Made by a program: the position numbers and the translations under genes. From an uncultured Candidatus Saccharibacteria bacterium (GTDB taxonomy: Bacteria > Patescibacteriota > Minisyncoccia > Phycocordibacterales > DAORIS01): a stretch of DNA of 64,000 nucleotides. Location of the stretch: the NCBI GenBank assembly GCA_964644035.1, contig CAZXUH010000001.1, forward strand, positions 393,093 to 457,092, written 5' to 3'. A model generated the notes under the pieces. It was not told the origin of the DNA and made no database searches. It saw only the letters and a program-made list of their open reading frames with translations. This document shows positions 1-64,000 of this stretch, in pieces; the first letter of the stretch is position 1; the number at the start of each line of letters is the position of its first letter.

Positions 1-1
1 G

Positions 2-2188
2 GGCTATGCCCCGTACTTTCTAGTGGTATCTGATCTCTTAAGATACGCTCACGAACACCACATTCTCACTACTATTAGAGGTTCGGTTGCAGGATCGATG
101 GTCACGTATCTCGCTGGTATTACCAATGTGAATCCACTCGAATACAAGCTACCATTTGAACGCTTCCTCAATCCTGAACGTCCTTCTGCTCCCGATATCG
201 ACATGGACTATGCCGACGATCGACGTGATGAAATGATCGAGTATGCCAAACAAAAATACGGCATGGATAAGGTCGCTCAAATCGGAACCTTCGGTACCAT
301 GATGGCTCGAGGTGCGGTGCGCGACGTAGCACGAGCACTTGGCTATCCATATTCTACCGGCGATAGTATTTCGAAACTCATTCCTATGGGTTCGCAAGGC
401 ATGCCCATGACGATCGACCATGCAATGGAAATTACACCCGAATTGACCGAACTGTATAAAAAAGATGAAGACAGCAGAGCAATCATAGACATGGCAAAGA
501 AGATCGAGGGCTGTGCACGTCACATCTCTGTACATGCTGCAGGAGTGGTGATTTCTCCTATACCTCTTAGTGAGATTGTCCCCGTCCAGCTTGATACCAA
601 AGACGGTGGAAAAATCATTACTCAGTACGACATGCACTCTGTCGACGAAAACAGCGCAGGGCTTCTTAAATTTGACTTTCTTGGTATTAAAAACTTGGCC
701 ATTCTTGCAGACGCAGTAGCATTGGTGAAAAAAATCGAAAACATAGATGTTGATATAGAAAACGTACCGGTAGACGATAAAAAAACCTTCAATATTTTGG
801 CAAAGGGCGAAACGATCGGTCTTTTCCAACTCAATGGTTCGGGTATGACCAAATTCCTTAAAGAGCTAAAACCTTCAACTATTCACGATATCAATGCCAT
901 GGTCGCCCTTTATCGCCCAGGCCCGATGGAATCGATTCCTAAATATATTGAACGCAAACACAATCCTGTTCTTGTTCAATATCTCGATCCGCGCATGAAA
1001 GAGATCCTCTCTCAATCCTTCGGCGTCATCACCTACCAAGACGACGTCATGCTTATCGCCATTCATTTGGCTGGCTATTCCTGGCTTGAAGCCGATAAAC
1101 TGCGCAAAGCGATGGGTAAGAAAATTCCCGAAGTTATGCAAGCTGAAAAAGGCAAACTGATGGAGGGTCTCTTGAAAAACGGCATGTCTCAGAAAAAAGC
1201 CGACGAACTGTGGAAACTTATTGAGCCTTTTGCTGCCTATGGTTTCAACAAAGCTCATGCTGCGAGCTATGGCCGCGTTGCTTATCAGACCGCCTACATG
1301 AAAGCCAACTTCCCGGCTATATATATGAGCGCTGTTCTCACGGCCGATTCTGGTGATGTCGAAAGAATTGCTGAAACCATTGCTGAGTGCAAACGCATGA
1401 AAATTGACGTCCTTGCTCCGGATATCAATGAAAGCTTCGAAGGATTTACCGTCGTTAAAAAGCAAAATGAACAAGACAAGATCAGATTTGGTCTCACGAC
1501 TATTAAAAACTTCGGCGAAGGTATAGCCAAGGTGATTATCGATGAACGCAAGAAAAACGGGCACTTCACTTCCCTTGCCAACTTTTTCGAACGTATCAAG
1601 GACAGAAATTTAAATAAAAAATCAGTCGAAGCACTTATCAAATCTGGTGCTCTCGATACACTTGGAGAACGCGGTATTATGCTTGCCAATCTCGATTCCC
1701 TACTCCAATTCAACAAAGAACACCGTGGTGCTGAAGGACACGATTCCCTTTTTGGTGATATGCAAGACGCATTGCCTGATCTCAAACTCGTCGACGCTCC
1801 GGCAGCTACTATCGAAGAAAAGCTTTTGTGGGAAAGAGAATTGCTTGGTTTGTATATTTCCGGTCATCCACTCGATAAACACAAAGAAAAACTAGCAAAA
1901 GCTGAAATGACGATTGGTGAAGTCAAAAAAACACTTCGCGAAGGCATGATGGCGGTTGTCTATGGCATGCTTGAAGAAGCAAAACCGTTTGTTACACAAA
2001 AGGGCGATAAAATGTTTTTTATAAAAATCGGTGATCACAGCGGTATTATGGAAGGAGTCATCTTCCCAAAACTTGCTAAAGAGCATGAGAAAATCATTAT
2101 TCCCGACAATTGTGTTGCTCTCAAAGGCAGACTCAGTATGCGCAATGGTGGTCTCAATCTCGTCGTAGAAAAAATGAAGCAGTTGTAA
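2..2188 (+). CDS. dnaE: DNA polymerase III alpha subunit (DnaE), C-terminal ~720 aa; 5' end lies outside the window
   Basis: The ORF is open to the window start, with no stop in frame before position 23. Motifs GYPYSTGDSISK, AGVVISP, HHH and OB-fold region are typical of DnaE finger/C-terminal domains. Stop TAA at 2186-2188. Confidence 0.85.
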   Translation, partial: GYAPYFLVVSDLLRYAHEHHILTTIRGSVAGSMVTYLAGITNVNPLEYKLPFERFLNPERPSAPDIDMDYADDRRDEMIEYAKQKYGMDKVAQIGTFGTMMARGAVRDVARALGYPYSTGDSISKLIPMGSQGMPMTIDHAMEITPELTELYKKDEDSRAIIDMAKKIEGCARHISVHAAGVVISPIPLSEIVPVQLDTKDGGKIITQYDMHSVDENSAGLLKFDFLGIKNLAILADAVALVKKIENIDVDIENVPVDDKKTFNILAKGETIGLFQLNGSGMTKFLKELKPSTIHDINAMVALYRPGPMESIPKYIERKHNPVLVQYLDPRMKEILSQSFGVITYQDDVMLIAIHLAGYSWLEADKLRKAMGKKIPEVMQAEKGKLMEGLLKNGMSQKKADELWKLIEPFAAYGFNKAHAASYGRVAYQTAYMKANFPAIYMSAVLTADSGDVERIAETIAECKRMKIDVLAPDINESFEGFTVVKKQNEQDKIRFGLTTIKNFGEGIAKVIIDERKKNGHFTSLANFFERIKDRNLNKKSVEALIKSGALDTLGERGIMLANLDSLLQFNKEHRGAEGHDSLFGDMQDALPDLKLVDAPAATIEEKLLWERELLGLYISGHPLDKHKEKLAKAEMTIGEVKKTLREGMMAVVYGMLEEAKPFVTQKGDKMFFIKIGDHSGIMEGVIFPKLAKEHEKIIIPDNCVALKGRLSMRNGGLNLVVEKMKQL

Positions 2189-2194
2189 AACTAT

Positions 2195-5100
2195 CTACGG
2201 AGTAGGTTCAGTTACCGGTGGTTCTTCTACTGGAGGAGTTTCCTGCTCAGATCCAGAGTCTGCTGGTGTATCCTCGGAAGGTGTTTCATCTGCCGAAGTA
2301 TCTTCTGGCGGCGGTTCATCACTCGGAGTTTCATCCTCTACAGGTGGAGTGCTTGAAGCATTGCCATCATCTGGTGGTGGTTCATCGCCGCCTCCATTAC
2401 CTGGATTTGATGGTGGGGGTGTGCTTCCACCAGTCTGATTGAGCAATGCTCGCAACTGGTCTTTGTTGATACATACATCATCAAGACAGAGTTCGCTTGT
2501 CTGAACCTTTGTAAAGACACCGAGTGTAGCCTGGATTCTATCGAAGATGCTTACTGAAGAGAGCATTGCAGATGTTGAGGCAATCAACTGTTCAAGCGTC
2601 GTCACCTTCATATCGAGTTCTTGTATACCTTGGACGAGATATGGAGCGAAGCTTGAGTATGCGAGAGATTTATATCCATCAGGATTGGTATTCACAAGAT
2701 CTGGGAATACTGCTTCTACTTCCTGAGCAATGAAACCTGGGTGTCTTTCTGCAGCATCATTTTCAGCAAGCCAGTTGAATGATACCGATCGAAGATTTCT
2801 TAGTTTCTCAAGACTTGATGATGTTGAGAGTGTTGCTATATTTTTCTTCAAACGTTGATCGGATGTACATGAGAGCGCTGAGCTTGTAGGATCGACGTCG
2901 CAGGTACCGTTGGTATTTTGGAATCGAGCGATGACACCAGTTGTTGAGGCATTACCTACCGACAACATGTATGCCGGTGTCGATGTACCAATACCGACAA
3001 AACCATTTGGCGCAACTTCGAGAACCGTCTCGTTAGAAGATGATGAAATTCGGAATGTACTATTAGCTCCAGGTATACCAGTAATATGCAATCGTGCCAA
3101 AGGACTTGTTGTACCAATACCAATGTTACCATCAGCATTGACTCTCAAGAGTGTAGCTCCGCTCGACGAAGCAACATCAAAAATAATTTTGGTTGGTCGT
3201 GTAGAAGTGCCTCGTACAGAGAACGTTGCCCCTGGGGTTGTTGAACCAATCGAAACAGCACCGTTTGAGATTGTAAGTACTGCTCCAAGGTATCCACCAA
3301 GCGCAGCTGTCATTCGCTGGTTGTAGCGTAATTCTCCATTAATAACTTCAAGAGAAGAACAACTTCGACCACCATGCTGACAAGTAATTGAGGTAATAAT
3401 ACCATTTGAATCGTACGTTGGGTCTGATGCCATGTTTTGTACTACCCCCGATGCATCGGATATTATGTCCATAGTATAGCCTCCGTGGAATAGGAAGCTT
3501 GAGGTGTTATTAAAACCAAGTGCTCGATATGAGTTGCCACTAGCATCAGCGTTATTTCTTTCAATCGTTAGTGCTGCACCTTTGAACGGTGTGGATGTTC
3601 CTATTGCCACTTGACCTGTAGAAAGAACTCTCATGAGAGTACCTGATGGCTTGCCTGGCGCATGATTAGTCGATGAAGATATTTCAAATAATGGTGTTGC
3701 ACCAGCTGCACCCGTAATTTGGAGACGTGCGATAGGTGTAGTTGTTCCAATACCGACATTATTCATGCCGGTTATAGTAAGATGACCTGAGCTGTTTATT
3801 ACAAAATCAGTATCAACAACCCCAGGGTAGGTCATTCTTAATTTATTATTCGTACCATATATCTGAAGTGTTCCTGGTGCAGCAGTTGTGTTATTTCCCG
3901 TCGTATTGATAATAATTCCATTGTTGGTGTGTATACCGCCGTTTACATCGAGTTTTACAAGAGGACTTGTCGTACCAATACCCACATTACCGGCTTGATT
4001 AATTTCAAGAAGGCTTACGTTGGTAGATGAAGAAATTCTAAATGGATTAGTGCCGCCAATACCCCTGACCTGGAGAGATGTCGCGGGACTAGATGTACCT
4101 ACTCCAACAAGTCCTCCTGAAGGATTAAGGCTCAAAGTCTTAGCTGTACTTGCACCATCTGTCACGTCAATTTGAAAATGTTGTACTCCACCTGGAGTTT
4201 GAATGGCAAAATCAGCCTGCAAGTTATTGACCTGACCAGTACGTTCAATACGCATTGTGGCCAATCCTCCTGAATCATTGATAGTTAAGATTTTTGCTGG
4301 ATTTGAATTACCAATACCTACATAGCCATTCTGAAGTATCTCAAACATACTTGAGTTTGTTGAAGAAGAAACTCTGAATGGACTTGAGCCAGCAGATCCT
4401 GTGACCTGGAACTTGGTCAAAGGTGTTGTTGTTCCGACTCCAACCTTGCCAGTACCCAATATAGTAAATATTTCATTTCCTGCTGGTGCATCCATAAATG
4501 AATACCTGTTGTTTGCAGAAGTGTAGAGATTGAATCTAAACTGACCGCTTTGAGCACCAAGACCCATAGTTGAGGTTCCATCGTCATAAATTGCCAATTT
4601 TGTATTTGCAGTATCAGAGCCGAGAGATACTTTGGTTGTTGGATTTGCAACTCCGACTCCAAAGTTTCCGTTTTGCAAAAGCTGAAGCATTACTGTATTT
4701 GTTGATGAAGCGATTCTAAATGGATTGGTACCTGCACTTCCTGTAACCTGAAGTTTTGCCGCAGGAGTAGTTGTACCAATACCAACCAATGTATCTTCAT
4801 TGAGAGTCATCACGTTGTTATTTCTAACAAAGAATGAAGCCGTGTCTGTGCTTGCTGCCGAGACCTGCATTGAGAATCGTTCAGTACCACCTGAGTAGAT
4901 GGCGAAACTGTCAGTATTGTCGTTAGGATTTTCAATCGAGAGATTTGCAGTACCGTTTGTTATTCCGACACCCACGTTACCATTTGAATTTATTCTAAAT
5001 ATAGAATTATTTGTTGAAGATGCGACTTCAAAGAGTGGCGTTGTAGGCGCAGAACTAATTCCCTTTACGTTGAGCTGTGCAACAGGCGTAGTTGTACCGA

Positions 5101-8100
5101 TACCTACCCTACCTCCCAATGCTGCGAGAAGAACATTTGCATACTCTACACCAGCTTTTAGACCAGGATTGATTGTAACGTTCCCAGCTGTTCCAGAAGT
5201 TCCTGCATCACCAGCAGTAATCGTAACTGCTCCACCTGTACCAGTACTACCGGCTGAGCCAGCAGTGATACTTAGACTTCCACCTACCGTACTAGCAGCA
5301 CCTGAAGCAGAACCAGCCGCCAATACGAGATTTCCACCAAATGAGTTCGAACCAGTACCTGCACCCGATCGAATAGTAATGACACCACCACCTGTACCAC
5401 CATTACCACCTTCTCCACCAATAATAGTGACCCCTCCACCAGCATCTGTTCCCGATCCACCCAACACTCTGAGAGCTTCAGGTGCATCAGAAGAAGAAAC
5501 ATCAGAAGCATTTAGTCCCTCTATAGAAAGAGTTGCGAGCGGAGTACTTGAACCAATACCTACCATACCATTTTGAAGAATCGAGAAGTATTCATTGCCA
5601 CCCGCTGAAGCTGCGTCGAAGATACCAAAACGATCGGGACCTGTGGCTGAGATCGACCATGTAGTTGTACCTACATTATATGTTCCAGCCCAGACCGAAT
5701 TCCATCGTGCACCTGTTGCTCCGAGATTGTATGCTGACATATTGCCGCTGTATGGTGCACTTGGAAGAATATCTCTCATCATCGATGTGCCAGCGACAGT
5801 AAGAAGACTTGTAGGTGTTGTTGTACCAATACCGACATTGCCCGTCATATAGTAAATATCATTTCCTGTCTGTGTCCATTTTGATAGACCAGGAATACCA
5901 AGTGAAGATGTTGATGTCCATACTGGAGCTGCAGTTGAACCTTGTGACAAAAGCACCTGACCAAGTGTACCAGCATTGTTATTGAAGAGCGTTGCACCTG
6001 ACTGATTAATTTCAAACATCTTCGTATTTGTTGAAGATGAAATGAGGAATGGGGTTACAGTTCCCGATCCAGTAACCTGAAGTCTAGAAATAGGTGTTGT
6101 TGTACCAATACCAACATTTCCAGCTGTAGGGTTGATGATCAAATTGCCTCCTGCAGAAACGAGATATGAGTACAGACCACTTACCCCCAAACGTATACCT
6201 CCACCAATTACACCAGTTCCCCAGTTGTTTGAATTAGTATTGAAACTTATTCGAGGATCTGTTGTCCAGCTGAATGTAGCTTGAGCATCAACACCAGAAC
6301 CTACATCAACCGTAAGATTTCCTTCAGCCACAGTTCCTATTTGCAATTCTGACGTTGGGATAGGTGTAGCAATTCCAACATGTCCATTCGCATTTATTCT
6401 AAATATTGATGCGCCAGTGGATGATGCAATATCTACAAGAGGTACTGTTGGAGCAGTCGATGAACCTCTGATTGCGAGCTGTCCGCTTGGTGTAGATGAT
6501 CCAATACCAAGTCGTCCTGAGAGATAGTTGTGATTTTCACCAACCATATACAAACCATAATTGACCTGTCCGCCAGTAGGATTGCCATAGTATGAGACAA
6601 CTGATGTAGGGCCGAAAATAAATGATACTCCAACTGGAGTTGATTTAACACCAATAAGAGCTCCTGATATATCATAATCACCACCTATGTCTATGATTGT
6701 TTTTGAACCCGCAATCGTAACAGATGAACCACCTGTTGTGAATGCAAGATCAGGATTTGAACTACTTGGATTAATAATGCCAACATTGCCAGTAACAGTA
6801 AGTTTTGAACTTGGATTGACTGTATTGATTCCCACATTGCCGTTTTGCAATATTTCAAGCAAACTTACATTTGTAGACGAAGCGATTCTGAATGGATTCG
6901 TTCCACCCACTCCTGTGACTTGGAATGTGGTCAGAGGTGTTGAAGTACCTACAGCAACTTTTCCTGTGTTGTAATAGATATCGGATCCATTGGTGATCCA
7001 TTGTGATGACGATGCAATATTTGCAAAACCAAGTGAAGATGTTGCTACCCATAGCGGTGCAGCAGTTGAACCTTGTGACAAGAGAACCTGGCCAAGAGTT
7101 CCTGCTGAATCATTAAATAATGTTGCGCCAGACTGATTAATCTCAAACATCTTCGTATTTGTTGAAGATGAAACAAGGAATGGTGATGAGCCACCTGCAC
7201 CTGTGATTTGCAGACGAGCAAGTGGGGATGTAGTGCCAAAACCTGAGTTTCCGCCAGTCAACATAGTCAATTTGACCGTAGCTGTTGGACCAATCATCAA
7301 AGAGCTAGCAACATCGTTGACGATAAAGTTACCAAATACGAGTGAGTTGGCTGCGGAAACCGTGTTGAACGAACCAACTGCTGTACCATAACCAACATTG
7401 ATCGTGTTGGAATTACCGATTGCAGTTGAGTATCCATCGATTGGACCGCTTCTACCATTTACAATATTGAAACTTCCGAGTGCCGCGTTGTATATACCAC
7501 CTCCGACATTGTTACTACCTCCGATTGCGATGCTATTACCAAGCGTTGATGTGGCACTATTGTATTGACCGATAATGATTGATTCTGGGCCGCTCGCAAC
7601 TTGGTTGTGTGCTGTTCTTCTGCTCTGAATATCAATTGATCGTGCACCACGTGCCGCACCGCTGGTATCTCCCATAATAATCGCTCCACTTGATCCAGGA
7701 TGACTTACTGAGAGTGCGCCGAATACTGTTGTTGTTCCAACAACAGAAAATATTGATGCTGGAGATGATGTACCCACACCAACACTACCCGAACTATTCA
7801 AGACGGACAGGACAGGACTGTCAGCACTGCCGTTTGACGTACTGTCACCAATAAATACACTACTTGCGCCGTCGGGTTGGATATACAAATCTGCCCAAGC
7901 ATTAAGAGCGGCACTATGTCCTCCAAGCCATGCTTGAGAATTGTATTCGCCCATCAAAAATGCAACATTGTCTCCGCCGGCTACAATTCTTCCTCTCCAT
8001 GAGGCAGTCGATGCGCCTGTACCGCGTACATAGAGTTTTGCACCGCCATTTGCCGAAGGAATATCGTTGGAACCAATTCCAACATTACCGTTTTGCTGAA

Positions 8101-11100
8101 CTTCAAACAAAACAGTATTCGTTGACGAAGCGATTCTGAATGGATTCGTTCCACCCACTCCTGTGACCTGGAGTGTTGTGAGGGGTGTTGAAGTTCCTAC
8201 TCCTACTTTGCCTGCAGTGTATGAAAGATCATTGACTGTTTTTGTCCAGTAGTTGATCGAGGCTGGGAGTGTTGTTGAACCCAAGATATAGTTCGATACA
8301 CGTTGATCTGTGTAATAAAGATTTGAACCTTCTGCAACATTTGTTGTCAAAAAGCCAAGCGATGAAGTTGAAGTCCAGAGTGGAGCTGCAGTTGAACCTT
8401 GTGACAGAAGTACTTGGCCCAAGGTTCCATTTTGATTGTTGAATGCTACAGCGCCAGATTGATTGATTTCGAACATCTTCGTATGAGTCGATGAAGAAAC
8501 CAAGAATGGGTTGTTAGCACCTCCTCCTGTTATTTGCAATCGCGCAAGCGGAGTTGTTGTGCCGAGACCAACATTGCCACTGAAGTAAGCTCCCCCATCG
8601 ATAAAGCTTATATAAGAAGTGCCGATACTCGTTCCACTTGACTGTGTAGTCGAACTAAACACCAATTGTCCTGAGGCATTGGTATATGTGTAACCCTGCA
8701 ATGCATCACTAATCGATGTTCCATGGCGCCACTCGATCGCACCACCTCGTCGTGGAGGAGTAGGTCCTGCCGAAAGACCAGTGAGCACAATTTTTCCTCC
8801 ACCAGTCTGCCAATCACCAACATACAGATCTCTTCCCGCATTTACAAATACATCGCTATAAAATGTTGACGTACCTGATCCCAAAACATTGAGCACACCT
8901 TCAGCTGATATATTTCCTGCGAAGTAACCATTACCAGCAACTGAAAGTTTTTCAATTGGTGATGAACTTCCAATACCGAAGTTACCGTTTTGCAAAAGTT
9001 GGAGCATTACCGCATTTGTCGAAGATGACACTCTAAATGGATTCGTGCCCCCTACTCCTGTGACCTGGAACGTGGTCAAAGGCGTTGAAGTACCTACAGC
9101 AACTTTTCCAGTGTTGTAGTAGATATCAGATCCGTTGGTAATCCACTGTGATGAAGATGCAACGCTCGCAAATCCAAGCGAAGAGGTTGCTACCCATTGA
9201 GGCGCTGCAGTCGAACCAAATGATCGGAGAATAAATCCTGATGTTCCGGCATCGTTGTTGAAGAGTACAGCACCTGATTGATTGATTTCAAACATCTTCG
9301 TATTTGTTGAAGAAGAGATGAGGAAAGGACTTGCTGTGCCCGCACCTGTTACCTGAAGTCGAGCGATAGGTGTCGTGGTACTCAATCCAATATTTCCAGT
9401 ACTCAAATCACCAAAAAGCGCATTGCCTATGTTTAAGAAATTGGAATCAGAAGCTGAGCGAGCAAGTACTGAACCGATAAGTATGTTATTCGCACCTGTC
9501 GTTGAGGTTGTACCAACCCGATAACCGAGCATAATGTTATTTGATCCAGATGTAAGTGCTCCGCCTGACTGATAACCCACAAGCGTATTGGCAGAATTTC
9601 CTGTACCACTGCCCTGACCTGACAAATAACCAATTGCTACGTTCGCAGAACCTCCGTTGTTTTGGCTTCCAGCGTGGTTACCAATGTAGACGTTTACCAA
9701 TCCACCAGCATTTGAAGATCCTGCACCAGTACCAAGAAATACGTTGTTGCTACCTGTACTGCCACTACCAGCCGAATTACCTAAGAAGAGGTTGTTGCCT
9801 CCCGAAACGTTACCTGTACCAGCATTCGATCCGAGGAAGATATTGTCCGAGCCACCAACATTGGAGAATCCAGACTGATTTCCAACAAAAATGTTGTCAT
9901 TACCGCTTGTATTTGAAAATCCAGACTGATTTCCAACAAAGAAGTTATATGCTCCGCTTACTCCAGCAGCAACAGGTGTTGCACCTCCCAAAAACAAGTT
10001 GCCGGTCGTTGTTGCCAATCCAAAGAGCTGTCCGCCTGAGTAATAACTCGTGCTATCAGTGATACCAGCTACCGTAAGTGCTGCCCATGGAGTGGTTGTA
10101 CCAACACCCACCTTTCCTGTCGCACGATAGACATTACCCGATCCAAGAGTCCAATAGTTAATCGAAGCAGGAAGTGTTGTTGAACCAAGTACATAATCAG
10201 ACACCCTTTGGTTTGTGTAATAAAGATTTGTTCCTTCTGCTACGTTTGTTGTGAGAAAACCAAGTGTTGAAGTAGAAGTCCAGACTGGTGCAGCTGTTGA
10301 ACCTTGCGACAAGAGAACCTGTCCGAGTGTTCCGTTTTGATTGTTGAATGCTACTGCACCCGACTGATTGATTTCAAACATCTTCACATTTGTCGAAGAT
10401 GAGATGAGGAATGGGGATGAGGCTCCAGCACCAGAAACATGTAATCGAGCTATTGGTGACGAAGTACCAATCCCAACTAGACCATTTCCAGTTATTGTCA
10501 TAAGTTCAGTAGCGCCTGAGCTAAAGAACGAAAATGCTTTGCCAAACGCTGTACCCGATGGCTGTGATGTACCTGAGAATAAATCAACACCGTAATTACC
10601 ATTGAGTTGGAAAACATTTACCTGTGCAAAATCTGATGGTCTGCGGTACTTTATAGGATTGTTGTAATCAAGAACGATTGAGCCATTTGCAATATCGAGT
10701 TTCTGTTGGGGGGTTGTTGTACCGATACCAACATTGCCTTGGACAATCAATCCATTCGTAGGAGGTGTCTGGTTGTAATATCCTGTACCAATTGCCGCAT
10801 ATCCATTAACACCAAGTAATGTTCCAACATATATTCCGCTATTGGTATCACCAGCAACACCAAGCTGCAATTTTGCACGAGATGCACCATCTCCAGTCAC
10901 CGCATCGAGCGTTGGCAATGAACCTGCACCACCGATCACCATACGTGCGAAGTTGAAGCTTGCATTTCCAGCACCATCGGGATCAGCGAACCAGATTTGT
11001 TTGTTGTTTACCGCATTGTATCCGAGTGAGAACAAGAAACCGCTACCGCTACTTACTCCGCTGAGTGAGCTGCCGGTAAATGCAATACCACGAGTAGAAG

Positions 11101-14100
11101 TTGCTCCAGTTGCTGATTGAGCAACAGTAAAGTTCGCAGCGGGAGTTGATGTGCCGACTCCGATATTCCCATTGTTCAAAATAGTGAAGAGTGACGTTCC
11201 GGTTGAAGATGAAACGTTGAATGGATTGACTCCACCTGTTCCTTGAAGATTGAATGTATACGATGACGATGATGCATTGATACCAACAACCGATCCATTC
11301 TCTCGGAGAATAGAATCTGTAAATGCGCTACCTGTCCATCGTGGCATGAAGCCCGATGTGAGAGAGGCGGTGATTGCTGATGAAGTAAAGCCAAGTGAAG
11401 ATGTTGATGTCCAAACAGGAGCTGCTGTTGAACCTTGTGACAAGAGGACCTGACCCAATGTTCCAGCCTGATTATTAAAGAGGGCTGCACCTGATCTATT
11501 GATTTCAAACATCTTCGCATTTGTTGAAGATGAAATAAGGAAAGGACTTGCTGTACCTCCACCTGTTAGCTGAAGTTTTGCAATAGGTGTAGTTGTACCA
11601 ATACCGATATTTCCTGAAGAATTAATTGTCATATGAACAACACCAATACCCGCTCCATCTCCAGTCATAAACTGTAGATCATTAAATGTGCTATCACCAG
11701 CAACAGTACCAATTACAAGTGCGTTGTTTTGTGCTCCTGTAACGACGTCTCCAGCAGAAGTTGTAAGTGCTGAGCCAACAAAACCAAAGTACCCTGTGGT
11801 GAGAGAACCATCCTGGAGCAAGGAGATTCCAGGGTTGTCATTCTCATCGTTATTATCAGTATCAGAATCAATTACAAATAAACCGTCGCCTGCTATACCA
11901 CCACTAACATGAAGACGACCGCTTGGAGACATAGTGCCGATACCGACATTTCCGTTTTGCAAAATCTCAAACAAACTTGCATTTGTCGATGAAGAAACTC
12001 TGAAAGGATTGGTACCACCTGTTCCCCTTACTTGAAAAGTATTGAGCGGTGTTGATGTTCCTACACCAACTTTTCCTGCAGTGTATGAAAGATCATTAAC
12101 TGTTTTTGTCCAGTAGTTGATTGAAGCAGGAAGTGTTGTTGAGCCCAAGATATAGTTCGATACACGTTGGTCTGTGTAATACAAGTTTGAACCTTCGGCG
12201 ACGTTTGTTGTGAAGAATCCGAGAGAAGATGTTGAAGTCCATAGAGGTGCTGCAGTAGAACCTTGTGAAAGTAGTACTTGGCCAAGTGTTCCGTTTTGAT
12301 TGTTGAATGCTACTGCACCTGACTGATTGATTTCGAACATCTTGGTATTTGTCGAAGATGAGACGAGGAATGGATTTGATCCTCCAACTCCTGTTACCTG
12401 CAATCGCGCAAGCGGAGTAGTTGTACCTACACCCAGATTTCCAGTTGATGAGATAGTGATCTTTGCAGAATCACTTGAACCAATCTGAATACTATTTGCA
12501 ATTGAGTTGTTGATGTTTTGTCCAATAATTGTCGCATCTGCTGCCGACACAATGTTGTTGTAACCAAAAATGAGTCCGTTACTTCCGCTTGAAGTATTTG
12601 CATTACCATAAAGTACTGAACCTCCGGCTTCTGCTAGGTTATCCCTACCGATAAGTACAGCATCAGACGAAGAAGCAATGTTACCTCTTCCGATCAATGT
12701 ACTATCGGCAGAAAAAGCATTTGCGCTGTTTGAGATACCAACAATAAATACATCTGCTGCCTCGTTAAGGTTCGATGATCCAAAAATAGATCCACCTGAA
12801 CCATTATTACTATTGCCCAGACCAAATGTAACAGCATTCGCTTTAGTCGAACTATTCGAGAGTCCAACTACAAACTGCTCAGTTTCAACACCTCCCCCCG
12901 TCAAAGCATTGTCACGACCAAAGGATGCACATTGTTCGCAATCCACTGAGTTTGCAAAACCAATTGCAATCGTTTGAACTCTGGACGCCTGGTTGTCGGC
13001 ACCGAAAGCTATTGCATTAACTCCGCTGGCTACCCATGTAGGATCGCCATGCGAAGATTGAATATCGATAGAGCTCGTTCCGCGCGCATTACCGGAAGTG
13101 TCTCCAATCACCACCGCATTTGTAATTGGATACTTCATTGAGAGAGCTCCGTAAATGCTTGTTGTGCCAACCACATACAACGGTGTTGCTGGCGTCGATG
13201 TACCAATACCAACATTACCTGTATTGAAGTAAATGTTAGCGCCGTTATTGATCCATTGTGACGAAGTAGCTGTACCTCCAATACCAAGTGATGAAGTTGC
13301 GACCCAGATAGGCGCAGCTGTTGAACCTTGAGACAAAAGCACTTGACCAAGCGTTCCAGCTTGGTTGTTGAAGAGCGCTGCGCCCGATTGATTAATCTCG
13401 AACATTTTCGCATTTGTTGAAGATGCAATGAGGAACGGACTTGCTCCACCAGCACCCGTGATCTGAAGTCGAGCAATAGGTGTCGATGTACCAATACCCA
13501 ATCGATCGTTTGTATCATCCCAAATAAAATTGGCTGCATCGCTTGAAAGATAACCGTTGGTCGATGCAAATGGAATGATGCCAGAACTAAACGCCGTAGC
13601 GCTGCTGTTTTGAAGCAAAATATTTCTATCGGTGTTGGCTGGTGAGAAGTAAAGCTGCGTTCCGTCGTATTCGACTGCTCCAGCTTCAGCCGATGTGAGG
13701 TTGGTACCAGGGCTGAACTTGAGAGGTGCCGTGCTTGCAGATGCCGTACCAGTTGCAAGATGAAGCAAAGCGCTAGGTGTTGTAACACTGCCTCCCAAAA
13801 ACAACTTACCGTTGAGTTTGCTGCTCAATCGGTCGGTCAAATTCAATGCAATAGTGCCATTGCCATCATAGAGATTCATTGCACCACCGTCGACATGGAT
13901 AAACGATGAACCATTTTGAGAGCGGAATGAGTATGAGTACACACCAATGTTTGGAACAATGCGAGCCTGACCCCCGGCACCAGTGAAGAGGGCGATACCG
14001 TCATCAGCAACGCTGAAACGCTCTACATCAGCACTGTTGAATGTTGCAAAATGCTTATCAGAACCACTACCGGTACTGCGAACAGTCAGACGATGCGTCG

Positions 14101-14704
14101 GTGTGGATGTACCAACGCCAACATTGCCGCTTGAAGTGATCGAAAATACTGAGCTTGTGCTTGCACCAAAGAATTCTGCAACCTTGCCAGCACCAGTTTG
14201 GATGATGCTCATAAACGTCGAAGCACTTGAGGTGCTGTTGCTCTGATCGTTTCTGAAAAATGCACTTCCCGAAACACCGCCAAGTGTTCCCGCATCTTTT
14301 GCAATCATTGCTGCAGGCACTGCACCGAGAATTTTTCTTGGTGTCATTTCACTATCCGCTTCGATCGTCACACCAAGATACAACACCTGATTGAAATCAA
14401 TACTCGTCAACGAAGTTGTTGAACCGAGCATGATGCTGAAGAGTCCGTCGGTTACTTGTACGGTGTCCGACTCTGTCCAGATTGCAACGCCACCTGTTGG
14501 AACTGTGTAGAGTTTGAAAACGATATCGTAATCACCGTTGGTGACTGCAATGTTTGCCGGAGTGGTGAGACGACCTTGATAATTGATTTGAGGATTGAAT
14601 GCAGCTTGTGCAACTGGCATTTCAAAAAATCCGACGAAAGGAATTGCGAGTGATGCAACGAGAACGAGGACTGACACTGGGATGTACAATAGTTTTTTTA
14701 TCAT
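2195..14704 (-). CDS. Giant (4169 aa) secreted, fibre-like surface protein. It has an N-terminal signal/TM, a tail-fibre-like N-terminal domain, more than 8 repeated ~50-aa modules (GIGTTTP..ARLQVTG..SPFLISSSTN.KMFEINQSGA), Gly/Asn-rich beta-helix-like repeats, a C-terminal intramolecular chaperone auto-processing (peptidase S74) domain, and a Pro/Glu/Thr/Asp-rich tail.
   Basis: Single uninterrupted ORF. N-terminus MIKKLLYIPVSVLVLVASLAIPFVGFF..AQA is signal-like. The C-terminal segment CTSDQRLKKNIATL..SFNWLAENDAAERHPGFIAQEVEAVFPDLV..DGYKSLAYSSFAPYLVQGIQEL matches the conserved S74 chaperone-of-endosialidase motif set (approx DNA 2575-2900). The final ~76 aa are PE/T-rich low complexity. Confidence 0.8.
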   Translation of the reverse strand: MIKKLLYIPVSVLVLVASLAIPFVGFFEMPVAQAAFNPQINYQGRLTTPANIAVTNGDYDIVFKLYTVPTGGVAIWTESDTVQVTDGLFSIMLGSTTSLTSIDFNQVLYLGVTIEADSEMTPRKILGAVPAAMIAKDAGTLGGVSGSAFFRNDQSNSTSSASTFMSIIQTGAGKVAEFFGASTSSVFSITSSGNVGVGTSTPTHRLTVRSTGSGSDKHFATFNSADVERFSVADDGIALFTGAGGQARIVPNIGVYSYSFRSQNGSSFIHVDGGAMNLYDGNGTIALNLTDRLSSKLNGKLFLGGSVTTPSALLHLATGTASASTAPLKFSPGTNLTSAEAGAVEYDGTQLYFSPANTDRNILLQNSSATAFSSGIIPFASTNGYLSSDAANFIWDDTNDRLGIGTSTPIARLQITGAGGASPFLIASSTNAKMFEINQSGAALFNNQAGTLGQVLLSQGSTAAPIWVATSSLGIGGTATSSQWINNGANIYFNTGNVGIGTSTPATPLYVVGTTSIYGALSMKYPITNAVVIGDTSGNARGTSSIDIQSSHGDPTWVASGVNAIAFGADNQASRVQTIAIGFANSVDCEQCASFGRDNALTGGGVETEQFVVGLSNSSTKANAVTFGLGNSNNGSGGSIFGSSNLNEAADVFIVGISNSANAFSADSTLIGRGNIASSSDAVLIGRDNLAEAGGSVLYGNANTSSGSNGLIFGYNNIVSAADATIIGQNINNSIANSIQIGSSDSAKITISSTGNLGVGTTTPLARLQVTGVGGSNPFLVSSSTNTKMFEINQSGAVAFNNQNGTLGQVLLSQGSTAAPLWTSTSSLGFFTTNVAEGSNLYYTDQRVSNYILGSTTLPASINYWTKTVNDLSYTAGKVGVGTSTPLNTFQVRGTGGTNPFRVSSSTNASLFEILQNGNVGIGTMSPSGRLHVSGGIAGDGLFVIDSDTDNNDENDNPGISLLQDGSLTTGYFGFVGSALTTSAGDVVTGAQNNALVIGTVAGDSTFNDLQFMTGDGAGIGVVHMTINSSGNIGIGTTTPIAKLQLTGGGTASPFLISSSTNAKMFEINRSGAALFNNQAGTLGQVLLSQGSTAAPVWTSTSSLGFTSSAITASLTSGFMPRWTGSAFTDSILRENGSVVGINASSSSYTFNLQGTGGVNPFNVSSSTGTSLFTILNNGNIGVGTSTPAANFTVAQSATGATSTRGIAFTGSSLSGVSSGSGFLFSLGYNAVNNKQIWFADPDGAGNASFNFARMVIGGAGSLPTLDAVTGDGASRAKLQLGVAGDTNSGIYVGTLLGVNGYAAIGTGYYNQTPPTNGLIVQGNVGIGTTTPQQKLDIANGSIVLDYNNPIKYRRPSDFAQVNVFQLNGNYGVDLFSGTSQPSGTAFGKAFSFFSSGATELMTITGNGLVGIGTSSPIARLHVSGAGASSPFLISSSTNVKMFEINQSGAVAFNNQNGTLGQVLLSQGSTAAPVWTSTSTLGFLTTNVAEGTNLYYTNQRVSDYVLGSTTLPASINYWTLGSGNVYRATGKVGVGTTTPWAALTVAGITDSTSYYSGGQLFGLATTTGNLFLGGATPVAAGVSGAYNFFVGNQSGFSNTSGNDNIFVGNQSGFSNVGGSDNIFLGSNAGTGNVSGGNNLFLGNSAGSGSTGSNNVFLGTGAGSSNAGGLVNVYIGNHAGSQNNGGSANVAIGYLSGQGSGTGNSANTLVGYQSGGALTSGSNNIMLGYRVGTTSTTGANNILIGSVLARSASDSNFLNIGNALFGDLSTGNIGLSTTTPIARLQVTGAGTASPFLISSSTNTKMFEINQSGAVLFNNDAGTSGFILRSFGSTAAPQWVATSSLGFASVASSSQWITNGSDIYYNTGKVAVGTSTPLTTFQVTGVGGTNPFRVSSSTNAVMLQLLQNGNFGIGSSSPIEKLSVAGNGYFAGNISAEGVLNVLGSGTSTFYSDVFVNAGRDLYVGDWQTGGGKIVLTGLSAGPTPPRRGGAIEWRHGTSISDALQGYTYTNASGQLVFSSTTQSSGTSIGTSYISFIDGGAYFSGNVGLGTTTPLARLQITGGGANNPFLVSSSTHTKMFEINQSGAVAFNNQNGTLGQVLLSQGSTAAPLWTSTSSLGFLTTNVAEGSNLYYTDQRVSNYILGSTTLPASINYWTKTVNDLSYTAGKVGVGTSTPLTTLQVTGVGGTNPFRIASSTNTVLFEVQQNGNVGIGSNDIPSANGGAKLYVRGTGASTASWRGRIVAGGDNVAFLMGEYNSQAWLGGHSAALNAWADLYIQPDGASSVFIGDSTSNGSADSPVLSVLNSSGSVGVGTSSPASIFSVVGTTTVFGALSVSHPGSSGAIIMGDTSGAARGARSIDIQSRRTAHNQVASGPESIIIGQYNSATSTLGNSIAIGGSNNVGGGIYNAALGSFNIVNGRSGPIDGYSTAIGNSNTINVGYGTAVGSFNTVSAANSLVFGNFIVNDVASSLMIGPTATVKLTMLTGGNSGFGTTSPLARLQITGAGGSSPFLVSSSTNTKMFEINQSGATLFNDSAGTLGQVLLSQGSTAAPLWVATSSLGFANIASSSQWITNGSDIYYNTGKVAVGTSTPLTTFQVTGVGGTNPFRIASSTNVSLLEILQNGNVGINTVNPSSKLTVTGNVGIINPSSSNPDLAFTTGGSSVTIAGSKTIIDIGGDYDISGALIGVKSTPVGVSFIFGPTSVVSYYGNPTGGQVNYGLYMVGENHNYLSGRLGIGSSTPSGQLAIRGSSTAPTVPLVDIASSTGASIFRINANGHVGIATPIPTSELQIGTVAEGNLTVDVGSGVDAQATFSWTTDPRISFNTNSNNWGTGVIGGGIRLGVSGLYSYLVSAGGNLIINPTAGNVGIGTTTPISRLQVTGSGTVTPFLISSSTNTKMFEINQSGATLFNNNAGTLGQVLLSQGSTAAPVWTSTSSLGIPGLSKWTQTGNDIYYMTGNVGIGTTTPTSLLTVAGTSMMRDILPSAPYSGNMSAYNLGATGARWNSVWAGTYNVGTTTWSISATGPDRFGIFDAASAGGNEYFSILQNGMVGIGSSTPLATLSIEGLNASDVSSSDAPEALRVLGGSGTDAGGGVTIIGGEGGNGGTGGGVITIRSGAGTGSNSFGGNLVLAAGSASGAASTVGGSLSITAGSAGSTGTGGAVTITAGDAGTSGTAGNVTINPGLKAGVEYANVLLAALGGRVGIGTTTPVAQLNVKGISSAPTTPLFEVASSTNNSIFRINSNGNVGVGITNGTANLSIENPNDNTDSFAIYSGGTERFSMQVSAASTDTASFFVRNNNVMTLNEDTLVGIGTTTPAAKLQVTGSAGTNPFRIASSTNTVMLQLLQNGNFGVGVANPTTKVSLGSDTANTKLAIYDDGTSTMGLGAQSGQFRFNLYTSANNRYSFMDAPAGNEIFTILGTGKVGVGTTTPLTKFQVTGSAGSSPFRVSSSTNSSMFEILQNGYVGIGNSNPAKILTINDSGGLATMRIERTGQVNNLQADFAIQTPGGVQHFQIDVTDGASTAKTLSLNPSGGLVGVGTSSPATSLQVRGIGGTNPFRISSSTNVSLLEINQAGNVGIGTTSPLVKLDVNGGIHTNNGIIINTTGNNTTAAPGTLQIYGTNNKLRMTYPGVVDTDFVINSSGHLTITGMNNVGIGTTTPIARLQITGAAGATPLFEISSSTNHAPGKPSGTLMRVLSTGQVAIGTSTPFKGAALTIERNNADASGNSYRALGFNNTSSFLFHGGYTMDIISDASGVVQNMASDPTYDSNGIITSITCQHGGRSCSSLEVINGELRYNQRMTAALGGYLGAVLTISNGAVSIGSTTPGATFSVRGTSTRPTKIIFDVASSSGATLLRVNADGNIGIGTTSPLARLHITGIPGANSTFRISSSSNETVLEVAPNGFVGIGTSTPAYMLSVGNASTTGVIARFQNTNGTCDVDPTSSALSCTSDQRLKKNIATLSTSSSLEKLRNLRSVSFNWLAENDAAERHPGFIAQEVEAVFPDLVNTNPDGYKSLAYSSFAPYLVQGIQELDMKVTTLEQLIASTSAMLSSVSIFDRIQATLGVFTKVQTSELCLDDVCINKDQLRALLNQTGGSTPPPSNPGNGGGDEPPPDDGNASSTPPVEDETPSDEPPPEDTSADETPSEDTPADSGSEQETPPVEEPPVTEPTP
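4300..13450 (-). repeat. Intragenic near-identical DNA repeats within the giant gene, with 0.8-1.3 kb spacing
   Basis: The motif ...ctgattgatttcaaacatcttcgtatttgttgaagatga.. recurs at ~6011, 7141, 8461, 9281, 10361, 11491, 12321 and 13381, with weaker copies at 4341, 4680, 6850, 8100, 8990, 11180 and 11960. A second motif, ccttgtgacaa(g/a)ag.acctg.cc.a..gttcc, precedes each copy. Confidence 0.8.
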
Positions 14705-15075
14705 TTTCCTATTTGTGCATCCTTGTCCAATAACGTGACTGTTTCTGTAAGACTCTTTGCGGGAGTTTTCAGTGCAACATTTGATGTTGTTGTCTCACCT
14801 GAAAAATAGAAAAAGGCGGATGCAAATCCGCCTACACAAAAGAGAAATACTGCAACCAAAAGTCCTCGACCATTTGCAAACAATGCTCTCCCGGCTGGCA
14901 CGTAGTGCTTGGTCATGAAATAAGATTTTACTTCCCGTTCACTGACAAACCAGTTGCGGCCTACCTTCTTACCTTTGACCTTTCCAGAACGAATAAGAGC
15001 CCCGATGTAATCGGAGTGATACCCTGAAATTTGGGCGGCTTGCTTAAGCGTGATGTAATCCTGAAATATGGCCAT
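14701..15075 (-). CDS. Membrane-tethered helix-turn-helix protein with an HTH_17/excisionase-type DNA-binding domain and one TM helix; stop codon overlaps the giant gene start (ATGA)
   Basis: ITLKQAAQISGYHSDYIGALIRSGKVKGKKVGRNWFVSEREVKSY fits the HTH_17 pattern (..IRsG.l....gr.wri..). A hydrophobic stretch LLVAVFLFCVGGFASAFFYF follows, then a 30-aa tail. The 4-nt overlap 14701-14704 is read directly from the coordinates. Confidence 0.6.
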   Translation of the reverse strand: MAIFQDYITLKQAAQISGYHSDYIGALIRSGKVKGKKVGRNWFVSEREVKSYFMTKHYVPAGRALFANGRGLLVAVFLFCVGGFASAFFYFSGETTTSNVALKTPAKSLTETVTLLDKDAQIGK

Positions 15076-15090
15076 GTTGAGGGCTCGTAC

Positions 15091-15117
15091 AGAAATCTCG
15101 AGTTACTCGAGATTTCT
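15091..15117. promoter_or_regulatory. Perfect 27-bp palindrome AGAAATCTCGAG-TTA-CTCGAGATTTCT followed by a T-run, ~16 nt upstream of the HTH gene start. Candidate operator, leader hairpin or terminator.
   Basis: Read directly: the 12-bp arms are exact reverse complements. Confidence 0.55.
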
Positions 15118-15204
15118 TTTTTACTAATAAAAGCCCTGTAGATATAATTATATCTCAGAAAATGTTCAAAATATGGCTATAAATCAAGGGTTGTTGATAA
15201 CTTT

Positions 15205-16596
15205 TTAATAAAGTTTTTGAGTTTTTTCCCTTATGAAAATTCTGACGATTACGTAGATTCCGATGAACAAAATGATCAAGTAAATGAGCAAAAATAAACC
15301 AATGAAAAATATAATTTGTCTATTTTTTAGACTTCCCTGCCCGACAAGATTTGAGCTCGAAATAAACATACCTGGAACGTGCGTTTCGCTACCTCGACTC
15401 AAGAAAACAATGTCAAAAAATGAGTCTCCGGAGGTAAGTGAAGCAGGCACTACAACTTCAAGATATCCATCGCTATGTTTTCTGAAAAGAAATGTATTGA
15501 TGTTACCCTTTTCGATGATTCGAATGTATGACTGTTCTGTATTTTTTGGTATGACCGATTTTGGTACACGCACGATCACTGCTTGTTGATTGTTGATAGA
15601 AAAATTTTGTCGTGAACCAAAAATCCTCGCACCATTTTGAAAAAATAAAATCGATTCAGTTGCTGTGGTCGAAGTTGAAATAGTATTTCCGCCAAAAAGT
15701 GGAAGTGATCCAAAATTGTTTCCCGATGAATCGTAGAAAATAAAATCGGTGACCGCGCCGGAAGAATAATTTCCAAATCGATCTCGTGCAAACGCTGTAT
15801 AAAAATAATGCATGTTTGAAAATGCATTTGAATCGAGTGCTTGCTGTCCCCGACCTTCGTACACAAAATATCCTTCTTGAGGATCGCGCGGATAATATCT
15901 CGTACCGCGTCTGATACGAACAAAATCAAAATCTTCATCGCGAGGATTCTTCCACGTCAGCAAAATATTTCCTCCAAATGAAAGTTCAGCACGAAAATCA
16001 GTAATGTTCGAAGGTGGCGTACGATCAAACAATGATTTTGTTCTAAACGCATAGGTCACCTGCGCCGACTGACCAAAACCGTCCGATGCTCGAACTGTTA
16101 CGTAGTACAGCGTATCCGGCAAAAGGTTGGTCAGCAAAATATTGTGAATATTCCTCAGATCAGTTTCAGTAACATTGCCCGCCGAAGTATCTGGATCGGT
16201 ACCCCAGGAAACCGTGGACAAAGTCTTGGCTGGGGTCGTCCAACTCACTATGGCCGTCGTCGTAGAAGCCTCTATTTTGAAGTTTTCGAAGACAATTGGC
16301 CATTTGTACGTACCTCCAGGACCTGGTTCGGCGGGAGGTTGTGGTGCCACAGAAGGTGTGGTTGTGGGAGTCGGAGGGGTGGTAGTAGCAGTACAATCTG
16401 AAGGACAACTACTGACCGTTTCCCCTAAAAACAGTTCGCAAATCAGATTGTTATTACAGCCCTCAACCAAGAGCTCGATTACCGTCGAATCATCCGCTGT
16501 CGCGGCCTGTACCGAAGAATGTCCTATAGAAACATAAAGGACACAGACCGAAATTACCAGAAATAACCAGGCAAATGTCGTCTTTTTTGAAAGCAT
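15205..16596 (-). CDS. Secreted, membrane-anchored protein with an N-terminal signal, a Cys-rich segment, a Pro/Thr linker, two fibronectin-III-like domains and a C-terminal TM anchor
   Basis: Signal MLSKKTTFAWLFLVISVCVLYVSIG..VQA. Linker TTTPPTPTTTPSVAPQPPAEPGPG. FN3-like stretches (TAIVSWTTPAKTLSTVSWGTDP...LYYVTVRASD; ILLTWKNP..DFVRIRRGT..YFY). C-terminal IIFFIGLFLLIYLIILFIGIYVIV plus RIFIREK. Confidence 0.6.
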   Translation of the reverse strand: MLSKKTTFAWLFLVISVCVLYVSIGHSSVQAATADDSTVIELLVEGCNNNLICELFLGETVSSCPSDCTATTTPPTPTTTPSVAPQPPAEPGPGGTYKWPIVFENFKIEASTTTAIVSWTTPAKTLSTVSWGTDPDTSAGNVTETDLRNIHNILLTNLLPDTLYYVTVRASDGFGQSAQVTYAFRTKSLFDRTPPSNITDFRAELSFGGNILLTWKNPRDEDFDFVRIRRGTRYYPRDPQEGYFVYEGRGQQALDSNAFSNMHYFYTAFARDRFGNYSSGAVTDFIFYDSSGNNFGSLPLFGGNTISTSTTATESILFFQNGARIFGSRQNFSINNQQAVIVRVPKSVIPKNTEQSYIRIIEKGNINTFLFRKHSDGYLEVVVPASLTSGDSFFDIVFLSRGSETHVPGMFISSSNLVGQGSLKNRQIIFFIGLFLLIYLIILFIGIYVIVRIFIREKTQKLY

Positions 16597-16603
16597 GGTC
16601 GTA

Positions 16604-17359
16604 TTATAACGCTACTGCTGTTGCCGTGATAACTGCCGAATAAGCACCACTTTCTTGCATCTTTGACGGTCCTATTTCAGCTCTTACCTTGACGGTCGTG
16701 GTGGCGCCCGAAGGATGGTTGGAACCGGTCGATTGCGATATATTCTTGGTTGTTAGAGTAAAACCGTCCCAGCAAGCGTCTGCGGTGTCAGAGGAGCCTG
16801 TATTACACACAGAACTGTTATCTTTGAAGCGTGGAAGAATATCAGCTCCTTCTGGGCTAAATCCAAAGGCCGATGTAGTCGAAACTATAGCAAAAGTATA
16901 ATCAGGGTCAGCACTTGCCGGTGTGTAATCGTCAAAAGAGATTCCTCCGGAGGTTTGAAGTGCAGGATCAGTCGAGGCTTGGACCGAAAGCACGTAGCCA
17001 GCGCTATTGTCGGTCAATACATTCCAAGCGATAGAACCATTACTCGTACCTCCAATCAAGCCGTTGATATCAGCAAGCGCCACATCTGGTGGTGAGCTAA
17101 TCGAGATATACGACGTATACATCTGCTGATACCCAGCTTTCATGACATAGTTGGTGCTACTGGAAAGTCCTGTTGCTATCTCACCTACCGTATCTTCGAG
17201 ATTGAAACTGGTACTCGTCGAACGCCCTCCCCCGACATCAATAGCATCAAAATTGATTTTGTAATTGGTACTTTGCATTGCAGCAAAAGCCGAAACGAAA
17301 GACAGTGAGAGAATACCGATGGCAATGTACGCGCCCGCGCGCATGATTTTATTTATCAT
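16604..17359 (-). CDS. WxL-like secreted cell-surface protein (Csc-cluster-like, small subunit type)
   Basis: Signal peptide; Ser/Thr/Gly-rich beta-rich composition. The C-terminus SGAYSAVITATAVAL resembles the WxL C-terminal motif G.Y.GTLTWTL but lacks Trp. Start overlaps the upstream gene by 4 nt. Confidence 0.45.
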   Translation of the reverse strand: MINKIMRAGAYIAIGILSLSFVSAFAAMQSTNYKINFDAIDVGGGRSTSTSFNLEDTVGEIATGLSSSTNYVMKAGYQQMYTSYISISSPPDVALADINGLIGGTSNGSIAWNVLTDNSAGYVLSVQASTDPALQTSGGISFDDYTPASADPDYTFAIVSTTSAFGFSPEGADILPRFKDNSSVCNTGSSDTADACWDGFTLTTKNISQSTGSNHPSGATTTVKVRAEIGPSKMQESGAYSAVITATAVAL

Positions 17360-18360
17360 TGCTTGCGACGAAATTCAAATCTTGAAAGGAAGAAGTAAGA
17401 AATAAGTATAAGCAGGACAAGACCACCGCCAACAGCAAGAAGAATTTTCCACGGAAGAATCCAGAATGCCAGAACTTTGGTATCAATAATGTCACCGTAA
17501 CCTCGATTGAGTTCGAGAGTTGCCTTGTAACGTCCGATCCTGAAGCTATCATCTGCCCAATTTACATCTCGGTAACGCAATGAATCTGGAAGTGAGAAAT
17601 AAGCGTCAATCGGTAAAACTCCGATTTCACTACCAAACAGATTGCTAATCCTGATCACACCGTAGGGCGCCAAGTGCACACTACCTGTGTTGTTGAAAAG
17701 TATTTGGAATTTGTCAGGAGATGTTTCGTATATCCAATGTTTATCTGAAATACGAAAATCTTCCACAAAACCGCTTTCATTTACCGGACCGTTGACTCTG
17801 ACAAAAAACAAGACACCGACACGAGAAATAATCTGAGCACCACTAACCGAAGTACTACTGTCGTTCTGAGGCCCATTGGCGACAATTACCGACGAATAAT
17901 AGCCTCCCGGCAAGGCATTTGCTGGGATTTGTATGGTGATAGGAATAGTGATTCTATCCCCAAAATTAAGGGTAAAATCGGAAACTGCAGGCCGTAAAGA
18001 GTCCTTAAATGAATTAGGGCTTCTGTCATCGCCAAGAAGAACAACGGGATTTTGTTCTTCACGAGAACCGACGAAATCTTCGGTCGTAACCTTGAAATCC
18101 GTCTTCCTGTTTATACGACTGGTAACTGAAATATATTTGACGATTGTGTCGCCCGGATCAGCAAAAATTTCCATTTTGCCTGGTTCGAGAACGAAGTCAT
18201 TTTTGTCATCGACACTCATCGATGTGATCTGAGGTCTTTCGGAAGTCTGAGCAAATGTTGCCGCAGGAGCAAGTATGCACGACATCAATACGATTAAGAA
18301 TGCAATATTCTTAGTACGGCTTAGTCCGCAAGATCGTAGTATTGATTTCTTTTTCGGCAT
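17356..18360 (-). CDS. DUF916/DUF3324-like cell-surface protein with a C-terminal TM anchor (CscA-like)
   Basis: Signal peptide; N-terminal domain ..ITSMSVDDKNDFVLEPG..; C-terminal ..YKATLELNRGYG..VLAFWILPWKILLAVGGGLVLLILISYFF plus RRKQ. This is the architecture of DUF916-DUF3324 proteins in WxL loci. Confidence 0.5.
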   Translation of the reverse strand: MPKKKSILRSCGLSRTKNIAFLIVLMSCILAPAATFAQTSERPQITSMSVDDKNDFVLEPGKMEIFADPGDTIVKYISVTSRINRKTDFKVTTEDFVGSREEQNPVVLLGDDRSPNSFKDSLRPAVSDFTLNFGDRITIPITIQIPANALPGGYYSSVIVANGPQNDSSTSVSGAQIISRVGVLFFVRVNGPVNESGFVEDFRISDKHWIYETSPDKFQILFNNTGSVHLAPYGVIRISNLFGSEIGVLPIDAYFSLPDSLRYRDVNWADDSFRIGRYKATLELNRGYGDIIDTKVLAFWILPWKILLAVGGGLVLLILISYFFLSRFEFRRKQ

Positions 18361-18365
18361 TTTTA

Positions 18366-19028
18366 TTAGATCGTTGTCGCTGTAGCCACGATGGTAGCCT
18401 TGTATGTTCCGGATGGAATATAGGAGTTATTCTGTTCTACCGCATAGCAGACCGTACTGTCAACACCCGAAGTTGTTGTTGTCGACGAGCGTGTAGCGAT
18501 TGTTACGTCCGATGTTGTGAAGCCTTTGTATTTGAGTGTAGTTGAAGTTGCGTGAGCGTTGGTAGTAGTGCTGCAGAGAGATCCTGTTCCCCATGTACCA
18601 GTTGGTACATCGGTACCGAAGGCTGAGTAGCCAAATTCGTATGTACCAAATGGAGTACTCCAAAATGCCGGTGCGCCAGTCTGGTCGTCACCAATAGTGT
18701 TGGTTGAGGATTGCATAGCAGGAGTAGAAGTAGCCTTGACTGCGAGGGTGTAGCCGAGGTTATTGTTTGTCTTAACATTCCAAGTCGTTGTCGCAACAGC
18801 ACTGTTTTGCGCGACACCGACTGCTGTACTCATGGTTGCATCAGCAGGGCTCGTGATCGAAATACCAGCGGTCACGTTGAGCGTGATAATGACCGTATCT
18901 GATGCCGAGGCCTGTGCTCCAGCGTACATCGGTTCGAGAGATGCGTACGTAACCAGTGCGCCGACGCTCAAGACCAAGTATGATGCAGCGAGCTTAAATA
19001 TTTTTTTCTTAATGTTCATGATGTACAA
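18366..19028 (-). CDS. WxL-like secreted cell-surface protein
   Basis: Signal MNIKKKIFKLAASYLVLSVGALVTYAS. TTTWNVKTNNNLGYTLAVKAT resembles the first W.L region. The C-terminal SGTYKATIVATATTI resembles the WxL terminal motif. It is the first gene of the 4-gene minus-strand operon. Confidence 0.45.
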   Translation of the reverse strand: MYIMNIKKKIFKLAASYLVLSVGALVTYASLEPMYAGAQASASDTVIITLNVTAGISITSPADATMSTAVGVAQNSAVATTTWNVKTNNNLGYTLAVKATSTPAMQSSTNTIGDDQTGAPAFWSTPFGTYEFGYSAFGTDVPTGTWGTGSLCSTTTNAHATSTTLKYKGFTTSDVTIATRSSTTTTSGVDSTVCYAVEQNNSYIPSGTYKATIVATATTI

Positions 19029-19260
19029 TTTACCCTCTTATAATTTCCAGACCCTAATAGTACAGGAATCATTCTAAATGTCACAACTGCAATATATGAA
19101 TAAGATGTGTATAAACCGTTAATAACCCACAGTATCATTGTATATAGACGTTTTATGGCCTATATTCTGACAAGAAACTTTTATTTTTAGACCGAATTTA
19201 GATTTATTTTATTTAAATTTTAATTAAATAAATCTTTTTATTTTGTCGAGAAAACTTTTT

Positions 19261-19300
19261 TGGAGCCGCTACACAAATCGAACTGGCTACTAGATTTGCA
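19261..19300 (-). other. Degenerate partial copy of the tRNA-Thr 3' half (T-loop AGTTCGA plus identical acceptor 3' end AGCGGCTCCA); possible att-site remnant or tRNA pseudogene
   Basis: tggagccgct (19261-19270) is identical to 19315-19324. The alignment tgcaaatcta.gtagcc.agttcgatttgtgtagcggctcca against tgtaaacagtaggtcctcagttcgaatctgagaagcggctcca was read directly. Confidence 0.5.
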
Positions 19301-19314
19301 TGGAACTAAAATTT

Positions 19315-19390
19315 TGGAGCCGCTTCTCAGATTCGAACTGAGGACCTACTGTTTACAAAACAGTTGCTCTACCAACTGAGCTAAAGCGGC
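19315..19390 (-). tRNA. tRNA-Thr, anticodon UGU, CCA encoded
   Basis: Reverse complement: GCCGCTTTAGCTCAGTTGGTAGAGCAACTGTTTTGTAAACAGTAGGTCCTCAGTTCGAATCTGAGAAGCGGCTCCA. It forms a canonical cloverleaf with anticodon loop TTTGTAA. Confidence 0.85.
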
Positions 19391-19404
19391 ATGAACCTAT
19401 ACTA

Positions 19405-19806
19405 TCACATTGAATCCTGCTCTCCTTCTTCTTTGCTTTTCTTATGCTCTGACAAATGCTGTAGATGTTCCGATACACTTCTTGTCGTCGACTTGGAATA
19501 CTCAAACATGTGCGACAACTTACGGTGCAGCCTGTACAATGCACTAGCCAATTTCCTATATTGATTTTCAAGAAACGGAATGAATCGATGATAAATGACT
19601 GAAAGAATTTTCAATAGACCAGTATGCTTTACATAAATCACATTGTCACGTATCCAACCCGCAATGCGATGTAGAATTGAGTCCGTCATTTTGCGAACAC
19701 TAACCCACAATGCAATATGCGTGTCATCGAAGACGAACATCTTAAGCAGAATGATGGTGATCATTCCACCGAGTGATATTGAGAATGTTGTAAATGAAAA
19801 TAACAT
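19405..19806 (-). CDS. Hypothetical protein with an N-terminal hydrophobic segment
   Basis: ORF only; no recognisable motif. Confidence 0.25.
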   Translation of the reverse strand: MLFSFTTFSISLGGMITIILLKMFVFDDTHIALWVSVRKMTDSILHRIAGWIRDNVIYVKHTGLLKILSVIYHRFIPFLENQYRKLASALYRLHRKLSHMFEYSKSTTRSVSEHLQHLSEHKKSKEEGEQDSM

Positions 19807-19833
19807 ACGCGCTCGTGTCTCACGAGCAAAGTG

Positions 19834-20418
19834 CTACGACAATACGCTGTAGCGGACCATGCGAGAAATATCAATCTTCTCGCCAAACTTTTGCACTGCC
19901 TCTTCGATCAAGCCTCCGACCGTGACGTCTGGATTCTTGATAAAAGGCTGATCAAGAAGCACGCGCTCCTTGAAATATGCACCGATTTTGCCTTCGAGGA
20001 TCTTTGGTCGCATATCAGCCGGCTTATCCTCGACTTCCTTGGCAAAGAGCTCTGCAGCCTTTGCTCTCGTTTCCTCAGAGATATCGGAAACCTTTACAAA
20101 TTCAGGATTTGAAGCCGCGACATGCATAGCAATATCCTTGGCAAGCTTGGTGAAGTCTTCGTTCTTAGATACGAAGTCGGTCTCACAGACGAGCTCGACA
20201 AGTGTGCCCACAGCGCCTCCCGAGTGGATATAAGAGGCTACAGTGCCAGCACCAAAGGTTCTGTCACCTTTCTTTGCAGCAATATCCTTGCTCTTTTTGC
20301 GCAAGATAGCGAGGGCTTTTTCCATATCGCCACCTCCTTCTTCAAGAGCCTTTTTACACTGCATGACTGACACACCAGTGGCATCTCGCAGTTCTTTGAT
20401 TTGTTCAGTGGTTATCAT
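19834..20418 (-). CDS. tsf: Elongation factor Ts (short form)
   Basis: The N-terminal UBA-like segment TTEQIKELRDATGVSVMQCKKALEEGGGDMEKALAILRKK and the dimerisation core match EF-Ts. Confidence 0.9.
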   Translation of the reverse strand: MITTEQIKELRDATGVSVMQCKKALEEGGGDMEKALAILRKKSKDIAAKKGDRTFGAGTVASYIHSGGAVGTLVELVCETDFVSKNEDFTKLAKDIAMHVAASNPEFVKVSDISEETRAKAAELFAKEVEDKPADMRPKILEGKIGAYFKERVLLDQPFIKNPDVTVGGLIEEAVQKFGEKIDISRMVRYSVLS

Positions 20419-20465
20419 TTGTATATTTTAACCGAGTTCTTCCTTATTTGGAAAGAGTGAGAAGA

Positions 20466-21161
20466 CTATTTCTTGGCCGCCTTAGCTGCATCAGCCACTT
20501 CAGTGAGAACATATGAAATGCATGCTACTGAGGCATCGTTGCCAGGAATAGCGATATCAATCGTACTGAAGTCGCAGTCGCTTGAAGAAAGAGAGATGAC
20601 AGGAATACCAACCTGCTTCGCTTCGGCAACAGCAATGTGTTCTCTCTTAGCATCGACGATAAAGACTGCTTTAGGCAATTCTTTCATTGTAACAATACCG
20701 AAGAAATATTTCTCAAGGTTTGCAATTTCTTTGTCGAGGATAAGACGTTCCTTTTTAGTGTATTTTGCAAAATCACCTTTCTCCTTTTCTGTCTGAAGAG
20801 TTTCGAGTCGAGCTACACGCTTCTTGATTTCAGGGAAGTTGGTAAACGTACCTCCGATCCATCGGCCAGCAACGTATGGCATGTCGATAGACTCAGCTAT
20901 CTTTTTGACCATAGCCTTGGCTTCGTTTTTGCCTCCAATAAAGAGAATCTTTCCGCCTTCTGAGACAATTTTGGCTACGTATTCTTTTGCCTTGATAAGA
21001 AGAGCGGCTGTCTTTTCAAGATCAAAAATCTCAACACGGTCTTTTACTCCGTATATATATTGTGCAGTGGTAGGGTGACGACGTGATCGGATCTGTCCGA
21101 AGTGTGCGCCGGCGCTAAAAAGCGCCTCAATCGTCCCGCTTGCTTTCTGTTGGTCTTCCAT
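20466..21161 (-). CDS. rpsB: 30S ribosomal protein S2; ORF extends to 21203 but the likely start is MEDQQK at 21161
   Basis: LFSAGAHFGQIRSRRHP, ..KILFIGGKNEAKAMVKK.. and GRWIGGTFTNF match S2. Confidence 0.9.
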   Translation of the reverse strand: MEDQQKASGTIEALFSAGAHFGQIRSRRHPTTAQYIYGVKDRVEIFDLEKTAALLIKAKEYVAKIVSEGGKILFIGGKNEAKAMVKKIAESIDMPYVAGRWIGGTFTNFPEIKKRVARLETLQTEKEKGDFAKYTKKERLILDKEIANLEKYFFGIVTMKELPKAVFIVDAKREHIAVAEAKQVGIPVISLSSSDCDFSTIDIAIPGNDASVACISYVLTEVADAAKAAKK

Positions 21162-21192
21162 AATGTGTCGTACTAATCTACCAAAAACGGCC

Positions 21193-22188
21193 TTACTCTG
21201 CAACTAATTCGTCATTTGAGGCCTCTACAGCCATATCTGAGCTGTTTTTAGAGCTTAGAGTGTCGATAATATCTCCTATATCGCCAGCCATGATTTTGGG
21301 CAGATTGTGCCATGTTTCCTTGATCCTATGATCTGTAATTCTGTCTTGGAGAATGTTATAGGTTCTTATTTTCTCAGATCTATCTGCTGTACCAATCTGT
21401 TCTTTGCGTTCGCTTGAGAATTTCTTGGCATCTTCTTCGTCTTTGAGTGCTTCGAGCTTGGCCATCAGAATACTCATAGCTCGTTCACGGTTTTTGAGCT
21501 GACTGCGCTGCGCAGTTGAGCGGACATCGATACCTGTGGGCTTGTGAATGATTCTGACGGCTGTTTCAACCTTATTGACGTTTTGTCCGCCCTTGCCGCC
21601 AGCACGAGAAAATTCGATTTCGAGCTCTGAAGGATCAACGGTAAATTTTACTTTTGTCCTGATCGGAAGAATCGCCACCGATGCAGTCGAAGTATGCACT
21701 CGGCCTGATTTTTCGGTAGCCGGCACACGCTGAATACGATGCACTCCGGTTTCATATCTGAGTTTTTTATAGACATCTTTTCCTCTGATTTCAAAACTGG
21801 CTTCTTTGTAGCCACCAAGAGCACTTGCAGATTCGTCGACAACTGCCACAGACCAACCTTGAGTCTCAGCATACTTGCGATACATCAAAGACAACTCTTC
21901 AGCAAAAAGAGCTGCTTCTTCCCCGCCCGCGCCAGCGCGGACTTCAAGCACCACTTCATTGGGAAATTTATCATCTTCCTCGTCACCTTTCACAATAACC
22001 TGCATCTGATCATAGAGTTCTTTTTTGCGAGCTCGCACTTCGGGCAAATCTGCCTCAGCAAGTTCTTTCATATGCGGATCGGTAGCAATCAGGTGCTCCA
22101 AATCTTTTTCCTTTTTTTCCTCCTCAATATAGAGAGACGCCAAATAAGAAGTTTTGTGATTCTTCTTGAATTGTTCTATTTCTTCCAT
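21193..22188 (-). CDS. prfA: Peptide chain release factor 1
   Basis: GGQ motif ([19 protein letters not shown]) and RF1-type PAT tripeptide ([14 protein letters not shown]). Confidence 0.9.
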
Positions 22189-22242
22189 AGGTGCATTATA
22201 CGCAAAATCCGGACTTTTGGCCGGATTGCTCGATTGAGAAAT

Positions 22243-22536
22243 CTATTTAGACTTACTTACCTTAGTTGCAGCCTTTTCTACGCGCTTCTGACGCTTTGCA
22301 GCTTTGACTTCTGACTTTTTCTTGACGTCAGTCTTCTTGGCAGCTGTGCGAGTCTTAAACTTCTCTACGCGTCCTGCTGAGTCGAGAGTCTTTTCCATAC
22401 CAGTGAAGAAAGGGTGGCACGCACTGCAGATTTCAACGTGAATTTCTGGCTTAGTTGAGCCTACGGTAAAGGTGTTACCGCATGCGCAGGTAACTTTTGC
22501 CTTTTCTATATATGTTGGGTGTATATCTGCTTTCAT
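22243..22536 (-). CDS. rpmE: 50S ribosomal protein L31 with a Lys-rich C-terminal extension; start taken at MKADIHP
   Basis: [46 protein letters not shown] matches L31. Confidence 0.85.
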
Positions 22537-22595
22537 AGGGGAAAATCCTACCAGAAAAATCAAATTTGCACAATACCCTGCTCATTTTAGGGCTA

Positions 22596-23909
22596 TTAGT
22601 TCTGCAAAGGGTTGATCATGTTTTCCTGAATATTCTGAGTCTTTTTCATGACCTGATCGCCGTAAAAGGCATTGGCAGGCTTAGCCCAGTTGCCTCCGGC
22701 ATAGTATTTGAGAGCAGCGGTACGCTCTGCAGTGAAACTTCCAGCTCCTGCTCCAAGGTCTTGCATGTATATAGCAGTAGCGACAATAGCATCTCGTGCA
22801 TCCCACGGATTTGGATATGCTCCAGTAACTGCTTGAATACGTTCAATATACATTTCCCAGGTTGAAGGAATAAATTGTGATGGACCCATTGCTCCTCCCC
22901 ACCCATTGCCGATTGCGCAGGAAACTGGAGTGGTGTCGGGATTGAGCCCTAGAGTCGAAGTAATACGCAAGAAGGGCGCATGGTCTCTGGTTGGCTTCAT
23001 GACTTCTTTCCAGCTCTTTTCTGGTGGATCACCAGGACGGTTACAAGTACCGACGTTCTTACCCAAATCACTTTCTTGGGTCAAAATACCAAGAATAAAG
23101 GCTGGTCGAACGCCTGTTTTCTGAGAAGCAAAGATTGCATATTCAAGAGCCTTTCCGAATGGAATAGCAGCCGTATCTCGAAGAGCGAAGAGTGCTGCTC
23201 TAATAGCTGCAGCCTTATTTTCTTGAGATTTGATAATGGTCTGGTAATTTTGCTGTTCTTTTTTAGAAAGATTGAGGAGTGTTTTCTTCTCGCCTTCTGA
23301 TTTTTCAATAACTCTTTTCTCTGCTTCGATTGAGATTTTGGCATCTATTTCCTCTGCTCGCTTGTTGTCGAGAGTATTGCGTTCGACTTCTGTATCAACC
23401 TTGACCTTCTTTACCGTATCAAGAGAAAGATTGAGGGATTGTTTTACAAAATAATACGCATCGAGATCTTGTAGAAATTCTGACAAGTCTTTATTGCCGA
23501 GCATGATTTCGGCAATACTGTAGTCATCGAGATATCGAGTCTTTCGAAGTAGTTGTGACAATGAGTCTTTGCCCTGCTCTGCCTTTTCGCCGAGAAGCTG
23601 AATGCGCTCTGTTTTGGTATTGATATCCTTGCCCAGTTGCTGAATACTGATTTCCTTGGCTTTGATCTTGAGCTTTGCCTGAGAGATTTTGGCATTGAGA
23701 ATAGCAATGTCGCGTTCGATAGATACACCTTCTTGCTGTTTTTGAGAAAGAATAGCTCTTTGTTGTTCGATATCCTTCAACACCTGATTGAGCTCGGCTT
23801 GGAGGGCTGCTTGGCGCGCAGCAATCTCTTCGGGCGTTTGTGCCAAAATAAAGCTCGGTACTGTACCGAAAAGGACAATGAAAACACAAACTGCTGCTAA
23901 AATTCGCAT
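22596..23909 (-). CDS. Secreted coiled-coil protein with a C-terminal lytic murein transglycosylase (MltB/SLT family-3-like) domain
   Basis: Signal peptide; long Q/E/K-rich coiled-coil; C-terminal GILTQESDLGKN..GAMGPSQFIPSTW resembles the catalytic region of MltB-type lytic transglycosylases. Confidence 0.65.
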   Translation of the reverse strand: MRILAAVCVFIVLFGTVPSFILAQTPEEIAARQAALQAELNQVLKDIEQQRAILSQKQQEGVSIERDIAILNAKISQAKLKIKAKEISIQQLGKDINTKTERIQLLGEKAEQGKDSLSQLLRKTRYLDDYSIAEIMLGNKDLSEFLQDLDAYYFVKQSLNLSLDTVKKVKVDTEVERNTLDNKRAEEIDAKISIEAEKRVIEKSEGEKKTLLNLSKKEQQNYQTIIKSQENKAAAIRAALFALRDTAAIPFGKALEYAIFASQKTGVRPAFILGILTQESDLGKNVGTCNRPGDPPEKSWKEVMKPTRDHAPFLRITSTLGLNPDTTPVSCAIGNGWGGAMGPSQFIPSTWEMYIERIQAVTGAYPNPWDARDAIVATAIYMQDLGAGAGSFTAERTAALKYYAGGNWAKPANAFYGDQVMKKTQNIQENMINPLQN

Positions 23910-23923
23910 CGGTTTATTATAAC

Positions 23924-23952
23924 AAAAACCCCTCCGATACGGGAGGGGTTTT
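23924..23952 (-). terminator. Rho-independent terminator hairpin (CCCCTCCG-ATA-CGGGAGGGG) flanked by A and T runs, downstream of rplY
   Basis: Read directly: aaaaacccctccgatacgggaggggtttt. Confidence 0.6.
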
Positions 23953-23965
23953 ATGTGGTTTAGTG

Positions 23966-24643
23966 TTACTTTTTCTCTTCCTTCTTTTCTTCTTTCTTCT
24001 CTGGAGCGGCTTCGCCATCTGCGGCGGCTTCTTCATCCTTACCTTTCTTCTCAACTTCAATATCAGTAATATCCATAGGTACAGCCACTTCTTCTTCCTT
24101 CATAGGTTCTGCGACAGAGGCTACGATATCATCGCCTTTGGTGATGAGTTCTACGCCAGCTGGGAGAGTGACGTCTTTTGCAAGAATAACGCTATCCATA
24201 GCAATAAGAGGAGCAATATCTACATGCAAATCTCGAGGAAGGTCCTTTGGAAGAGCTTCGACTTCGAGTTCATGAAGAACCTTAACAAGCGTACCACCAA
24301 GACTCTTAATAGCTTCTGAAACACCGATAAATTCGATAGGTACACCGATCTGGACTTTCTTACCCTTTTCAAAGGCATAGAAGTCTACGTGGCGAGGAGT
24401 GTCTGTTACAGGGTCAAAATCAATATCGTGTACAAGAGCTTCGACTTCTACACCTTCGCCTTGGAGGGTGATAACCATTGATTCTCCGGCCTGTTTGAAG
24501 ACCTTCTTAAAATCAACTAGAGAAATAGCGATCGGCGTTGAAGCCTCCTTTTTACCGTAAAATACGGCTGGAATCTTGCCGGCGCGCATGAGCGCGGGAA
24601 CCGTATCGGCCTTGGTTCGCTTTGTAACATCAAGTGAAATCAT
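23966..24643 (-). CDS. rplY: 50S ribosomal protein L25/general stress protein Ctc with an acidic/Lys-rich tail
   Basis: ISLDVTKRTK..GKIPAVFYGK.. and the beta-barrel domain match L25/Ctc. SD AGGAA lies 4 nt upstream. Confidence 0.85.
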   Translation of the reverse strand: MISLDVTKRTKADTVPALMRAGKIPAVFYGKKEASTPIAISLVDFKKVFKQAGESMVITLQGEGVEVEALVHDIDFDPVTDTPRHVDFYAFEKGKKVQIGVPIEFIGVSEAIKSLGGTLVKVLHELEVEALPKDLPRDLHVDIAPLIAMDSVILAKDVTLPAGVELITKGDDIVASVAEPMKEEEVAVPMDITDIEVEKKGKDEEAAADGEAAPEKKEEKKEEKK

Positions 24644-24896
24644 GGTTCCTGATTATATATAAAGAGAGGAAAAAGTCAAAGCGCAGTCACTACAACGATG
24701 GCTGAAACAAAGAAAAAGAAGCATGAAATGCCTACACATAGATAGAAGGCTTGGTCGGCGCTTCTGACTACTCCGGACTTGAAAAACATCCTAAAGAGAG
24801 CGGAATTGGAGTCCGGCTGGGAGCGCGGCACGAGATCGCGCAGTCGATTCTCTTCAGTGAAATCTACTTCGCCCATATAGTTGTATTATATACCCA

Positions 24897-25763
24897 TTAT
24901 ATCTTACTGAAAAGCTTCAATCGGCCTTCTGCAACCTTGCCAAGTGCGGCTGCAGCAGGTTTGAGGTATTTGTATGGAGCCACTTCTTCGGGATTTTGCT
25001 GAAGCTCGATCACAAGACCTTTTGTATACGCTACACGCAGCTCTGTATTGATATGGATAATAGAAACACCAGCATCGATAGCCGAGACAAAATCTTCATC
25101 GACTGTTCCCGACCCTCCGTGCAATACAAGCGGCACTCCTGTAGCTTCGTGAATGGCTTTGATACGAGGTATATCGAGTCGAGGATCATGACCAACTGAA
25201 AGCATGCCGTGAACATTACCAACAGCCGGTGCTAAGAGATCTACTCCTGTTGCAGCGACAAATTCTTTTGCTTGTTCAGGGCTCGTCATGCTCAGCGCAT
25301 CGAGCGCAGCACCTTTTGGAAGCTCTTTAAGCACTTTTGACGACGTACCGATATATCCGAGTTCGCCTTCGATAAGAATGTCTGGGTTTTTATTCTTCGC
25401 ATAAGCAACTGCCTTTTGGGTCAGCGCAACATTTTCTTCAAAAGAGAGTTGTGCGCCGTCGATGATCACAGCATCAAAACCGGCATCGACGGCTTCTTGG
25501 ACACGTTCGTATGAATAGGTGTGATCAGCATTGATAAAAATAGGAAAATTGTTTTCTTCGCGAATCATGCGCACCACCTTGGCAATTGCCCTGACTCCTA
25601 CGTAGTCACGCTCGCCTTCTGACACACCAATAATAACTGGTACCTGAAGTTTGACCGCAACAGCATAAATAGACCATAGAGCGTCAAGTGTTGAAACATT
25701 GAAATGTCCGATAGCTACTTTCTTTTGTCGTGCTTCCAGTATGTATTCCTTGAGTGATTTCAT
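24897..25763 (-). CDS. fba: Class II fructose-bisphosphate aldolase family protein; start taken at MKSLKEY
   Basis: ..VAIGHFNVSTLD.., ..FINADHTYSYE.., HGGSGT match class II FBA/tagatose-bisphosphate aldolase. Confidence 0.8.
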   Translation of the reverse strand: MKSLKEYILEARQKKVAIGHFNVSTLDALWSIYAVAVKLQVPVIIGVSEGERDYVGVRAIAKVVRMIREENNFPIFINADHTYSYERVQEAVDAGFDAVIIDGAQLSFEENVALTQKAVAYAKNKNPDILIEGELGYIGTSSKVLKELPKGAALDALSMTSPEQAKEFVAATGVDLLAPAVGNVHGMLSVGHDPRLDIPRIKAIHEATGVPLVLHGGSGTVDEDFVSAIDAGVSIIHINTELRVAYTKGLVIELQQNPEEVAPYKYLKPAAAALGKVAEGRLKLFSKI

Positions 25764-25795
25764 GCCAATATTGTAGCACATGCTATAATTTCCAT

Positions 25796-26818
25796 ATGTT
25801 TTTCAAGAAAAGCGTTCCTCTTGATTTTTTATCAGTTGGCGACACAGCAACGGATGCCTTCATTCGTCTCAAGGAAGCTTCGGTCAATTGTTCGATCAAT
25901 CACACCGATTGCCAACTCTGCATGCGTTTCGGTGACAAAATCCCCTATGAGTTTTCAAAAATAATTGCCGGCGTCGGTAACAGTGCCAACGCCGCCGTCG
26001 CAGCTTCACGACTTGGTCTCTCTACAGGATTTGCCAGCAATATTGGAGCTGACCTCTTTGGACAGCAAGTGCTCGAGTCCCTTCAACGCGAAAAGATAGA
26101 CACCAGTCTTATTTCAGTTCAGCAAAACAAATCGACCAACTATCACTATGTGTTGTGGTATGAAAGTGAGCGTACGATTCTTATTAAGCACGAGTCTTTT
26201 GATTATTCATTCAAGGAGCCGGCTACGCCTCCTCGCTGGTTATACCTCAGTTCTCTGGCCGAAGGCACCGAAGACTACCACAAATCCATTACGAGTTATC
26301 TTTTGAAAAATCCTCATATCAATTTTGCTTTTCAGCCTGGCACACTCCAGATCAAAATGGGATTGGAGAAGCTCGGTACGATGTACAAAAGAACAGACAT
26401 CTTTGTCTGTAATGTCGAAGAGGCACGGATTATTTTGAAAGATACTTCAACAGCCAAAGATGTGTTTTCTATTAAAAAGCTTCTGGAAACAATGCATTCA
26501 AAGGGACCTAAAGTTGTCCTTATTACCGATGGTCCAGAGGGCGCATATACCTACGACGGACATGAATTCCTCTTTATGCCGCCATATCCTGATCCTAAGC
26601 CGCCATATGAGCGCACTGGTGCTGGCGATGCATTTGCTTCGACCTTTGTTGCAGCACTTGCTTTGGGCAAAACAGTCAAAGAATCTCTGGCATGGGCTCC
26701 TATCAATTCTATGTCCGTCGTACAACATGTCGGTGCTCAAGAGGGCCTCCTCCAACGAGAAAAACTCGAAGCGTATCTCAAAGACGCTCCGAAAAACTAT
26801 CTACCTAAAAATATCTAA
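25796..26818 (+). CDS. PfkB-family carbohydrate kinase (ribokinase-like); start taken at MFFKK because the ORF-track start would overlap fba
   Basis: The C-terminal PfkB signature ..TGAGDAFASTFVAALALG.. and the N-terminal GG motif region were read from the translation. Confidence 0.75.
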   Translation: MFFKKSVPLDFLSVGDTATDAFIRLKEASVNCSINHTDCQLCMRFGDKIPYEFSKIIAGVGNSANAAVAASRLGLSTGFASNIGADLFGQQVLESLQREKIDTSLISVQQNKSTNYHYVLWYESERTILIKHESFDYSFKEPATPPRWLYLSSLAEGTEDYHKSITSYLLKNPHINFAFQPGTLQIKMGLEKLGTMYKRTDIFVCNVEEARIILKDTSTAKDVFSIKKLLETMHSKGPKVVLITDGPEGAYTYDGHEFLFMPPYPDPKPPYERTGAGDAFASTFVAALALGKTVKESLAWAPINSMSVVQHVGAQEGLLQREKLEAYLKDAPKNYLPKNI

Positions 26819-26830
26819 AGAATATTTAGA

Positions 26831-27079
26831 TTAATATTCTTCTATTTGCTCTTCTGAAATATATTCAAAACGCGGCTGCATTCTTCCTTGATATTCTACT
26901 TCTTCCATAAACATGATTGCTGGTCTGACCCACAATTTGTTTTCAGTATCGTATTGAGCTTCATACACCACCAAATCCTCTAACGTTTCAGAATGCTTTG
27001 CCAACCCCAATACTTTGTATATATTTCTATTTTTATAATGTCTATACCTTCCTCCGATCTTTATGCCTTGTGGTTTCAT
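26831..27079 (-). CDS. DUF1653 domain protein
   Basis: GRYRHYKNRNIYKVLGLAKHSETLEDLVVYEAQY...LWVRPAIMF matches the DUF1653 consensus. Confidence 0.7.
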   Translation of the reverse strand: MKPQGIKIGGRYRHYKNRNIYKVLGLAKHSETLEDLVVYEAQYDTENKLWVRPAIMFMEEVEYQGRMQPRFEYISEEQIEEY

Positions 27080-27094
27080 GATCGTGTGTGAAAG

Positions 27095-28093
27095 TTATTT
27101 CTTTCTTTTTAAAACCCTCTTCACTGCATCATATATTCCCTTTTCATCCATACCATAGTGAGCAATGAGCTCTTTGGGAGTACCCGACTGGCCAAACTTA
27201 TCCTGCACACCGACAAATTCGATCGGCATTGGCATTGTCTTGGCCAAAAATTCCGCTACTGCCGATCCCATTCCACCAGCTACTTGATGTTCTTCAACGG
27301 TTACCACAGCCTGTGTCTTTTCTACACTAGCTTTGATTGTTTTTTCATCGAGAGGTTTGATCGTTGCCAAATTTACCACCAATGCACCAATCTTTTCTTC
27401 TTCGAGTTTCTTTGCCACCTTGAGTGCCTGATGCACAAGTGCACCTGTTGCAATAATAGTTACATCCGGTCGGCCATCGGGAGAATCAAAAAATACTTGT
27501 GCCTTACCGATTTCAAAAGGCGTATCTTCAGTGGTGATCACAGGAGTTTTTTCTCGAGCTAGACGTATATAAACGGGTGTATTGGTACTCGCTGCGGCTA
27601 TAGTCGCCTTCTTTGCTTCTACAGAGTCACAAGGCGAAATTACTACCATACGCGGCATAACACGCATCAGAGCCATATCTTCTATAGCTTGGTGCGTTCC
27701 ACCATCGGGTCCTACCGATATGCCAGCATGAGAACCGGCAAGTTTGACCGGACGATCGTTGTACGCAATCGTTGTTCTGATCTGTTCCCAGTTGCGACCA
27801 GGAGAAAACATGGCATACGAAGTAATGAATGGAATCTTACCCATAGCCGCCATACCAGAAGCGACTGTCGCCAAATTTTGTTCTGCTACACCAACTTCCA
27901 CAAATCTATTGGGGAATTTATTTTTGAAAAGATGCATCTGTGTCGACTCTGTTAGATCGGCGCATAGACCAACAATGTTTTCATTTTTCTCTCCTGCAGC
28001 AAGCAAACCTTCGCCAAACCCTTTGCGAATAGGAATCATTTCAACATCGGCATTGAATAATTTTGGATTGAGTTTTTGATGAGGATTAATCAT
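27095..28093 (-). CDS. Transketolase, C-terminal subunit (pyrimidine-binding and C-terminal domains)
   Basis: ..RKGFGEGL..FVEVGVAEQNLATVASGMA..GSHAGISVGPDGGTHQAIEDMALMR.. matches the split-transketolase C-terminal half. Confidence 0.85.
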   Translation of the reverse strand: MINPHQKLNPKLFNADVEMIPIRKGFGEGLLAAGEKNENIVGLCADLTESTQMHLFKNKFPNRFVEVGVAEQNLATVASGMAAMGKIPFITSYAMFSPGRNWEQIRTTIAYNDRPVKLAGSHAGISVGPDGGTHQAIEDMALMRVMPRMVVISPCDSVEAKKATIAAASTNTPVYIRLAREKTPVITTEDTPFEIGKAQVFFDSPDGRPDVTIIATGALVHQALKVAKKLEEEKIGALVVNLATIKPLDEKTIKASVEKTQAVVTVEEHQVAGGMGSAVAEFLAKTMPMPIEFVGVQDKFGQSGTPKELIAHYGMDEKGIYDAVKRVLKRKK

Positions 28094-28095
28094 GA

Positions 28096-28959
28096 TTATT
28101 CATGTTCGGATTTAATCTTTCCTCCAAGTGTGCGGAGTTCTGCCAGAGCCATGGCTGCTTCTTCTTTATTTGGCGTCTTGCCATGCCATTCGTATTTTCT
28201 TTCAAATTCTTTTACCCCCTTGCTAGGAATAGTATGGGCAATAATCACTTTTGGCTTTTCAAAAATTGCTTTTGAAGCTTCTACAGCATCGACAATTTCT
28301 CGCATATTGTGGCCGTCGATTTCTATAACATGAAAATTGAATGCTTTCCATTTTTCTGCCAGTGGTTCGAGCGGCATGATATCTTCAGTGAAACCATCAA
28401 TTTGAATATTGTTGCGATCAACGAAACAAATCAGATTTCTAAGCTTCTCTTTGCCAGCAAACATTGCTGCTTCCCAGATATTACCTTCATCGAGTTCACC
28501 ATCGCCCATCGAGCAATATATCCATCGATCAGCTTTGTATCCATCGATTTTATCCGCCAAAGCCATACCAGCAGCCTGTGAAAGACCAGAACCGAGTGGA
28601 CCCGAACTATTTTCAAGCATGGGCAAATATTCTCTATGTGGATGACCTTGGAGTCGCGTGCCAAACTTGCGCAATGTTTTGAGTTCGCTTACCGGAAAAT
28701 AGCCGCTGTGCGCCATGGTTGCATACAATACCGGACAAATATGACCGTTGGAGAGTACGAAACGATCTCGGCCTTCCCAAGAAGGTTTTCGAGGATCGTG
28801 ATTGAGAATATGAAAATAGAGCGCAGTAAAAATATCCGTCATGTCGAGCGGACCAGCCGTATGACCTGAGCCAGCTTCGAGTAGCATTTCAATGATTGAC
28901 TGACGGATCTCATTGGCTTTGGATTCAAGCTTGAGAACCTCTTGGTCAGTGAGTGACAT
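28096..28959 (-). CDS. Transketolase, N-terminal subunit (TPP-binding)
   Basis: ..SGHTAGPLDMTDIFTALYF..LSNGH..GHPHRE..GPLGSGLSQAAGMALA..GDGELDEGNIWEA.. matches the transketolase N-terminal half. Confidence 0.85.
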   Translation of the reverse strand: MSLTDQEVLKLESKANEIRQSIIEMLLEAGSGHTAGPLDMTDIFTALYFHILNHDPRKPSWEGRDRFVLSNGHICPVLYATMAHSGYFPVSELKTLRKFGTRLQGHPHREYLPMLENSSGPLGSGLSQAAGMALADKIDGYKADRWIYCSMGDGELDEGNIWEAAMFAGKEKLRNLICFVDRNNIQIDGFTEDIMPLEPLAEKWKAFNFHVIEIDGHNMREIVDAVEASKAIFEKPKVIIAHTIPSKGVKEFERKYEWHGKTPNKEEAAMALAELRTLGGKIKSEHE

Positions 28960-29004
28960 GCATAAATTGTATCATATGCAGTTGAGCTCCTCCCGTAGAG
29001 AAGT

Positions 29005-29712
29005 TTATTCCTGATACGCCGCTTGCTTGAGACTTCTTATAGCGTCGATGGGATTGATTTCATTGAATATAGCCGAGCCAGATACAAACCGCGACACACC
29101 TGCAGCAGAGAGTTCGCCGATATTTTCTTCACTGACACCACCGTCTATTGATATGGGAAGTTCGGGGGCGAGTTCACGCAATTCTCTTACTTTTTCAAAT
29201 ACTTCTTCATCGAACTCTTCACCTTGGAAACCAATCCTTTTTATACCCATGCACTGTATACATGAAATTTCATTGATATATGGAGCAATAACACTCACGG
29301 GAGTATCGATGTTAATCGCCAAACCTATTTCAGTAAAATCATTTTTATATGACAAAGCCTTTTCCATATCACGAGAGATATCTTTTTCATGTCTAAAAGA
29401 ATCAAACGTCTCAACATGAAAAAGTAACCTTCGTGCTCCAGCACTTATCCAATGATCTGCAGCATCAAAAGGGGTCGCAACCATAAGATCGATTTCATAG
29501 TCGACATCTTGCCACATTGGCAAACCATCTTCACCTGCAACTATTTTCTCAAAAAAGTCATCGTGTTTGATATACGGCCATGTCTTATTTTTCACAAATA
29601 CACCATCCATAATATCTATCTGCACGACACGCACAGCTTCGGCTACTTTTGAAACGTGATCCTCGAGATCACGCAATGTTTTGGGCATTACAGCCGGAAT
29701 AATTTCTGCCAT
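29005..29712 (-). CDS. rpe: Ribulose-phosphate 3-epimerase-like (TIM barrel)
   Basis: IIPAVMP...VQIDIMDGVFV.N.TW resembles Rpe (IaPSil..D.MDG.FVPN.tfG). The gene sits in a pentose-phosphate gene block. Confidence 0.6.
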   Translation of the reverse strand: MAEIIPAVMPKTLRDLEDHVSKVAEAVRVVQIDIMDGVFVKNKTWPYIKHDDFFEKIVAGEDGLPMWQDVDYEIDLMVATPFDAADHWISAGARRLLFHVETFDSFRHEKDISRDMEKALSYKNDFTEIGLAINIDTPVSVIAPYINEISCIQCMGIKRIGFQGEEFDEEVFEKVRELRELAPELPISIDGGVSEENIGELSAAGVSRFVSGSAIFNEINPIDAIRSLKQAAYQE

Positions 29713-30188
29713 AGTGATTTTTTACTTACATTAGCACCCTTTTCAATATTCTCTATCTTTTCTATACGTCTCTTGTGCCGATCAGCGAGCGAATACTGTC
29801 CGAGAAGCCACTGTCTGACTACCCTTTTCGCTTCTTGTTCATCGATAAATTTTGCTCCGAGTGAGAGCATGTTGGCGTCATTGTGCTCGCGTGAAAGTGT
29901 GATGATTTCTGGATTGTGACCATAGTACGCTGTGGCACGCACATGTCGGTATTTATTGGCGACCATAGCCTCACCTTCTCCTGATCCTCCGACAATGATA
30001 CCAAGTGTCTTCTGAGGATTGTCAGAGACCGCCTCTGCTGCCTTTTTTATATAGTCGGGATAGTCGTCATTGGGATCGTAGGTATGAGCTCCAAAATCCT
30101 GCACTTCAAAACCAAGCTCTTTGACATAGCTCACGAGAGTTTCTTTGAGCTTAAATCCTGCATGGTCTGTAGCAAAATATATTTTCAT
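29688..30188 (-). CDS. rpiB: Ribose-5-phosphate isomerase B
   Basis: MKIYFATDHAGFKLKE..GIIVGGSGEGEAMVANKYRHVRA matches the RpiB/LacAB family. Confidence 0.85.
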   Translation of the reverse strand: MKIYFATDHAGFKLKETLVSYVKELGFEVQDFGAHTYDPNDDYPDYIKKAAEAVSDNPQKTLGIIVGGSGEGEAMVANKYRHVRATAYYGHNPEIITLSREHNDANMLSLGAKFIDEQEAKRVVRQWLLGQYSLADRHKRRIEKIENIEKGANVSKKSLWQKLFRL

Positions 30189-30658
30189 TTTTGAAATTGT
30201 TTGAGATCTTCCAGCACTTCTTCGGCGTGAGTGACTGGATTTACTTTCTCGTATACCTTGAGAATATCACCTTTTGGGTCAATGAGAAATGACATGCGCT
30301 TGGTACCCATATATTCCCTACCCATAAACTTTTTGAGTCCCCAAACGCCGTATTTATTCACTACCTTCTTATCTTCGTCTGAAAGAAGTGTAAATGGAAG
30401 TTTGTATTTCTTGGCAAACTTATCGTGGCTTTTTACAGAATCAATACTTATACCAAGTACTTTTGCCTTGAGTTTCTTAAAAGCAGGAAAATTGTCACCT
30501 ATCGCACATGCTTCTTTGGTACACCCTTCGGTATCATCTTTTGGATAAAAATAGACAAGCACCCACGATCCTACATACTCAGAAAGTGAATGCATTTCTC
30601 CTGCCTGATCTGGAAGTGAAAAACCCGGCGCTTTCTTTCCGACCTTAGGTAGTGGCAT
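30185..30658 (-). CDS. bcp: Thioredoxin-dependent peroxiredoxin (Bcp-type)
   Basis: ..KAPGFSLPDQAG..VLVYFYPKDDTEGCTKEAC.. matches Bcp. Confidence 0.85.
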   Translation of the reverse strand: MPLPKVGKKAPGFSLPDQAGEMHSLSEYVGSWVLVYFYPKDDTEGCTKEACAIGDNFPAFKKLKAKVLGISIDSVKSHDKFAKKYKLPFTLLSDEDKKVVNKYGVWGLKKFMGREYMGTKRMSFLIDPKGDILKVYEKVNPVTHAEEVLEDLKQFQK

Positions 30659-30678
30659 AATGCACCTAGAAAATTTAT

Positions 30679-31707
30679 TTATTTCGAACCAGCCAACACA
30701 ACATGCTCTACGAGTGTATTGGTATACCCCATCTCATTGTCATACCAGGCCATGACTTTGACCAAATTTCCATCGACGACGCGAGTAAATGAAAGATCGG
30801 CAATAGAAGCATATGGACTACCTTTGATATCAGAAGAAACAAGCTCTTCTTCGGTCACCGTAAATGACTTGCTCCAACGCTTTTCAGAAGCAGCTTTTTT
30901 GAGAATACTATTTATTTCTTCTACGGTCGTATTACGCTTTGCGATAAACGTCACATCGACAATAGAACCAACAACTACTGGCACACGCATAGAAATACCA
31001 TCAAATTTTCCTTTGAGATCTGGAATGACTTTGGTCACAGCAATTGCTGCGCCAGTCGAAGATGGCACGATATTTTGAGCGGCAGCACGACCTTCACGAA
31101 AATCCTTTTTATTTGGACCATCGACAATACCTTGGCTGGCTGTATAACCATGCACTGTATTGAGAAGAGCTTTTTCAATACCAACACTTTCGTGCAAAAT
31201 TGCGATGAGTGGAGAACCAGCATTGGTTGTACATGAAGCATTGGAGCTGATCTGTAGATCGCCAATAATGTCTTCATTGATACCAAGAAGCGCCGTGCCA
31301 CCTTTTATGTCCCCTGTCGGTTCATCTTTGACTGGAGCGGAAATAACTACCTTCTTAGCACCAGCTGTTATATGAGCTTGAGCTTTTTCATATGAAGTGA
31401 AGAGTCCTGTTGATTCGACAACAACATCAATTTCAAGCTTTCCCCATGGCAGCATGGCTGGATCTTTTTCAGAAATATATTGTATTTCCTTTCCATCGAC
31501 TTCTATTGCCGATTTATTAGCATTTACCTTTACTTCAAATGGACTGATGCCATAGGCCGTATCGTATTTGAGAAGATATGCGATATTGTCGATCGAGCCA
31601 AGATCATTCATAGCAACCACTTCGATATCCTTGCGATCTTTCGCAACTTTTAGAAATGCTCTGCCGATGCGTCCTGCGCCATTGATTGCCACTCTGATTT
31701 TCTTCAT
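30679..31707 (-). CDS. gap: Glyceraldehyde-3-phosphate dehydrogenase, type I
   Basis: ..INGAGRIGR.. and the active site SNASCTTN match GAPDH. Confidence 0.9.
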   Translation of the reverse strand: MKKIRVAINGAGRIGRAFLKVAKDRKDIEVVAMNDLGSIDNIAYLLKYDTAYGISPFEVKVNANKSAIEVDGKEIQYISEKDPAMLPWGKLEIDVVVESTGLFTSYEKAQAHITAGAKKVVISAPVKDEPTGDIKGGTALLGINEDIIGDLQISSNASCTTNAGSPLIAILHESVGIEKALLNTVHGYTASQGIVDGPNKKDFREGRAAAQNIVPSSTGAAIAVTKVIPDLKGKFDGISMRVPVVVGSIVDVTFIAKRNTTVEEINSILKKAASEKRWSKSFTVTEEELVSSDIKGSPYASIADLSFTRVVDGNLVKVMAWYDNEMGYTNTLVEHVVLAGSK

Positions 31708-31751
31708 ATATTGAAATGAATAATATTTATATGTCTTACATACAGTATATC

Positions 31752-31785
31752 AAAAAAGCCGCGGATATTTCATCCGTGGCTTTTC
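31752..31785 (-). terminator. Bidirectional Rho-independent terminator (AGCCGCGGAT-ATTTC-ATCCGTGGCT with flanking A6/T4) at the end of the nrdAB transcription unit
   Basis: Read directly: caaaaaagccgcggatatttcatccgtggctttt. Confidence 0.6.
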
Positions 31786-31801
31786 ATCTGGAAGGGACCA
31801 T

Positions 31802-31987
31802 TTAGGCAGCCTTCCGAAGTTCGATCGTTTCCACCCGATCACTGTTGCCCAGATTATTGATCAAAGCTGCTGACTCCACGTGGAGCGCGTCGAGGGTCTT
31901 TTGTTCATCACTATGCAGACTCCCGAAATCCACATTTTTCTGCTGCAGCTTTGCAATAATCTCCCATGCGCACAAGAGCCTATCCAT
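31802..31987 (-). CDS. Small hypothetical ORF (61 aa) between nrdB and the terminator
   Basis: ORF only. Followed by a terminator. Confidence 0.2.
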   Translation of the reverse strand: MDRLLCAWEIIAKLQQKNVDFGSLHSDEQKTLDALHVESAALINNLGNSDRVETIELRKAA

Positions 31988-32077
31988 AGGTCCTCCGCGT
32001 AAGAGATACAGTACTTCCCGTATTATGCCACTGCTACAAATTTTGAAAAATTGAGTTATCCACCTACCTTTTCAACA

Positions 32078-33115
32078 CTACTCTCCTGCTACTTCTGCAG
32101 CAGCTTTAGGGGCTTCTGGCTTAGTAGCCTTTTTGCCATGTGAGACACCATCGACTTCATAGCTTGTATTTTGAGCTTCGAAGAAATTGACCAATTCAAA
32201 GACGTCAGTAGCAGTACTCATCCATTTTGCAGGATTGGTTGCATTGTAATGCTTTGGCAAACCAAGCTCTTCGAGACGTCGATCAGCCACATATTGCACG
32301 TACTGATTCACATAGTCAGCATTGAGACCGAGAATACCGTTTGGAAAGAGATCCTTGTTGTATTCTGTTTCGAGATTGACGCCTTCGACGATAATACCCT
32401 TGATTTCATTGGCAAATTCTTCGGTGAGGAGCTCTTGGTTTTCTTCAAGAATATGCTGAACCAAATTCATACCGAACTTCAAGTGCAACGATTCATCTCT
32501 AATGACCCAGTTGATCATTGAACCGAAATTGCGCAATTGATTGCGCTGACGGAATGAAAGAGCAACCATAAAGCCCGAATAGAACCAAATACCTTCCATG
32601 ACAATGTTGGTAGCAACGAGGTTTCTAATAAAATCCATCTTGCCTTCTGTGGTTTCGATATCGAGAGTATCGTCCATCATTCTCTTCATGTATTTATTGA
32701 TGAAGTTTTCCTTGGCCTGCATTGATGGAACTTCGAGGTGCACACCGAAGACCTTTTCACGGTCAAATGGAAACGTTTCGAGCACATACTCAAAAGCCAC
32801 ACAATGATTGGCTTCTTCCCACATCTGCTTTGCGAGATAGAGGTGACATTCTGGAGATTTTAGATATGGATATACACCAAGCGCAATCGAACGATTCACA
32901 ATAAGCTCGGCTGGATTAAAGAAAGCCATAAGAAATGAAACTGCATGCTTTTCGTCATCAGTCATCTTTTCCCAGTCTTGCAAATCTTCCTTGAGAGCAA
33001 TTTCGTGAGGAAACCACGTATTGCGAACTGCCTGCTGATACAAATCATATGCCCACTGATACTTGATCGGGTGCAGATTCATGTCTTCGGGCGAGGCTTT
33101 TCCTATGAGTGGCAT
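32078..33115 (-). CDS. nrdB: Ribonucleoside-diphosphate reductase beta subunit (class I R2)
   Basis: ..EANHCVAFEY.. and the ferritin-like di-iron ligand region match RNR R2. Confidence 0.9.
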   Translation of the reverse strand: MPLIGKASPEDMNLHPIKYQWAYDLYQQAVRNTWFPHEIALKEDLQDWEKMTDDEKHAVSFLMAFFNPAELIVNRSIALGVYPYLKSPECHLYLAKQMWEEANHCVAFEYVLETFPFDREKVFGVHLEVPSMQAKENFINKYMKRMMDDTLDIETTEGKMDFIRNLVATNIVMEGIWFYSGFMVALSFRQRNQLRNFGSMINWVIRDESLHLKFGMNLVQHILEENQELLTEEFANEIKGIIVEGVNLETEYNKDLFPNGILGLNADYVNQYVQYVADRRLEELGLPKHYNATNPAKWMSTATDVFELVNFFEAQNTSYEVDGVSHGKKATKPEAPKAAAEVAGE

Positions 33116-33219
33116 ATATTTTATCTAATGATTAATTTTGGCTTTGTATTTTAACACAACGATTCACTCCCCATGCAATGGATAGAGTGAATGATATGTG
33201 TTCCAATTTTAAAAAACTT

Positions 33220-35928
33220 TTACTGGCAACCGTCACAAATATTGGCTTCTGCTGGATCGCTTGAATCGACAATTCTCTTGTGTACTCTGTACTGCTTTGG
33301 TCCTTCACTACCCATAACCGTCACTGTCGATGTAGTGGTTTTAGGAGCTGGAGCCGCTGCTGAAGCAACAACTTCTTTGATCTCTTGTTTCTGAGCAACT
33401 GCCACTGGCTCACGAGTGACAACTGCCGATGGCACAGGAATTTCTTTGGCTGGTATAGAAAACGCAGCTTGAATCGGTTCGATCATTGTTTTCTGAAGAG
33501 GAGCGGCAAAGGCACCTGCTGTGACTGTCTCTGCTGCAGGCTTCTTGAATACCCTTCCGAAGCCCATTTTGCCCATAGCAGCACCTTTATTGACCTGAAC
33601 AGTGCTCTGCTCTGCAGTGTGACGAGGCTTCATGTGGAGATAATACGTCGACTTGAGACCCTTTTCCCATGCTGTGCGATAAATCTTCATTGTGTCGTCG
33701 ATATCGCGAGTTTCGAGATACATATTTCTCGAAAGTGCCTGGTCAATCCATTTCTGAGCTCGTGCAGCGACTTCGATAAATGCATACGGAGATGTTGTGA
33801 ACGAAGTTTTGTAAATATCCTTGAGATGCTGAGGAATACCAGCGATATCTGAAATATCTCCCTGCTTTTCAATGATTTCTTCTCTAACCTTTTCCCAAAT
33901 ACCCATATTCTTGAGATCCTTGACCATGTTGTGGTTAATATCGAGATACTTTCCAGAAATCTTATTTCGTGAAAATACCTGAGCAAAGCGAGGATCGATA
34001 CCAGGGGTCGTGCCAGCAACAAGACCAATGTTTGCATTTGGAGCGACGGCCATGAGTGTGGCATTGCGTACACCCTTCTTTACTTTTTCTCGAAGCAAAT
34101 CCCAATTGAGACCTTTATGCTTGCTTTCTTTTGAAACAGTGAGAGCTTTGCCACGGTTTTGTTCGAGCGTTTTGATGCTATCGATAGGCACCTTGCCCTT
34201 TGACCATTCTGATCCAGGGAAATTTTTGTAGCTGCCGCGAACTTCAGCGAGATTTGCTGATTCGTCGATAGCCATATAGCTAATGAATTCAAATATTCTG
34301 TCGGCAAAATCGTGTGCATGTTCTGAATCATATGACATACCAAGCTGTTCGATCGTGTCTGAGAATCCCATCACTCCAAGACCAATAGCGCGATTCTCTT
34401 TGTCCGACTTTTCTGCTTCAGGAATAGGCAGACGGTTGATATCGATAAGATTGTCGAGCTGACGAATAGCAAGACGTACGCTTTCTTCGAGTTTTGCCCA
34501 ACTTACTTCTTTGTTATTAACGTGAGCGGCAAGGTTGAGCGATGCAAGGTTGCAGACAGCGACATTTTCTCTATCCTGTGGAAGACAGATTTCTGTGCAG
34601 AGGTTAGACATATGAATCGTACCAGTGTTGTTGTTGAGAGCACGAAGGTTCATGGTGTCTTTCCAGTTGAGCCATGGGTGTGATGTCGTCTGAAGAGCAA
34701 CAAGAATCTGTCGGAACTGTTCCTGAGCTGGTACCTTCTTGTAGGTGCGTAGTTTGCCGCTTTCAGCCATTTCTATGTACTCTGCGTATCGCTTTGAAAA
34801 TGCGGCACCGTAGAGCTCCACAAGGTCAGGTGTCTCGGCAGGGTCAAACATATACCAGTCCCCGCCTCCTTCGACTCGCTTCATGAACTCATCGGTCATA
34901 AATACGGCTGTATTGGCAGTTCTCATGCGCATATAGTCGTCGCCGGCATTGTGTTTCCAGTCGAGGAATTCAGGAAAATCGAGGTGCCAGTTCTCCATGT
35001 AAAAAGCCAGAGCACCCTTCTTCTTTCCGCCTCTCTGAATAGCTCTAATAGCCGTATCAATAATTTTTGCAAAAGGAGTAGGACCTGTTGAGACACCGCC
35101 GAAATTTGATTTCAAAGGTGAACCGCCTGCGCGGAGTTTTGTAACCGATGCACCAAGACCGCCTGAACCTTTTGAAAGAAGCATGACGTCGGCAACAGAT
35201 TTTGCAATGTGCTCCATGTCATCTTGGATTTCAAGAAGGAAGCAGTTGGAAAGTGCGGGTCGAGTGGTGCCAGCGCCGAGATTGGTCGAGCCGCCAGCGA
35301 TATATTCCATCTTCGACATCTTGTGATAAAACTTCTTTGCCCATTCTGTAGGATCCTTTTCATTGTAAGAAAGGCCCATAGCAATACGCATAAAGAGATA
35401 CTGGGGAGTTTCTACCGACTCCTGCTTCATACCCTTGAGACCATAGCGGTTCATCAGACCATCGAGACCAGCATAGGTGAAAAGTTCATCACGAGTAATG
35501 ACGAGTGTGTCTGCAAGAGACTCTATATTGTATTTAGAGATCATGTCTGGGTGCAAACGGCTATTTGCAACACCGGCTTTGAGGTAGGTAATGAAACTAT
35601 CGCGGTGCTTTTTGCGCAAATCGTCGGCACTATCCTTGTTGTAGTCGCCAAGAACGTTACGATATATGGTTTTGAGGAGGAGACGAGTAGCTACTTTGTC
35701 ATAATCAACATCGAGTTTGATGTTTTGGACGGCCGCATTGATCGTCGCTTGGTCGAGTTCAGTGGTACCTATGCCATCATACAGCGTGAGACGCGTATCC
35801 GTCGCAATCTGCGTGACCATAGCAACAGGATCAGCCAAGCCCTTGGTGGCTCGCTCGATCGATCTGTTGATATGATCGGCATTGAACGGTTCTTTCGTGC
35901 CGTCATGCTTAGTGATGGTGATACTCAT
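33220..35928 (-). CDS. nrdA: Ribonucleoside-diphosphate reductase alpha subunit (class I, with N-terminal ATP-cone)
   Basis: ATP cone (ITKHDGTKEPFNADHINRSIE), ..NLCTEICLPQ.., ..CNLASLNL.. and a C-terminal Cys pair match class I RNR R1. Confidence 0.9.
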   Translation of the reverse strand: MSITITKHDGTKEPFNADHINRSIERATKGLADPVAMVTQIATDTRLTLYDGIGTTELDQATINAAVQNIKLDVDYDKVATRLLLKTIYRNVLGDYNKDSADDLRKKHRDSFITYLKAGVANSRLHPDMISKYNIESLADTLVITRDELFTYAGLDGLMNRYGLKGMKQESVETPQYLFMRIAMGLSYNEKDPTEWAKKFYHKMSKMEYIAGGSTNLGAGTTRPALSNCFLLEIQDDMEHIAKSVADVMLLSKGSGGLGASVTKLRAGGSPLKSNFGGVSTGPTPFAKIIDTAIRAIQRGGKKKGALAFYMENWHLDFPEFLDWKHNAGDDYMRMRTANTAVFMTDEFMKRVEGGGDWYMFDPAETPDLVELYGAAFSKRYAEYIEMAESGKLRTYKKVPAQEQFRQILVALQTTSHPWLNWKDTMNLRALNNNTGTIHMSNLCTEICLPQDRENVAVCNLASLNLAAHVNNKEVSWAKLEESVRLAIRQLDNLIDINRLPIPEAEKSDKENRAIGLGVMGFSDTIEQLGMSYDSEHAHDFADRIFEFISYMAIDESANLAEVRGSYKNFPGSEWSKGKVPIDSIKTLEQNRGKALTVSKESKHKGLNWDLLREKVKKGVRNATLMAVAPNANIGLVAGTTPGIDPRFAQVFSRNKISGKYLDINHNMVKDLKNMGIWEKVREEIIEKQGDISDIAGIPQHLKDIYKTSFTTSPYAFIEVAARAQKWIDQALSRNMYLETRDIDDTMKIYRTAWEKGLKSTYYLHMKPRHTAEQSTVQVNKGAAMGKMGFGRVFKKPAAETVTAGAFAAPLQKTMIEPIQAAFSIPAKEIPVPSAVVTREPVAVAQKQEIKEVVASAAAPAPKTTTSTVTVMGSEGPKQYRVHKRIVDSSDPAEANICDGCQ

Positions 35929-36055
35929 ATAGTGTTGTTTGTAGCCTAACTGATACGGTTAATAAATCGGCAAATAAAAATGCGTCTCCTTAAACACACT
36001 CATCGCCTTGATGAGAACTAGATACAATTGTAACCAAAAAAACTTTCAAAAGACC

Positions 36056-36064
36056 TGTGGATAA
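36056..36064 (-). promoter_or_regulatory. Perfect DnaA box (TTATCCACA on the minus strand) ~125 nt upstream of the nrdA start
   Basis: The plus strand reads cctgTGTGGATAAgtc. Confidence 0.5.
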
Positions 36065-36149
36065 GTCACTGTGATATACAAAATTTTCTTTGTAAATAAG
36101 GATGTCAGAAAATGAAGCTAGGTAGAGCCGCTACAGCAACACACACAAA

Positions 36150-36650
36150 TTAATTTCTCTCAATTTCGACGCTATCCCCAATCTTTGCACCTGAATTTTT
36201 GAAAACTCCAGCATTTACTTCCAAAACATAGCGAGCATTGTCTTTTGGAAAGAAAGTTTCAGGATATGAACCTGGTGTCGCACCTGTTTTTACATCAACA
36301 ATCGTACTCGAAGCACTGAGCCAAATAATATCGATCGGATAATTCATATTTTTCATCCATATTCCCCACTTCTGATCATTTTCAAATATAAAAAGCAGTC
36401 CGGCATCTTGCGCGAGTGATGAAGTATCCGACAATCCATGCGCACGAGTCTCAAAACTATTGGCGATACCGACTCGGAGCGTCGTCGTACCGATCTCAAC
36501 ACTACTTTCTTCAGCCAAGGTAGAGCTTCCGGTCTCGCTGGTAGCTATATAATGCAAGGCCTTAGGGTCTTTTTTGCTAATCCAGTACACAGTAGCACCT
36601 GCAATGACGCATATCGAGACAAAAACCAATAGATATTTAATAAATTTCAT
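36150..36650 (-). CDS. DUF192 domain protein (secreted/membrane-anchored)
   Basis: The N-terminal TM and ..TRAHGLSDTSSLAQDAGLLFIF..WMKNMNYPIDIIWL.. match the DUF192 consensus. Confidence 0.65.
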   Translation of the reverse strand: MKFIKYLLVFVSICVIAGATVYWISKKDPKALHYIATSETGSSTLAEESSVEIGTTTLRVGIANSFETRAHGLSDTSSLAQDAGLLFIFENDQKWGIWMKNMNYPIDIIWLSASSTIVDVKTGATPGSYPETFFPKDNARYVLEVNAGVFKNSGAKIGDSVEIERN

Positions 36651-36651
36651 T

Positions 36652-37707
36652 TTATTCTTGTTCTAAAGTAAATTTCCCTTCTTTTATAGCACTACGGACC
36701 TCATGTGAGACTATTGAGCGTTCCGCGAGCTTACTAAACACTGCAGACTTCTTTTCATCAGACATCAAAACAGCCTGCTCCTTAATAATATCAAATGGAA
36801 AGAGTTCGTAGCTAATCTCATCAGAATCGAGCATTATTTGCACCGCTAAACCTTGGCTCGTAGGTATAGAAAAAGATTGATCGAAAATAAAGTTCCCTAG
36901 AGAATAAAAGATTGCCTTCCCATTATAAATCTCGATCGGCTCGATCACGTGTGGATGAGCACCCAAAATAAGATCAGCACCAGCGTCAATAAATTGCCTC
37001 GCCGTCCTTTTTTGAAAATCGGTCATACCCTGTTCATATTCCTCTCCCCAATGCGGATACACAATCACAAAAGCATCTTGAAGATCTGCCTGCTCGATAG
37101 CTTTCAGCGTAGAAGTAGTATCTTGATCGTAATACTGATGATAACCGACAAAGGCTACTTTTTGTCCTCTCACGTTTGCAATATACGGACCAGGGTTGTT
37201 ATTAAAGGCATCGCCAAAAACCGCTATTCCTGCAGTATTGATAGCTGCAACAGACTGCTCATAGCCTTCTCGACCAAAATCACGTGTATGATTGTTGGCT
37301 TGGCTGAAAATAGTAAAGCCTAGCTCTTTGAGTACAGGCAATGCTCTTTTATCAAAGGTAAAGGTCAGTGTTTTATTGACGAGACTTGCTGTAAGCGATG
37401 GAAAATCGGTAAAAGGACCCTCGGCATTGGCCACCACAATATCGTGACCCTTTAGAAAGCTTTCTATACGTGCAAATGGATACCTATATCCAAATTCTGT
37501 CATTTTATTGCGGACATTTCTATCAAGCATCATGTCGCCAAAAGCCAATATATCGAGTGGCGCATCGGATTTTCTGTCATAATCGGAGGGTATGACAAAA
37601 CCGCCAGTCAAAATCTTGTGCCCACCCGATAGCAAAAGATTGACCAATAATATAGCCACGACACAGATACAAAAGATGAGAAAACGGAGAGCGAAAGAAT
37701 GTTTCAT
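36652..37707 (-). CDS. CapA family (poly-gamma-glutamate capsule synthesis-like) metallophosphatase
   Basis: ..LAFGDMML.., ..ANNHTRDFG.., ..YPHWGEEY.. and ..GAHPHVIEPIE..YSLGNFIFDQ match CapA/PGA_cap. Confidence 0.8.
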   Translation of the reverse strand: MKHSFALRFLIFCICVVAILLVNLLLSGGHKILTGGFVIPSDYDRKSDAPLDILAFGDMMLDRNVRNKMTEFGYRYPFARIESFLKGHDIVVANAEGPFTDFPSLTASLVNKTLTFTFDKRALPVLKELGFTIFSQANNHTRDFGREGYEQSVAAINTAGIAVFGDAFNNNPGPYIANVRGQKVAFVGYHQYYDQDTTSTLKAIEQADLQDAFVIVYPHWGEEYEQGMTDFQKRTARQFIDAGADLILGAHPHVIEPIEIYNGKAIFYSLGNFIFDQSFSIPTSQGLAVQIMLDSDEISYELFPFDIIKEQAVLMSDEKKSAVFSKLAERSIVSHEVRSAIKEGKFTLEQE

Positions 37708-37739
37708 GTTTGGCTGTTAGTCTTTGATATACTTATACC

Positions 37740-38396
37740 ATGATTAGCACAAGAAACCTTTCCCCAAAAGCAAAAAATATTTTAATAATAATTGTCGTTT
37801 TACTTGTCGCCGTCGGCCTCTATTTTCTTTACAATACCGATTCTGGACCCAAAACTGTCGTAGAGGGTCAACCTACTACTTTTGCAGAATTTGGTGTACT
37901 CAATTTCCGTGCTGCCGAAGGATCAAAAAATCTTTCTGATATGTACCTAATCTATGAAGAAGAAGGAAAGCCTTCACTCACTACTCGTCTCAAGCTCAAT
38001 GAAGACAGTATTTGCGTCATGGGAAGCAGTGCTACTCAGTGTCTTGCCATAAGTGCCACACTCAATATCCCTTTCAACAATAGACGCGCAGTAGCAGAAG
38101 GAATCGAAACTGACAACAATGAAGTGATCATAAAGAAACTGCTCGTCCTACAAGCCGACGAACCGGATCCATTTGTGCCACATGCCGGTCTTACCTATAT
38201 TCCATGGATGCAAGCAAAAACTCTTATTCAGGAATGCAAAATAAAAATGGTCACACAGTCACACGATCTCAATGTAGATATTGAACTGCAAGACGGACAA
38301 AATGTTATTGCTGTCGAGCCTACAATAGACGAAGTTTTTGGTGTAGTCAGTCTTTCAAGAGAAAATTGCGGCAATATTCCTGTCGCTACAGAATAA
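37740..38396 (+). CDS. Hypothetical membrane-anchored protein (N-terminal TM)
   Basis: ORF only; N-terminal hydrophobic helix. Confidence 0.4.
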   Translation: MISTRNLSPKAKNILIIIVVLLVAVGLYFLYNTDSGPKTVVEGQPTTFAEFGVLNFRAAEGSKNLSDMYLIYEEEGKPSLTTRLKLNEDSICVMGSSATQCLAISATLNIPFNNRRAVAEGIETDNNEVIIKKLLVLQADEPDPFVPHAGLTYIPWMQAKTLIQECKIKMVTQSHDLNVDIELQDGQNVIAVEPTIDEVFGVVSLSRENCGNIPVATE

Positions 38397-38825
38397 TTAC
38401 TTCTCGAGCAACTCTTTCATCTTAGCGAGCACTGCTCCCCAGTTGCCTTCGGAATGCTTTGCGCTTTCTGGCGTATCTACGTTTTCTTGTTTAATAGTAA
38501 GTTTGGTACCACCATCTTCTGGAGCAAGGATATAAGAGACAACTTGATGATTTTCAGGCAGGTCAGGCAATGCTAAAAAATTGCTGTGATAGGTGCTGAC
38601 AAGAAGTTTCTCTGGTTCTATTTCTAGAATCGTACCTTTGTCGGTATATGCCTTCCCTTCCCAGACTCCCGTATACGTAAGTGAGCTGCCTACTTTCCAA
38701 TCCGAAGATACGTCGGTACCAAACAGATATTGTTTGACCATTGCCGGATCGGTCAATGCTTTCCAGACTTCTGCTGCTGATGCATTGATATGAATCTCTG
38801 CTTTTGCTACGTTTGGATATTTCAT
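38397..38825 (-). CDS. SRPBCC-superfamily protein (AHSA1/activator of Hsp90 ATPase-like)
   Basis: AEIHINASAAEVWKALTDPAMVKQYLFG... matches AHSA1-like SRPBCC proteins. Confidence 0.7.
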   Translation of the reverse strand: MKYPNVAKAEIHINASAAEVWKALTDPAMVKQYLFGTDVSSDWKVGSSLTYTGVWEGKAYTDKGTILEIEPEKLLVSTYHSNFLALPDLPENHQVVSYILAPEDGGTKLTIKQENVDTPESAKHSEGNWGAVLAKMKELLEK

Positions 38826-38941
38826 ATGTTTGAATTTATTTATCTACTTCATTTTTATTGTAACTCAATACTACCCTGTCACCTATTTAGACTTTTTTAA
38901 GTAAAACTGATAGCGTAGATTTAAACAACAAGGAGTTCTTT

Positions 38942-39223
38942 ATGGAAGCAGAAGAGGTACGACGTGTCATCGAAACATATCGTCGAAAATTCGTAGAAAT
39001 GAAGGTTGGGAAAACCAGATTTCCTCATGAAAAAGTCCTGACCGATCAACAACTCGGTTTCGAGCACTGCCATTGGATGCTTGATGAAATGGAGGGCTTT
39101 ATCAAAGAAGAAAGGATGGATAAGGTCAATCGCTGGCTCGGTTTCATCCAAGGCTTTCTGTGGTCAAACCAAGTATATGCCCTTACTGAAATGATGAATC
39201 ACAATCGTAACCAGAAAAAGTAG
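38942..39223 (+). CDS. Hypothetical protein (93 aa)
   Basis: ORF only. Confidence 0.35.
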   Translation: MEAEEVRRVIETYRRKFVEMKVGKTRFPHEKVLTDQQLGFEHCHWMLDEMEGFIKEERMDKVNRWLGFIQGFLWSNQVYALTEMMNHNRNQKK

Positions 39224-39261
39224 ATTTCAAACATCTCCGTCCGAGCAATCGGACGGTTTTT

Positions 39262-39729
39262 TTATTTCAATAACTTTTCTATCATTTCCAATTCCTCGTA
39301 TATACCGGCGATAAGATCGAGTTCTTTTGCTTCTTTGAGACCTACCCATCGATATTCGACAGCGTCTTCATCGAGCTTCACTTCTCCCGAAACATATGGA
39401 GAATAGTAGCTCAAGACCAAAACCGGAATAGCATCAGGACGAATAAATGTCAGATCAAGTAAATACGTCGCCTTTCCTATTTCAACATTTACTTCTTCTT
39501 TCACTTCCCTCCGAAGAGCTGCTTCAACGGCACCATACCACGCACCCATTCCTTCTGTTTGAGGACCGTGCATATAATCATCGACATTGAGACCACCTCC
39601 CGGCACTGTCCATTTATTGGGATGCACTTTCTTCGACGGACTTCTTTTTGTCACCAAAAACTTTCCCTCTTTGTTGTAGATAATACAAGTGATCGCTATC
39701 CTATGTAATTCCTTATCCTTGATTTCCAT
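39262..39729 (-). CDS. NUDIX hydrolase
   Basis: Nudix box GGGLNVDDY...EAALRREVKEEVNVEI. Confidence 0.8.
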   Translation of the reverse strand: MEIKDKELHRIAITCIIYNKEGKFLVTKRSPSKKVHPNKWTVPGGGLNVDDYMHGPQTEGMGAWYGAVEAALRREVKEEVNVEIGKATYLLDLTFIRPDAIPVLVLSYYSPYVSGEVKLDEDAVEYRWVGLKEAKELDLIAGIYEELEMIEKLLK

Positions 39730-39747
39730 AAATGCATTTTAGCACGA

Positions 39748-40317
39748 CTAATTTTTAATCATGACTGCCTTAAAACCAAGCTCATCAGCAAGATTCCTAA
39801 CCAAATCTGAAACAGTTACACCCTTCTTCCCAGCACGATATTCCGCCTGAATTGGGTCATTTACTGAAACGATCCTTTCTTGAATAGATTTAATACCTAT
39901 ATCACCCATTACTTTATTTTTAATAACATCAAATATGATTGACTGAATATTGAGTGGCGTACCCGACAAAAAATTTTCAATGGTTGGTTCAAGTTTTCTT
40001 CTTATAATTGAATGGACATTTTTGAGAGGGATACAATCAATATAAAATGATGGACCTACTAGTTTCGGGTTTCCATAATCATTTTTCTTAATTACCCAAT
40101 CATCTGGTACTTTTATTTCCTTAGGATTTTCTACAATAAAATCAAGATCAGCATTCTTAGACATCGGAACTCCATATATATTTTCAACAATACTTCTAAA
40201 CACAAAGCCTCCCATTAACCATATTCCACCCTCTGAATTTTTCTTAATAATTTCCACGGCTTCCTTGAATTCAGGATATGTATTCGCAATATTAAGAAAT
40301 GATTCTGTGTAATCCAT
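39748..40317 (-). CDS. Hypothetical protein, possibly a nucleotidyltransferase fold (GG...DLDFIV)
   Basis: WLMGGFVFRSIVENIYGVPMSKNADLDFIV resembles a Pol-beta-type hG[GS]...DxD motif, but the spacing is atypical. Confidence 0.35.
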   Translation of the reverse strand: MDYTESFLNIANTYPEFKEAVEIIKKNSEGGIWLMGGFVFRSIVENIYGVPMSKNADLDFIVENPKEIKVPDDWVIKKNDYGNPKLVGPSFYIDCIPLKNVHSIIRRKLEPTIENFLSGTPLNIQSIIFDVIKNKVMGDIGIKSIQERIVSVNDPIQAEYRAGKKGVTVSDLVRNLADELGFKAVMIKN

Positions 40318-40320
40318 TAT

Positions 40321-40923
40321 TCATTTCTTAAGTATAATCTCCAACCATCCTTGTCCTCTCAAATTCACTGATTCACTTTTAATAAAAACAAATTGCTTTG
40401 CAATATCTTTGATATCCTGCAATGAATAGTGGTAATACGTCCTAATTCCAAATTCATCTTCATTGGTAACTTCAGAATACAGATCAGACTGCTTCATAGA
40501 CATCCTCACCACCCCTCCAGGATTGAGATTCTCAAATATCTGATCAAATACTACTTTTAGATTTTCCTTTGATACATGTATAAGTGAGGCGAAGGCAAAG
40601 ACAACATCAAGATTCTCTGGAAACGTATATGTTTCAACATCAGCAATTTCAAATTTCGCTTGAGGTACTTTTTTGCGAGCAAGTTCGATTAACTTTTCTG
40701 AAATATCTATACCGAGGTAGTCGTTTGTGTGCTTAATTATTTCCTCGACATCACGACCGTTACCACACCCAATTTCAAGTGTTTTAGGATTCTTTTTGTC
40801 GATAAGCGCAAATGTTTCTTTTATGTCATTTACTCTCGCACCCAATGTATCAAACTTCAATGCAAGCACATCTGCGCTTTTATTGTATGTATCGGTTGTT
40901 TGAGCTTTTTTACCCTCGAGCAT
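40321..40923 (-). CDS. Class I SAM-dependent methyltransferase
   Basis: Motif I LEIGCGNGRD, post-I DISEKL, ..PGGVV... Confidence 0.8.
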   Translation of the reverse strand: MLEGKKAQTTDTYNKSADVLALKFDTLGARVNDIKETFALIDKKNPKTLEIGCGNGRDVEEIIKHTNDYLGIDISEKLIELARKKVPQAKFEIADVETYTFPENLDVVFAFASLIHVSKENLKVVFDQIFENLNPGGVVRMSMKQSDLYSEVTNEDEFGIRTYYHYSLQDIKDIAKQFVFIKSESVNLRGQGWLEIILKK

Positions 40924-41100
40924 TTATTGGTCCTTAGACTCAGCTTTGAGATAAAACCAAGAAGTTGCCGGACCAATGAGAGCAGCCCATATGTACAACC
41001 ATGTATCTTCATAACCATTGGCTGCCCAGACTACAGCAAGCACTACCCCTGTCACGACATAGATTGCTACGAGCATTTTTTTAGCAGATTGTGGTGTCAT
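40924..41100 (-). CDS. Small (58 aa) membrane protein. It is not in the ORF track (<60 aa); its stop abuts the methyltransferase start.
   Basis: Hand translation: MTPQSAKKMLVAIYVVTGVVLAVVWAANGYEDTWLYIWAALIGPATSWFYLKAESKDQ*. Confidence 0.35.
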   Translation of the reverse strand: MTPQSAKKMLVAIYVVTGVVLAVVWAANGYEDTWLYIWAALIGPATSWFYLKAESKDQ

Positions 41101-41154
41101 ATATTTTATTTATTCTTTTCAAGACTCTTACATTTTATCACTTTTCAACAGCAG

Positions 41155-41244
41155 TGGCGGAGAGAGAGGGATTCGAACCCTCGGTACCGTTACCAGCACA
41201 CAGTCTTTCCAGGACTGCCGATTAAACCACTCTCGCATCTCTCC
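41155..41244 (-). tRNA. tRNA-Ser, anticodon GGA, long variable arm, CCA encoded
   Basis: Reverse complement: GGAGAGATGCGAGAGTGGTTTAATCGGCAGTCCTGGAAAGACTGTGTGCTGGTAACGGTACCGAGGGTTCGAATCCCTCTCTCTCCGCCA. Confidence 0.85.
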
Positions 41245-41300
41245 ATACATGAGCTCACATACTATAACAAAAATCCTCTGATTGAAATCAGAGGATTAAA

Positions 41301-41374
41301 TTGGGATGGCAGGGTTCGAACCTGCAACCTCCACACGCTGTGGCGCTCTACCGGTCTTATTGAGCTACACCCCG
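41301..41374 (-). tRNA. tRNA-like gene with canonical acceptor, D-arm and T-arm (GGTTCGAAC) but an aberrant, short anticodon arm. Identity unclear: Arg-like variable region AGGTT and a C1:A72 mismatch. Possible pseudogene.
   Basis: Reverse complement: CGGGGTGTAGCTCAATAAGACCGGTAGAGCGCCACAGCGTGTGGAGGTTGCAGGTTCGAACCCTGCCATCCCAA. I could not fold a 7-nt anticodon loop by eye. Confidence 0.4.
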
Positions 41375-41435
41375 GGCGATCTCTACAGAGTCTAGCACAA
41401 CAAAATAGCGAGTAAAGAATTTAAGTAATAAGAGT

Positions 41436-42326
41436 CTAGACTGACAAACCACGAAGGATTTTGACTCTTTCAGCCACCGGAGGATGGGTTGAAAAAAGAT
41501 TTGAGAGTTTTTTGGTAGGACCAAAAGGATTGGAGATAAAAAGGTGTGCTGTCGCTTCATTGACTCGCTTCATAGGCTGGCCGTAACCAGAGATTTTTTC
41601 GAGCGCAGACGCAAGACCTTCTGGGTAACGTGTCATAAGTGCACCGGTAGCATCGGCCAGATATTCACGCTTGCGAGAAATTGCAAACTGAATGAGTGTA
41701 GCGACGATCGGAGAGAGGATAACAAAAATAATACCAACAATCATGATAAGAGGATGACCGCCCTTGCTGTCACGATCACGTCCCCCACCCAAATGCATCG
41801 TTCTCAAAAAGAAATTGGCCAGTATGGAAATAAAACCAACCAGCACGACGACAACCGTTGCTATCAACGTATCTCGATTGCCAATATGGGCCATTTCATG
41901 GGCAATCACGCCCTCAAGCTCGGTTTTGCTAAGCATTTGCAGCAATCCTTGCGTCACCGCTACCGCTGCATGATCTTTATTTCTGCCGGTTGCAAAAGCA
42001 TTGGGTGCCTGATCGGGTATGACGTAGACCTTAGGCATAGGCAAACCAGCGGTTATAGAAAGATTTTCGACGACATTGTAGAGATCAGGATGACTTTCAT
42101 TGGTCACCAGTATTGCCTTGTACATCGACAAAACGATTTTGTCCGAATACCAATAACTAACGATATTCATAATGACGCTGAAAAACGCAAAGATATATAA
42201 GATTCCAGGATTGTTATAGGCATAGCTTATATACCACCCAAGTCCAATGATAAGAATGAGAAATGCCGACATGAAAAACCATGTCTTGGCGATATTGCTA
42301 CTTTGATGTGTATAAAGTGTTGCCAT
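41436..42326 (-). CDS. htpX: Zinc metalloprotease HtpX (M48 family)
   Basis: HEMAHIGNRD zinc motif and multiple TM helices. Confidence 0.85.
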   Translation of the reverse strand: MATLYTHQSSNIAKTWFFMSAFLILIIGLGWYISYAYNNPGILYIFAFFSVIMNIVSYWYSDKIVLSMYKAILVTNESHPDLYNVVENLSITAGLPMPKVYVIPDQAPNAFATGRNKDHAAVAVTQGLLQMLSKTELEGVIAHEMAHIGNRDTLIATVVVVLVGFISILANFFLRTMHLGGGRDRDSKGGHPLIMIVGIIFVILSPIVATLIQFAISRKREYLADATGALMTRYPEGLASALEKISGYGQPMKRVNEATAHLFISNPFGPTKKLSNLFSTHPPVAERVKILRGLSV

Positions 42327-42328
42327 AA

Positions 42329-44152
42329 TTAACTTGCTCCTCCGCCACCACCTCCCCCGCCTCCGCCTGCCCCACCACCGCCACCAGAGGCACCAGTACC
42401 AGTAGACGTTGCAAAAGCAGAAGAGAAACTAGAACTAAACGATGCAGAAAATGCCGATGCTGAGAAACCAGGCGATACCGATCCAGAACCATCTACATGA
42501 GCAACCATTATTCCAGGATGAGGAGTAACATACCAGTTTGGTGCCTGCATATTGATCGTTTCAAAAGCCTTGGCCCATTTCTTCTCTATTCCAAACACCA
42601 TAGCGTATGGAAGATATTTTTCAAAGAGATCTGGTGTCAGGTTTTGCAAACGATATTTCTCGGCTGTTTCTAGATACAATCTGAAACCCAGAATCTTTCT
42701 TTTCAGCTCATTGCCTTCTGCATTGAGACGAGTAGCAAACTTTATCCTATATATCGTTCCTAGACCAAGCACAAGCAGAGTTACCAAAAAGATTACTATC
42801 TGAGGAAATTTGTTTTCAAACATGCCTGGCATTTTTGTAGAAAATGCCCCAGAAAAACCTGCACCAATAACCAAAGCCAGCATAAGCACCGAAAAGGCTC
42901 GGAGTGACTTAGGTCTTACTACATATCCTTTGGTATCACTGTACGTTTCCTTGTACAAATTCTTTCTGAGCTTATTTATTTTTGTGGCAAAAGCCATTTT
43001 GGAGCCCTGCCCCATTTTACTCAACTCTTTTGTAGAAAACGTATTTTTATTTTCAAAAAGAACACTGAGAAAACTTTTTTCATAGTCTTCAAGAGTCTGA
43101 TCGTCTGAAAACGATTTTATATTTTCTACCGTATAGTGCTTGCTGCCAAGAGGCATTTTAAATAAACCTAGATTCAAACTCGATGGTGCTTCTTCGGTTA
43201 TTTTGAGATATCCACGCACAGCAAGATCCACAATCGTTGCTGGCCAGGTTTTACCTCCTATAAATGTTTTAGCCACTACTTCAGCTTCAGCTGGACGAAT
43301 ATTGTTGGGTGGTTCATATTCTGCTACTATCGTGCGCGAATGGAGCTGTTTCCAGACCTTGAAATACCAAAACAGAAACAAGAAGACAATAAAAGAGACA
43401 ATCATCACTATTGCAGCCAAAAATCCCCAATAAATAGTGAGGAAACTTTTCCAATATGCAGACTGGTCGATCAATCCTTTGGGCCAACCAAATGCAATAG
43501 TCAGAGCAGTATCAGGAACAATATTTTTTGCTTCAAAAAATGCTCTGCGATTGTCGACTATACGATATGACGGATCGGTAGAACCAACGTCATATATACT
43601 TCCTTGAAGATCGCTGACGGAGAAATTGTTCTCCGGAATCCTAACTGTAGCCGTGACCTGGTCGATAGGCACGTCGTAGCCACCAAAAAGATTCCAATAG
43701 ATTTCATCATGATCGTTGTAAAAACTAATACCACCCCAGACTTTGTATTCTATGATCCATGTATGCGACGTGTCAGCAAGATCGTAATACCAGTCTATAT
43801 ATATCGAACTATTTTTACGATAGTGTGTATATTTTCCCCAACTTGAAGGCTCAAGTTTGTCGAGAGATTTTGAACTGTATTCAAGTGGTTCCCCAGTTTC
43901 AGCATCTATGACCTTAATGTCGGTAATAGCATCTATTTTATTGAGAGGAATAAAACGTTGGCCTTGGTGATATTCGCCGACAAATTCATAGACTTGCCTT
44001 TCTTGGACAGTAAACGTCGAGTCAGCCTGTACCTCTATAGCATAGTCAATAGAATCGTAGTGATACGATCTGTTTTGATTTTGCGCTGCTGCTATCGAAA
44101 ATAAACCGAAAGTCAGCGCAACAAGGCTAACAACGACGGTTATTTTTTTCAT
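42329..44152 (-). CDS. DUF2207-family membrane protein with a C-terminal poly-Gly tail
   Basis: The signal peptide, large extracytoplasmic domain, TM helices and C-terminal SGGGGGAGGGGGGGGGGAS give the typical DUF2207 architecture next to LemA. Confidence 0.7.
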   Translation of the reverse strand: MKKITVVVSLVALTFGLFSIAAAQNQNRSYHYDSIDYAIEVQADSTFTVQERQVYEFVGEYHQGQRFIPLNKIDAITDIKVIDAETGEPLEYSSKSLDKLEPSSWGKYTHYRKNSSIYIDWYYDLADTSHTWIIEYKVWGGISFYNDHDEIYWNLFGGYDVPIDQVTATVRIPENNFSVSDLQGSIYDVGSTDPSYRIVDNRRAFFEAKNIVPDTALTIAFGWPKGLIDQSAYWKSFLTIYWGFLAAIVMIVSFIVFLFLFWYFKVWKQLHSRTIVAEYEPPNNIRPAEAEVVAKTFIGGKTWPATIVDLAVRGYLKITEEAPSSLNLGLFKMPLGSKHYTVENIKSFSDDQTLEDYEKSFLSVLFENKNTFSTKELSKMGQGSKMAFATKINKLRKNLYKETYSDTKGYVVRPKSLRAFSVLMLALVIGAGFSGAFSTKMPGMFENKFPQIVIFLVTLLVLGLGTIYRIKFATRLNAEGNELKRKILGFRLYLETAEKYRLQNLTPDLFEKYLPYAMVFGIEKKWAKAFETINMQAPNWYVTPHPGIMVAHVDGSGSVSPGFSASAFSASFSSSFSSAFATSTGTGASGGGGGAGGGGGGGGGGAS

Positions 44153-44713
44153 TTAGAATTTTACTTCGACTGGATTTCGAGCTGCCGCATCTGCCTCACC
44201 AAGCTCAAAGAATGGCATTTTTTCAAAATGGAAGATGTTTGCAATAACGTTTGAAGGGAAAGATTCGACAGAAATATTCAAATCACGAACATTGCCATTG
44301 TAAAAGCGTCGTGACGCCTGGACCTTATTTTCTGTATCAGAAAGTTCTCTCTGGAGTTCTAGGAAATTCTGATTGGCCTTGAGATCAGGATATGCTTCGG
44401 CGATAGCGAAGACAGACTTAAGTGCTCCAGTGAGCATGTTTTCTGCTTTTGACTTATCTTCAACAGAACCAGCCGACATAGCCTGGCTACGAGCTTTGGT
44501 AACATTTTCAAAAGCACTCGATTCGTGAGTGGCATAGCCTTTAACGGTGTTGACGAGGTTTGGAATCAAGTCATAACGGCGCTTGAGCTGTACGTCGATA
44601 TCAGCCCATGCTTCTTTAGTGCGGGCAATCAGTCGTACGAAATGGTTGTATGAAGCCGCAAACCAAATGGCCACAACAACGATTATTCCGAAGAAAATGA
44701 ATATTACGATCAT
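44153..44713 (-). CDS. lemA: LemA family protein
   Basis: The N-terminal TM plus ..RRYDLIPNLVNTVKGYATHE..SRRFYNGNVRDLN.. match LemA. Confidence 0.85.
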   Translation of the reverse strand: MIVIFIFFGIIVVVAIWFAASYNHFVRLIARTKEAWADIDVQLKRRYDLIPNLVNTVKGYATHESSAFENVTKARSQAMSAGSVEDKSKAENMLTGALKSVFAIAEAYPDLKANQNFLELQRELSDTENKVQASRRFYNGNVRDLNISVESFPSNVIANIFHFEKMPFFELGEADAAARNPVEVKF

Positions 44714-44773
44714 ATGTTTGTGTTAATCTATATTATTACACCAGGAGTATAGCATTTATTCCAGTTTTTCTCA

Positions 44774-45052
44774 TCAAGCCAGAGTTTCCCGCAAATGCTT
44801 TTTATGGATAGCGTTTTCCATGAGACTATTGACGTTATCTGACACATCTCTCAATTCAGACTTTACATTCGACAAATCTGTTTTAATAAATGACACATCA
44901 GACTCCAACCTACCCAATCTATTCTCTACCCGTTCAAATCTCGCATCTATTTGCTCGAATCTTTTATCAATCAGAAGAAATTTCTGATCAATTGTATCGA
45001 ATTTTACTTCCAAATACTCATACAGTTTCTTAAATGCTGTTTCAATATTCAT
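44774..45052 (-). CDS. Small coiled-coil hypothetical protein
   Basis: ORF; heptad-rich sequence. Confidence 0.4.
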   Translation of the reverse strand: MNIETAFKKLYEYLEVKFDTIDQKFLLIDKRFEQIDARFERVENRLGRLESDVSFIKTDLSNVKSELRDVSDNVNSLMENAIHKKHLRETLA

Positions 45053-45132
45053 TATTATTTTCTTATTACTCTAATATGCAAAAAGTATTGCATATCGGGT
45101 ATGAAGAATATTTAAAAAAATAATAAAGAGAA

Positions 45133-47095
<1,963 letters not shown>

Positions 47096-47243
47096 ATGCC
47101 AGTGATTATAAGTATGCAAAGGCCCTCTGTCAAAAAAATTGTGTGTTATAGAAATAAAATATTTATGAAGACGAAATTGAAAAATGATGGTATCGAAAGA
47201 AGTTTTACTTTACACTTTCGTCATATCAGCTAAATGCAATGTA

Positions 47244-47918
47244 ATGAGAATACTTGTAATTGATGATGACGAACTACTGACTGACAGTTTGTGTGCTTCA
47301 CTGGAAGCAGAGTCGTTTATCGTCGACTGTGCCCACGATGGAGAAAAAGGTTCGTATATGGCGAGGACCAATTCCTATGATCTTATTATTCTGGACAATA
47401 TTCTTCCCAAACGATCCGGCGTCAAAGTGTGCGAAGAAATACGCGCTTCCGATATCAGCACGCCGATTATCATGCTTTCAATGAAAGATGATCCTCTGTT
47501 TAAATCTTCCCTGCTCAATTCGGGTGCCGACGATTACCTGACCAAACCTTTTTCATTTCAAGAGCTCCTCGCCCGCATCAAGGCCTTGATGCGCAGGCCA
47601 CGCCAGATCAAAAGTGACATTCTCAAAATAGACAATCTCGTCCTCGATAGTGCCAAACAGCAAGTAACACGCGGCAAGAAAGTTATCTACCTGACTCGAA
47701 AAGAATTTTCTTTGCTCGAATACCTATTGCGTCACAAAAACAATGTCGTGTCACGGGGCATGATTATGGAACACGTCTGGAACATCGACACTGATCCCTT
47801 TTCAAATACCATCGAGGCTCATATTCTCAATCTCAGAAAGAAAATCGAGGGACCGAAACAAAGAAAGCTCATTCACAACGTACCAGGCAGAGGTTACAAA
47901 ATCGCGCTCGATCGCTAG
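47244..47918 (+). CDS. OmpR-family response regulator; start taken at MRILVIDDD
   Basis: Receiver domain (DDD...D...K) and a C-terminal winged-helix (..LTRKEFSLLEYLLRH...GRGYKI). Confidence 0.85.
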   Translation: MRILVIDDDELLTDSLCASLEAESFIVDCAHDGEKGSYMARTNSYDLIILDNILPKRSGVKVCEEIRASDISTPIIMLSMKDDPLFKSSLLNSGADDYLTKPFSFQELLARIKALMRRPRQIKSDILKIDNLVLDSAKQQVTRGKKVIYLTRKEFSLLEYLLRHKNNVVSRGMIMEHVWNIDTDPFSNTIEAHILNLRKKIEGPKQRKLIHNVPGRGYKIALDR

Positions 47919-48046
47919 TTTATTTTTCCTTTAACAAATCTACAGCTCGCCTTCATTGCCGAAAGACTATAGTTACCCTGTTACCACGTAACATGGTCGC
48001 AGCCAATAATTCATATTATGATATGGAGCACGAAACATAAGCAAGA

Positions 48047-48847
48047 TTGTTCTTCCTCGTAATGATCAGCATTATCAAAAAAGTTTTGTCATCGCCTCGC
48101 GAACTCTTCCATAAAAGGGTTCGCGAAATGCGTTTTGAGGAAATAGAACAACAAATACAGCGCCTGCAGGCATATGAGAAATTCATCAGTTTTGGAAAAA
48201 TGTCGATGGGAGTATTTCACGACCTATCGAGCCCGCTCACTGCCCTACTTCTAACCATTGAAAGATTACGTAGGTCCACGCATGCTCTGCCAGAAAAAAT
48301 CGAAGGTGAAATAGGCAGACTGACAAAAATTTCCACGACCATCGAACGATTTTTAAAGACCATTCAAAATTCATACAAAGACCAGTCTGTCTGCACCATG
48401 TTCTGCATCAATACTCTCATTCATGATATTTGTGAAATGCTTTCACACAAAAGCACTTCTTTTGGAGTAGATATGGTCTTTTATACAAAAGAAAGAATCA
48501 TCACCGAAGGCAATTATCTCCGACTTCAGCATGTCATTACCAATATCATAAGCAATGCTCTCGATGCTATGGAAGACGCGGACCGACGCAATAAGCGTTT
48601 GAAGATTATCACCAAAAGAGGATCTCTTTTGAGCAAGATACATGTTATAGACAATGGTATTGGTATGAATACAGAAACGGTGTCAAAAATCTTCGAACCA
48701 TTTTTTACTACCAAGCCTGCACATGCCGGTGCTGGTATAGGACTCTGCCAATCTCAGGAAATAATACAAAAAGAATTTGGTGGAAACATATCGGTCAAAA
48801 GCCAAGTCGGCAAAGGAACAATTTTCACTATCACTCTCAAGTCATGA
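48047..48847 (+). CDS. Sensor histidine kinase, apparently cytoplasmic with no TM sensor domain; start uncertain
   Basis: H-box FHDLSSPLTAL; HATPase N/G boxes (NALDAM.., DNGIGM.., GAGIGL). Confidence 0.8.
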   Translation: MFFLVMISIIKKVLSSPRELFHKRVREMRFEEIEQQIQRLQAYEKFISFGKMSMGVFHDLSSPLTALLLTIERLRRSTHALPEKIEGEIGRLTKISTTIERFLKTIQNSYKDQSVCTMFCINTLIHDICEMLSHKSTSFGVDMVFYTKERIITEGNYLRLQHVITNIISNALDAMEDADRRNKRLKIITKRGSLLSKIHVIDNGIGMNTETVSKIFEPFFTTKPAHAGAGIGLCQSQEIIQKEFGGNISVKSQVGKGTIFTITLKS

Positions 48848-48878
48848 CGATGCCTCGTAGCGGGTATATAATAGAGAT

Positions 48879-49277
48879 ATGAATGATCATACATATCCTA
48901 TACTGGAAGAAGAGATAAAGAAGAAACTTTCTCCCGAGGAATACCAAGTGCTCAGACAAAAAGGCACTGAAGCGCCTTTTTCAGGCAAACTTCTCAAGGA
49001 AGATCGCGATGGGATGTTTCGTTGCAAAGTCTGCAACACTCCACTTTTTGCATCTGATGCGAAATTTGATTCTGGTACTGGGTGGCCAAGCTTCGATCAG
49101 GCACTCCCCAATGCCGTAAAGTACACAACCGACAACGAGCATGGTATGAGCCGTACCGAGGTCACTTGTGCAACTTGCGGTTCTCACTTGGGACATGTCT
49201 TCGACGACGGACCGACAAAAACCGGCAAACGTTATTGCCTCAATTCCGTCTGTCTCGATTTTGAACCTCAAAACTAA
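48879..49277 (+). CDS. msrB: Peptide-methionine (R)-S-oxide reductase MsrB
   Basis: CxxC...CxxC zinc site and ..GTGWPSF.. / ..CATCGSHLGHVFDDGP... Confidence 0.9.
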   Translation: MNDHTYPILEEEIKKKLSPEEYQVLRQKGTEAPFSGKLLKEDRDGMFRCKVCNTPLFASDAKFDSGTGWPSFDQALPNAVKYTTDNEHGMSRTEVTCATCGSHLGHVFDDGPTKTGKRYCLNSVCLDFEPQN

Positions 49278-51013
49278 AGCGAGTCTATAGAACCTGGAGT
49301 TTTTATTCCTTCGATCCTCTTATAAGCTAGTTCGGCCGAGATCAGGCACATAGCCATACTCGTGCCTGGGTGCGTATTGGCGCCGACATAGTAGAGATTT
49401 TTTACTTTGTTACTCATATTGCTTGGACGGAAAGGTCCTGTCTGTGAAAATGTCTGAGCCAAGCCAAATGCACTACCCTTGTAACTGTTATACTCTTTTA
49501 CAAAATCCCGCGTGCAATATGTCTTGAGATAATCTGTCTGCGCTTTTATATCTTTGATACCTGTAGCGATCTCTATCAAATGCATAATTTTTTCGGCATA
49601 AAGAGGCAAATCTGCATCGCCATATTCTACTCCGGCTGGAATCGGCACAAAAACAAAAAGACTTTCTTTGCCTGCTGGCGCTGCTGCAGAATTAGTTTTT
49701 GCAGGACAAGAAACATAGACAATAGGATTGTCCGGAAACTTTTTCATTGAAAAGATTTGTTTGAGACTTTGTGTCATATCTTTAGGGAAAATGACATTTC
49801 TCTCAAGAAGCGTACTGACCTTTTCCTTGAGCCCTACATGCAAAATAAATGCCGATGGACCCATGCTCTTCTTTGACCAATATCCCTCAGGATAAGTCTG
49901 CGATTCTTTGGGCAAGAGCGAGGTCTCACTATGATGCATGTCTGCGCCTGATATCACGATATCTGCTTCAAGCGTTCTACCAGAGAGAAGTTCGACACCA
50001 TGAACGGTACCGCCGTTGGTGATAATTCTTTTGACTGGAGCATCGGTAAAATACTGCACACCGTATCTGTCGGTGATTTTCTTGAGTGCTTCGGGCAATT
50101 TAGCAGTACCACCTTCGATATTTGCTATGCCGCCAATGAAATTGGCTTGGTTTATAAAACTGTATAGATCTGGAGTATCGGCCGGATTGGTTCCCAAAAA
50201 GAGAAATTGCTGCTTCAAAATTCCACGCAATAGATCGCTTTTAAATGTTGTATCGATAATTGCTCCAGCTTTGCTAAGCAATTTGAGTTTTTGCAATTCC
50301 ATCAATACGTCAAACTTCGAATCGAAATTCCTAAATAGAAATTTCTCTTTAGCCATTTCATAGGTCTTTTTACACTCGCCAACATATGCACGTAGTTTAT
50401 CCCCTGCACCAGGTTCAACGGTATCAAACATGATCGCATTCTCTTCTAAGTCTGGATAGATATCGTATTGCTTGCTATCAGGACCAAATACCCTGTAGGT
50501 AATTTCTGATTTTTTAAGAGTAACATGATCCTTGATATCTTCTCGCAAAAGTGAAAAATAATGCTCTACTATTTCAGGCATTGTGCATTCGGCAAGATTT
50601 TTATCAAATACATACCCTTCGTCTTCGATTACTCCTGCGGTACCACCTATATTTATATTCTTTTCAAGGACAGTGACGTGATAGCCCTTCTTAGCCAAAA
50701 GCGCAGCACTGGCTAGAGAACTAAGACCTGCGCCAATTACGATTACCCTATTACCAAGAGGAGCTGATGTCGATACATGAGCTTGCTCGACAATTGGTTT
50801 TTGAATTTCTGCGACTTTTTCTTTTTTATCTTTCTTTAGAAAGCCCGAGAATATACTTTTCTTTTCTTGCACAGGCTGTGTGTCCTTGGCTACGGGCCGA
50901 AGCGCATCGTGCAATTGCTTCTGGATTATTTCATGCGCAGACTGGATTTGATCCTCTTGCGATTCATTGGCAGTTTTTGGAGTTGTGACCGGAAAATTGT
51001 CTTCTTCGCTCAT
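49274..51013 (-). CDS. Phytoene-desaturase-family (CrtI-like) FAD-dependent oxidoreductase with an ~90-aa low-complexity N-terminal extension
   Basis: Dinucleotide-binding VIVIGAGLSSLASAALLAKKGYHVTVLEKN..GG and C-terminal ..YYVGANTHPGTSM.. Confidence 0.65.
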   Translation of the reverse strand: MSEEDNFPVTTPKTANESQEDQIQSAHEIIQKQLHDALRPVAKDTQPVQEKKSIFSGFLKKDKKEKVAEIQKPIVEQAHVSTSAPLGNRVIVIGAGLSSLASAALLAKKGYHVTVLEKNINIGGTAGVIEDEGYVFDKNLAECTMPEIVEHYFSLLREDIKDHVTLKKSEITYRVFGPDSKQYDIYPDLEENAIMFDTVEPGAGDKLRAYVGECKKTYEMAKEKFLFRNFDSKFDVLMELQKLKLLSKAGAIIDTTFKSDLLRGILKQQFLFLGTNPADTPDLYSFINQANFIGGIANIEGGTAKLPEALKKITDRYGVQYFTDAPVKRIITNGGTVHGVELLSGRTLEADIVISGADMHHSETSLLPKESQTYPEGYWSKKSMGPSAFILHVGLKEKVSTLLERNVIFPKDMTQSLKQIFSMKKFPDNPIVYVSCPAKTNSAAAPAGKESLFVFVPIPAGVEYGDADLPLYAEKIMHLIEIATGIKDIKAQTDYLKTYCTRDFVKEYNSYKGSAFGLAQTFSQTGPFRPSNMSNKVKNLYYVGANTHPGTSMAMCLISAELAYKRIEGIKTPGSIDSL

Positions 51014-51085
51014 TTGCTATTAATTGTATCAAATTTTAGGTTTGCATATTGACTAAAACTGTATAAGGCAATATACATATTACAC

Positions 51086-51481
51086 ATGGCAAATATTTTT
51101 AGAGCATATGACGTCCGAGGTCTCTACCCAAGCGAGATCAATGAGCCTATTACCGAAGACATAGGCCGTCGCGCTGCCCACATGTTCGAATCGGGACCAT
51201 TCATTATCGGCCGCGACGGCCGATATGGATCTGTGTCTCTGCAAGAAGCCTTTCTCAAAGGACTTCAAGCTGAGGCTCAAAAAATACACAAAACGTTTAC
51301 TGTCATAGATATAGATCTCTGCACTTCGCCCATGTTCTATTTTCTGGTCAATCATCACAAAGCCTCGGGCGGCGCCATGATCACGGCCTCGCACAATCCC
51401 AAAGAATACAATGGCATAAAAGCTGTCCGAGCTGGTGCAGTTATTATTCCTGGGACTGAAATAGAAGCAATCAACATCTAA
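51086..51481 (+). CDS. Phosphomannomutase/phosphoglucomutase, domain I fragment. It contains active-site Ser TASHNP and ends at a TAA stop; the remainder continues in the +1 frame.
   Basis: ..AYDVRG..TASHNPKEYNGIK.. matches PGM/PMM domain I. Confidence 0.7.
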   Translation: MANIFRAYDVRGLYPSEINEPITEDIGRRAAHMFESGPFIIGRDGRYGSVSLQEAFLKGLQAEAQKIHKTFTVIDIDLCTSPMFYFLVNHHKASGGAMITASHNPKEYNGIKAVRAGAVIIPGTEIEAINI

Positions 51482-51482
51482 T

Positions 51483-52385
51483 ATGGAACAAAATTCTCAT
51501 CTCCAGGCCTATATTGATTTTTTATCCACAAAAATTGCAATGGCAAGACCTCTTAAAATAGTCTGCGACTGTTCCAATGGTCCGGCAGGGCTTATTATCA
51601 ATGCTCTCAAAAAGCAAAGAAAAGAATTTGCTGAGACTGTACTTATCAATGAAAATATTCATCCGGACTTCCCTGCTCATGGTGCCGATCCGACGACAGC
51701 GAGTGCCCTCGATGATGTTGTAAAAGCAATAAAAGAACACAATGCCGATCTCGGCGTCGTCTATGATGGAGATGCCGACCGAGCGATCTTTGTCGATGAA
51801 AAAGGCAATCGTATTCCTTCGCACGTCATTGCCGCACTCATGACTGCCAATATCCCTGGTACTCATATTGCTGACGCTTTGGTCTATGAAGCGCTTATTC
51901 ATACAGATCCTGCAATCAAAGATAGAATCATAGCTTCGAGAGTCGGCCGATACTATATCAATCTCTCAATGCACCAGCACAGCGCAGTGATGGGTGCAGA
52001 ATTTTCAGGGCACTATTATTTTGCCGATTTTTGGAATGCTGATTCTGCAGTACTCACTACGATCAAGGTTATGAATATTTTGTCTGCTGAAAAAAATACT
52101 GTCTCAGCAATTCTTAAACCCTATGGAAAACAACGTATCGATGCAGACAAGATCGGTATATCAGTATCATTTGATGAAATTAAAAAAGCCGTACTAGAAT
52201 ATATAGCCAACAAAAAAGTTACACGCACGAGTGAACTCGATGGATTGTCAGTAGATTTTGGCGAAAGCTGGATCAATGTCAGACCATCAAACACTGAACC
52301 AATCATTCGCATCACCGCTGGTGCCAGCGACATTGCACAGATTCACGAGCTGATCGCTGAATACAAGACTCTGCTTTCAAAATAA
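51483..52385 (+). CDS. Phosphomannomutase/phosphoglucomutase, domains II-IV. It starts 1 nt after the upstream stop, so this is a split or frameshifted gene.
   Basis: ..VVYDGDADRAIFVDEKGN.. (metal-binding loop) and ..GAEFSGHYYF.. match PGM/PMM. Confidence 0.7.
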   Translation: MEQNSHLQAYIDFLSTKIAMARPLKIVCDCSNGPAGLIINALKKQRKEFAETVLINENIHPDFPAHGADPTTASALDDVVKAIKEHNADLGVVYDGDADRAIFVDEKGNRIPSHVIAALMTANIPGTHIADALVYEALIHTDPAIKDRIIASRVGRYYINLSMHQHSAVMGAEFSGHYYFADFWNADSAVLTTIKVMNILSAEKNTVSAILKPYGKQRIDADKIGISVSFDEIKKAVLEYIANKKVTRTSELDGLSVDFGESWINVRPSNTEPIIRITAGASDIAQIHELIAEYKTLLSK

Positions 52386-52448
52386 GAGACAAGCAAAAAC
52401 CCTTTCACATATGTGAAAGGGTTTTTGTAATTGAGGTAACTACGGAGA

Positions 52449-52769
52449 TTAGTAGCGACCGCCGAAACCGCCTCGGTTGCCACCGCCCATTCCACCACCT
52501 ATTGGAGAACGCTCACGCTTTTCCATAGGCTTTGCAATGTTGACGATAAGTTTTCGTCCTTCAAGCTCCTTGTTATTCCACATATCGATAGCTGCCTGTG
52601 CTCCTTCTGGAGTTGCCATTTCTACGAAACCGAAGCCTCGTGATCGGCCAGTCATCTTATCCATAAGAATCTGAGCTGATACAACCTCACCGGCCTGAGC
52701 GAACGCATCGCGAAGACCATCATCTGTTGTGCGGTAATTGATACCACCAACGTACAATTTTTTATCCAT
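52449..52769 (-). CDS. RRM-type RNA-binding protein with a Gly-rich tail
   Basis: RNP2 LYVGGI and RNP1 RGFGFVEM; the C-terminus is GGMGGGNRGGFGGRY. Confidence 0.85.
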   Translation of the reverse strand: MDKKLYVGGINYRTTDDGLRDAFAQAGEVVSAQILMDKMTGRSRGFGFVEMATPEGAQAAIDMWNNKELEGRKLIVNIAKPMEKRERSPIGGGMGGGNRGGFGGRY

Positions 52770-52837
52770 TATCTATTTACTTACTAATAACCGTAATTGA
52801 CTCTCGAGGAGCTGCTTACTTAATGCCAATAGTACCT

Positions 52838-53446
52838 TTAGGGCTTGGTTTCGTCAAGTTCTGACCGCTCGAGTGCTCGCTCCGAAAGATTGCTGATTGT
52901 CTGCTCAATGACAATGAATACGACGACTGCCAAAAGGAATAAAATCTCCGTATATTTGAGATAGTGCTTAAAATGTCCGATCGACTGGCTAAAGAGAGAG
53001 CCTGCGGTAATGATAATCGTATACCACAAGAGATCAACGACGATAATCAGCTTTGCATACTGCCTCAGTTTCATACCCATACTACCAGCTTTGATAAGCA
53101 CAGCATGATGAATACCATAGATAAATTTTGAGACAAAAATAAGTCGAAATGGCTTATGTTGCAACAATCTATTGAATGACCGAGTAATTCTATTGACTGC
53201 TTTGCCCAATCTTGGAAATCGCGGTAAGAGACGCAGGCCGACAAAATACCATAGGAAATCGCCGATAAACAATCCGCTAAGACTCGTTATGACGACCATT
53301 ACTGGATCGAGTACATGCCGAGAAACCAGCAATATAGCCGTAAATAGAATTGCCTCGCCTTCTATCATCATTCCGACAAATAGAAGTGCATACAAGACCG
53401 GTCGCAGTTCATAGAGCTGCTGAAGGATCATCATATGCTGCATCAT
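52838..53446 (-). CDS. DedA/SNARE-associated (TVP38/TMEM64) family membrane protein
   Basis: Multiple TM helices and ..IEGEAILFTAILLVS.. typical of DedA. Confidence 0.65.
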   Translation of the reverse strand: MMQHMMILQQLYELRPVLYALLFVGMMIEGEAILFTAILLVSRHVLDPVMVVITSLSGLFIGDFLWYFVGLRLLPRFPRLGKAVNRITRSFNRLLQHKPFRLIFVSKFIYGIHHAVLIKAGSMGMKLRQYAKLIIVVDLLWYTIIITAGSLFSQSIGHFKHYLKYTEILFLLAVVVFIVIEQTISNLSERALERSELDETKP

Positions 53447-53474
53447 AGGATTAAAATTGTACCATACGTCACTT

Positions 53475-54701
53475 TTATATTTTCCTCAGTATAAAGATAT
53501 TTTTTCTTTTATCTTTTTTTGATCGGCCGGCTTTCTTCTGCATACTCGAACCAAGCACCACACTTTCATCACCAAATCTTTTTCTAATACTAGTATCAAT
53601 ATGACTTTCTAATCCATCAAATGTCCTATTGCGCACTTGGGATCCAAACAAATCATCCTGAGCATGTGCTTCAGGTAACACGTTGAACAGTGATATGCCT
53701 GTCGCTCGGTATAAGACATTGGGCACGTATACTTCGTCGATCTTTTCTATTATTTTTGAAACAATAAGCTCTGGTGATGATGTCGGATATTCAAAATGCA
53801 GGTCAGTACGTAAGTATTGAAAGCTCTGCTTCTTTATAAAAAATGATCCCTGCCGAGCACATAGACCATAGCGACGCATGTGCTTCGTTGCCTCCTCTGC
53901 ATGCCGCGAAAGTTCTGATATAAGAAACGCTTTCGCGGAAGTGGGTGGTCTGAAAGTGCTTGTGCTCATAAAAGATTTCTGAAGATCTTTAGGACTATCG
54001 TGAATACCAAAAACCAAATGTCCATTGAGCTCAAGCCAGAGCTCGCGCATTGGTTTGTCAAAATACGTTCTGACTTGCGATTCATTTTGATCGGCAAATT
54101 CTGCAGCCGTTTTTATACCCAAGCCAGCACAATACGCTGCGGAGCTTCTGCCGATACCCCAGATTTTCGATACAGGCACTTCCCTCAGAGTTGCTTGCAA
54201 ATTTTCTTCAGTAATAACTTTGAAACCATCGGGTTTTTGCCATTTCGATGCTACTTTTGCCAAAAGCTTGTTGATAGAAAGACCAACTGAAAAAGTTGTC
54301 CCGAGTTCTTCAAACAAGGCATTCTTAATACGCCGAGCAATTTCTTCATACGATATGCCTAGCATACTGTCACAACCCGTCAGATCAGCAAAACATTCAT
54401 CGATACTGTAGGCTTCGACATGGGGTGCAAATCTGGCAACGATTGCATTCATTCTTACCGAATAGAGTTTGTACAGATCAAAATTACTTGGCAGCACCAC
54501 AACCTCGGGACAAATCTGCCTTACCCTAAACACAGGCATGGCCCTGACCACTCCTCTTGCTTTGGCTTCATAGCTCATTGCGCAGGCAATACCTTTCTCA
54601 CTACCTACAATAACCGGTTTACCTCGCAAATCTGGCCTATGTGCTATTTCGCATCCCACGAAAAAAGAATCTCCATCAACATGTAGAATGGCTTTATTCA
54701 T
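53475..54701 (-). CDS. dinB: Y-family DNA polymerase IV
   Basis: ILHVDGDSFFVGCE..RGKPVIVG.. and ..SIDECFADLTG.. match the Y-family catalytic core. Confidence 0.85.
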   Translation of the reverse strand: MNKAILHVDGDSFFVGCEIAHRPDLRGKPVIVGSEKGIACAMSYEAKARGVVRAMPVFRVRQICPEVVVLPSNFDLYKLYSVRMNAIVARFAPHVEAYSIDECFADLTGCDSMLGISYEEIARRIKNALFEELGTTFSVGLSINKLLAKVASKWQKPDGFKVITEENLQATLREVPVSKIWGIGRSSAAYCAGLGIKTAAEFADQNESQVRTYFDKPMRELWLELNGHLVFGIHDSPKDLQKSFMSTSTFRPPTSAKAFLISELSRHAEEATKHMRRYGLCARQGSFFIKKQSFQYLRTDLHFEYPTSSPELIVSKIIEKIDEVYVPNVLYRATGISLFNVLPEAHAQDDLFGSQVRNRTFDGLESHIDTSIRKRFGDESVVLGSSMQKKAGRSKKDKRKNIFILRKI

Positions 54702-54716
54702 TTTAATAGACTCCTC

Positions 54717-55283
54717 TTAATACTTTCTTACTACTCCTCTTACGATTGCTGCAATCTTAAGATCAGCTGTGGGATAAATAGGTTTGTAATTTTTATTTGC
54801 CGGTTCAAGCCACACTCTGCCATTTCTCTGCTTGAGATATTTCATTGTCCACTCGCCATCTACTTCTGCTACGACGATATCGCCATCTTTTGCTTTATTG
54901 GTCCTTTCTACAATAACCAAATCTCCTTTTGCAATATGCGCGTCGATCATGGAGTCACCGTCTACTTCGAGAATATATGTTGCTTCTTTCCTTTCAATAA
55001 GAAAATTGTCGATGCTCATGGTGTCTTTGAGCTCCTCTTCGACTGCCGATGGAAAACCAGCTTTAACAAGACCAAGCACCGGTGTTTCACTAAATAGATT
55101 GGTTGGTACGATCTTGCCCTGGCGATCTTTCTGCACAAATCCTGCTTCGACAAGTTTGTCGATGAGTTTGTAGACAGCATTTTTTGATTTAAATCCAAAC
55201 AAAGCCATCATCTCGCGATAAACGGGCATGCGCTTGTGCGTATCGTAAAAACCAATCAATTTGTCTTTGTGCTCGTTGTGCAT
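54717..55283 (-). CDS. lexA: LexA-like SOS repressor (N-terminal wHTH plus C-terminal S24 peptidase)
   Basis: N-terminal winged helix; C-terminal ..VDGDSMIDAHI..GDLVIV..EWTMKY (Ser/Lys dyad). Confidence 0.8.
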   Translation of the reverse strand: MHNEHKDKLIGFYDTHKRMPVYREMMALFGFKSKNAVYKLIDKLVEAGFVQKDRQGKIVPTNLFSETPVLGLVKAGFPSAVEEELKDTMSIDNFLIERKEATYILEVDGDSMIDAHIAKGDLVIVERTNKAKDGDIVVAEVDGEWTMKYLKQRNGRVWLEPANKNYKPIYPTADLKIAAIVRGVVRKY

Positions 55284-55285
55284 GT

Positions 55286-55516
55286 TTAAAACAAAGTAAA
55301 CCTAAGTTTAGCAAACGAACGGCCGACATTTAAGATACTCTGAGTAAATTCTGATATCCTTTCCCTGCGCATAATCTTCGTCAATGTCTCAAGAAGCAAC
55401 TTGTGTCTCTTGGCATCACTTTCATAGGGATATCCCATGAGGATCTTATTATCAATTCGCTTATTGAGCCTTGAGAGCTCGTTGCGAAGCATAAATGCAT
55501 ATTCTCTTTTGTTCAT
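55286..55516 (-). CDS. Small hypothetical protein, first gene of the lexA-dinB transcription unit
   Basis: ORF only; the LexA box lies immediately upstream. Confidence 0.35.
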   Translation of the reverse strand: MNKREYAFMLRNELSRLNKRIDNKILMGYPYESDAKRHKLLLETLTKIMRRERISEFTQSILNVGRSFAKLRFTLF

Positions 55517-55572
55517 ATAGTTGTAGCTCTATATATTAATAAGTGCACGTCCTGTGCGTGTATATAGTATAA

Positions 55573-55588
55573 GTGAACGATCGTTCAC
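55573..55588. promoter_or_regulatory. LexA operator of Cheo-box type: perfect palindrome GTGAACGATCGTTCAC (GAAC-N4-GTTC)
   Basis: Read directly; it lies ~60 nt upstream of the small ORF-lexA-dinB operon. Confidence 0.75.
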
Positions 55589-55614
55589 CTGTCAACAACT
55601 ACTGATAAAAAGAC

Positions 55615-55623
55615 TGTGGATAA
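55615..55623 (-). promoter_or_regulatory. Perfect DnaA box (TTATCCACA on the minus strand) next to the LexA operator
   Basis: The plus strand reads TGTGGATAA. The same 13-mer ctgtggataagtc occurs at 36053-36065. Confidence 0.4.
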
Positions 55624-55631
55624 GTCGGGAA

Positions 55632-57455
55632 TTATTCTACAGTAACTGATTTTGCAAGGTTTCTTGGCTTGTCTACATCGAGCCCTCTAATGCATGCAGC
55701 GTAGTAGGCAAAAAGCTGGAGTGGAATAATCGACAAAATAGGATAGAGCATTTCGTGCGTTTCTGGCACAGAAATAATTGCGTCAGCCAGAGACTTTATT
55801 GATTCATCACCCTCAGTTGCTACAGCAACGATAGGACCGCGTCGAGCTTTGATTTCCTGAATATTGGAAATCATTTTTTCATAGAGATTGTCTTTTGTGC
55901 ACAATGCCACTGTCGGTACGGCTGGTTCGATAAGGGCGATCGGGCCATGCTTGAGTTCCCCTGCTGCATAGGCTTCAGCATGAAGATATGAAATTTCTTT
56001 CATCTTGAGCGCACCTTCGTAAGCAATCGGATACTGATATTTTCTACCGATATACAACATGTGTTCTGAATGTGCGTATTTTGCCGCTACCGATTTTATT
56101 GAGTCTGCATTTTTAAGAATATGCTTGATATGTTCAGGAAGAGTGCTGAGACCATTGAGAATCTTTTTGACATCAGCTTCATCAAGACCCCTCCGTCGTG
56201 CCATAAATGTCGTAAAGAGTGCAAGTGTCGTGAGTTGTGAAATAAAAGCCTTGGTTGTCGCCACTGCTACTTCTGGACCAGCATGATTGTATATACCAGC
56301 ATCTGTTTCACGAGCAATGCTTGAACCGACGACATTCACGATACCGAGAGTCAGTATGCCCTGCCTCTTTGCTTCGCGAATCGCCTCGAGTGTATCGGCA
56401 GTTTCGCCTGACTGAGAAATCGCAAGAAGTGCCGTACCTTCTTCGAAGACATGAGTTTTATATCTAAATTCCGATCCGAAGCACACTTCTACTGGTATGC
56501 GTGCATATTGCTCGAGCATGTATTCTCCGACTTGGCCAGCATAGTAGGCACTGCCGCAACCGACAATTACCAAACGTTTAATATCGCGAAGTTTATCTTC
56601 GATAGTCTTGAGACCTCCAAGTACTACGTCATGATGATCGGGCAATATCCTGCCGCGAAGGGTATTCTTAATAACTTCTGGTCCTTCCATGATTTCCTTG
56701 AGCATGAAATGATCGAAACCATTTTTCTCTGCCGCTTCAAAAGAAAATTCGAGTTCTGAAGTCTTATGATCGACGCACGCACCATCGAGCGTATAGATAT
56801 CGTGAGTATGTGGAGTAAGGACTGCGATTTCTTTATCATTGAGATATATCACCTTGCGCGTATGTCTAATGATTGCCGCACCGTCCGATGCTACAAAATA
56901 TTCACCTTCACCAAGACCAATGAGCAGCGGACTGCCCATGCGTGCCACGACAAGCTTGGTCGGTTCTTTTTTGGTAACTACCGCAATACCGTATGCTCCC
57001 CTGACATGAGTGAGAGCTTTGGTCACCGCTTTTTCGAGTAGTGTTTCTGACTTGAGTTCTTCTGAAATAAGATGAGCGAGTACTTCAGAGTCTGTTTCTG
57101 ATCTAAAGATGATACCCTTTTCTTTGAGTTCGTCTTTTATATCCTGATAGTTTTCAATGATACCGTTGTGTACTACAAAGACTTGATTGTCGGTATCCAT
57201 GTGCGGGTGAGCATTGGCTTCCGACGGTACACCATGAGTAGCCCAGCGAGTGTGAGCAATACCTGTACTTCCTTCAACAGCATCATTGGCCTGCTTCTTG
57301 AGGTTGGCGACACGACCCAGTGATTTGAGAGCATTATCATTGCCACAGATATAGAGGCCAGCCGAATCATAGCCTCGATATTCGAGACTTTGAAGTCCAT
57401 CAATAAGAATTGGGAGAGCTTTTCTTGCTCCCGTGTAAGCAATGATTCCGCACAT
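55632..57455 (-). CDS. glmS: Glutamine--fructose-6-phosphate aminotransferase
   Basis: MCGIIAY.. Ntn-glutaminase start and two SIS domains. Confidence 0.95.
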   Translation of the reverse strand: MCGIIAYTGARKALPILIDGLQSLEYRGYDSAGLYICGNDNALKSLGRVANLKKQANDAVEGSTGIAHTRWATHGVPSEANAHPHMDTDNQVFVVHNGIIENYQDIKDELKEKGIIFRSETDSEVLAHLISEELKSETLLEKAVTKALTHVRGAYGIAVVTKKEPTKLVVARMGSPLLIGLGEGEYFVASDGAAIIRHTRKVIYLNDKEIAVLTPHTHDIYTLDGACVDHKTSELEFSFEAAEKNGFDHFMLKEIMEGPEVIKNTLRGRILPDHHDVVLGGLKTIEDKLRDIKRLVIVGCGSAYYAGQVGEYMLEQYARIPVEVCFGSEFRYKTHVFEEGTALLAISQSGETADTLEAIREAKRQGILTLGIVNVVGSSIARETDAGIYNHAGPEVAVATTKAFISQLTTLALFTTFMARRRGLDEADVKKILNGLSTLPEHIKHILKNADSIKSVAAKYAHSEHMLYIGRKYQYPIAYEGALKMKEISYLHAEAYAAGELKHGPIALIEPAVPTVALCTKDNLYEKMISNIQEIKARRGPIVAVATEGDESIKSLADAIISVPETHEMLYPILSIIPLQLFAYYAACIRGLDVDKPRNLAKSVTVE

Positions 57456-57529
57456 ATGTAGTTGAAATTAACCGCTTTTAAGCGGTTTTTCTACCATATG
57501 GTTTTATCGATGTAAATAGTTTTGAAAAT

Positions 57530-58495
57530 TTAAGAAATCTTTTTCTTAAATTCTTCTATCATTGGGACCTTGTCGGGTTCGGTGCCTGCAGCAAGAGCAA
57601 TATGATATGCCGTCCATTCTGCAAGAATGAGAGAGTTGAATATTTTTTCTAAGCGATTTTCTCCAGCTAGAGTAACGTCAGAAACTTTTATTCCCCTATT
57701 AGTATAAAGCTCCTTGCAGACATCCATACGTTTACGTATTTGCAGGTGATCTTCTGAGTCATGTACGAAAATACAATACAGATTTTTAGAAAGGTCGCGT
57801 GTCGAATCGACAACATCAAAACCATTCATTTCATTGTGATTGAGTTCAGGAAATAGATTGTAGAAAGCCGGAATCTTACCTGTTTCATTAAATTTTATCT
57901 TCCAGTTATACGCCAGAGCATTGTTCCTATCCGATGCATAGACCACAGGTATAGACTTGGAAAGTGTCTGTGCAAGATTTCTGCCATCTTCACGCAGTGC
58001 ATCTGGTTTGATCTTGTCGGAAAGAAGCTTAAGTTCTTTTTCAAAACTTTTATCAGACATGAGAGCGGCTAGAGCGATCATAGAGAAGCCGAGCGCACTG
58101 CGAGGCTGAATACCTGTGTCCGGCAATTGAATGTATGGAAGTTCGTGCTCTTGTGCAAAAGCGATCACTTTGCCCCCCACAGCTATACAAACTATATTGT
58201 ATTTATTTTTATATGCCTTTTCGAGACCACTGATTACTTCCTCTGTATTACCCGAATACGAACTAGCGATAAAAAGTGTGTCGGCAATATCTTCGGGTAA
58301 GATTGCGGGCAAATCATAGTCTTTGTGAATGAGTATCGGTACTTCGGGTTTGATATTTTTCAATATATCGCCCGCAAGATGAGAGCCGCCCATACCAAGT
58401 AAGACATAACGCTTAGCGCTTTTAAGATTCTGTTTATTTGCTATGACAGGTTCAAATGAAAACTGAGTGGCAAAATTGAGTATTGCTTGTTCCAT
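57530..58495 (-). CDS. Bifunctional phosphoglucose/phosphomannose isomerase-like SIS-domain protein
   Basis: ..LLGMGGSHLAGDIL.., SIS fold and ~320 aa size match bifunctional PGI/PMI. Confidence 0.65.
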   Translation of the reverse strand: MEQAILNFATQFSFEPVIANKQNLKSAKRYVLLGMGGSHLAGDILKNIKPEVPILIHKDYDLPAILPEDIADTLFIASSYSGNTEEVISGLEKAYKNKYNIVCIAVGGKVIAFAQEHELPYIQLPDTGIQPRSALGFSMIALAALMSDKSFEKELKLLSDKIKPDALREDGRNLAQTLSKSIPVVYASDRNNALAYNWKIKFNETGKIPAFYNLFPELNHNEMNGFDVVDSTRDLSKNLYCIFVHDSEDHLQIRKRMDVCKELYTNRGIKVSDVTLAGENRLEKIFNSLILAEWTAYHIALAAGTEPDKVPMIEEFKKKIS

Positions 58496-58513
58496 AATAT
58501 CTATACTGTAGCA

Positions 58514-59893
58514 CTATTCTGCAATAAATTCCGAGGGTATTTTTCCCTTCTTATATCTCTGAAGAGGTAAACTCTTAAACAATTCCAATAGCTTCATAAC
58601 GATCGTCCACTCCGATTTGACCTCTGATGTACTGGTAAAAAGTGTCTGGTCACCGCGAATACAATCGAAAAGCACTCTTTCATAGGCATCGGGAATTCTG
58701 CGTGTCAGTTCGTCTTTACCCTGTTCAAAAGAAAGCTTTTGCGGCTCAAGGACAAAATCAAACCCTGGTTTCTTAGACCAAAAGAGTATCGATATTGCCT
58801 CTTTGGGCTGCAGAGAAAATGTCAGAATGTTTACACTTTCTTTTGTATCGCTCTTGAAAAAGAGTTTTATATCGACTAGCGCAGAGCCAAACCCTTTGCC
58901 ACTTTCAAAATAAAACGGCACGCCGCGCCACCTGCGATTGCGTACCCTCAGAGTAACCTTGAAATACGTTTCCGTATCAGAATCGGTCGCCACACCCTTT
59001 TCCGATCGATATCCTTCGTACTGAGCTCTTTCAAAATGAGTCTTCGGATTTTTTTTGTACAAACGCACTGATTTGAGTACTTTTTCTCTAGCCAAACGAA
59101 TATTTTCAGAATCCATTTCCTTGGGTTCTTCCATGGCGATAAGAGCGAGCATTTGCAGCATGTGATTTTGACCAACATCGCGCAGTGCTCCTATACCATC
59201 GTAGAAAGATCCCCTGTCTCCGACAATATGTTCTTCGAGAAATCTAATCTCAACTTTCTCTATCGAATGCTTATCCCAAATAGGTTTAAATATGTCATTG
59301 GAGAAACGAAATGCCAAAATATTTTGAAGCGTTTCTTTGGCCAAATAATGATCGATGCGAAAAATCTGATTTTCTTTGAACAAATCTCCAAGAAGCAGAT
59401 CGAGCTTACGGGCTTCATCGAGATTGTTACCAAAAGGCTTTTCGACCAATATCCTTGCCCAAATATCTTTTTGATCAGCACAACCAGATGCAGCTAGATT
59501 TTTAAATATCGTCTCATAGAGTTTGGGAGGGACTGCCAAATAAAAGAGTTTATTGCTTTCTTCATTACCATGTTCACTATCATATCTTGCTAATGTATTC
59601 TTTAGCATTTTATAGTGTTCCGGATCTTCTATATTTCCTTTTTCATAAAATAGATTTTCAGAAAACTTTATGAAACTTTCATTGTCTACGGGCTTTTTAT
59701 CGGCTTCGAGCGCAAGCTTGGTTTCCCTTGCAAAATCCTGTTGTGAATACGGTCGTCTGCCATAGCCGACAATCCTGATCTTTTTTCCCAGAAATCCTCC
59801 AGTGTACAAATCGAAAAGCGCTCGTGCCAATTTTTTCTGATACAGGTCGCCGGTCGAACCAAATATCACTATCGTGAGCGGCTTCTGGTCCAT
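58514..59893 (-). CDS. zwf: Glucose-6-phosphate 1-dehydrogenase
   Basis: ..IFGSTGDL.. and ..RIDHYLAKE.. (G6PD signature). Confidence 0.9.
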   Translation of the reverse strand: MDQKPLTIVIFGSTGDLYQKKLARALFDLYTGGFLGKKIRIVGYGRRPYSQQDFARETKLALEADKKPVDNESFIKFSENLFYEKGNIEDPEHYKMLKNTLARYDSEHGNEESNKLFYLAVPPKLYETIFKNLAASGCADQKDIWARILVEKPFGNNLDEARKLDLLLGDLFKENQIFRIDHYLAKETLQNILAFRFSNDIFKPIWDKHSIEKVEIRFLEEHIVGDRGSFYDGIGALRDVGQNHMLQMLALIAMEEPKEMDSENIRLAREKVLKSVRLYKKNPKTHFERAQYEGYRSEKGVATDSDTETYFKVTLRVRNRRWRGVPFYFESGKGFGSALVDIKLFFKSDTKESVNILTFSLQPKEAISILFWSKKPGFDFVLEPQKLSFEQGKDELTRRIPDAYERVLFDCIRGDQTLFTSTSEVKSEWTIVMKLLELFKSLPLQRYKKGKIPSEFIAE

Positions 59894-59903
59894 GTCAGTC
59901 TAG

Positions 59904-60689
59904 TTATTGAAATGCAGGTTGAAGAATATCTTTGTTTGCACTCCTGCTCAAAGGAAATTCCTGAATACCGAGTGCATATGGACCAATTGAGTATTGTCCG
60001 AATATGAAGACAATATCGCTGTCAGTCACATACCACGTAGAAAAGGTCTGCGCTTCTGGTTTGGTTCCATCGTCGATACTGCTTGCTTCGCCCTTTTTAA
60101 ATTTATCTTTAAAATATGCCCTGGCCTTGTTTGAGAGATTAGTATACAGAGAGAAATCTGGTTTGAAAATATCTTCTACACCTAAGCGTTTATTCGATGC
60201 ATCGTAGGTAAATGACGTCACACTCGTAATACCATGCGCTCCTCCGGTATAACTATAGACCTCTATAATATAGCTGACTGTCTTTGCAGAAGTGATTACT
60301 TTTGTATTGATGATCAGATTCCACGGACTACGATCGAGGCCCATGATCTCTATATCTTTCTGAGAAAGATCGTTGAAATTCTCGATGAAGCCATTTTTCT
60401 CTGATTGGATAAACTTGTATACATCAGGCAAAACTGTAGATGAAGATTCCGGATACGAGAGATCGAGCGTGTAGTTGCTCGTTGTTGCAGTTTCCCTGAC
60501 AATTTTAGCGGTTTTAATGGCCTGCACTTTTGAAGTAGTAGCCTGGGTGTTTTGAGCATCTGGCACTTCCCTAAATTCGCGAGAGAATTTTATCAAGGCG
60601 AATACCATGAATATAATGACAAGGATAAGGGTAATGAACACGGCGCTCAGTACAATAAATGGCTTTTTCATGCACGTATTATACACCAA
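59904..60689 (-). CDS. Membrane-anchored DUF4163/DUF3298-type (RsiV/PdaC C-terminal-domain-like) protein
   Basis: The N-terminal TM, then ..YSYTGGAHG.. (hallmark of DUF3298). Confidence 0.6.
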   Translation of the reverse strand: MVYNTCMKKPFIVLSAVFITLILVIIFMVFALIKFSREFREVPDAQNTQATTSKVQAIKTAKIVRETATTSNYTLDLSYPESSSTVLPDVYKFIQSEKNGFIENFNDLSQKDIEIMGLDRSPWNLIINTKVITSAKTVSYIIEVYSYTGGAHGITSVTSFTYDASNKRLGVEDIFKPDFSLYTNLSNKARAYFKDKFKKGEASSIDDGTKPEAQTFSTWYVTDSDIVFIFGQYSIGPYALGIQEFPLSRSANKDILQPAFQ

Positions 60690-60748
60690 ACAAAAAAACA
60701 GCCCCAGATAGCCTGGAAGCCGCTTTTATTGTCAAAATAGTCCGATAT

Positions 60749-61981
60749 TTAGAGACCCAAATTTGATTTAAGGGAAGAATCAACTTCTAAAAGTGTGTCA
60801 TTCCCCTGAGCGGAACTTGAAGCTGAAGTATTTGATCCCTGACTTGCCTCTACTCCTGAAGAAGCATTTGCCGAGAGATCAATATCATCTACAACCGCAT
60901 CGATATCAACCTTAATCTTCAAATATGATTCTGCCTCTATCTTTGCTTCTTCGGCTTTCTTTTGTGCCTTTTTAAAGAGGACTAGAGCTTCGCTTTGCGC
61001 TTCGGCTTCCAAGCGAACTTCTGCCTGAGCTACAAAATCTTTGGCTTCTTTGATTGTAATCTGAACTCGAGTACGTGTCTCAGCATCTATCTTGTCGCCT
61101 TTGAGATATGCTTCCGCGTCGACTATGCTACTTGATGCCGCAGCTCGTGCATCTTCCATGATTTTGTTTATGTCACCTCCAGCTTCAAATGTCGCCTTTG
61201 CTGAAGCTTCCAAGCGAGTATTGCTTGCCGCTTCAAGACGAGAACGAGCTGAACCGATAGCATCGACAAAAACTGAAGTAACCTTTGTCTTCGACGCTGT
61301 CATAGTCATTGTGAGACCAGCCTGATTTGCAGCTTTTGCATCTGCTTCGCTGAGTGCAAAGTTGCCGCTCATTGAGAATGCTGCATATTGATGAGCGCGT
61401 AGTTGCCCTTCAAAATCTCCTGCGAGCAAGATTGCATCGGCATCATCGGCATCGGCTTTTTCTATGTATTCAATAGCCTGATTAGCATGATCTAAAAATC
61501 GTGCCTGAAGCTCAGCCTCTGTTTCGCCGTCGAGTGATCCCTTGAAAGCCAGCGCTTCGGCCTCTTCGAGACGATTGACTGCATGCTTAGCTTCTACCTT
61601 TGCTTTGGCTTCGCCACCAAATGCTAATGTAGATTGAACTTTTTCGTTAACATTGATTTTTATGGGGTACAGACTGTCTCCCGGCAATGTATCCTTGGCT
61701 GCATATGTTACTCCGCCGGTCAGAAGGGCTACGATTAATATAAGTGCTGGCATGGTTGTTTTCCAATTAAATATAAACGTTGATAATGGTGACAGCTTTC
61801 TAGGGCTGTATTCTTGTAGACGAACAGGCGAACTCTCCATGACACGAGTCTTCGAAATATGAGTATTGAGTCTCTCTCGTATAATATCTTTCTCTTCCTT
61901 AGAAAGGATGATAGATCGAGCTTCTTCTATGGTAGATTCAAACCTGTTCTTCATGATTAAAATATAATCTTGCTTTCTCAA
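60749..61981 (-). CDS. Putative anti-sigma factor with an extracytoplasmic DUF5667-like helical domain; it overlaps the sigma gene
   Basis: A cytoplasmic N-terminus of about 75 aa, TM MPALILIVALLTGGVTYAA, then DTLPGDSLYPIKINVNEKV.. (DUF5667 start motif), followed by an Ala/Glu-rich helical region. Confidence 0.55.
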   Translation of the reverse strand: MRKQDYILIMKNRFESTIEEARSIILSKEEKDIIRERLNTHISKTRVMESSPVRLQEYSPRKLSPLSTFIFNWKTTMPALILIVALLTGGVTYAAKDTLPGDSLYPIKINVNEKVQSTLAFGGEAKAKVEAKHAVNRLEEAEALAFKGSLDGETEAELQARFLDHANQAIEYIEKADADDADAILLAGDFEGQLRAHQYAAFSMSGNFALSEADAKAANQAGLTMTMTASKTKVTSVFVDAIGSARSRLEAASNTRLEASAKATFEAGGDINKIMEDARAAASSSIVDAEAYLKGDKIDAETRTRVQITIKEAKDFVAQAEVRLEAEAQSEALVLFKKAQKKAEEAKIEAESYLKIKVDIDAVVDDIDLSANASSGVEASQGSNTSASSSAQGNDTLLEVDSSLKSNLGL

Positions 61982-62471
61982 TTCCCCTGTGATATCGAAC
62001 GGTCACAGTATTCTCCGGTTCCCCGGTAATTTCTGAAATTTCCTTAAAGGAAAGATCCTGCACGCACCTCATGACGATGATATCCTTGTATTGTTTGGGT
62101 ATCTTATCAAGCAATGCTAGTGCTCGACCTCCGTCCAAATGGTCCAGATTGATAGACCCTTCGGATGCTTCAGGCTCGAAGCCATCCTCTTGGAGGGCAT
62201 CGAGCGAATCAGCCTTCTTTTTCCGGTAGTGATCGATGATCAGGTTATTGAGAATCTTATAGAGAAATGCCTTGAGATTGTCTACATTCTGACCTCCCGT
62301 CAGATAGTTCCATGTCTTCATAAGCGCTTCCTGCAGCAAATCCTTTGATAGTTCCCTGTCTCCCGTCTTATACAAGGCATATCTAAAAAGGGCGTCTGCA
62401 TGCTTTTCGTAAGACTCCAAAAAATGTTCTTCGGCCACGACTTTCATGATATATGACGAATGCATGAGCAA
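61938..62471 (-). CDS. ECF-type RNA polymerase sigma-70 factor; start uncertain (62471/62465/62447)
   Basis: Region 2 (..FRYALYKTGDRELSKDLLQEALMKTW..) and region 4 (..KDIIVMRCVQDLSFKEISEITGEPENTVTVRYHRGIEK..). Confidence 0.8.
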   Translation of the reverse strand: MLMHSSYIMKVVAEEHFLESYEKHADALFRYALYKTGDRELSKDLLQEALMKTWNYLTGGQNVDNLKAFLYKILNNLIIDHYRKKKADSLDALQEDGFEPEASEGSINLDHLDGGRALALLDKIPKQYKDIIVMRCVQDLSFKEISEITGEPENTVTVRYHRGIEKARLYFNHEEQV

Positions 62472-62535
62472 TACATGACATCCGTATATCTTTAGGATAT
62501 ACCACCTCTTGGCAAAAGCAACCGTCTATTGTGGC

Positions 62536-63072
62536 CTATTTTAAGAGTTCAGCAAACTCCTTCTGAACCTTGTCCAATTTGGGGTTTATGACCACCTGAC
62601 AATAGCTATTTTGAGGATTGCGGGCAAAGTAGTCATTGTGATACTCCTCGGCAGGGAAAAACTCCTCAAGCACCTTTACTTCGGTCACGATTGGATCTCC
62701 AGCACTACTCGAAGCATTGAGTGTAGCTATAAAATCATTGGCTCGTTTCTTTTGATCATCAGTTGTCGTCAATATAATAGAGCGATACTGTGTACCTATA
62801 TCTGCCCCCTGCCTATTGAGAGTTGTCGGATCGTGCGATGCAAAGAAAATAGTCAGCAGCGTTTCGTAAGCGACCTGTTTCGGATCATATTCGATCCTTA
62901 TTACCTCAGCATGACCGGTCATACCAGAAGAAACATTTTCATAATTTGGATTTTTAGTCTGACCTCCAGCATATCCAGGACCTACTGCCGATACACCCCT
63001 CAGCATTTTGAATACTGCTTCAGTGCACCAGAAACATCCTCCACCAAACACAGCAATTTCTTTTTCATTCAT
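62536..63072 (-). CDS. msrA: Peptide-methionine (S)-S-oxide reductase MsrA; start taken at MNEKEIAVFGGGCFW
   Basis: The GCFWC active site matches MsrA. Confidence 0.9.
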   Translation of the reverse strand: MNEKEIAVFGGGCFWCTEAVFKMLRGVSAVGPGYAGGQTKNPNYENVSSGMTGHAEVIRIEYDPKQVAYETLLTIFFASHDPTTLNRQGADIGTQYRSIILTTTDDQKKRANDFIATLNASSSAGDPIVTEVKVLEEFFPAEEYHNDYFARNPQNSYCQVVINPKLDKVQKEFAELLK

Positions 63073-63140
63073 GCACACATTATATATCAAACAAAATACC
63101 CCTTTCGGGGTTATTTTGAATATCACGCAGTATTTTTAAA

Positions 63141-63293
63141 TTACTGAATAGGATTTTGTCCTTTGATAAGTCTAATGAGAATAGCAATGATGGCTATTAC
63201 GAGTAGAACATGAATGAAACCTCCAATGGTATAAGAAGTCACTATTCCCAAGAGCCATAAGACGATAAGTATGATTGCAATTGTCCAAAGCAT
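63141..63293 (-). CDS. lmo0937-family small membrane protein (50 aa; not in the ORF track)
   Basis: Hand translation: MLWTIAIILIVLWLLGIVTSYTIGGFIHVLLVIAIIAILIRLIKGQNPIQ*. Confidence 0.55.
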   Translation of the reverse strand: MLWTIAIILIVLWLLGIVTSYTIGGFIHVLLVIAIIAILIRLIKGQNPIQ

Positions 63294-63344
63294 GGTTTTA
63301 TTTTTAAGGTGAATAAATACTTCTTACTTAATCATAACACAACG

Positions 63345-63371
63345 AAAAAATCGGCATCTCTGCCGATTTTT
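63345..63371 (-). terminator. Rho-independent terminator hairpin ATCGGCA-TCTC-TGCCGAT with flanking A6/T5
   Basis: Read directly: aaaaaatcggcatctctgccgattttt. Confidence 0.55.
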
Positions 63372-63376
63372 CACAA

Positions 63377-63454
63377 ACTACCTTTTTTTACTTCGCTTCT
63401 TCGTCTTTTTTGTCTTCTTTGTTGCTCTTTTCTTAGATGCCTTTTTCTTTGCCA
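63377..63454 (-). CDS. Possible tiny Lys/Arg-rich ORF (25 aa), immediately upstream of the terminator
   Basis: Hand translation: MAKKKASKKRATKKTKKTKKRSKKR*. Weak SD. Confidence 0.2.
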
Positions 63455-63594
63455 TAATATATTTCTTAATTTGAGTTGTTAATGTCGACCCCGTGTCGGT
63501 ACCTCAATAAAATTATACCGAATGCTGTGCAGATGTATACACTCGTCAACATAAAAACTGTTGATAAGTGCAAAAAATAAAAATCAGAAAAAAT

Positions 63595-64000
63595 TTACGG
63601 ACACGCTACGATTCCACTTCCAAGTGCAGAAGAAATTTGTCGCGCTGCTCCGCTGTTGTCGACACACCAATATGCACCAGTGCCAGAAAGTTGTGCAGAC
63701 ACTGCGTACGCAACACCGCTACTGTTGCATACAAGACTTGAATACGAAGGATAATTTGAAGCTGAAACCAGTCGTGCCAAACCTGCCGATGTATCAGTAA
63801 ACATTCCACTGCCGCAACTAGTACTGACCGATCCATAATCTCCTGCTGTTGTGTAGTAGAGCTCAGCTGCATTTCTAATATGCGCCATTTGAGCCTTTAT
63901 CTTGGCGTCATTTCCCTTGGTACGTGCAGTACCAAGTGCTGAGAGAGCAATAGCCGAAAGAATACCCATAATGGTAATAACAACCAGAAGTTCAATGAGG
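63595..64000 (-). CDS. Type IV pilin/pseudopilin (prepilin-type N-terminal methylation domain); N-terminus runs off the window end
   Basis: The open frame at the window edge encodes ..LIELLVVITIMGILSAIALSALGTARTKGNDAKIKAQMAHIRNAAELYY.., the class III signal/hydrophobic helix motif. A C-terminal Cys pair is present. Confidence 0.8.
   Translation of the reverse strand, partial: LIELLVVITIMGILSAIALSALGTARTKGNDAKIKAQMAHIRNAAELYYTTAGDYGSVSTSCGSGMFTDTSAGLARLVSASNYPSYSSLVCNSSGVAYAVSAQLSGTGAYWCVDNSGAARQISSALGSGIVACP

Follow-up and report, generated by a model that had tools for sequence, protein, structure and literature searches.

Transcription factors of the ToxR, CadC and TcpP type consist of a cytoplasmic N-terminal DNA-binding domain, one transmembrane (TM) helix and an outward-facing C-terminus, and bind promoter DNA from the membrane. 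RodZ binds MreB through an Xre-type helix-turn-helix (HTH) domain and carries a DUF4115 outer domain, while RacA, GlnR and MerR act as dimers on inverted repeats, which in solved complexes of MerR-type dimers are bound ~12-13 bp apart. CPR/Patescibacteria grown in culture are attached to host cells, and to our knowledge little has been reported on the regulation of their attachment organelles. The pam operons of CPR co-localise with a 'tail fibre-like protein', and the main text of the preprint describing them mentions no HTH protein, regulator or leader element (bioRxiv 10.64898/2026.03.03.709456). In MYRF, a membrane-bound transcription factor, a Peptidase_S74 chaperone domain of the kind known from phage tail fibres has been described (PMC3742443). 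No description of an HTH-TM-fibre module with a palindrome was found in the literature open to our search.

The locus analysed here lies in a window of 64 kb (the whole stretch of DNA that was analysed) from an ultrasmall CPR/Patescibacteria bacterium and comprises a small gene, the giant gene that follows it and the operon that precedes both:

14701..15075, minus strand: gene of the HTH-TM-tail protein, 124 aa (ATG start; TGA at 14701-14703)
14905..15057, minus strand: winged HTH domain of MerR/Xis (HTH_17) type, residues 7-57 (Pfam, AF2, Foldseek, invariant columns)
14803..14865, minus strand: single predicted TM helix, residues 71-91 (hydropathy, charge bias, AF2 helix 70-91)
14704..14802, minus strand: predicted extracytoplasmic tail, residues 92-124 (alignment of relatives, AF2)
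2195..14704, minus strand: giant tail-fibre-like protein, 4169 aa (signal peptide; Peptidase_S74 at residues 3948-4004)
15205..19028, minus strand: upstream WxL/Csc- and Pam-pilus-like operon (profiles, AF2, Foldseek, synteny)

The first-pass annotation had proposed an HTH_17-like domain followed by a TM helix and a 30-residue tail, a layout that was borne out by Pfam, AF2 and hydropathy, except that the tail comprises 33 residues. Pfam HTH_17 (PF12728) matched the 124-residue protein over nearly its full profile (positions 1-48 of 51; E 7.9e-6) with 26.5 bits, 0.5 bit short of the gathering score of 27, and a precomputed PF12728 match is present in several orthologues; the NCBIfam model 'excise' (TIGR01764) gave 22.7 bits (E 9e-5) against a threshold of 28.8. 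The AF2 model reached a pLDDT of ~90 over residues 10-55 and showed the b-a-a-b-b(wing)-a fold, with strands at residues 7-9, 35-38 and 41-45 and helices at 10-17, 21-30 and 46-57. The top Foldseek matches of this domain were Xis, TraN, RacA, BldC, RdfS and MerR N-domains, and all close fold matches were dsDNA-binding domains, including Pukovnik Xis (4j2n), BldC (6amk), RacA (5i44), the GlnR-DNA complex (4r4e) and TraN (4p0y) with TM-scores of 0.57-0.75 on the target; a search for PDB relatives at the sequence level found none. Orthologous proteins are only 41-56% identical, and the N-terminus MAIF... is kept in all relatives, as is a family motif, GYH(S/P)DYIGxLIRSGK, in the HTH domain. One hydrophobic segment was detected (best 19-mer at residues 71-89, mean hydropathy 2.31), consistent with the TM helix anticipated earlier, and the excess of K+R on its N-terminal side (12 K+R vs 4 D+E, compared with 4 vs 4 in the tail) leads to a predicted N-in, C-out topology. 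The outer tail is disordered in the AF2 model (pLDDT <50) and carries a family motif, L(T/S)(D/E)TVxP, with an AQIGQ-like end.

With its N-terminal cytoplasmic DNA-binding domain, single TM helix and outer C-terminus, the predicted protein resembles ToxR, CadC and TcpP in layout, and to this extent the label "ToxR-like" given in the first-pass annotation is apt. It does not extend to the domains themselves, as those regulators use an OmpR/PhoB-type DNA-binding domain, whereas Pfam found only HTH_17 and no OmpR/PhoB-type (Trans_reg_C) domain here, and as the folded periplasmic sensor of ToxR-type proteins is replaced by the short disordered tail, or by a giant fibre in fused relatives. Unlike in these regulators, the tether is very short, and its 12 residues, short for reaching DNA, count against a reading of the protein as an autoregulator. 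The MerR/Xis matches are all soluble and none is membrane-inserted or fibre-linked, in contrast to the predicted membrane insertion of the 124-residue protein. RodZ likewise has an N-terminal HTH domain in the cytoplasm and one TM helix leading to an outer segment; no Pfam match to an Xre-type HTH or to DUF4115 was obtained for the protein studied here. RwpL of Lactiplantibacillus plantarum (PMC13522541), compared by description only, differs in being soluble and c-di-AMP-controlled. MYRF (PMC3742443) shares the association of a membrane-bound DNA-binding protein with Peptidase_S74, but its S74 domain is cytoplasmic, placed between DNA-binding domain and TM helix, and self-cleavage frees the DNA-binding domain, whereas S74 in the gene pair belongs to a different protein, the secreted fibre, and sits at its outermost end. 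A MYRF-type self-cleaving factor was rejected, as S74 (3948-4004) and the DNA-binding domain reside on different chains.

The upstream operon encodes two secreted proteins of 220 and 251 aa, a two-domain WxLIP/PapD-like chaperone of 334 aa and an FnIII protein of 463 aa, the latter two each with a C-terminal TM helix. Its content is like that of the Pam pilus operon of CPR (bioRxiv 10.64898/2026.03.03.709456) and of the WxL/Csc clusters of Firmicutes (PMC10599100), all three combining small secreted proteins similar to pilins or WxL proteins with two proteins that end in a TM helix, a WxLIP/PapD-like chaperone and an FnIII protein. The 334-residue neighbour (AF2 pLDDT 86.8, helix 304-333) matched the Enterococcus faecium WxLIP (CscA-type) structure 9i1y best in Foldseek (E 1e-12), followed by CfaA, CsuC and FimC, and PF06030 was matched by 2 of its 24 homologues; modelling thus supports the earlier description of the operon as Csc-like. 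The NCBIfam model PamT fell short of its threshold in the operon (37.7 bits vs 240, E 1.5e-9), a sign of no more than a distant relationship. Wherever a relative offered sufficient flank, the HTH-fibre pair follows such an operon, and all six genes of the synteny are kept.

At the junction of the small and the giant gene, the sequence ATGA (minus strand, 14704-14701) both opens the fibre reading frame with ATG and closes the small one with TGA, confirming the overlap noted before, and every relative examined has either this overlap or a stop codon followed by 1-3 nt and ATG. The fibre protein begins with a signal peptide (cleavage context AQA|AFNPQINYQGRLT) that is kept in its relatives together with the context AxA|AFNxQINYQGRLT. 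This signal peptide is its only hydrophobic segment and is lost at cleavage, so that no part of the mature fibre is predicted to anchor it in the membrane. In other Patescibacteria, a TM helix and a giant ectodomain share a single ORF with one to three HTH copies; one such ORF (L036) has fibre repeats in common with the fibre protein of the window, and the HTH family comprises at least 4500 sequence clusters. From this comparison we infer that the small protein may correspond to the membrane and cytoplasmic portion of the fused HTH-TM-ectodomain type, separated from its ectodomain.

These findings bear on whether the main role of the small protein is structural, as an anchor of the fibre or a partner in its assembly, its HTH serving as a protein-interaction or nucleoid-tethering module in the manner of RodZ or RacA and not as a regulator. 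The fused forms, in which this HTH-TM module makes up the N-terminal part of giant surface proteins, the loss of the fibre's own hydrophobic segment, the conserved motif in the tail and the presence of RacA, a chromosome anchor, among the fold matches agree with such a role; it leaves unexplained, however, why a palindrome is locked to HTH-domain genes, and the close fold matches are without exception dsDNA-binding domains. We consider it unlikely that anchoring is the main function, but an anchor role fits with the explanation we favour and does not exclude an autoregulator.

The region between the upstream operon and the small gene contains a conserved promoter element and a structured leader:

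15091..15117, no strand assigned: perfect 12-3-12 palindrome with core AATCTCGAG-N3-CTCGAGATT, candidate operator and leader RNA helix P2
15147..15152, minus strand: TATAAT -10 box of the HTH-fibre gene pair, kept in 14 relatives
15131..15137, minus strand: 5' strand of helix P1, AGGGCTT, near the predicted transcript start
15080..15086, minus strand: 3' strand of helix P1, GAGCCCT, covering the sole SD-like GAG, located 5-11 nt upstream of the ATG
15191..15202, minus strand: DnaA-box-like motif AGTTATCAACAA, immediately behind the stop codon of the upstream operon

Relatives of the DnaA-box-like motif precede the promoter in most related loci. The palindrome reads AGAAATCTCGAG-TAA-CTCGAGATTTCT on the gene strand (15117..15091) and is indeed a perfect 12-3-12 repeat as first described, although its distance to the small-gene ATG is 15 nt and not 16. 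Each of the 14 leaders has an unchanged TATAAT box, often as TGnTATAAT, at the same place ~75 nt ahead of the ATG. The box is preceded by the stop codon of the upstream operon and followed by the palindrome, which, counted from the box, would occupy roughly +24 to +50 of the transcript. As the gene pair has its own conserved -10 box, the palindrome belongs to the leader and is not supported as a terminator of the upstream operon, one of the functions suggested earlier; the T-run noted with it follows the palindrome only on the plus strand, antisense to all neighbouring genes, while the gene strand has A6 before the hairpin and TTTCTGTACG after it. An intrinsic terminator, whether ending the pilus operon or shielding it from antisense transcription that begins within the giant gene, appears very improbable to us. 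The plus-strand scan does call a 12-bp stem followed by TTTTTT, the longer U-tract is on the antisense side in 14 of 14 orthologous leaders, and A.C mismatches of the sense strand become G.U on the antisense strand. Nevertheless, the sense-strand tail is terminator-like in only five of the 14 leaders, two loci (L019, L047) have a separate terminator-like hairpin with a T-run upstream of the promoter, distant copies of the palindrome have no U-tract on either side, and termination does not need a conserved stem sequence.

Comparative analysis indicates that the palindrome is genuine and under selection. It is found once in the 64 kb, and its 19-nt core with up to three mismatches has one other weak match there (0.23 expected by chance). 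All 14 orthologous leaders retain the core ATCTCG-N4-7-CGAGAT, two of them with one mismatch, and its seven base pairs are almost invariant despite the low protein identity. Roughly half of the distant HTH homologues also have it upstream, and about half (L013, L015, L018, L027, L032 and the L035-L037/L040 group) lack it. Exact ATCTCG..CGAGAT occurs in 21 copies in 381 kb of loci, all upstream or at the start of an HTH gene and including fused giant genes (L041, L031, L016, L028); with up to one mismatch, 26 of 41 matches fall within 250 nt upstream of HTH genes, stretches that together make up 2.6% of the sequence, and in a control the 33 chance copies in viral contigs had no such HTH gene nearby. 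In three loci (L041, L025 and L046) a gap of 5-7 nt separates the -10 box from the palindrome, the classic position of a repressor site, and mixed half-sites (ATCTCG/CGATAT) are present in L019, L025 and L046; both features hint that the element is read as DNA. This tracking of the HTH domain over large evolutionary distances is the behaviour expected of an autoregulatory operator and strengthens the earlier proposal of such a site.

The same region has features of a structured RNA. The outer helix P1 joins the 5' leader to the weak ribosome-binding region and covaries (GG:CC to CC:GG swaps), matched 5' and 3' segments pairing better than mismatched ones (permutation p = 0.0015), and in P2 five pairs are changed on both sides, a number matched by none of 500 shuffles. 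The spacing of the half-sites varies from N4 to N7, while the arms always reach a 3-4-nt centre with compensatory changes (e.g. CTCGGA/TCCGAG in L051), a combination that fits a stem-loop better than a fixed protein dimer. The leader fold has a z of -6.5, and in L041 and L025 the start of the hairpin coincides with the predicted +1 or is close to it. All this would accord with P1 and P2 acting only as RNA, by stabilising the 12.9-kb mRNA or hiding the weak ribosome-binding site, with the palindrome left unbound by the HTH protein, which would have other targets or none. Against it, a purely structural hairpin should drift, yet the seven core pairs barely change and ATCTCG recurs in very distant genes that share only the HTH domain; none of the 22 non-standard cells of the sense-strand stem is G.U, the mismatches being A.C, C.U and similar; single-arm changes occur mid-stem in L006, L019 and L025; P1 is missing in L012, L024 and L051; and no Rfam 15 family matched the leader (best ncr1015, 26.2 bits vs 60, E 0.23). 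Taken as one, the two halves of this explanation seem doubtful to us, though they retain an appreciable share of the probability.

We favour, with a probability of about 0.5, the explanation that the 124-residue protein is a membrane-tethered autoregulator, and probably an anchor, of the secreted fibre that binds an operator in its own leader. The small and the giant gene would be transcribed together from a promoter of their own, directly after the WxL/Pam-type pilus operon. The small protein would insert N-in, holding its MerR/Xis-type winged HTH domain in the cytoplasm ~12 residues from the membrane and pointing its 33-residue tail outward, while the fibre would be made from the same mRNA through translational coupling and exported via Sec with loss of its signal peptide; the tail probably holds or contacts it. 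Judging from comparative genomics, two HTH domains would dimerise on the ATCTCG-N7-CGAGAT palindrome and block transcription of both genes, so that the level of membrane-inserted protein would in turn control how much of the very costly fibre is made. As first suggested, the protein might also couple envelope status to fibre expression. Once transcribed, the palindrome would fold into hairpin P2, and P1 together with P2 may add control of stability or translation. More tentatively, and at odds clearly below even, Patescibacteria may possess a widespread and so far undescribed architecture for signalling and assembly, made up of a cytoplasmic MerR/Xis-type HTH domain, a single TM helix and a giant host-contacting fibre, in one chain or as a translationally coupled pair, with the HTH domain binding a conserved palindrome at its own promoter.

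The HTH family joins a DNA-binding domain across the membrane to giant surface proteins, and together with the palindrome it points to an undescribed module for their control or anchoring. The 62-residue soluble domain and the 27-bp site form a testable cis-trans pair. If the HTH domain binds the palindrome, the family would represent a new class of membrane-bound transcription factor with the fibre itself as the "sensor", in which fibre assembly, load or host contact could be tied directly to transcription. Alternatively, the locus could be tethered to the membrane and a multi-thousand-residue protein exported while it is made, or, if the HTH domain reads the hairpin as RNA, the mRNA could be tethered there for export during synthesis. 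Binding of the palindrome, if true, would also provide a handle on how cells with genomes of ~0.6 Mb ration the production of very large secreted proteins.

Analysis of the coding region revealed that the gene for the 124-aa HTH protein ends within the start of the giant fibre gene, its TGA (14703-14701) sharing bases with the ATG (14704-14702) of the 4169-aa ORF (2195..14704), exactly the stop/start overlap described in the first-pass annotation. The elements discussed below are listed here.

Features of the HTH-fibre locus and of related loci (window positions unless a relative's locus, L003 to L041, is named)
14701..15075, minus strand: ORF of the membrane-anchored HTH protein (HTH-TM), 124 aa
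15117..15091, gene strand: palindrome AGAAATCTCGAG-TAA-CTCGAGATTTCT, 15 nt before the HTH-TM ATG
15137-15131, minus strand: 5' strand of the outer leader helix P1, AGGGCTT, near the predicted 5' end
15086-15080, minus strand: 3' strand of P1, GAGCCCT, holding the only SD-like GAG
17356-18360, minus strand: WxLIP/PapD-like chaperone, 334 aa, assigned by model and structural match
15191-15202, 36055-36066 and 55614-55625, minus strand: copies of a DnaA-box-like motif, also present in L003 at 9850-9930
L025 4155-4225, L038 leader and L041 126-170: AG(T/C)TCTTT repeats, the last copy abutting the ATG

The proposed layout of an HTH_17-like domain followed by one TM helix was retained at the level of structure, with a single TM segment at 71-89 by hydropathy and a winged HTH in the AlphaFold2 model; the Pfam HTH_17 match, although covering nearly the full profile (E 7.9e-6), reached 26.5 bits against a gathering score of 27, and an NCBIfam excisionase domain matched weakly. 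In the model, built with 14 homologues, residues 10-55 have a pLDDT of about 90; one strand and two helices lead into a two-strand wing and a third helix, behind which lie the helix at 70-91 and then the tail, modelled as disordered. Foldseek comparison with the PDB retrieved mycobacteriophage Xis, TraN, RacA, BldC, RdfS, GlnR and MerR N-terminal domains with TM-scores of up to 0.75 on the target, while a PDB sequence-profile search with the family profile gave no meaningful match and a cluster look-up of the protein returned neither accession nor name. The charge distribution (12 K+R versus 4 D+E on the N-side, 4 versus 4 in the tail) fits a predicted N-in, C-out orientation. A terminator-like hairpin within the TM-coding part of this ORF (14814-14833, minus strand; AGGCGGATTTGCATCCGCCT then TTTTCTATTT) is missing from 13 relatives and probably arose by chance.

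A word-indexed search identified 13 orthologues of 118-142 aa with 41-70% identity, in which the first 60 residues are strongly conserved (MAIFxDYITLKEAGxISGYHPDYIGALIRSGKVKGKKxGKNWFVS...), the TM segment retains only its general character, and the tail keeps a short L(T/S)(D/E)TVxP motif. Exhaustive phmmer searching with residues 1-62 extended the family to 4519 representatives with E <= 1e-3, of which 655 reach E <= 1e-10; the top matches mostly carry two HTH copies, many measure 300-400 aa, and a substantial set is giant (777-3936 aa). Both the sequences and the loci display a single-ORF layout of 1-3 HTH copies, a TM helix and a variable, often huge ectodomain, and one such fused protein (L036, 1956 aa) shares a repeat motif with the window fibre (BLASTP E 9e-7). 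As HTH, TM helix and ectodomain thus occur elsewhere in one ORF, we regard the window pair as a split form. All nine matches in the reference-genome collection came from Patescibacteria MAGs (Taylorbacteria, Adlerbacteria, Parcubacteria and 'Saccharibacteria'), and scanning viral contigs by protein yielded only three partial matches. Literature searches combining HTH_17 with TM, or Patescibacteria with excisionase or membrane-anchored, returned no description of the family, and we found no account of the family, its giant-protein fusions or the palindrome in the available literature.

The only Pfam match in the 4169-aa fibre is Peptidase_S74 (residues 3948-4004), the intramolecular chaperone of phage tail fibres. 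In split forms the two genes meet without exception in an ATGA overlap or with 1-3 nt between the stop and the ATG, and each fibre opens with a signal peptide together with the conserved site AxA|AFNxQINYQGRLT, giving AFNPQINYQGRLT as the mature N-terminus in the window; judged from these signals, the cleaved fibre would be left without a membrane anchor of its own. Behind every short HTH-TM gene the mature start (window 14560-14704, minus strand) follows AFNxQINYQGRLTxxxxxAVxNGxYxxxFKLYT, and this strand-like segment could serve as a donor strand for the adjoining WxL/Pam-type pilus or as the point where the HTH-TM tail docks. At its other end the giant gene converges with dnaE (23..2188, plus strand), 6 nt separating the stop codons (2188-2195).

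Wherever the flank of an orthologous locus reaches far enough, the four upstream genes (220, 334, 251 and 463 aa) keep their order. The model of the 334-aa protein (pLDDT 86.8) comprises two beta-sandwich domains and a C-terminal TM helix, with Enterococcus faecium WxLIP as best structural match (9i1y, E 1e-12), ahead of CfaA, CsuC and FimC, chaperones of the chaperone-usher type; Pfam WxLIP_PGBD was matched by two of 24 homologues. The 251-aa protein weakly matches NCBIfam 'CPR-type pilus protein PamT', and the 463-aa protein combines an FnIII-like domain with a hydrophobic C-terminal segment. This content agrees with the Pam pilus operon of CPR bacteria, whose PapD/FimC-like chaperones, like its FnIII protein PamR, carry a TM helix at the C-terminus, and which consistently lies beside a 'tail fibre-like protein' (bioRxiv 10.64898/2026.03.03.709456). 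The label 'Csc-like' originally given to the upstream genes is therefore reasonable. The modelled 334-aa fold links Firmicute WxL/Csc clusters structurally to CPR Pam pilus chaperones, a link without mention in the text of the preprint, whose main text likewise contains no HTH protein or regulator.

The palindrome occurs once in the 64-kb window and was found where the first-pass annotation had placed it, although 15 rather than sixteen nt from the start codon. A scan for ATCTCG-N0-9-CGAGAT across non-redundant loci totalling 381 kb revealed 21 exact copies, every one upstream of or at the start of a gene for this HTH domain; among these genes are giant fused ones (L041, L031, L016, L028) and divergent ones with a single HTH (L026, L029). 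When one mismatch was allowed, 26 of 41 matches fell within 250 nt upstream of HTH genes, a region amounting to 2.6% of the sequence. As a negative control, 2.9 million IMG/VR viral contigs gave 33 pattern matches, none near an HTH gene; the three inspected (L061, L063, L067) have no leader-like context, and these matches appear to be due to chance. About half of the distant homologues (e.g. L013, L015, L018, L027, L035-L037) do not have the palindrome. L016 has three related palindromes (ATATCGGCAATGCGATAT, ATCTCGAGATGCTTGCCGAGAT, ATCTCGCATACGAGAT) scattered across some 500 bp (6270-6760), with a 266-aa HTH-TM gene on one side and, on the other, a giant gene (>2239 aa) that begins with an HTH, and this stretch may be a multi-operator control region.

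Alignment of fourteen orthologous leaders showed three invariant parts: a TATAAT box, often extended to TGnTATAAT, whose distance from the ATG stays at about 75 nt; the core of the palindrome; and the final dozen bases ahead of the ATG. Since the TATAAT precedes the palindrome, the latter lies within the HTH-fibre transcript and does not end the upstream operon, as had been considered; the T-run reported behind it exists on the plus strand only, the gene strand having A6 in front of the hairpin instead. Separate terminator-like hairpins with T-runs were found upstream of the -10 box in L019 and L047. The sense-strand tail of the palindrome qualifies as terminator-like in only five of the 14 leaders. 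Any terminator role ranks low and is highly improbable. In the window alone, the -10 region GATATAATTATATC (15141-15154) is itself a perfect palindrome and therefore offers promoter-like hexamers on both strands.

Seven core pairs of the palindrome are nearly invariant, and among the outer and innermost pairs five positions changed on both sides, a number reached by none of 500 shuffles. Not one cell showed a one-sided G.U change; non-standard sense-strand cells were A.C (8), U.C (4), U.U (4), G.G (3), C.U (2) and A.G (1). For the 151-nt leader the folding energy is -42.7 kcal/mol (z = -6.5), and Rfam gave no match near threshold across 14600-15400. Because its 5' strand falls at differing alignment positions, P1 was assessed by a duplex-energy permutation test rather than a column-wise count: over the 14 leaders, matched duplexes averaged -8.6 versus -7.0 kcal/mol for mismatched ones (p = 0.0015). 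Its central pairs are swapped between relatives (GG:CC in the window and L011, CC:GG in L006, G.U variants elsewhere), and P1 is missing in L012, L024 and L051.

The covariation of P1 speaks for an RNA structure, as do half-site spacings that range from N4 to N7 while the arms, through compensatory changes (L051 CTCGGA/TCCGAG), always reach a centre of 3-4 nt. A palindrome acting purely as RNA is a reading we rank second and consider rather unlikely. We favour an operator combined with a leader RNA structure, at a probability of roughly 0.5, with DNA and RNA constraints probably both acting on the palindrome. For an operator argue the conservation of a sequence and not of a stem alone, the linkage to HTH genes across very different architectures and promoter positions, mixed half-sites (ATCTCG with CGATAT in L019, L025 and L046), the lack of a G.U signature and the dsDNA binding common to all fold relatives. 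A further argument is that dimers of the MerR type, GlnR for example, are known to recognise inverted repeats spaced about 12-13 bp; a GlnR-DNA complex was among the fold matches. The palindrome of L041, L025 and L046 begins 5-7 nt past the -10 box, a position overlapping the predicted start site.

Two further motifs were noted near HTH genes. Nearly all leaders of HTH genes carry the DnaA-box-like (A)GTTATCCACAG ahead of the -10 box, sometimes fused to TTGACA; in L003, L010, L024 and L049 it forms 4-5 tandem copies. The identical 12-mer ACTTATCCACAG recurs twice in intergenic DNA of the window, where no enrichment was seen at two mismatches (5 observed, 4.5 expected); the motif could be a general promoter-proximal element or the site of a second regulator. 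In fused or tandem-HTH giant gene leaders, 3-4 AG(T/C)TCTTT direct repeats stand between palindrome and ATG. As Xis and BldC-type HTH proteins bind direct repeats, these could by analogy be further HTH binding sites.

Among known systems, the HTH-TM protein would work like ToxR/CadC-type membrane-bound regulators but is no family member, having another DNA-binding fold and no folded outer sensor, and it is not RodZ. MYRF likewise joins a membrane-bound transcription factor to Peptidase_S74, but with different topology and logic (PMC3742443). RwpL, reported as a soluble HTH-only repressor whose binding site lies past the TSS of a gene for a WxL adhesin, provides a functional precedent (PMC13522541).

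Sequence and comparison establish, at their own level, the protein architecture, the promoter box belonging to the gene pair itself, the overlap with a predicted secreted fibre, the conservation of the palindrome, its linkage to the domain and the fused forms. On our operator-plus-RNA reading, the HTH would dimerise on the palindrome, which lies at about +24 to +50, and block transcription, putting the pair under negative feedback scaled to the amount of membrane-inserted product; P1 and the palindrome helix P2 may modulate translation or mRNA stability, and the tail may contact fibre or pilus. A mainly structural, anchoring role for the protein, compatible with this reading, seems improbable.

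Follow-up and report, generated by a model that had tools for sequence, protein, structure and literature searches.

Directly downstream of the tRNA-Thr(UGU) gene, on the minus strand of the 64,000-nt stretch of DNA analysed here (the window), lies a partial second copy of that gene (19299-19258), direct in orientation, beginning 15 nt beyond the tRNA and covering about its last 30-45 bases. The copy is decayed, it carries no feature that resembles a function, and copies of the same kind recur in the lineage. We conclude that it is a decaying, non-functional remnant of the 3' portion of the tRNA-Thr gene itself with no present role, in other words an ordinary decayed tRNA-gene fragment and a further instance of a known phenomenon that is common in this lineage, and that it has nothing to do with where the adjacent 17-kb operon begins or ends and is not an island boundary. 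To the reading of the copy as a functionless relic of some local rearrangement we assign a probability of roughly 0.85.

The partial copy beside tRNA-Thr(UGU)

Read along the minus strand, the tRNA is followed by AAATTTTAGTTCCAT (19314-19300), then by GCAAATCTAGTAGCCAGTTCGATTTGTGTAGCGGCTCCA (19299-19261) and finally by AAAAAG (Table 1). The core of the copy spans the T-stem 5' strand, the T-loop, the T-stem 3' strand, the acceptor 3' strand, the discriminator, CCA and AAA, and local alignment sets CAGTTCGAATCTGAGAAGCGGCTCCAAAA against CAGTTCG-ATTTGTGTAGCGGCTCCAAAA with 25 matches in 29 columns, among them two exact blocks, CAGTTCGA (8 nt) and AGCGGCTCCAAAA (13 nt, extending 3 nt beyond CCA). 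The alignment scores 36, while the maximum is 26 over 2130 other tiles of the window and likewise in 5000 shuffles, and the copy is the window's best match to the tRNA-Thr end; a match of score 26 at 55812-55829 concerns the D-arm region only and was set aside as chance. The original prediction had described a degenerate duplicate of the 3' part of this tRNA, and the duplicate is there, in direct orientation, with 25/29 columns, 0/5000 shuffles and its presence in two other assemblies; the exact strings and the distance of 15 nt beyond CCA that it had given are correct on reading the sequence.

The secure start of the copy is the T-stem 5' strand. Further upstream, GCAAATCTAGTAGC is colinear, with indels, to the anticodon-loop plus variable region TGTAAACAGTAGG, and the extension toward the anticodon loop (TGCAAATCTAGTAG against TGTAAAC-AGTAGG) is colinear as well but, taken alone, does not rise above chance, since 2689/5000 shuffles reach its 5' part. 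Remnants of the acceptor 5' strand, of the D arm and of the anticodon arm were sought 5' of the T-arm copy, and similarity there is at chance level only. The two copies lie 15-29 nt apart.

The identical tRNA-plus-copy sequence occurs in Logan contigs of SRR14271361 (100% over 7587 nt) and SRR14271360 (1 SNP in 6360 nt), and its recovery from two further sequencing runs rules out an artefact of assembly. The same-species Logan contigs carry the arrangement of the window unchanged. Two contig breaks fall nearby: Logan contigs L001/L003 and L002 (two samples of the same population) stop inside the tRNA at 19340 and 19342, and GTDB contigs of relatives often stop at or just past tRNA-Thr (e.g., L006, L023, L039 and L050). 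We considered the breaks at 19340/19342 as evidence of an att junction and rejected them, as other genera share the tRNA exactly or first differ at T50/C50; the breaks arise because tRNA k-mers are common to co-occurring genera, and other samples span the junction. Contig ends at tRNA-Thr are accordingly best seen as probably an assembly effect of a tRNA sequence common to co-occurring genera.

Table 1. Positions of the features in the window and of the type-B elements at related loci (L numbers)
Feature	Position	Strand	Description	Basis
tRNA-Thr(UGU)	19315..19390	-	76 nt, CCA encoded	ARAGORN; Rfam RF00005, 73.9 bits
Spacer AAATTTTAGTTCCAT	19300..19314	-	15 nt, from tRNA CCA to partial copy	Sequence reading, alignment
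Possible 5' extension of the copy, GCAAATCTAGTAGC	19286..19299	-		Shuffle test on a permissive alignment
Core of the decayed direct copy	19258..19285	-		25/29 alignment columns; 0/5000 shuffles
AT-rich intergenic region	19029..19257	-	From the copy to the next operon	Fold z = -1.76; promoter/terminator scan
Six-gene operon	2195..19019	-	Variable across the lineage, not bounded by a repeat	ORFs, Pfam
Type-B copies	L015:11112-11259 and 11276-11372; L024:6488-6635; L028:11100-11265; L048:11147-11299; L113:5380-5529; L091:3225-3337; L042:11418-11606; L037:3805-3926	+		
Type-B copies	L100:5789-5938; L111:2932-3081; L041:2705-2850 and 2543-2704; L096:7239-7384	-		
Type-B variants	L030, L021 (tRNA-Thr); L031 (tRNA-Cys); L088 (tRNA-Arg); L060, L042 (tRNA-Ser)			

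Neither ARAGORN nor the Rfam tRNA model calls the copy as a tRNA, and its T-stem strands, GCCAG and TGTGT, cannot pair. No significant fold was found in the copy region (z = -1.76 against shuffles), nor did a promoter/terminator scan find an intrinsic terminator after tRNA-Thr or after the copy; the AT-rich region beyond contains weak sigma-70-like sites (19100-19057) and, at about 19235-19200, a hairpin made up of A and T only. One may still ask whether the fragment acts in cis, for example by directing the processing or termination of the tRNA transcript or by serving as a decoy for tRNA-binding enzymes, since the differences cluster between two intact blocks, the 13-nt one at the 3' end and the 8-nt T block, and since the tRNA of the window has no canonical terminator behind it whereas many relatives have one. 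We hold this to be quite improbable. The tRNA-Thr genes of L085, L087, L093, L095, L102 and L114, which represent several other genera, are 100% identical to that of the window and the copy is absent beside all six of them, so that it is not a conserved functional element; the fold is no better than that of shuffled sequences; and the copy cannot mimic a minihelix, because its T-stem is broken and no 5' acceptor strand is available.

The adjacent operon and the question of an island boundary

The window belongs to a Patescibacteria genome of Paceibacteria/Taylorbacteria-like affinity. The gene order on the minus strand is S2, EF-Ts, a 133-aa ORF and tRNA-Thr(UGU) (19390-19315), and the order S2/EF-Ts/ORF/tRNA-Thr is kept in about 70 of 80 species-level relatives. 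The relatives comprise 80 GTDB loci found via EF-Ts and 30 metagenome loci found via the tRNA 3' sequence, with the same or nearly the same tRNA; the best GTDB EF-Ts match is 69-71% identical to that of the window, the flanks of the relatives reach at most about 70% nucleotide identity, and no locus from another genome belongs to the same species. The 133-aa ORF between EF-Ts and tRNA-Thr (19405-19806, minus strand), encoded on a 568-kb NCBI contig, is almost without relatives, with 2 matches in 5.8 billion proteins, namely its own source and a fragment of 92 aa; a counterpart with 52% identity exists in L102, and most relatives have some ORF at that position.

On the other side of the copy begins an operon for a giant surface protein. 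It encodes proteins of 217, 334, 251 and 463 aa (the last fn3-like), a 124-aa HTH_17-plus-transmembrane protein and a repeat protein of 4169 aa that carries a Peptidase_S74 domain at its C-terminus; four of the operon proteins are secreted or membrane proteins. The 4169-aa secreted protein (2195-14704, minus strand) has at least 8 internal repeats spaced at 0.8-1.3 kb as well as many short repeats encoding motifs of the type G(I/V)GT(T/S)(T/S)P, and its C-terminus consists of the Peptidase_S74 domain (endosialidase-chaperone, of tail-fibre type) followed by a Pro/Glu/Thr-rich tail. The small HTH_17 protein (14701-15075) precedes the giant gene; its domain assignment lies below the Pfam cutoff (26.5 versus 27 bits) and the protein is membrane-anchored.

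The original prediction had taken the tRNA side to be the start of an accessory island. The variability stands: none of the operon proteins is found next to tRNA-Thr in about 100 relatives, and the interval from tRNA-Thr to dnaE measures about 9 kb in L110 against 17 kb in the window. The repeat, however, is not the border of the variable region. A search with the 10-nt string TGGAGCCGCT from the tRNA-Thr 3' end and with the tRNA end itself found no further copy beyond chance in 2195-19257, at the far boundary of the operon or elsewhere in the window; the copy that was to be looked for at that far boundary is therefore missing, and the stop codon of the giant gene (2195) abuts that of the convergent dnaE (2188) with 6 nt to spare. 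Within the window, TGGAGCCGCT is matched with at most one mismatch 6 times against 2.5 expected, a number reached by 6% of shuffles. A third exact TGGAGCCGCT at 33349 was weighed as a far-end copy and dismissed: it lies on the other side of the tRNA, and we read this bare 10-mer as chance because it has no flanking tRNA similarity and sits in coding-like sequence.

An integrase had been proposed as a second thing to look for. Pfam finds no integrase or recombinase among the operon proteins, and jackhmmer/phmmer searches seeded with XerD and gamma-delta resolvase return nothing at E < 0.1 in the 3160 ORFs of the window and the 110 related loci, a seeded search of limited sensitivity. We see only a very slight chance that the copy serves, or until recently served, the adjacent 17-kb operon as an att site, its partner repeat having decayed past recognition or lying outside the tested range. 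The operon is indeed lineage-variable and holds a protein of the HTH_17 (excisionase-type) fold together with a giant protein of the phage-tail-fibre Peptidase_S74 type; against this, its far end runs up to dnaE within 6 nt and carries no repeat, no integrase was found, the HTH_17 assignment is below cutoff for a membrane-anchored protein, the GC content of the operon is not distinct, and both copies lie on the same side of it. Among the relatives, no classic island bracketed by tRNA-Thr repeats was found within about 9.5 kb, and no viral contig carries the window tRNA-Thr 3' end as an attP (0 contigs). A looser attP pattern retrieved 120 viral stretches, which are nearly all complete phage tRNA genes unrelated to the present lineage, with only 4 of the 120 outside ARAGORN tRNAs, and a phage attP was rejected as a candidate.

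Possible origins of the fragment

As regards the event behind the fragment, we lean, at slightly less than even odds, toward the relic of an att-type insertion within the 3' half of the tRNA gene that was later eroded. DNA carrying a tRNA-Thr 3' half would have recombined inside the gene, between the anticodon loop and the T-stem; the incoming DNA would have restored an intact tRNA and shifted the original 3' portion downstream, as in att-type integration; the inserted DNA would then have been lost almost wholly, so that 15-29 nt remain; and the displaced fragment, without selection, would have gained 3 substitutions and at least 1 indel in its T-stem/T-loop part. The recombination event, the deletion of the insert and the identity of the original copy are what we infer. 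With respect to the last of these, the flank after the second CCA of the window, AAAAAAGTTTTCT, resembles the native flank of relatives with an identical tRNA, such as AAAAAACTTTCTA in L085 and L114, which puts the downstream copy in the native context; judged by this flank, the downstream copy is probably the displaced original.

The related loci supply arrangements of the same kind. A direct partial copy of the 3' end is present within 400 nt of 17 of 127 tRNA genes of any kind in relatives (13%), and most of these direct repeats begin precisely in the T-loop. In L105, a 33-nt spacer separates tRNA-Thr from a near-exact copy of the part from the anticodon loop to CCA (+33 to +73), behind which stands the native terminator. 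This spacer bears no relation to the sequence flanking the second copy, which argues for an insertion rather than a simple tandem duplication. In L080 (2527-2700), 43 nt of spacer separate tRNA-Phe from a 21-nt copy whose start lies exactly in the T-loop. Both are clear, fresher counterparts of the arrangement in the window. A 28-nt piece of the L080 spacer recurs after the second copy. Recurrence of such events is further supported by empty versus filled sites (L101 versus L113) and by tandem accretion (L015, L030, L041).

Several points weigh against the att-type event. Neither the window nor the 110 related loci yielded an integrase or recombinase; the classic bracketed island within about 9.5 kb and the viral attP mentioned above were not found either; only 15-29 nt separate the copies, so that an att reading must assume the loss of a whole element with both repeats kept; both flanks open with AAA and then TTTT, as a tandem duplication of 54 nt would also give; and the 5' limit of the copy is not securely at a canonical crossover sublocation. 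A local tandem duplication by slippage or unequal exchange, of a unit of about 54 nt made of the tRNA 3' part and a few flank bases, with decay of the downstream unit and no mobile DNA, is indeed the main rival, one that we nevertheless consider rather unlikely. It accounts for the 54-nt period and for copies that are direct and adjacent; the first three A's of the spacer AAATTTTAGTTCCAT are also present in the flank of the copy, where identity extends 3 nt beyond CCA, and the T-run occurs in both flanks; the recombinase that was not found is one that it does not need; and L055 gives an example, in this lineage, of recent tandem amplification of tRNA-Thr-derived units (4 x 89 nt). On the other hand, past AAA/TTTT the flanks are not convincingly alike (AAATTTTAGTTCCAT versus AAAAAGTTTTCTCGAC), the spacer of the fresher analogue L105 is unrelated to the flank of its second copy, and the precise start of most related repeats in the T-loop fits site-specific events better than slippage.

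The original prediction had also allowed for a decayed tandem tRNA, that is, for the remnant of a complete second tRNA gene from a tandem pair whose 5' half was deleted. This would be in keeping with the resemblance of the spacer piece TTTAGTTC to tRNA positions 6-13 (TTTAGCTC) and with the near-full-length, 5'-truncated tRNA-like units of L042 and L055; yet the TTTAGTTC match is at chance level (reached by 2689/5000 shuffles), the L055 units are rejected as tRNAs by Rfam, and 54 nt are available for a gene of 76 nt. ARAGORN calls of 'tRNA-Ser(act)' in L042 and L055 are not tRNAs by the Rfam covariance model. No intact second tRNA follows tRNA-Thr in about 100 related loci, so that, by the test which the original prediction itself had set, the tandem-tRNA proposal finds no support, and we regard it as most unlikely. 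The proposal of a scar of integration and excision fared better, in that the fragment is best read as a scar of a past event with fresher equivalents in L105 and L080, but no integrase or recombinase was found to go with it. A tmRNA or a known non-coding RNA 3' of the relatives' tRNA-Thr was likewise ruled out: ARAGORN detects no tmRNA in the 80 GTDB loci, and the sequence 3' of tRNA-Thr in relatives has no Rfam family match.

The eroded att-type insertion has parallels in known systems. An island that integrates in a tRNA gene restores that gene, and a displaced piece of the original stays behind, which is the basis of Islander mapping (PMC4383910). As with the attR fragment described there, the fragment in the window is a direct 3' repeat downstream of an intact tRNA and is not a functional tRNA (PMC4383910); in contrast to islands and prophages of that type, 15-29 nt instead of kilobases lie between the copies, no integrase was found and the adjacent variable operon is not bracketed. 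The sublocations of the Islander model are the anticodon loop, the T-loop and the 3' end; in the window the T-stem 5' strand is where the secure core begins, with the colinear extension toward the anticodon loop at chance level on its own. Integrated elements have also been documented to decay until attL/attR remnants without an integrase are left (PMC5704250). In the CIMEs so described, too, two att-like copies are kept with no recombination genes between them (PMC5704250), but these hold kilobases of element DNA and intact att sites, whereas in the window there is no recognisable element DNA, the downstream copy is mutated and the genome has no known cognate integrase; by analogy, the scar may be viewed as a minimal attL/attR-like scar, comparable to a fully eroded CIME. 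Partial prokaryotic tRNA fragments have been attributed to the integration of genetic elements and are liable to mis-annotation (van der Gulik et al. 2023, PMC9897764); the window likewise has a tRNA-derived fragment beside a canonical gene, although this one is too decayed for a tRNA mis-call by ARAGORN or Rfam. The self-splicing group I introns of Patescibacteria tRNAs, which sit at position 35/36 inside the gene and involve no duplication (PMC13011429), represent another remodelling of tRNA genes in the phylum, but the tRNA of the window is uninterrupted and its extra piece lies outside the gene.

Structured elements behind tRNA genes in relatives

Many of the copies found in relatives belong to something else, a conserved structured element of about 110-170 nt located immediately 3' of tRNA genes, which we call type B; 11 of the relatives' 17 direct copies form the end of such an element. 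With nine copies linked to tRNA-Thr as input, an HMM and a covariance model (CM) detect 14-16 copies in 1.3-1.4 Mb. Every one is on the strand of the tRNA and, with the one exception of L096, placed 12-190 nt 3' of it or in tandem behind a first copy. The host tRNAs are Thr, Lys and Ser, and related variants follow tRNA-Cys and tRNA-Arg. From the 5' end, the element sometimes starts with a copy of the acceptor 5' strand, and continues with a hairpin P1, whose loop is CTGC, an antisense T-loop/T-stem segment, CGGAG, a hairpin P2, CGAG and a hairpin P3, before it ends by repeating, in direct orientation, the tRNA sequence between T-loop and 3' end over 18-24 nt and up to 60 nt. The antisense segment matches 9-12 nt of the T-loop plus T-stem of its own tRNA exactly in 10 of 12 elements (0-13/1000 shuffles); the exact-match test was used here because a comparison of self and cross pairings by RNAduplex does not discriminate against the GC-rich background. 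Three hairpins are kept by compensatory changes, and two helices are supported by covariation, with 92.7% of cells paired and 18 of 20 pairs changed on both sides in an alignment that was fitted to the model; with the same proviso of a fitted alignment, 0/500 shuffles reach these values and slid controls pair at 35-46%. An empty site in L101 can be set beside the filled sites of L113, L100, L111 and L091, and tandem copies are present in L015, L030 and L041.

The element matches no Rfam family, has no recombinase nearby and has apparently not been described before. Its sense and antisense T-arm copies recall folded single-strand att sites such as the integron attC and the CTX-phage attP(+), and it may be a non-autonomous mobile element with a folded att site or else a tRNA-like or tRNA-linked RNA. 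That the fragment of the window is itself the decayed stump of such an element is highly unlikely in our view. The terminal part of a type-B element is indeed a direct tRNA 3' copy, and relatives often have such an element behind tRNA-Thr; nhmmer, however, finds no type-B copy in the window, where the only CM match above noise is the tRNA itself and the region of the copy (19260-19306) scores 4.8 bits, the copy of the window has no antisense T-arm segment, and it takes in the T-stem 5' strand, unlike the type-B repeats, whose start is in the T-loop.

Several other oddities are linked to tRNA-Thr in relatives. Tandem 89-nt tRNA-like units follow the gene in L055 (four units, 1950-2650) and L042 (one unit, 11070-11380); they are without the acceptor 5' strand and have a 21-nt hairpin insertion. 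Upstream of them are further tRNA-Thr 5' fragments with hairpin insertions, and just downstream, on the opposite strand, is an ORF with a LAGLIDADG_3 domain (Pfam E = 5e-9). Inverted copies of the tRNA-Thr T-arm or acceptor 3' strand occur in the first 50-130 nt after the gene in L064, L082, L066 and L021, and in L021 two 12-nt copies, one inverted and one direct, could pair to enclose a conserved insert of about 100 nt that L030 has as well. In L096, read in reverse-strand orientation, the tRNA-Thr match (9817-9848, minus strand) belongs to a perfect long palindrome made of the tRNA 3' end, a terminator hairpin and an inverted 3'-end copy (AAGCGGCTCCA...hairpin...TGGAGCCGCTT); a second copy of the hairpin stands 2.4 kb downstream, directly ahead of the type-B element (7239-7384, minus strand), and three ordinary genes (Peptidase_S51, HD and His_Phos_1), cargo-like in appearance, lie between the hairpin copies. 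The sole mobile-element enzyme seen beside about 110 tRNA-Thr loci is an IS200-like Y1 (HUH) transposase ORF in L038 (Pfam Y1_Tnp, E = 7e-10), 120-812 nt downstream of tRNA-Thr on the reverse strand.

For the annotation of genomes of this kind, the fragment of the window should be recorded neither as a tRNA nor as an att site of the operon, nor taken as evidence for an integrase-borne island. More generally, in the reduced genomes of Patescibacteria tRNA 3' ends are recurrent sites of small insertions and duplications, as the 13% of 127 tRNA genes illustrate, and many of the relatives' copies are part of the conserved structured element, whose sequence is adapted to the tRNA it trails. It is tempting, if doubtful, to regard the fragment as the eroded footprint of a so far undescribed, lineage-wide process in which small, recombinase-less structured elements insert again and again at tRNA 3' halves in Paceibacteria and duplicate the tRNA 3' end; if such a process is real, the footprint in the window is what one such event leaves behind. 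It is the type-B family, and not the scar of the window, that merits a study of its own, for in organisms from which hardly any mobile DNA is known it may represent either a tRNA-linked RNA or a new type of mobile element that is non-autonomous.

Follow-up and report, generated by a model that had tools for sequence, protein, structure and literature searches.

A 76-codon open reading frame (ORF), a LexA-like gene and a gene for a Y-family polymerase follow one another on the minus strand of the 64-kb stretch of DNA analyzed here (the window), behind a palindrome of LexA-box type and a DnaA box. Does this arrangement represent a self-regulated mutagenic-repair cassette, as an earlier note on this DNA had proposed, or the lexA operon of the chromosome, and is the DnaA box a working part of its promoter? 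Based on the features of the locus and their conservation in relatives, we consider it likely that it is an autoregulated chromosomal lexA operon of Paceibacteria-type Patescibacteria, the promoter of which has a second, DnaA-dependent input. The SOS core, i.e., LexA box, lexA and translesion polymerase, is known and ordinary by itself; the architecture combining a DnaA box with a small protein appears to be new.

LexA and the conserved unit of the operon

The three ORFs described earlier were all found on the minus strand, the small ORF at 55286-55516, lexA at 54717-55283 and the polymerase gene at 53475-54701. The 188-aa product of the second gene passes the LexA equivalog model TIGR00498 (131.1 bits against a cut-off of 110.95, model positions 22 to 201), contains a Peptidase_S24 domain (E = 1e-30), and can be aligned over its full length with both Thermotoga maritima LexA (3k2z) and Escherichia coli UmuD. 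Its motifs AGFPS, GDSMID and TMK align with CGFPS, GDSMID and TVK of UmuD, which we take to be Cys24-Gly25, Ser60 and Lys97 in E. coli numbering. The proposed assignment as an S24-type LexA with a Ser/Lys pair was borne out: the dyad Ser111/Lys148 aligns with the catalytic residues of UmuD and LexA and, like the cleavage site Ala75-Gly76, is invariant in an alignment of 15 homologues. The Pfam LexA_DNA_bind model scored 16.8 bits, under its cut-off of 23.7, and residues 14 to 75 align with the N-terminal domain of 3k2z. The S24 domain also scored 114.4 against a cut-off of 110 with the UmuD subfamily model NF007621; despite this score, a stand-alone UmuD was ruled out by the 75-residue N-terminal domain and by the match to the LexA equivalog.

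Database searches yielded 5,035 homologues of this protein. Those with a name carry the annotation LexA and belong to Patescibacteria, Paceibacterota or Vogelbacteria, the nearest ones being listed as Patescibacteria LexA. Close homologues (64 to 85% identity, also of 188 aa) occur throughout Patescibacteria, in varied housekeeping neighborhoods without mobile-element genes. In the window, the neighbors of the operon are glmS, pgi and a DedA-family gene.

The 408-aa polymerase is a Y-family translesion polymerase by its IMS, IMS_HHH and IMS_C domains (PF00817, E = 1e-44; PF11798, 1.6e-6; PF11799, 6.8e-13). The acidic motifs HVDGDSFF and SIDECF are readable in its sequence, and its best match in the PDB is the Pol IV structure 7yll (4e-46). 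The name dinB given to it before proved too specific, however, as all NCBIfam Pol IV models scored below their cut-offs, including the best one, NF002751 (225.9 against 371), and the E. coli-type model NF002677 (201.5 against 256); the UmuC model NF002955 likewise fell short (154 against 431 bits). A motif resembling beta-clamp-binding sites, QDDLF (residues 348 to 352; 53646-53660, minus strand), is followed by a C-terminal extension of approximately 55 aa, and the polymerases encoded at related loci keep Q(L/P)(D/N/S)LF at the matching position. As read from the sequence, a Shine-Dalgarno element, GAGGAG, is located at 54711-54716 on the minus strand, 9 nt before the polymerase ATG. A polymerase gene lies directly downstream of lexA in only about one-quarter of the relatives, and it can bear its own LexA box elsewhere (L120). 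The polymerase is a variable add-on to the operon. The conserved unit consists of the small ORF and lexA, which form the lexA operon on the chromosome of Paceibacteria-type Patescibacteria. Of the cassette proposed earlier, the operator in the lexA promoter stands, but the polymerase is not a constant member.

Promoter, LexA operator and DnaA box

The palindrome that the earlier note had pointed out, GTGAACGATCGTTCAC, is perfect over 16 bp and is present at 55573-55588 (no strand assigned). A promoter scan identified a -35 hexamer, TTGACA, at 55590-55595 and a -10 hexamer, TATACT, at 55566-55571, both on the minus strand. This TTGACA-18-TATACT promoter has 11 of 12 sigma-70-type matches, its 18-nt spacer is filled by the palindrome, and transcription is predicted to start near 55559. 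The lexA promoter hence holds a predicted operator for its own product, in the form of a spacer palindrome conserved in relatives. Gram-positive LexA (DinR) autoregulates through the Cheo box CGAAC-N4-GTTCG, a type to which the palindrome had been assigned. The core fits this description (GAAC-N4-GTTC, GAACGATCGTTC at 55575-55586), but the flanks differ, with TGAAC...GTTCA in place of CGAAC...GTTCG. In the window and in nearly all relatives they read GTGAAC...GTTCAC, without the Cheo flanks.

For comparison we used approximately 160 related loci from genome and metagenome samples. GTGAAC-N4-GTTCAC was found at the matching promoter position in about 65 of 80 genome loci, and the layout with a palindrome in the spacer recurs in about 145 related promoters. 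The operator arms are fixed and the central 4 nt variable (GATC in the window, GTAC in L001). The -35 position is occupied by TTGACA, TTGACT, TTGACG or TTGCA; among 110 related promoters with a DnaA box, the -10 hexamer is TATACT in 82 and TATAAT in 24. With few exceptions, the lexA operons of this lineage carry GTGAAC-N4-GTTCAC between the two promoter hexamers. A further motif, (A/G)GTCG, is conserved shortly 3′ of the -10 hexamer in only a subset of the relatives and is absent from the window.

The search for further GAAC-N4-GTTC sites, suggested earlier as a means to define the regulon, yielded none in the 64-kb window beyond this one (1 observed against 0.89 expected, i.e., no enrichment). 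No additional copy of the operator was found in the 64 kb even with two mismatches tolerated, and the flanks of related loci held almost no additional LexA boxes. Perfect 16-bp palindromes number 4 in the window against approximately 1.2 expected, and at least one occurred in 70% of simulated windows. The interval from glmS to the promoter yielded no terminator, so that LexA-independent transcription by read-through could occur.

The perfect DnaA box reported earlier, TTATCCACA, was found on the minus strand at 55615-55623. It starts 8 nt past the glmS stop and upstream of the -35 hexamer, with a gap of 19 nt to this hexamer and of 26 nt to the palindrome. It matches the DnaA consensus (TTATCCACA/TTWTNCACA) perfectly; the boxes of relatives are perfect or have one mismatch. 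DnaA specificity is near-universal, and on this basis we assumed that TTATCCACA is a DnaA site in this lineage. Three copies of TTATCCACA are present in the window against 0.71 expected, a number reached in 4 of 100 shuffles. The operator and the DnaA box were accepted as real because of their promoter position and conservation, not of within-window statistics. A perfect 9-mer in the same orientation and no more than 60 nt upstream of the LexA box is present in 37 of 66 genome loci, against 0.16 expected, and a box with at most one mismatch in 51 of 66, against 0.71 expected. Within 637 kb of loci, 37 of the 58 perfect boxes fall at this single promoter position. The box offsets are confined to three bands approximately 10 bp apart (16 to 19, 24 to 28, and 35 to 38 nt). 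On the LexA tree, these three classes are intermingled, and the window, with an offset of 37 nt, is sister to L001, with one of 27 nt. Judged from these patterns, the DnaA box, listed earlier as a neighbor, is not only present but forms a conserved, phased part of this promoter.

The occurrence of the box was linked to that of the small ORF. In the genome set, a box with at most one mismatch precedes the -35 hexamer in 47 of 52 loci with the small ORF and in 4 of 14 without it (Fisher p = 1e-5), and in the metagenome set, which is independent and was chosen solely on the operator and -10 hexamer, in 44 of 47 and 6 of 20 loci, respectively (p = 2e-7); both p values are inflated by shared ancestry, as the tests ignore phylogeny and the link is largely that of one clade on the LexA tree. 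The box is still present in L091 and L116, where the gene order is lexA and then small ORF. Since the presence of the box goes with that of the small ORF and not with lexA by itself, the small protein is most likely the target of the combined control.

A family of small lexA-linked proteins

Although a first database search with the 76-aa sequence returned only two matches, a profile search retrieved 292 proteins, and the family comprises 382 clusters at 50% identity. All 382 representatives are 48 to 147 aa long, with no domain fusion among them that would hint at function. Asn18, Ile21, Asp22, Tyr31 and His38 are invariant at approximately 30 to 37% overall identity. The small ORF adjoins lexA in every locus examined, and for three database members looked up independently, the gene immediately precedes one for a 188-aa S24 protein, each time in a different neighborhood. 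In some relatives (L052, L069, L091 and L116), it is located downstream of lexA and is still conserved. Its distribution and conservation argue that the small ORF is a real gene of an uncharacterized, lexA-linked family.

An AlphaFold2 model has helices at residues 3 to 27 and 32 to 75, with pLDDT values above 90 for residues 1 to 50, and thus predicts a helical hairpin that ends in a basic-aromatic tail. The tail consensus, ...SWFxR...ASF(V/L)(L/F)-COOH, contains 18% Phe and almost no acidic residues; it would be compatible with a clamp-binding and with a membrane-targeting motif. In agreement with the earlier view that the protein belongs to no known family, no match was obtained in Pfam, NCBIfam or PHROGs (45 members were scanned, singly where possible), and a profile search of the PDB with the family, of the kind suggested in the earlier note, gave nothing below E = 0.68. 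Foldseek comparisons with the PDB returned only generic hairpins (Rop, designed bundles, the SerRS arm) with E values above 1, and the fold carries no functional clue. HisKA was matched weakly by 3 of the 45 members (best E = 0.0035); we discounted these matches as noise from helical hairpins.

Proposed regulation and its alternatives

In the regulation that we propose, a LexA dimer would occupy GTGAAC-N4-GTTCAC between the hexamers of a strong sigma-70-type promoter, thereby blocking RNA polymerase. DNA damage would elicit RecA-stimulated self-cleavage of LexA at Ala75-Gly76 by Ser111/Lys148, causing derepression of the small ORF, of lexA and, in the window, of the polymerase with its own ribosome-binding site. 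These steps are modeled on the LexA family; the sequence features to which they refer were observed directly. The window contains no recA. DnaA at the high-affinity box upstream of the -35 hexamer, in fixed orientation and helical phase, would also modulate the promoter. We infer DnaA binding and its effect on transcription from the conservation of the box, its fixed orientation and the offset classes approximately 10 bp apart. A limiting or co-repressing role of DnaA appears slightly more likely than activation, because the core hexamers deviate little from consensus and because, in E. coli, SOS genes are repressed by DnaA. Promoters with and without the box are equally good at the -35 (4.9 and 4.8 of 6 positions, respectively) and -10 hexamers, and thus show no sign of activator dependence, a result that favors neither direction of control. 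As a more tentative idea, where a polymerase follows lexA, the UmuD-like C-terminal fragment released by cleavage of LexA, which starts with GFPS as does UmuD′, could double as an accessory subunit of the polymerase.

An ordinary LexA-only operon, in which TTATCCACA would be an UP-like element or the site of another factor, would agree with a core promoter that is strong without a helper and with a box count barely above chance within the window. Moreover, neither an oriC-like cluster of TTATCCACA, which would tie the 9-mer to DnaA, nor a dnaA gene was found in the window or the fetched loci. We nevertheless regard this reading as unlikely, given that the box fits the canonical high-affinity DnaA box at 9 of 9 positions. 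Most of the observed one-mismatch variants (TTTTCCACA and TTGTCCACA) keep the CCACA core, although others (TTATCAACA and TTATCCCCA) change it. An A/T-rich UP element would not keep a C-rich 9-mer in one orientation down to approximately 50% LexA identity. Another DnaA box in the window precedes nrdAB, a classic DnaA target (PMC8203912), by 128 nt.

The same operon would look different if the S24 protein were not the LexA of the cell but a UmuDAb- or HdiR-type HTH-S24 regulator beside an error-prone polymerase, in a mobile UmuDC-like mutagenesis cassette. The protein passes the UmuD subfamily model and aligns with E. coli UmuD as well as with LexA (AG|FPS and CG|FPS, respectively), and the polymerase, with its internal Q..LF motif and C-terminal extension, starts 15 nt past lexA, as in umuDC. 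We find this quite improbable in view of the full-length match to the LexA equivalog, the spread of 188-aa homologues across Patescibacteria in neighborhoods free of mobile-element genes, the lack of an adjacent polymerase in most relatives, and glmS, pgi and the DedA-family gene as neighbors in the window. We give still less credence to the idea that the 76-aa ORF is not functional as a protein and serves as a leader or spacer translationally coupled to lexA. The lexA ATG indeed lies 2 nt past the small-ORF stop with no Shine-Dalgarno element visible, and the first database search was meager, but a mere leader is hard to reconcile with the size of the family, its invariant polar residues (Asn18, Asp22, Tyr31 and His38), the confident hairpin model, or the relatives in which the gene is conserved 3′ of lexA.

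Known systems share parts of the arrangement that we favor, a lexA operon under LexA and DnaA. The SOS network of Patescibacteria was reportedly described by Sanchez-Osuna, Barbe and Erill in Environ Microbiol in 2017, in a paper that PMC8565304 cites. The locus has in common with this network and with DinR a GAAC-N4-GTTC core overlapping the lexA promoter, an S24 repressor, here predicted to cleave itself, and a translesion polymerase in the regulon. It differs from the Gram-positive system by its operator flanks, by a single operator placed in the spacer, by a conserved small ORF that precedes lexA and makes it the second gene, and by the DnaA box in the promoter. With umuDC and UmuDAb it shares an S24 protein with a UmuD-like cleavage context (AG|FPS) directly upstream of a Y-family polymerase; in contrast to them, it encodes a full LexA with an N-terminal domain that passes the equivalog model, its polymerase fails the UmuC model, and the lexA-polymerase linkage is not conserved in most relatives. 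Joint repression by DnaA and LexA is on record for uvrB, recN and dinJ of E. coli (Wurihan et al. 2018, PMC6015884). There, too, DnaA and LexA boxes coexist in one SOS promoter, so that replication status and damage are both read. The E. coli sites are multiple, partly overlapping and located at downstream regulon members, and repression was experimentally demonstrated (PMC6015884), whereas in our sequence-based case the lexA operon itself carries, lineage-wide, a single consensus box in constant phase upstream of its -35 hexamer.

Several small proteins offer precedents for the product of the first gene. YneA, SosA and ChiZ are lexA-adjacent division inhibitors, and Sda is a helical hairpin. 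In B. subtilis, Sda is a small DnaA-activated checkpoint protein (PMC8203912). The protein described here resembles them in its size, in having its gene adjacent to lexA or downstream of DnaA boxes, and in its predicted induction by damage or replication stress. It has no sequence or specific fold similarity to them, however, and lacks an N-terminal transmembrane or LysM domain. Unlike the genes of the lexA-adjacent division inhibitors, the small ORF is not divergent but precedes lexA in a predicted shared transcript. Another precedent is gp7 of phage GIL01, a small LexA-binding protein that enhances DNA binding and blocks cleavage (PMC4551915). Here the tie to LexA is one of gene linkage, and this tight linkage with possible translational coupling would suit a stoichiometric LexA partner. 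In contrast to our protein, gp7 is phage-encoded, and it turned up neither in the sequence searches nor in the best fold matches. We speculate that the small protein is an effector of damage or replication status, either a checkpoint-type inhibitor or a partner of LexA. By extension, and only tentatively, the operon may be governed by a two-signal lexA promoter that integrates damage through LexA and initiation status through DnaA, its main output being a small checkpoint effector or a partner of LexA or DnaA.

The genomes of Patescibacteria are tiny and encode very few regulators, and to our knowledge almost nothing is known of the control of their cell cycle. The protein family and the rule of offsets spaced by approximately 10 bp are testable with purified proteins and heterologous reporters, with no need for culturing. 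If our reading is true, a promoter controlled by LexA and DnaA would illustrate how damage sensing is coupled to replication status in a minimal bacterium, with a promoter design conserved over a lineage in which LexA has diverged to approximately 50% identity, and the small, always lexA-linked protein would be a candidate for the missing effector.

The lexA operon promoter and other DnaA boxes of the window

The lexA operon is preceded by a minus-strand promoter whose -35 (TTGACA, 55595-55590) and -10 (TATACT, 55571-55566) hexamers, located by a consensus scan, match 11 of 12 consensus positions with a spacer of 18 nt. The spacer is filled by the perfect palindrome GTGAACGATCGTTCAC (55573-55588), a predicted LexA operator. 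A DnaA box, TTATCCACA, lies upstream at 55615-55623 on the minus strand, just 8 nt from the end of glmS (55632), and no terminator-like site was found between glmS and the promoter. Re-location in the sequence of the window confirmed the positions reported in an earlier note for the palindrome, the DnaA box and the ORFs. GAAC-N4-GTTC occurs once in the window (0.89 expected), perfect 16-bp palindromes four times (approximately 1.2 expected under a first-order model) and TTATCCACA three times (0.71 expected). As the motifs alone are statistically uncompelling, the case was built on their position and on comparison with relatives.

The predicted leader is approximately 43 nt long and shares its final 21 nt (ATATAGAGCTACAACTATATG) exactly with that of L001, a related locus. 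In many other relatives (e.g., L018, L044, L053, L038 and L064), the first ATG of the operon is located 6 to 7 nt past the -10 hexamer, which suggests that their mRNAs are leaderless. Some small-ORF/lexA promoters (e.g., L005, L007, L011, L020, L026 and L045) have in common an (A/G)GTCG motif, approximately 5 to 10 nt 3′ of the -10 hexamer, that is absent from the promoter of the window.

The second TTATCCACA of the window, also perfect and on the minus strand (36056-36064), lies 128 nt upstream of a gene for an NrdA-like ribonucleotide reductase of 902 aa (33220-35928), followed by an NrdB-like gene (32078-33115). Its orientation relative to the gene is the same as at the lexA operon, and this site has no LexA box. 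In Escherichia coli, Bacillus subtilis and Caulobacter, DnaA is known or proposed to act on the genes for ribonucleotide reductase (PMC8203912). The third box sits within a coding region. No dnaA gene and no oriC-like cluster that would confirm the box specificity of the lineage was found in the window or in the fetched loci.

Among the other perfect palindromes, TTTCACATATGTGAAA (52403-52418), which has AAAAACCC and GGGTTTTT on its two sides and separates convergent genes that end at 52385 and 52449, is probably a bidirectional terminator; the remaining two are found at 15140 and 47576. The window also harbors a single minus-strand ORF of 4169 aa (2195-14704) with an N-terminal signal-like segment, whose product is probably a giant surface protein.

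Conservation of the DnaA box at lexA promoters

In L001, whose LexA is 83% identical and whose upstream gene is different, the layout is kept, i.e., TTATCCACA, TTGACA, GGTGAACGTACGTTCACC and TATACT, with a different operator centre and a DnaA box 10 nt nearer the -35 hexamer. This layout is general in a set of 66 non-redundant genome loci, with the operator as anchor. In 37 of them, a perfect DnaA box of like orientation is found at most 60 nt upstream (0.16 expected), and in 51 a box with at most one mismatch (0.71 expected). The lexA-promoter position holds 37 of the 58 perfect boxes present in all 637 kb of loci. An independent metagenome sample, selected by operator and -10 hexamer alone, reproduces the pattern.

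The box is associated with the small ORF, being present in 47/52 genome loci with the small ORF versus 4/14 without, and in 44/47 versus 6/20 of the metagenome set, including operons in which lexA precedes the small ORF. On a neighbor-joining tree of 162 LexA sequences, boxless lexA or lexA-polymerase promoters are mostly basal, and the small-ORF promoters with a box form one large clade, so that shared ancestry accounts for part of this association. The distances from box start to GAAC are solely 16-19, 24-28 or 35-38 nt. Members of all three classes are interspersed within the clade, and the sister of the window (37 nt) is L001 (27 nt). This distribution implies repeated jumps of approximately 10 bp without intermediates, as a face-of-helix constraint predicts. 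The quality of the -35 and -10 hexamers did not differ between promoters with and without the box.

Related elements occur in front of other genes. At L137:158-2150, in reverse-complement orientation, the composite promoter is complete, with a DnaA box (offset 26), a LexA operator and TATACT, but in place of the small ORF and lexA it precedes a 615-aa ORF whose N terminus is restriction-enzyme-like (…LVIECK…). At L138:402, a LexA operator and a -10 hexamer precede a gene similar to that of a phage terminase small subunit; at L120:554, they lie directly 5′ of a stand-alone Y-family polymerase gene, without a DnaA box.

Products of the three genes

The 188-aa protein (54717-55283, minus strand), previously described as a LexA-like repressor with an S24 peptidase, is by sequence LexA, as it scores 131 bits against the LexA equivalog TIGR00498 (cut-off 111) and matches Peptidase_S24 with E = 1e-30. 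A database search returned 5035 homologues, the closest 64 to 85% identical and nearly all of 187 to 190 aa; those with names are LexA of Patescibacteria, Paceibacterota or Vogelbacteria. The protein aligns full-length to Thermotoga maritima LexA and, through the C-terminal domain, to UmuD of E. coli, with AG|FPS, GDSMID and the catalytic Lys in register, and Ala75, Gly76, Ser111 (GDSM) and Lys148 are invariant among 15 homologues. Sequence alignment therefore indicates an intact catalytic apparatus, and loss of the cleavage dyad, named in the earlier note as grounds for rejecting its reading, is not observed. The C-terminal domain is unusually UmuD-like (114 bits against the UmuD subfamily model, cut-off 110), and the cleavage context AG|FPS (residues 75-80) is that of UmuD (CG|FPS), such that the cleaved fragment would resemble UmuD′. 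Public gene calls start LexA at Met19 (170 aa); conservation of residues 1-18 in the family alignment supports the 188-aa start.

The 408-aa polymerase (53475-54701, minus strand), which has its own ribosome-binding site, GAGGAG, belongs to the Y family by its IMS, IMS_HHH and IMS_C domains. The name dinB given to it earlier is just a generic label, because it falls under the cut-off of every curated Pol IV and UmuC model. An internal QDDLF motif, kept as Q(L/P)(D/N/S)LF in relatives, is followed by a C-terminal extension.

The small ORF (55286-55516, minus strand) represents a real gene family, as judged from sequence. A single-sequence search retrieved just itself and one relative of 64% identity; by tblastn on related loci, its N-terminal 45 residues were found directly 5′ of lexA in approximately 50 of 80 genomes. 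ORFs extracted from these loci align well, with Asn18, Ile21, Asp22, Tyr31 and His38 invariant. A profile search gave 292 proteins, 'hypothetical' where named (one with a stray JGI label) and without any Pfam domain, and an exhaustive HMM search gave 382 clusters at 50% identity, all of 48 to 147 aa, without domain fusions. Three members from the database each lie directly 5′ of a 188-aa S24 protein in differing neighborhoods. Public gene calls start at Met9 (68 aa); the family alignments are compatible with 76 aa. The AlphaFold2 model is a helical hairpin (helices 3-27 and 32-75) with pLDDT >90 at residues 1-50, a less confident tail and generic fold matches. The tail, with the consensus ...SWFxR...ASF(V/L)(L/F)-COOH, has many Phe, Ser and Arg residues and hardly any acidic ones.

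A probable dual control by LexA and DnaA

The anatomy of the promoter is a direct observation, as is the conservation of its operator, its DnaA box and the spacing classes, and that of the small ORF. On these sequence grounds, we consider it likely that the lexA operon responds to both LexA and DnaA. From family knowledge, LexA on its operator would occlude RNA polymerase, and RecA-stimulated LexA cleavage would derepress the operon. The three genes, separated by 2 and 15 nt with no internal terminator or strong promoter found, would be co-transcribed. Conservation of the box suggests that DnaA binds it and modulates the promoter. We slightly favor a limiting role for DnaA, given the strong core promoter and the precedent in E. 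coli (PMC6015884), and an activator role would also suit the upstream, phased position of the box. As for the small protein, the way in which it co-varies with the DnaA box would speculatively make it an effector linked to replication. Equally speculative is a role as a gp7-like partner of LexA (PMC4551915), which would fit just as well with a gene that is always linked to lexA and possibly coupled to it in translation.

The earlier view of a self-regulated mutagenic-repair cassette is borne out in part, with the operator in the lexA promoter and the polymerase gene next to lexA, and the DnaA box belongs to the conserved promoter. A LexA box, an autoregulated lexA and an SOS-controlled translesion polymerase are known biology, and the SOS network of Patescibacteria has been the subject of a comparative study (PMID 28618189, as cited in PMC8565304). 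Full-text searches, the content of PMID 28618189 lying outside the comparison, returned no paper that connects lexA promoters with DnaA boxes or that deals with the LexA of Parcubacteria. The SOS core of the operon is ordinary; the parts worth following are the conserved DnaA input and the small protein linked to lexA.

Follow-up and report, generated by a model that had tools for sequence, protein, structure and literature searches.

Three co-directional genes occupy the minus strand between positions 59904 and 62471 of the window, the 64,000-nucleotide stretch of DNA from an uncultured Candidatus Saccharibacteria bacterium analysed here. They encode an ECF sigma factor, a membrane protein with a DUF5667 domain, and a second membrane protein with DUF4163 and DUF3298 domains. 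An earlier note, made from the sequence alone, had described three co-directional genes at these coordinates, and this arrangement was confirmed. The profiles that it had named (Sigma70_r2/r4, DUF5667 and DUF4163/DUF3298) were all matched above their Pfam thresholds.

The longest open reading frame of the sigma gene (61938..62447, minus strand) runs from TTG 62471. The start codon is most likely ATG 62447 rather than this TTG, because the conserved promoter described below puts the ATG 7 nt past its CGTC. Regions 2 and 4, which the earlier note had recognized, are both matched in Pfam (Sigma70_r2, 1.3e-11; Sigma70_r4_2, 3.6e-12), and sigma-3 (r3) is unmatched. With a length of 169 aa, this predicted domain content is that of an ECF (group IV) sigma factor, and the NCBIfam model TIGR02937 (sigma70-ECF) gives 74 bits against a cut-off of 42.9. 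Identity to sigma factors paired with DUF5667 genes elsewhere is 30–52%. Narrower assignments were not obtained: the protein scores 66 bits on the BldN family model (TIGR02952), below the cut-off of 206, and 70 bits on the SigV model (NF053879), below the cut-off of 190 expected of a SigV orthologue. The 169-aa protein carries no BldN-type N-terminal pro-sequence. A single-sequence search of the PDB returned a SigH/SigE chimera as best match, followed by SigW. When the profile of the sigma family of Patescibacteria (CPR) was used, SigW was the best solved-structure match at 104 bits, and a BldN orthologue scored 89 bits.

The second gene (60749..61954, minus strand) encodes a candidate single-pass anti-sigma factor with a DUF5667 ectodomain, an assignment that draws on Pfam, the pairing with the sigma gene, an RsbN orthologue and an AF2 model. 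The earlier description of a 410-aa single-pass DUF5667 protein overlapping the sigma gene stands as to overlap, domain and topology; its length is revised, as translation from ATG 61954 gives 401 aa, identical to database protein P0001. The overlap with the sigma stop codon is 17 nt. Pfam matches DUF5667 at aa 98–180 of the 410-aa reading frame (8.8e-11; 42.5 bits against a cut-off of 27), and NCBIfam gives no match. The protein is oriented with its N-terminus inside, and the AF2 model has a mean pLDDT of 74.8. A cytoplasmic head (aa 1–38; 61841..61954), the presumed sigma-binding domain, consists of two helices in the model (2–14 and 19–38). It carries the family motif L-[TS]-x2-E-[KR]-x2-h-R-x2-L, conserved across 61–79 homologues. 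Family-wide, the median cytoplasmic head measures 60 aa, and 98% of homologues have a hydrophobic helix after it. None of the known anti-sigma domains turned up when 84 homologues were scanned with Pfam. The transmembrane helix (aa 64–86; 61697..61765) corresponds to the hydrophobic window MPALILIVALLTGGVTYAA, with a Kyte–Doolittle mean of 1.93, and is modelled by AF2 as helices 64–79 and 81–86.

The DUF5667 core (aa 89–171; 61442..61690) opens with a near-invariant LPGDxLYPIK motif and has invariant positions at P91, G92, L95, K99, E104, R128 and E131. It forms the first part of an all-helical ectodomain (aa 96–357), modelled with a pLDDT of about 85–97 over most of its length and a dip at aa ~190–230. 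Foldseek gave no significant fold match in the PDB for the AF2 model (nothing with E below 0.29), and a profile search of PDB sequences for solved relatives returned coiled-coil noise only.

Gene pairing and the ECF-type promoter

The comparison covered 80 loci at species level, almost all of which bear a Patescibacteria/CPR label. In about 74 of them the DUF5667 gene is immediately preceded by a co-directional sigma gene, and the loci that have no adjacent sigma gene are mostly at contig ends. Of the 56 pairs that could be evaluated, 37 have overlapping sigma stop and DUF5667 start codons, and another 13 are separated by no more than 20 nt. No other neighbouring gene family occurs in more than 15 of the 80 loci. 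The ECF sigma and DUF5667 genes form a unit, and the DUF3298 gene is outside it. Exhaustive searching placed about 21,000 clusters at 50% identity in the DUF5667 family at E <= 1e-3, with 3,381 at E <= 1e-30, spread across CPR lineages. The exhaustive search was needed since word-indexed searches with the DUF5667 protein had yielded just 5 and 20 homologues, an index swamped by Ala/Glu-rich words being the probable cause. The name DUF5667 appeared nowhere in a literature search of 8 million papers, and nothing relevant was found in the literature on ECF sigma factors in Patescibacteria. The pair in the window is an ordinary member of a very large, unstudied family.

A promoter matrix was built from 70 related loci. 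In about 56 of these, the sequence TGTAAGAA-N-CGTC(T/A)TA occurs at fixed spacing, with the ATG 8–12 nt further on. The corresponding predicted promoter of the sigma/anti-sigma operon in the window (62451..62481, minus strand) reads ATGTCATGTA-N11-TTCGTCATAT, then atc ATG, and scores 15.2 bits. So short a distance to the start codon implies a leaderless or near-leaderless mRNA. A conserved -35 element and a CGT-type -10 element make this a putative bipartite, autoregulated promoter. The match in the window is a modest one, since the -35 element TGTCATG deviates from consensus and 15.2 bits is reached in 7% of shuffles of the intergenic set. The promoter itself lies outside that set, being inside the longest sigma reading frame of the gene call used. 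The internal ECF-like match in the anti-sigma gene of the window (61815–61845) was rejected, as its 12 bits resemble the scores of synonymous-codon shuffles (p=0.19). The other window matches of at least 15 bits (32930, 27842 and 20770) lie inside reading frames and were taken as chance.

Within the intergenic set, a single match reaches 10 bits or more: a candidate second target promoter at 19143..19173 (minus strand; TTGTCAGAAT-N11-AACGTCTATA, then taca ATG), which scores 18.1 bits (P=0.013 in shuffles). Downstream of it is a cluster of genes for secreted proteins, among them an fn3/Pur_ac_phosph_N protein, a domain type that has the promoter beside the sigma gene in other loci. The same type of promoter precedes genes for secreted fn3, DUF5666, GH8 and PG_binding_1 proteins in more than 20 loci. 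The conserved promoter is a sequence handle for regulon prediction in uncultured small-genome bacteria, and the first predictions made from it are of secreted and surface proteins.

The DUF3298 gene

The third gene (59904..60671, minus strand) encodes a membrane-anchored DUF4163(PdaC)+DUF3298 protein of 255 aa, identified by Pfam, AF2, Foldseek and the contexts of its orthologues. Translated from ATG 60671, it is identical to database protein P0006. The membrane anchor and DUF3298 match of the earlier note were recovered, with Pfam hits to PdaC/DUF4163 (6.6e-10; PF13739, 40.4 bits against 29.1) and DUF3298 (1.1e-13; PF11738, 52.3 bits against 24.1). The string YSYTGGAHG, which had been taken for the DUF3298 core, was misassigned: by position it falls in the PdaC/DUF4163 match (aa 70–155), at the C-terminal end, and outside the DUF3298 match (aa 172–249). 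The AF2 model has a pLDDT of 90 and the two-domain fold. Foldseek matches it to 3CYG (1.7e-11; target-normalised TM-score 0.75) and to RsiV (5JEN; 1.1e-8, 15% identity), so that the RsiV match is no better than that to an uncharacterised DUF3298 protein. The best sequence and fold matches are 3CYG (Fervidobacterium), 3S5T (Bacteroides), 4E72 (Pseudomonas) and MPT64 of M. tuberculosis, and no role in sigma control is known for any of them. Lysozyme binding is not general among DUF4163/DUF3298 proteins and is absent in MPT64 (Hastie et al. 2016, PMC5014341). The sequence opens with MKKP and continues directly into a transmembrane helix (aa 5–32); it therefore has no cytoplasmic domain, only about 4 residues being left inside.

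The earlier note had grouped the third gene with the pair; in transcriptional terms it appears to be separate. A terminator scan identified a terminator-like hairpin with U-tract at 60692..60727 (minus strand; AAAAGCGGCUUCCAGG-CUAUC-UGGGGCUGUUUUUUU), where transcription of the sigma/anti-sigma pair would stop. A folding energy of -22.8 kcal/mol (z = -2.4) was calculated for the 89-nt intergenic stretch. Direct reading of the sequence located a housekeeping-type -10 box, TG-TATAAT, at 60678..60685 (minus strand), 6 nt before the DUF3298 ATG, which probably marks a separate, leaderless transcription start. A -10-like box 6–7 nt ahead of the start codon recurs in five of seven DUF3298 orthologue loci. 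The best ECF-promoter match upstream of the DUF3298 gene reaches only 1.8 bits in the window and 0.4 bits in L087, a second lineage in which this gene adjoins the pair. The gene zwf lies 10 nt from the DUF3298 gene and pgi is also in the vicinity; the DUF3298 gene probably heads a transcription unit with both.

Across the 80 sigma/DUF5667 loci, no DUF3298 gene was found within about 6 kb of the pair; one marginal match, in L075, proved to be a cupredoxin. Seen from the side of the DUF3298 orthologues, the pair is adjacent in only two of seven lineages, and in opposite orientations, the gene in L087 being divergently transcribed. The other five lineages have no pair within 5 kb of the gene, which has ExoVII, VTT/DedA and DEAD helicase genes as conserved neighbours there. 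The window and L087 have a DUF5670 gene in common in the same neighbourhood, which suggests that the adjacency of the DUF3298 gene is leftover shared gene order. The split RsiV-like lysozyme or envelope sensor of the earlier note is unsupported, given the absence of DUF3298 from the 80 loci, the rarity of adjacency, the intervening hairpin, the gene's own promoter, the lack of an ECF promoter and the missing cytoplasmic domain. For the window, the outcome is chiefly a correction: what remains is an ordinary ECF sigma/anti-sigma pair beside an unrelated gene.

Relation to RsbN and other known systems

The DUF5667 family profile, searched against 5.8 billion sequences, retrieved an RsbN orthologue (P0054, E=6e-6). 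Pfam places DUF5667 at aa 141–257 of this protein, and its aa 1–91 match the RsbN anti-sigma domain (PDB 6DXO chain D, 1.6e-32). Its gene follows that of a 260-aa ECF sigma factor, and genes with Rex-type and GlutR (hemA-type) domains lie nearby. By homology, DUF5667 is the extracytoplasmic domain of Streptomyces RsbN. It has been shown experimentally that RsbN binds and inhibits BldN, and the sigma factor activates transcription of the RsbN gene (PMC6101532). The identity of DUF5667 with the RsbN ectodomain makes the anti-sigma reading well founded. The sigma/anti-sigma half of the earlier proposal is supported by this homology, by the N-in single-pass topology, by the conserved two-helix head and by the gene pairing. 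RsbN homologues had been stated in 2018 to occur only in Streptomyces (PMC6101532); a large family can now be tied to this characterised protein. The pair is distantly related to the Streptomyces BldN/RsbN switch and is found throughout small-genome Patescibacteria.

BldN/RsbN of Streptomyces (ECF121, class III, PDB 6DXO) is among the closest known systems. In both cases a sigma gene is followed directly by the gene for a single-pass, N-in anti-sigma protein of about 400 aa, whose ectodomain opens with the DUF5667 motif (A)LPGDxLY straight after the transmembrane helix. The signal would be extracytoplasmic in both systems, and the sigma factor would activate the anti-sigma gene. There are also differences. 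The CPR head has about 38 aa and two predicted helices, whereas the RsbN domain has 91 aa and three helices (PMC6101532). The CPR sigma factor lacks a pro-peptide and is not specifically BldN-like. An intergenic gap of 258 nt separates the two genes at the Streptomyces orthologue locus; those of CPR overlap. BldN/RsbN belongs to a developmental actinomycete and the present pair to a CPR bacterium with a small genome. The main text of the ECF classification paper, which places BldN in ECF121, does not mention CPR groups. In a profile comparison (hhalign), the head motif aligns with RsbN helix alpha3 at P=0.15, which is not significant; the alpha3 contact residues K63, R67, L70 and M74 fall on the positions of the CPR motif that are most strongly conserved.

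The sigma-V/RsiV system of Bacillus (ECF30) likewise comprises an ECF sigma factor and a membrane protein of the DUF4163+DUF3298 fold. RsiV, however, fuses this ectodomain to a sigma-binding domain and is encoded in the sigV operon, whereas in the window the DUF3298 protein exposes about 4 residues to the cytoplasm, and its gene has a promoter of its own and is not linked to a sigma gene in any conserved way. Neither a fused sigma-binding domain nor a linked, co-transcribed receptor gene is present. Sigma-W/RsiW and other class I systems of Bacillus, in which the sigma factor is released by regulated intramembrane proteolysis, resemble the pair in the structure match to SigW, the autoregulated sigma/anti-sigma operon and the single-pass anti-sigma factor. 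Bacillus ECF promoters carry a CGT-type -10 element, as the CPR promoter does. The anti-sigma candidate of the window has no zinc-binding or class I anti-sigma domain, and its ectodomain is unrelated.

A proposed switch and its alternatives

The locus is probably an ECF sigma/anti-sigma switch of two genes that activates itself, and its type is very common in Patescibacteria. In the proposed mechanism, the sigma factor and the DUF5667 protein would be expressed on one transcript from the ECF-type promoter just ahead of the sigma ATG, with the overlapping stop and start codons coupling their translation. The DUF5667 protein would sit in the membrane with its N-terminus inside, where the two-helix head may keep the sigma factor inactive, and the large helical ectodomain would sense an external signal. 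If other single-pass anti-sigma factors are a guide, this signal would probably lead to proteolytic removal of the anti-sigma protein. Transcription of the sigma operon itself and of secreted- or surface-protein genes could then be driven by the freed sigma factor, the likely target in the window being the cluster downstream of 19143–19173. The DUF3298 gene, with its own putative promoter, would have no part in the switch. Several observations weigh against this model. They are the lack of a Pfam anti-sigma domain in the homologues, the non-significant similarity of the head to the RsbN domain together with their differing helix counts, a sigma factor no closer to BldN than to SigW and without the BldN pro-sequence, and the modest promoter of the window. 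Because DUF3298 adjacency recurs in L087, a lineage-specific link keeps a small probability.

Alternatively, the DUF5667 protein might not be an anti-sigma factor but the first effector in the sigma regulon, a membrane or surface protein made from the same transcript; the sigma factor would then be controlled in some other way. This is unlikely, although the missing anti-sigma domain would fit it and head-less DUF5667 proteins do occur as separate genes behind ECF-type promoters (L036, L056 and L060). The conservation of the head in sequence and length across CPR argues against it, as do the stop/start overlap, which is typical of partners produced in matched amounts, and the anti-sigma function of RsbN, the only family member that has been characterised (PMC6101532). 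Fusion of DUF5667 to an OmpR-type regulator (P0052) can be read both ways: it implies that the ectodomain module is not tied to anti-sigma function, and it argues that DUF5667 is a sensor input to transcription factors. A strict orthologue of BldN/RsbN (ECF121), controlling a developmental surface sheath, would share the ectodomain, the gene order, the aligned contact residues and candidate targets among secreted or surface proteins. It is nevertheless highly improbable, in view of the score far below the BldN-family cut-off, the higher score of SigW on the CPR sigma profile, the absent pro-sequence and the shorter head with its two helices (PMC6101532). Equally hard to credit is a single sensing module of all three genes, in which the DUF3298 protein would act as a separate RsiV-like receptor for lysozyme or an envelope signal and relay to the DUF5667 anti-sigma protein in the membrane. 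Co-directional adjacency in the window, the divergent neighbour in L087 and the RsiV ectodomain fold speak for it. Against it stand the absence of DUF3298 from the sigma/DUF5667 loci, the five lineages with no nearby pair, the hairpin and separate TATAAT promoter, the negligible ECF matrix scores, the DUF5670 evidence of leftover gene order and the restricted occurrence of lysozyme binding (PMC5014341).

The two-gene switch may be extended to a broader reading, which is offered tentatively. The sigma/DUF5667 pair might be the main, perhaps the only, extracytoplasmic switch of many Patescibacteria, and its minimal two-helix head would be related to the class III RsbN domain in pared-down form. 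Surface proteins of the fn3, DUF5666 and giant adhesin-like types might be under its control, and these may mediate host-cell contact. Some family members might also make a form without the sigma-binding head, from an ECF-type promoter within the anti-sigma gene or from a separate head-less paralogue, and thereby tune the response. For the lineage of the window, the DUF3298 protein could be a lineage-specific accessory.

Gene content and conservation of the sigma/DUF5667 pair

The three co-directional genes proposed in the earlier note are present on the minus strand. The ECF sigma factor gene has its longest open reading frame (ORF) at 61938-62471 and encodes Sigma70_r2 (1.3e-11) and Sigma70_r4_2 (3.6e-12) domains. 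The second ORF (60749-61981) specifies a DUF5667 protein (8.8e-11), and the third (59904-60689) a membrane-anchored protein with PdaC/DUF4163 (6.6e-10) and DUF3298 (1.1e-13) domains, so that all three guessed families hold in Pfam. Identical database proteins, encoded on a 568-kb contig, point to ATG 61954 (401 aa) and ATG 60671 (255 aa) as the likely start codons of the second and third genes. In the window, the claimed overlap between the end of the sigma gene and the beginning of the DUF5667 gene measures 17 nt. In NCBIfam, the sigma scores 74 bits with the general ECF model TIGR02937 (cut-off 42.9) and falls far under the cut-offs of all specific models, including SigV, SigW, SigM and BldN; by these profiles it is assignable to the general ECF superfamily only. 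Close relatives of the window proteins all come from metagenome bins of Patescibacteria (CPR). The genes on either side are of housekeeping type (Pfam), with msrA lying upstream of the three and zwf, pgi and glmS following them. Also encoded on this strand are a 50-aa membrane protein (63141-63293) matching DUF5670 at 1e-15, a family that lies beside the pair in the related locus L087 as well (2892-3044), and a type IV pilin-like protein cut by the window end (63595-63969). Related contigs carry a PF07963 N_methyl gene at the latter position, with a weak ComP_DUS match too.

With each species represented by one genome, 80 loci were recovered that encode a DUF5667 relative. CPR lineages, for example Paceibacterota, Saccharibacteria and Peregrinibacteria, account for nearly all of them. 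Iterated profile searches of the ORFs in the 80 loci placed an ECF sigma ORF immediately before the DUF5667 gene, and co-directional with it, in about 74; most of the remainder are truncated by contig ends. Once the DUF5667 ORFs had been trimmed to their conserved N-terminus, 56 pairs could be evaluated. Sigma stop and DUF5667 start overlap in 37 of these, mostly by 4 or 8 nt, and a gap of at most 20 nt separates the genes in 13 more. Every other gene family in the neighbourhood is limited to at most 15 of the 80 loci. Identity to the window sigma is 30-52% among the paired sigmas, which thus form one coherent group. The pair is a conserved unit.

A bipartite motif, TGTAAGAA followed by a fixed spacer and CGTC(T/A)TA, lies upstream of the sigma gene in about 56 of the 70 loci used for the promoter matrix. 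The spacing from GTAAGA to CGTC is fixed at 15 nt. Only some 8-12 nt separate CGTC from the sigma ATG, which implies an autoregulated transcript with little or no leader. By the position of the window copy (62451-62481, ATGTCATGTA...TTCGTCATAT atc ATG, 15.2 bits), the sigma most likely starts at ATG 62447 (169 aa).

The DUF5667 protein as a probable RsbN-type anti-sigma

Several features make an anti-sigma role probable for the DUF5667 protein. Its architecture is constant over 84 homologues: a cytoplasmic head (median 60 aa), a strongly hydrophobic helix (in 98%) and a near-invariant LPGDxLYPIK motif. The head carries a conserved motif approximating F-x3-I-K-x-A-K-x-V-x-L-[TS]-x2-E-[KR]-x2-M-R-x2-L-x2-Y-M-x3-P. 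An AlphaFold2 model of the window protein (mean pLDDT 74.8) predicts two head helices (2-14 and 19-38), then a disordered linker leading to a TM helix (64-86); the ectodomain that follows (96-357) is helical and confident across most of its length. None of the 84 homologues contains a recognised anti-sigma Pfam domain, and searches of solved structures, by sequence and by fold, gave no counterpart of the protein. Despite the very large size of the family (20,964 clusters at E <= 1e-3), no literature was found under the Pfam name DUF5667.

The connection to a characterized system is provided by P0054, a Streptomyces RsbN orthologue retrieved by the family profile search (E=6e-6 against 5.8 billion sequences). 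Its gene is preceded by that of a 260-aa ECF sigma, with Rex-type and GlutR (hemA-type) domain genes nearby, a neighbourhood that corresponds to the Streptomyces bldN-rsbN region. Pfam DUF5667 spans aa 141-257 of P0054, directly after the TM helix, and the first 91 residues match chain D of PDB 6DXO (1.6e-32), the RsbN anti-sigma domain co-crystallised with sigma-BldN (PMC6101532). By this homology, DUF5667 is the extracytoplasmic domain of RsbN, homologues of which were described as appearing "to be found only in Streptomyces" (PMC6101532). Through the P0054/RsbN link, the CPR proteins can be matched to a proven anti-sigma in ectodomain, in topology and in the position of their genes. The pair is probably a membrane anti-sigma/ECF sigma system of the RsbN type, a known kind of system. 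The sigma/anti-sigma part of the earlier interpretation is supported by pairing, topology and ectodomain; its split-sensor part found no support. The PDB sequence file names chain D 'BldN'; according to the paper its sequence is RsbN residues 1-91, and the chain appears to have been mislabelled.

The likeness to RsbN and BldN has limits. The CPR head is shorter than that of RsbN, with two predicted helices versus three. Hhalign places the CPR motif L-T-x2-E-K-x2-M-R-x2-L on RsbN alpha3 (L58-D-P-E-V-K63-V-V-Q-R67-A-Q-L70) without significance (P=0.15); in that register, the RsbN sigma-2 contact residues K63, invariant R67 and L70, and M74 fall on the most conserved CPR positions. The CPR sigma profile gives 89 bits on a BldN orthologue versus 104 bits on SigW, and the window sigma lacks a BldN-type pro-sequence. 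Judged by these comparisons, the sigma is not specifically BldN-like. On this evidence, the pair is best described as RsbN-like in its anti-sigma and outside the BldN family.

The analysis establishes that the two genes are paired, that their promoter is conserved, and which topology and ectodomain relationship the anti-sigma candidate has. How sigma is bound and released, and what it targets, is inferred, with the following steps proposed. (i) A single transcript from the ECF promoter would supply sigma and anti-sigma in coupled amounts. (ii) The anti-sigma head would sequester sigma at the membrane. (iii) An extracytoplasmic signal acting on the DUF5667 helical domain would inactivate the anti-sigma, probably via regulated proteolysis by analogy with RseA, RsiW and RsiV, as also proposed for RsbN. 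(iv) Free sigma would amplify its own operon and switch on surface-protein genes.

Variants of the DUF5667 protein also occur. In P0052 (L092, L093), a DUF5667 ectodomain is joined via a TM segment to an OmpR-type response regulator (Response_reg + Trans_reg_C). The domain thus behaves as a portable module for extracytoplasmic input into different transcription factors. Paralogues at L036:8384-9472, L056:225-1100, L060:4126-5106 and L032:2351-3127 start at the TM helix and have no head. All but that of L032 have an ECF-type promoter 37-138 nt upstream (16.6-21.5 bits), and this arrangement suggests that head-less proteins belong to the regulon. An ECF-type motif is found within the DUF5667 gene too, in a constant reading frame 36-50 aa ahead of the PGD motif (L005, L007, L010, L020, L039, L042, L051, L061, L066, L083, L087 and others). 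Of 77 genes, 14 have a motif of 14 bits or more, and in 12 the score is above that of synonymous-codon shuffles (p <= 0.01). In L087 it is directly followed by an in-frame ATG, which would yield a version without the predicted sigma-binding head. The window copy (61815-61845, minus strand) is weak (12 bits, p=0.19 by the same shuffles).

Separation of the DUF3298 gene from the pair

The earlier note had joined the DUF3298 protein to the pair as a possible split lysozyme or envelope-stress sensor, a reading against which several lines of evidence argue. A profile from 32 DUF3298 homologues detected no such gene within about 6 kb of the sigma/DUF5667 genes in any of the 80 loci; the sole marginal match, a cupredoxin, was rejected. 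DUF3298 orthologues were compared across seven lineages (40-48% identity). In five, the pair is absent within 5 kb, and these five share housekeeping neighbours (DEAD helicase or P-type ATPase, VTT/DedA, exonuclease VII, a LOG-like gene, FKBP, TGT). The pair adjoins the DUF3298 gene only in the window and in L087, where it is divergent. Because both neighbourhoods hold a DUF5670 gene, the adjacency suggests residual shared gene order, not functional recruitment.

A terminator-like hairpin with a U-tract (60692-60727, minus strand) lies inside the 77-nt window spacer. It is followed by a TG-TATAAT box (60678-60685, minus strand), read from the sequence, 6 nt before the DUF3298 ATG; a comparable -10-like box precedes the start codon by 6-7 nt in five of the seven orthologue loci. 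Upstream of this gene, ECF promoter matrix scores are low: 1.8 bits for the window, 0.4 bits for L087. The gap to zwf is 10 nt, so the gene probably heads a zwf-pgi unit. Its product is essentially without a cytoplasmic part and therefore cannot itself hold sigma. The fold is nearer to uncharacterised DUF3298 proteins (3CYG, 1.7e-11) than to RsiV (5JEN, 1.1e-8, 15% identity), and RsiV is not among the sequence matches at E <= 1. Lysozyme binding is not general to the DUF4163/DUF3298 fold (Hastie et al.; PMC5014341). The DUF3298 gene is outside the sigma/DUF5667 module.

In both promoter types, the start codon falls 6-12 nt past the -10 element (window 62447-62481 and 60669-60685; L085, L086, L087, L096). 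The window spacings are CGTC-N7-ATG for the sigma gene and TATAAT-N6-ATG for the DUF3298 gene. By this short spacing, leaderless mRNAs appear common in the CPR genomes looked at.

Candidate regulon

Scanned over all loci, the promoter matrix recovers 53 sigma promoters and many more strong sites. The additional sites precede adjacent, often divergent, genes for secreted proteins: fn3/Pur_ac_phosph_N type, DUF5666, a GH8 hydrolase and a PG_binding_1 protein. The only match of at least 10 bits in the window intergenic set, which omits the sigma's own promoter as this falls inside the longest sigma ORF, is a candidate target promoter at 19143-19173 (minus strand, 18.1 bits, P=0.013 by shuffles of that set). 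It shares an unusual TGTCA -35 variant with the window sigma promoter. An ATG 8 nt past its CGTC opens a 40-aa hydrophobic ORF (19016-19138). Downstream lies a cluster of genes for signal-peptide proteins (18366-19028, 17356-18360, 16604-17359, 15205-16596, 14701-15075 and 2195-14704). Among its products are an fn3/Pur_ac_phosph_N protein (15205-16596) and an HTH_17 protein; its last ORF encodes 4169 aa and carries a Peptidase_S74 intramolecular-chaperone domain at the C-terminus. Located about 43 kb from the sigma gene, the cluster is predicted to be a likely part of the sigma regulon. In L087, an ECF-type promoter of 16.8 bits (2544-2574, minus strand) directly adjoins the start of a PG_binding_1 gene lying two genes away from the pair, and has a TGTCAT -35 variant like that of the window.
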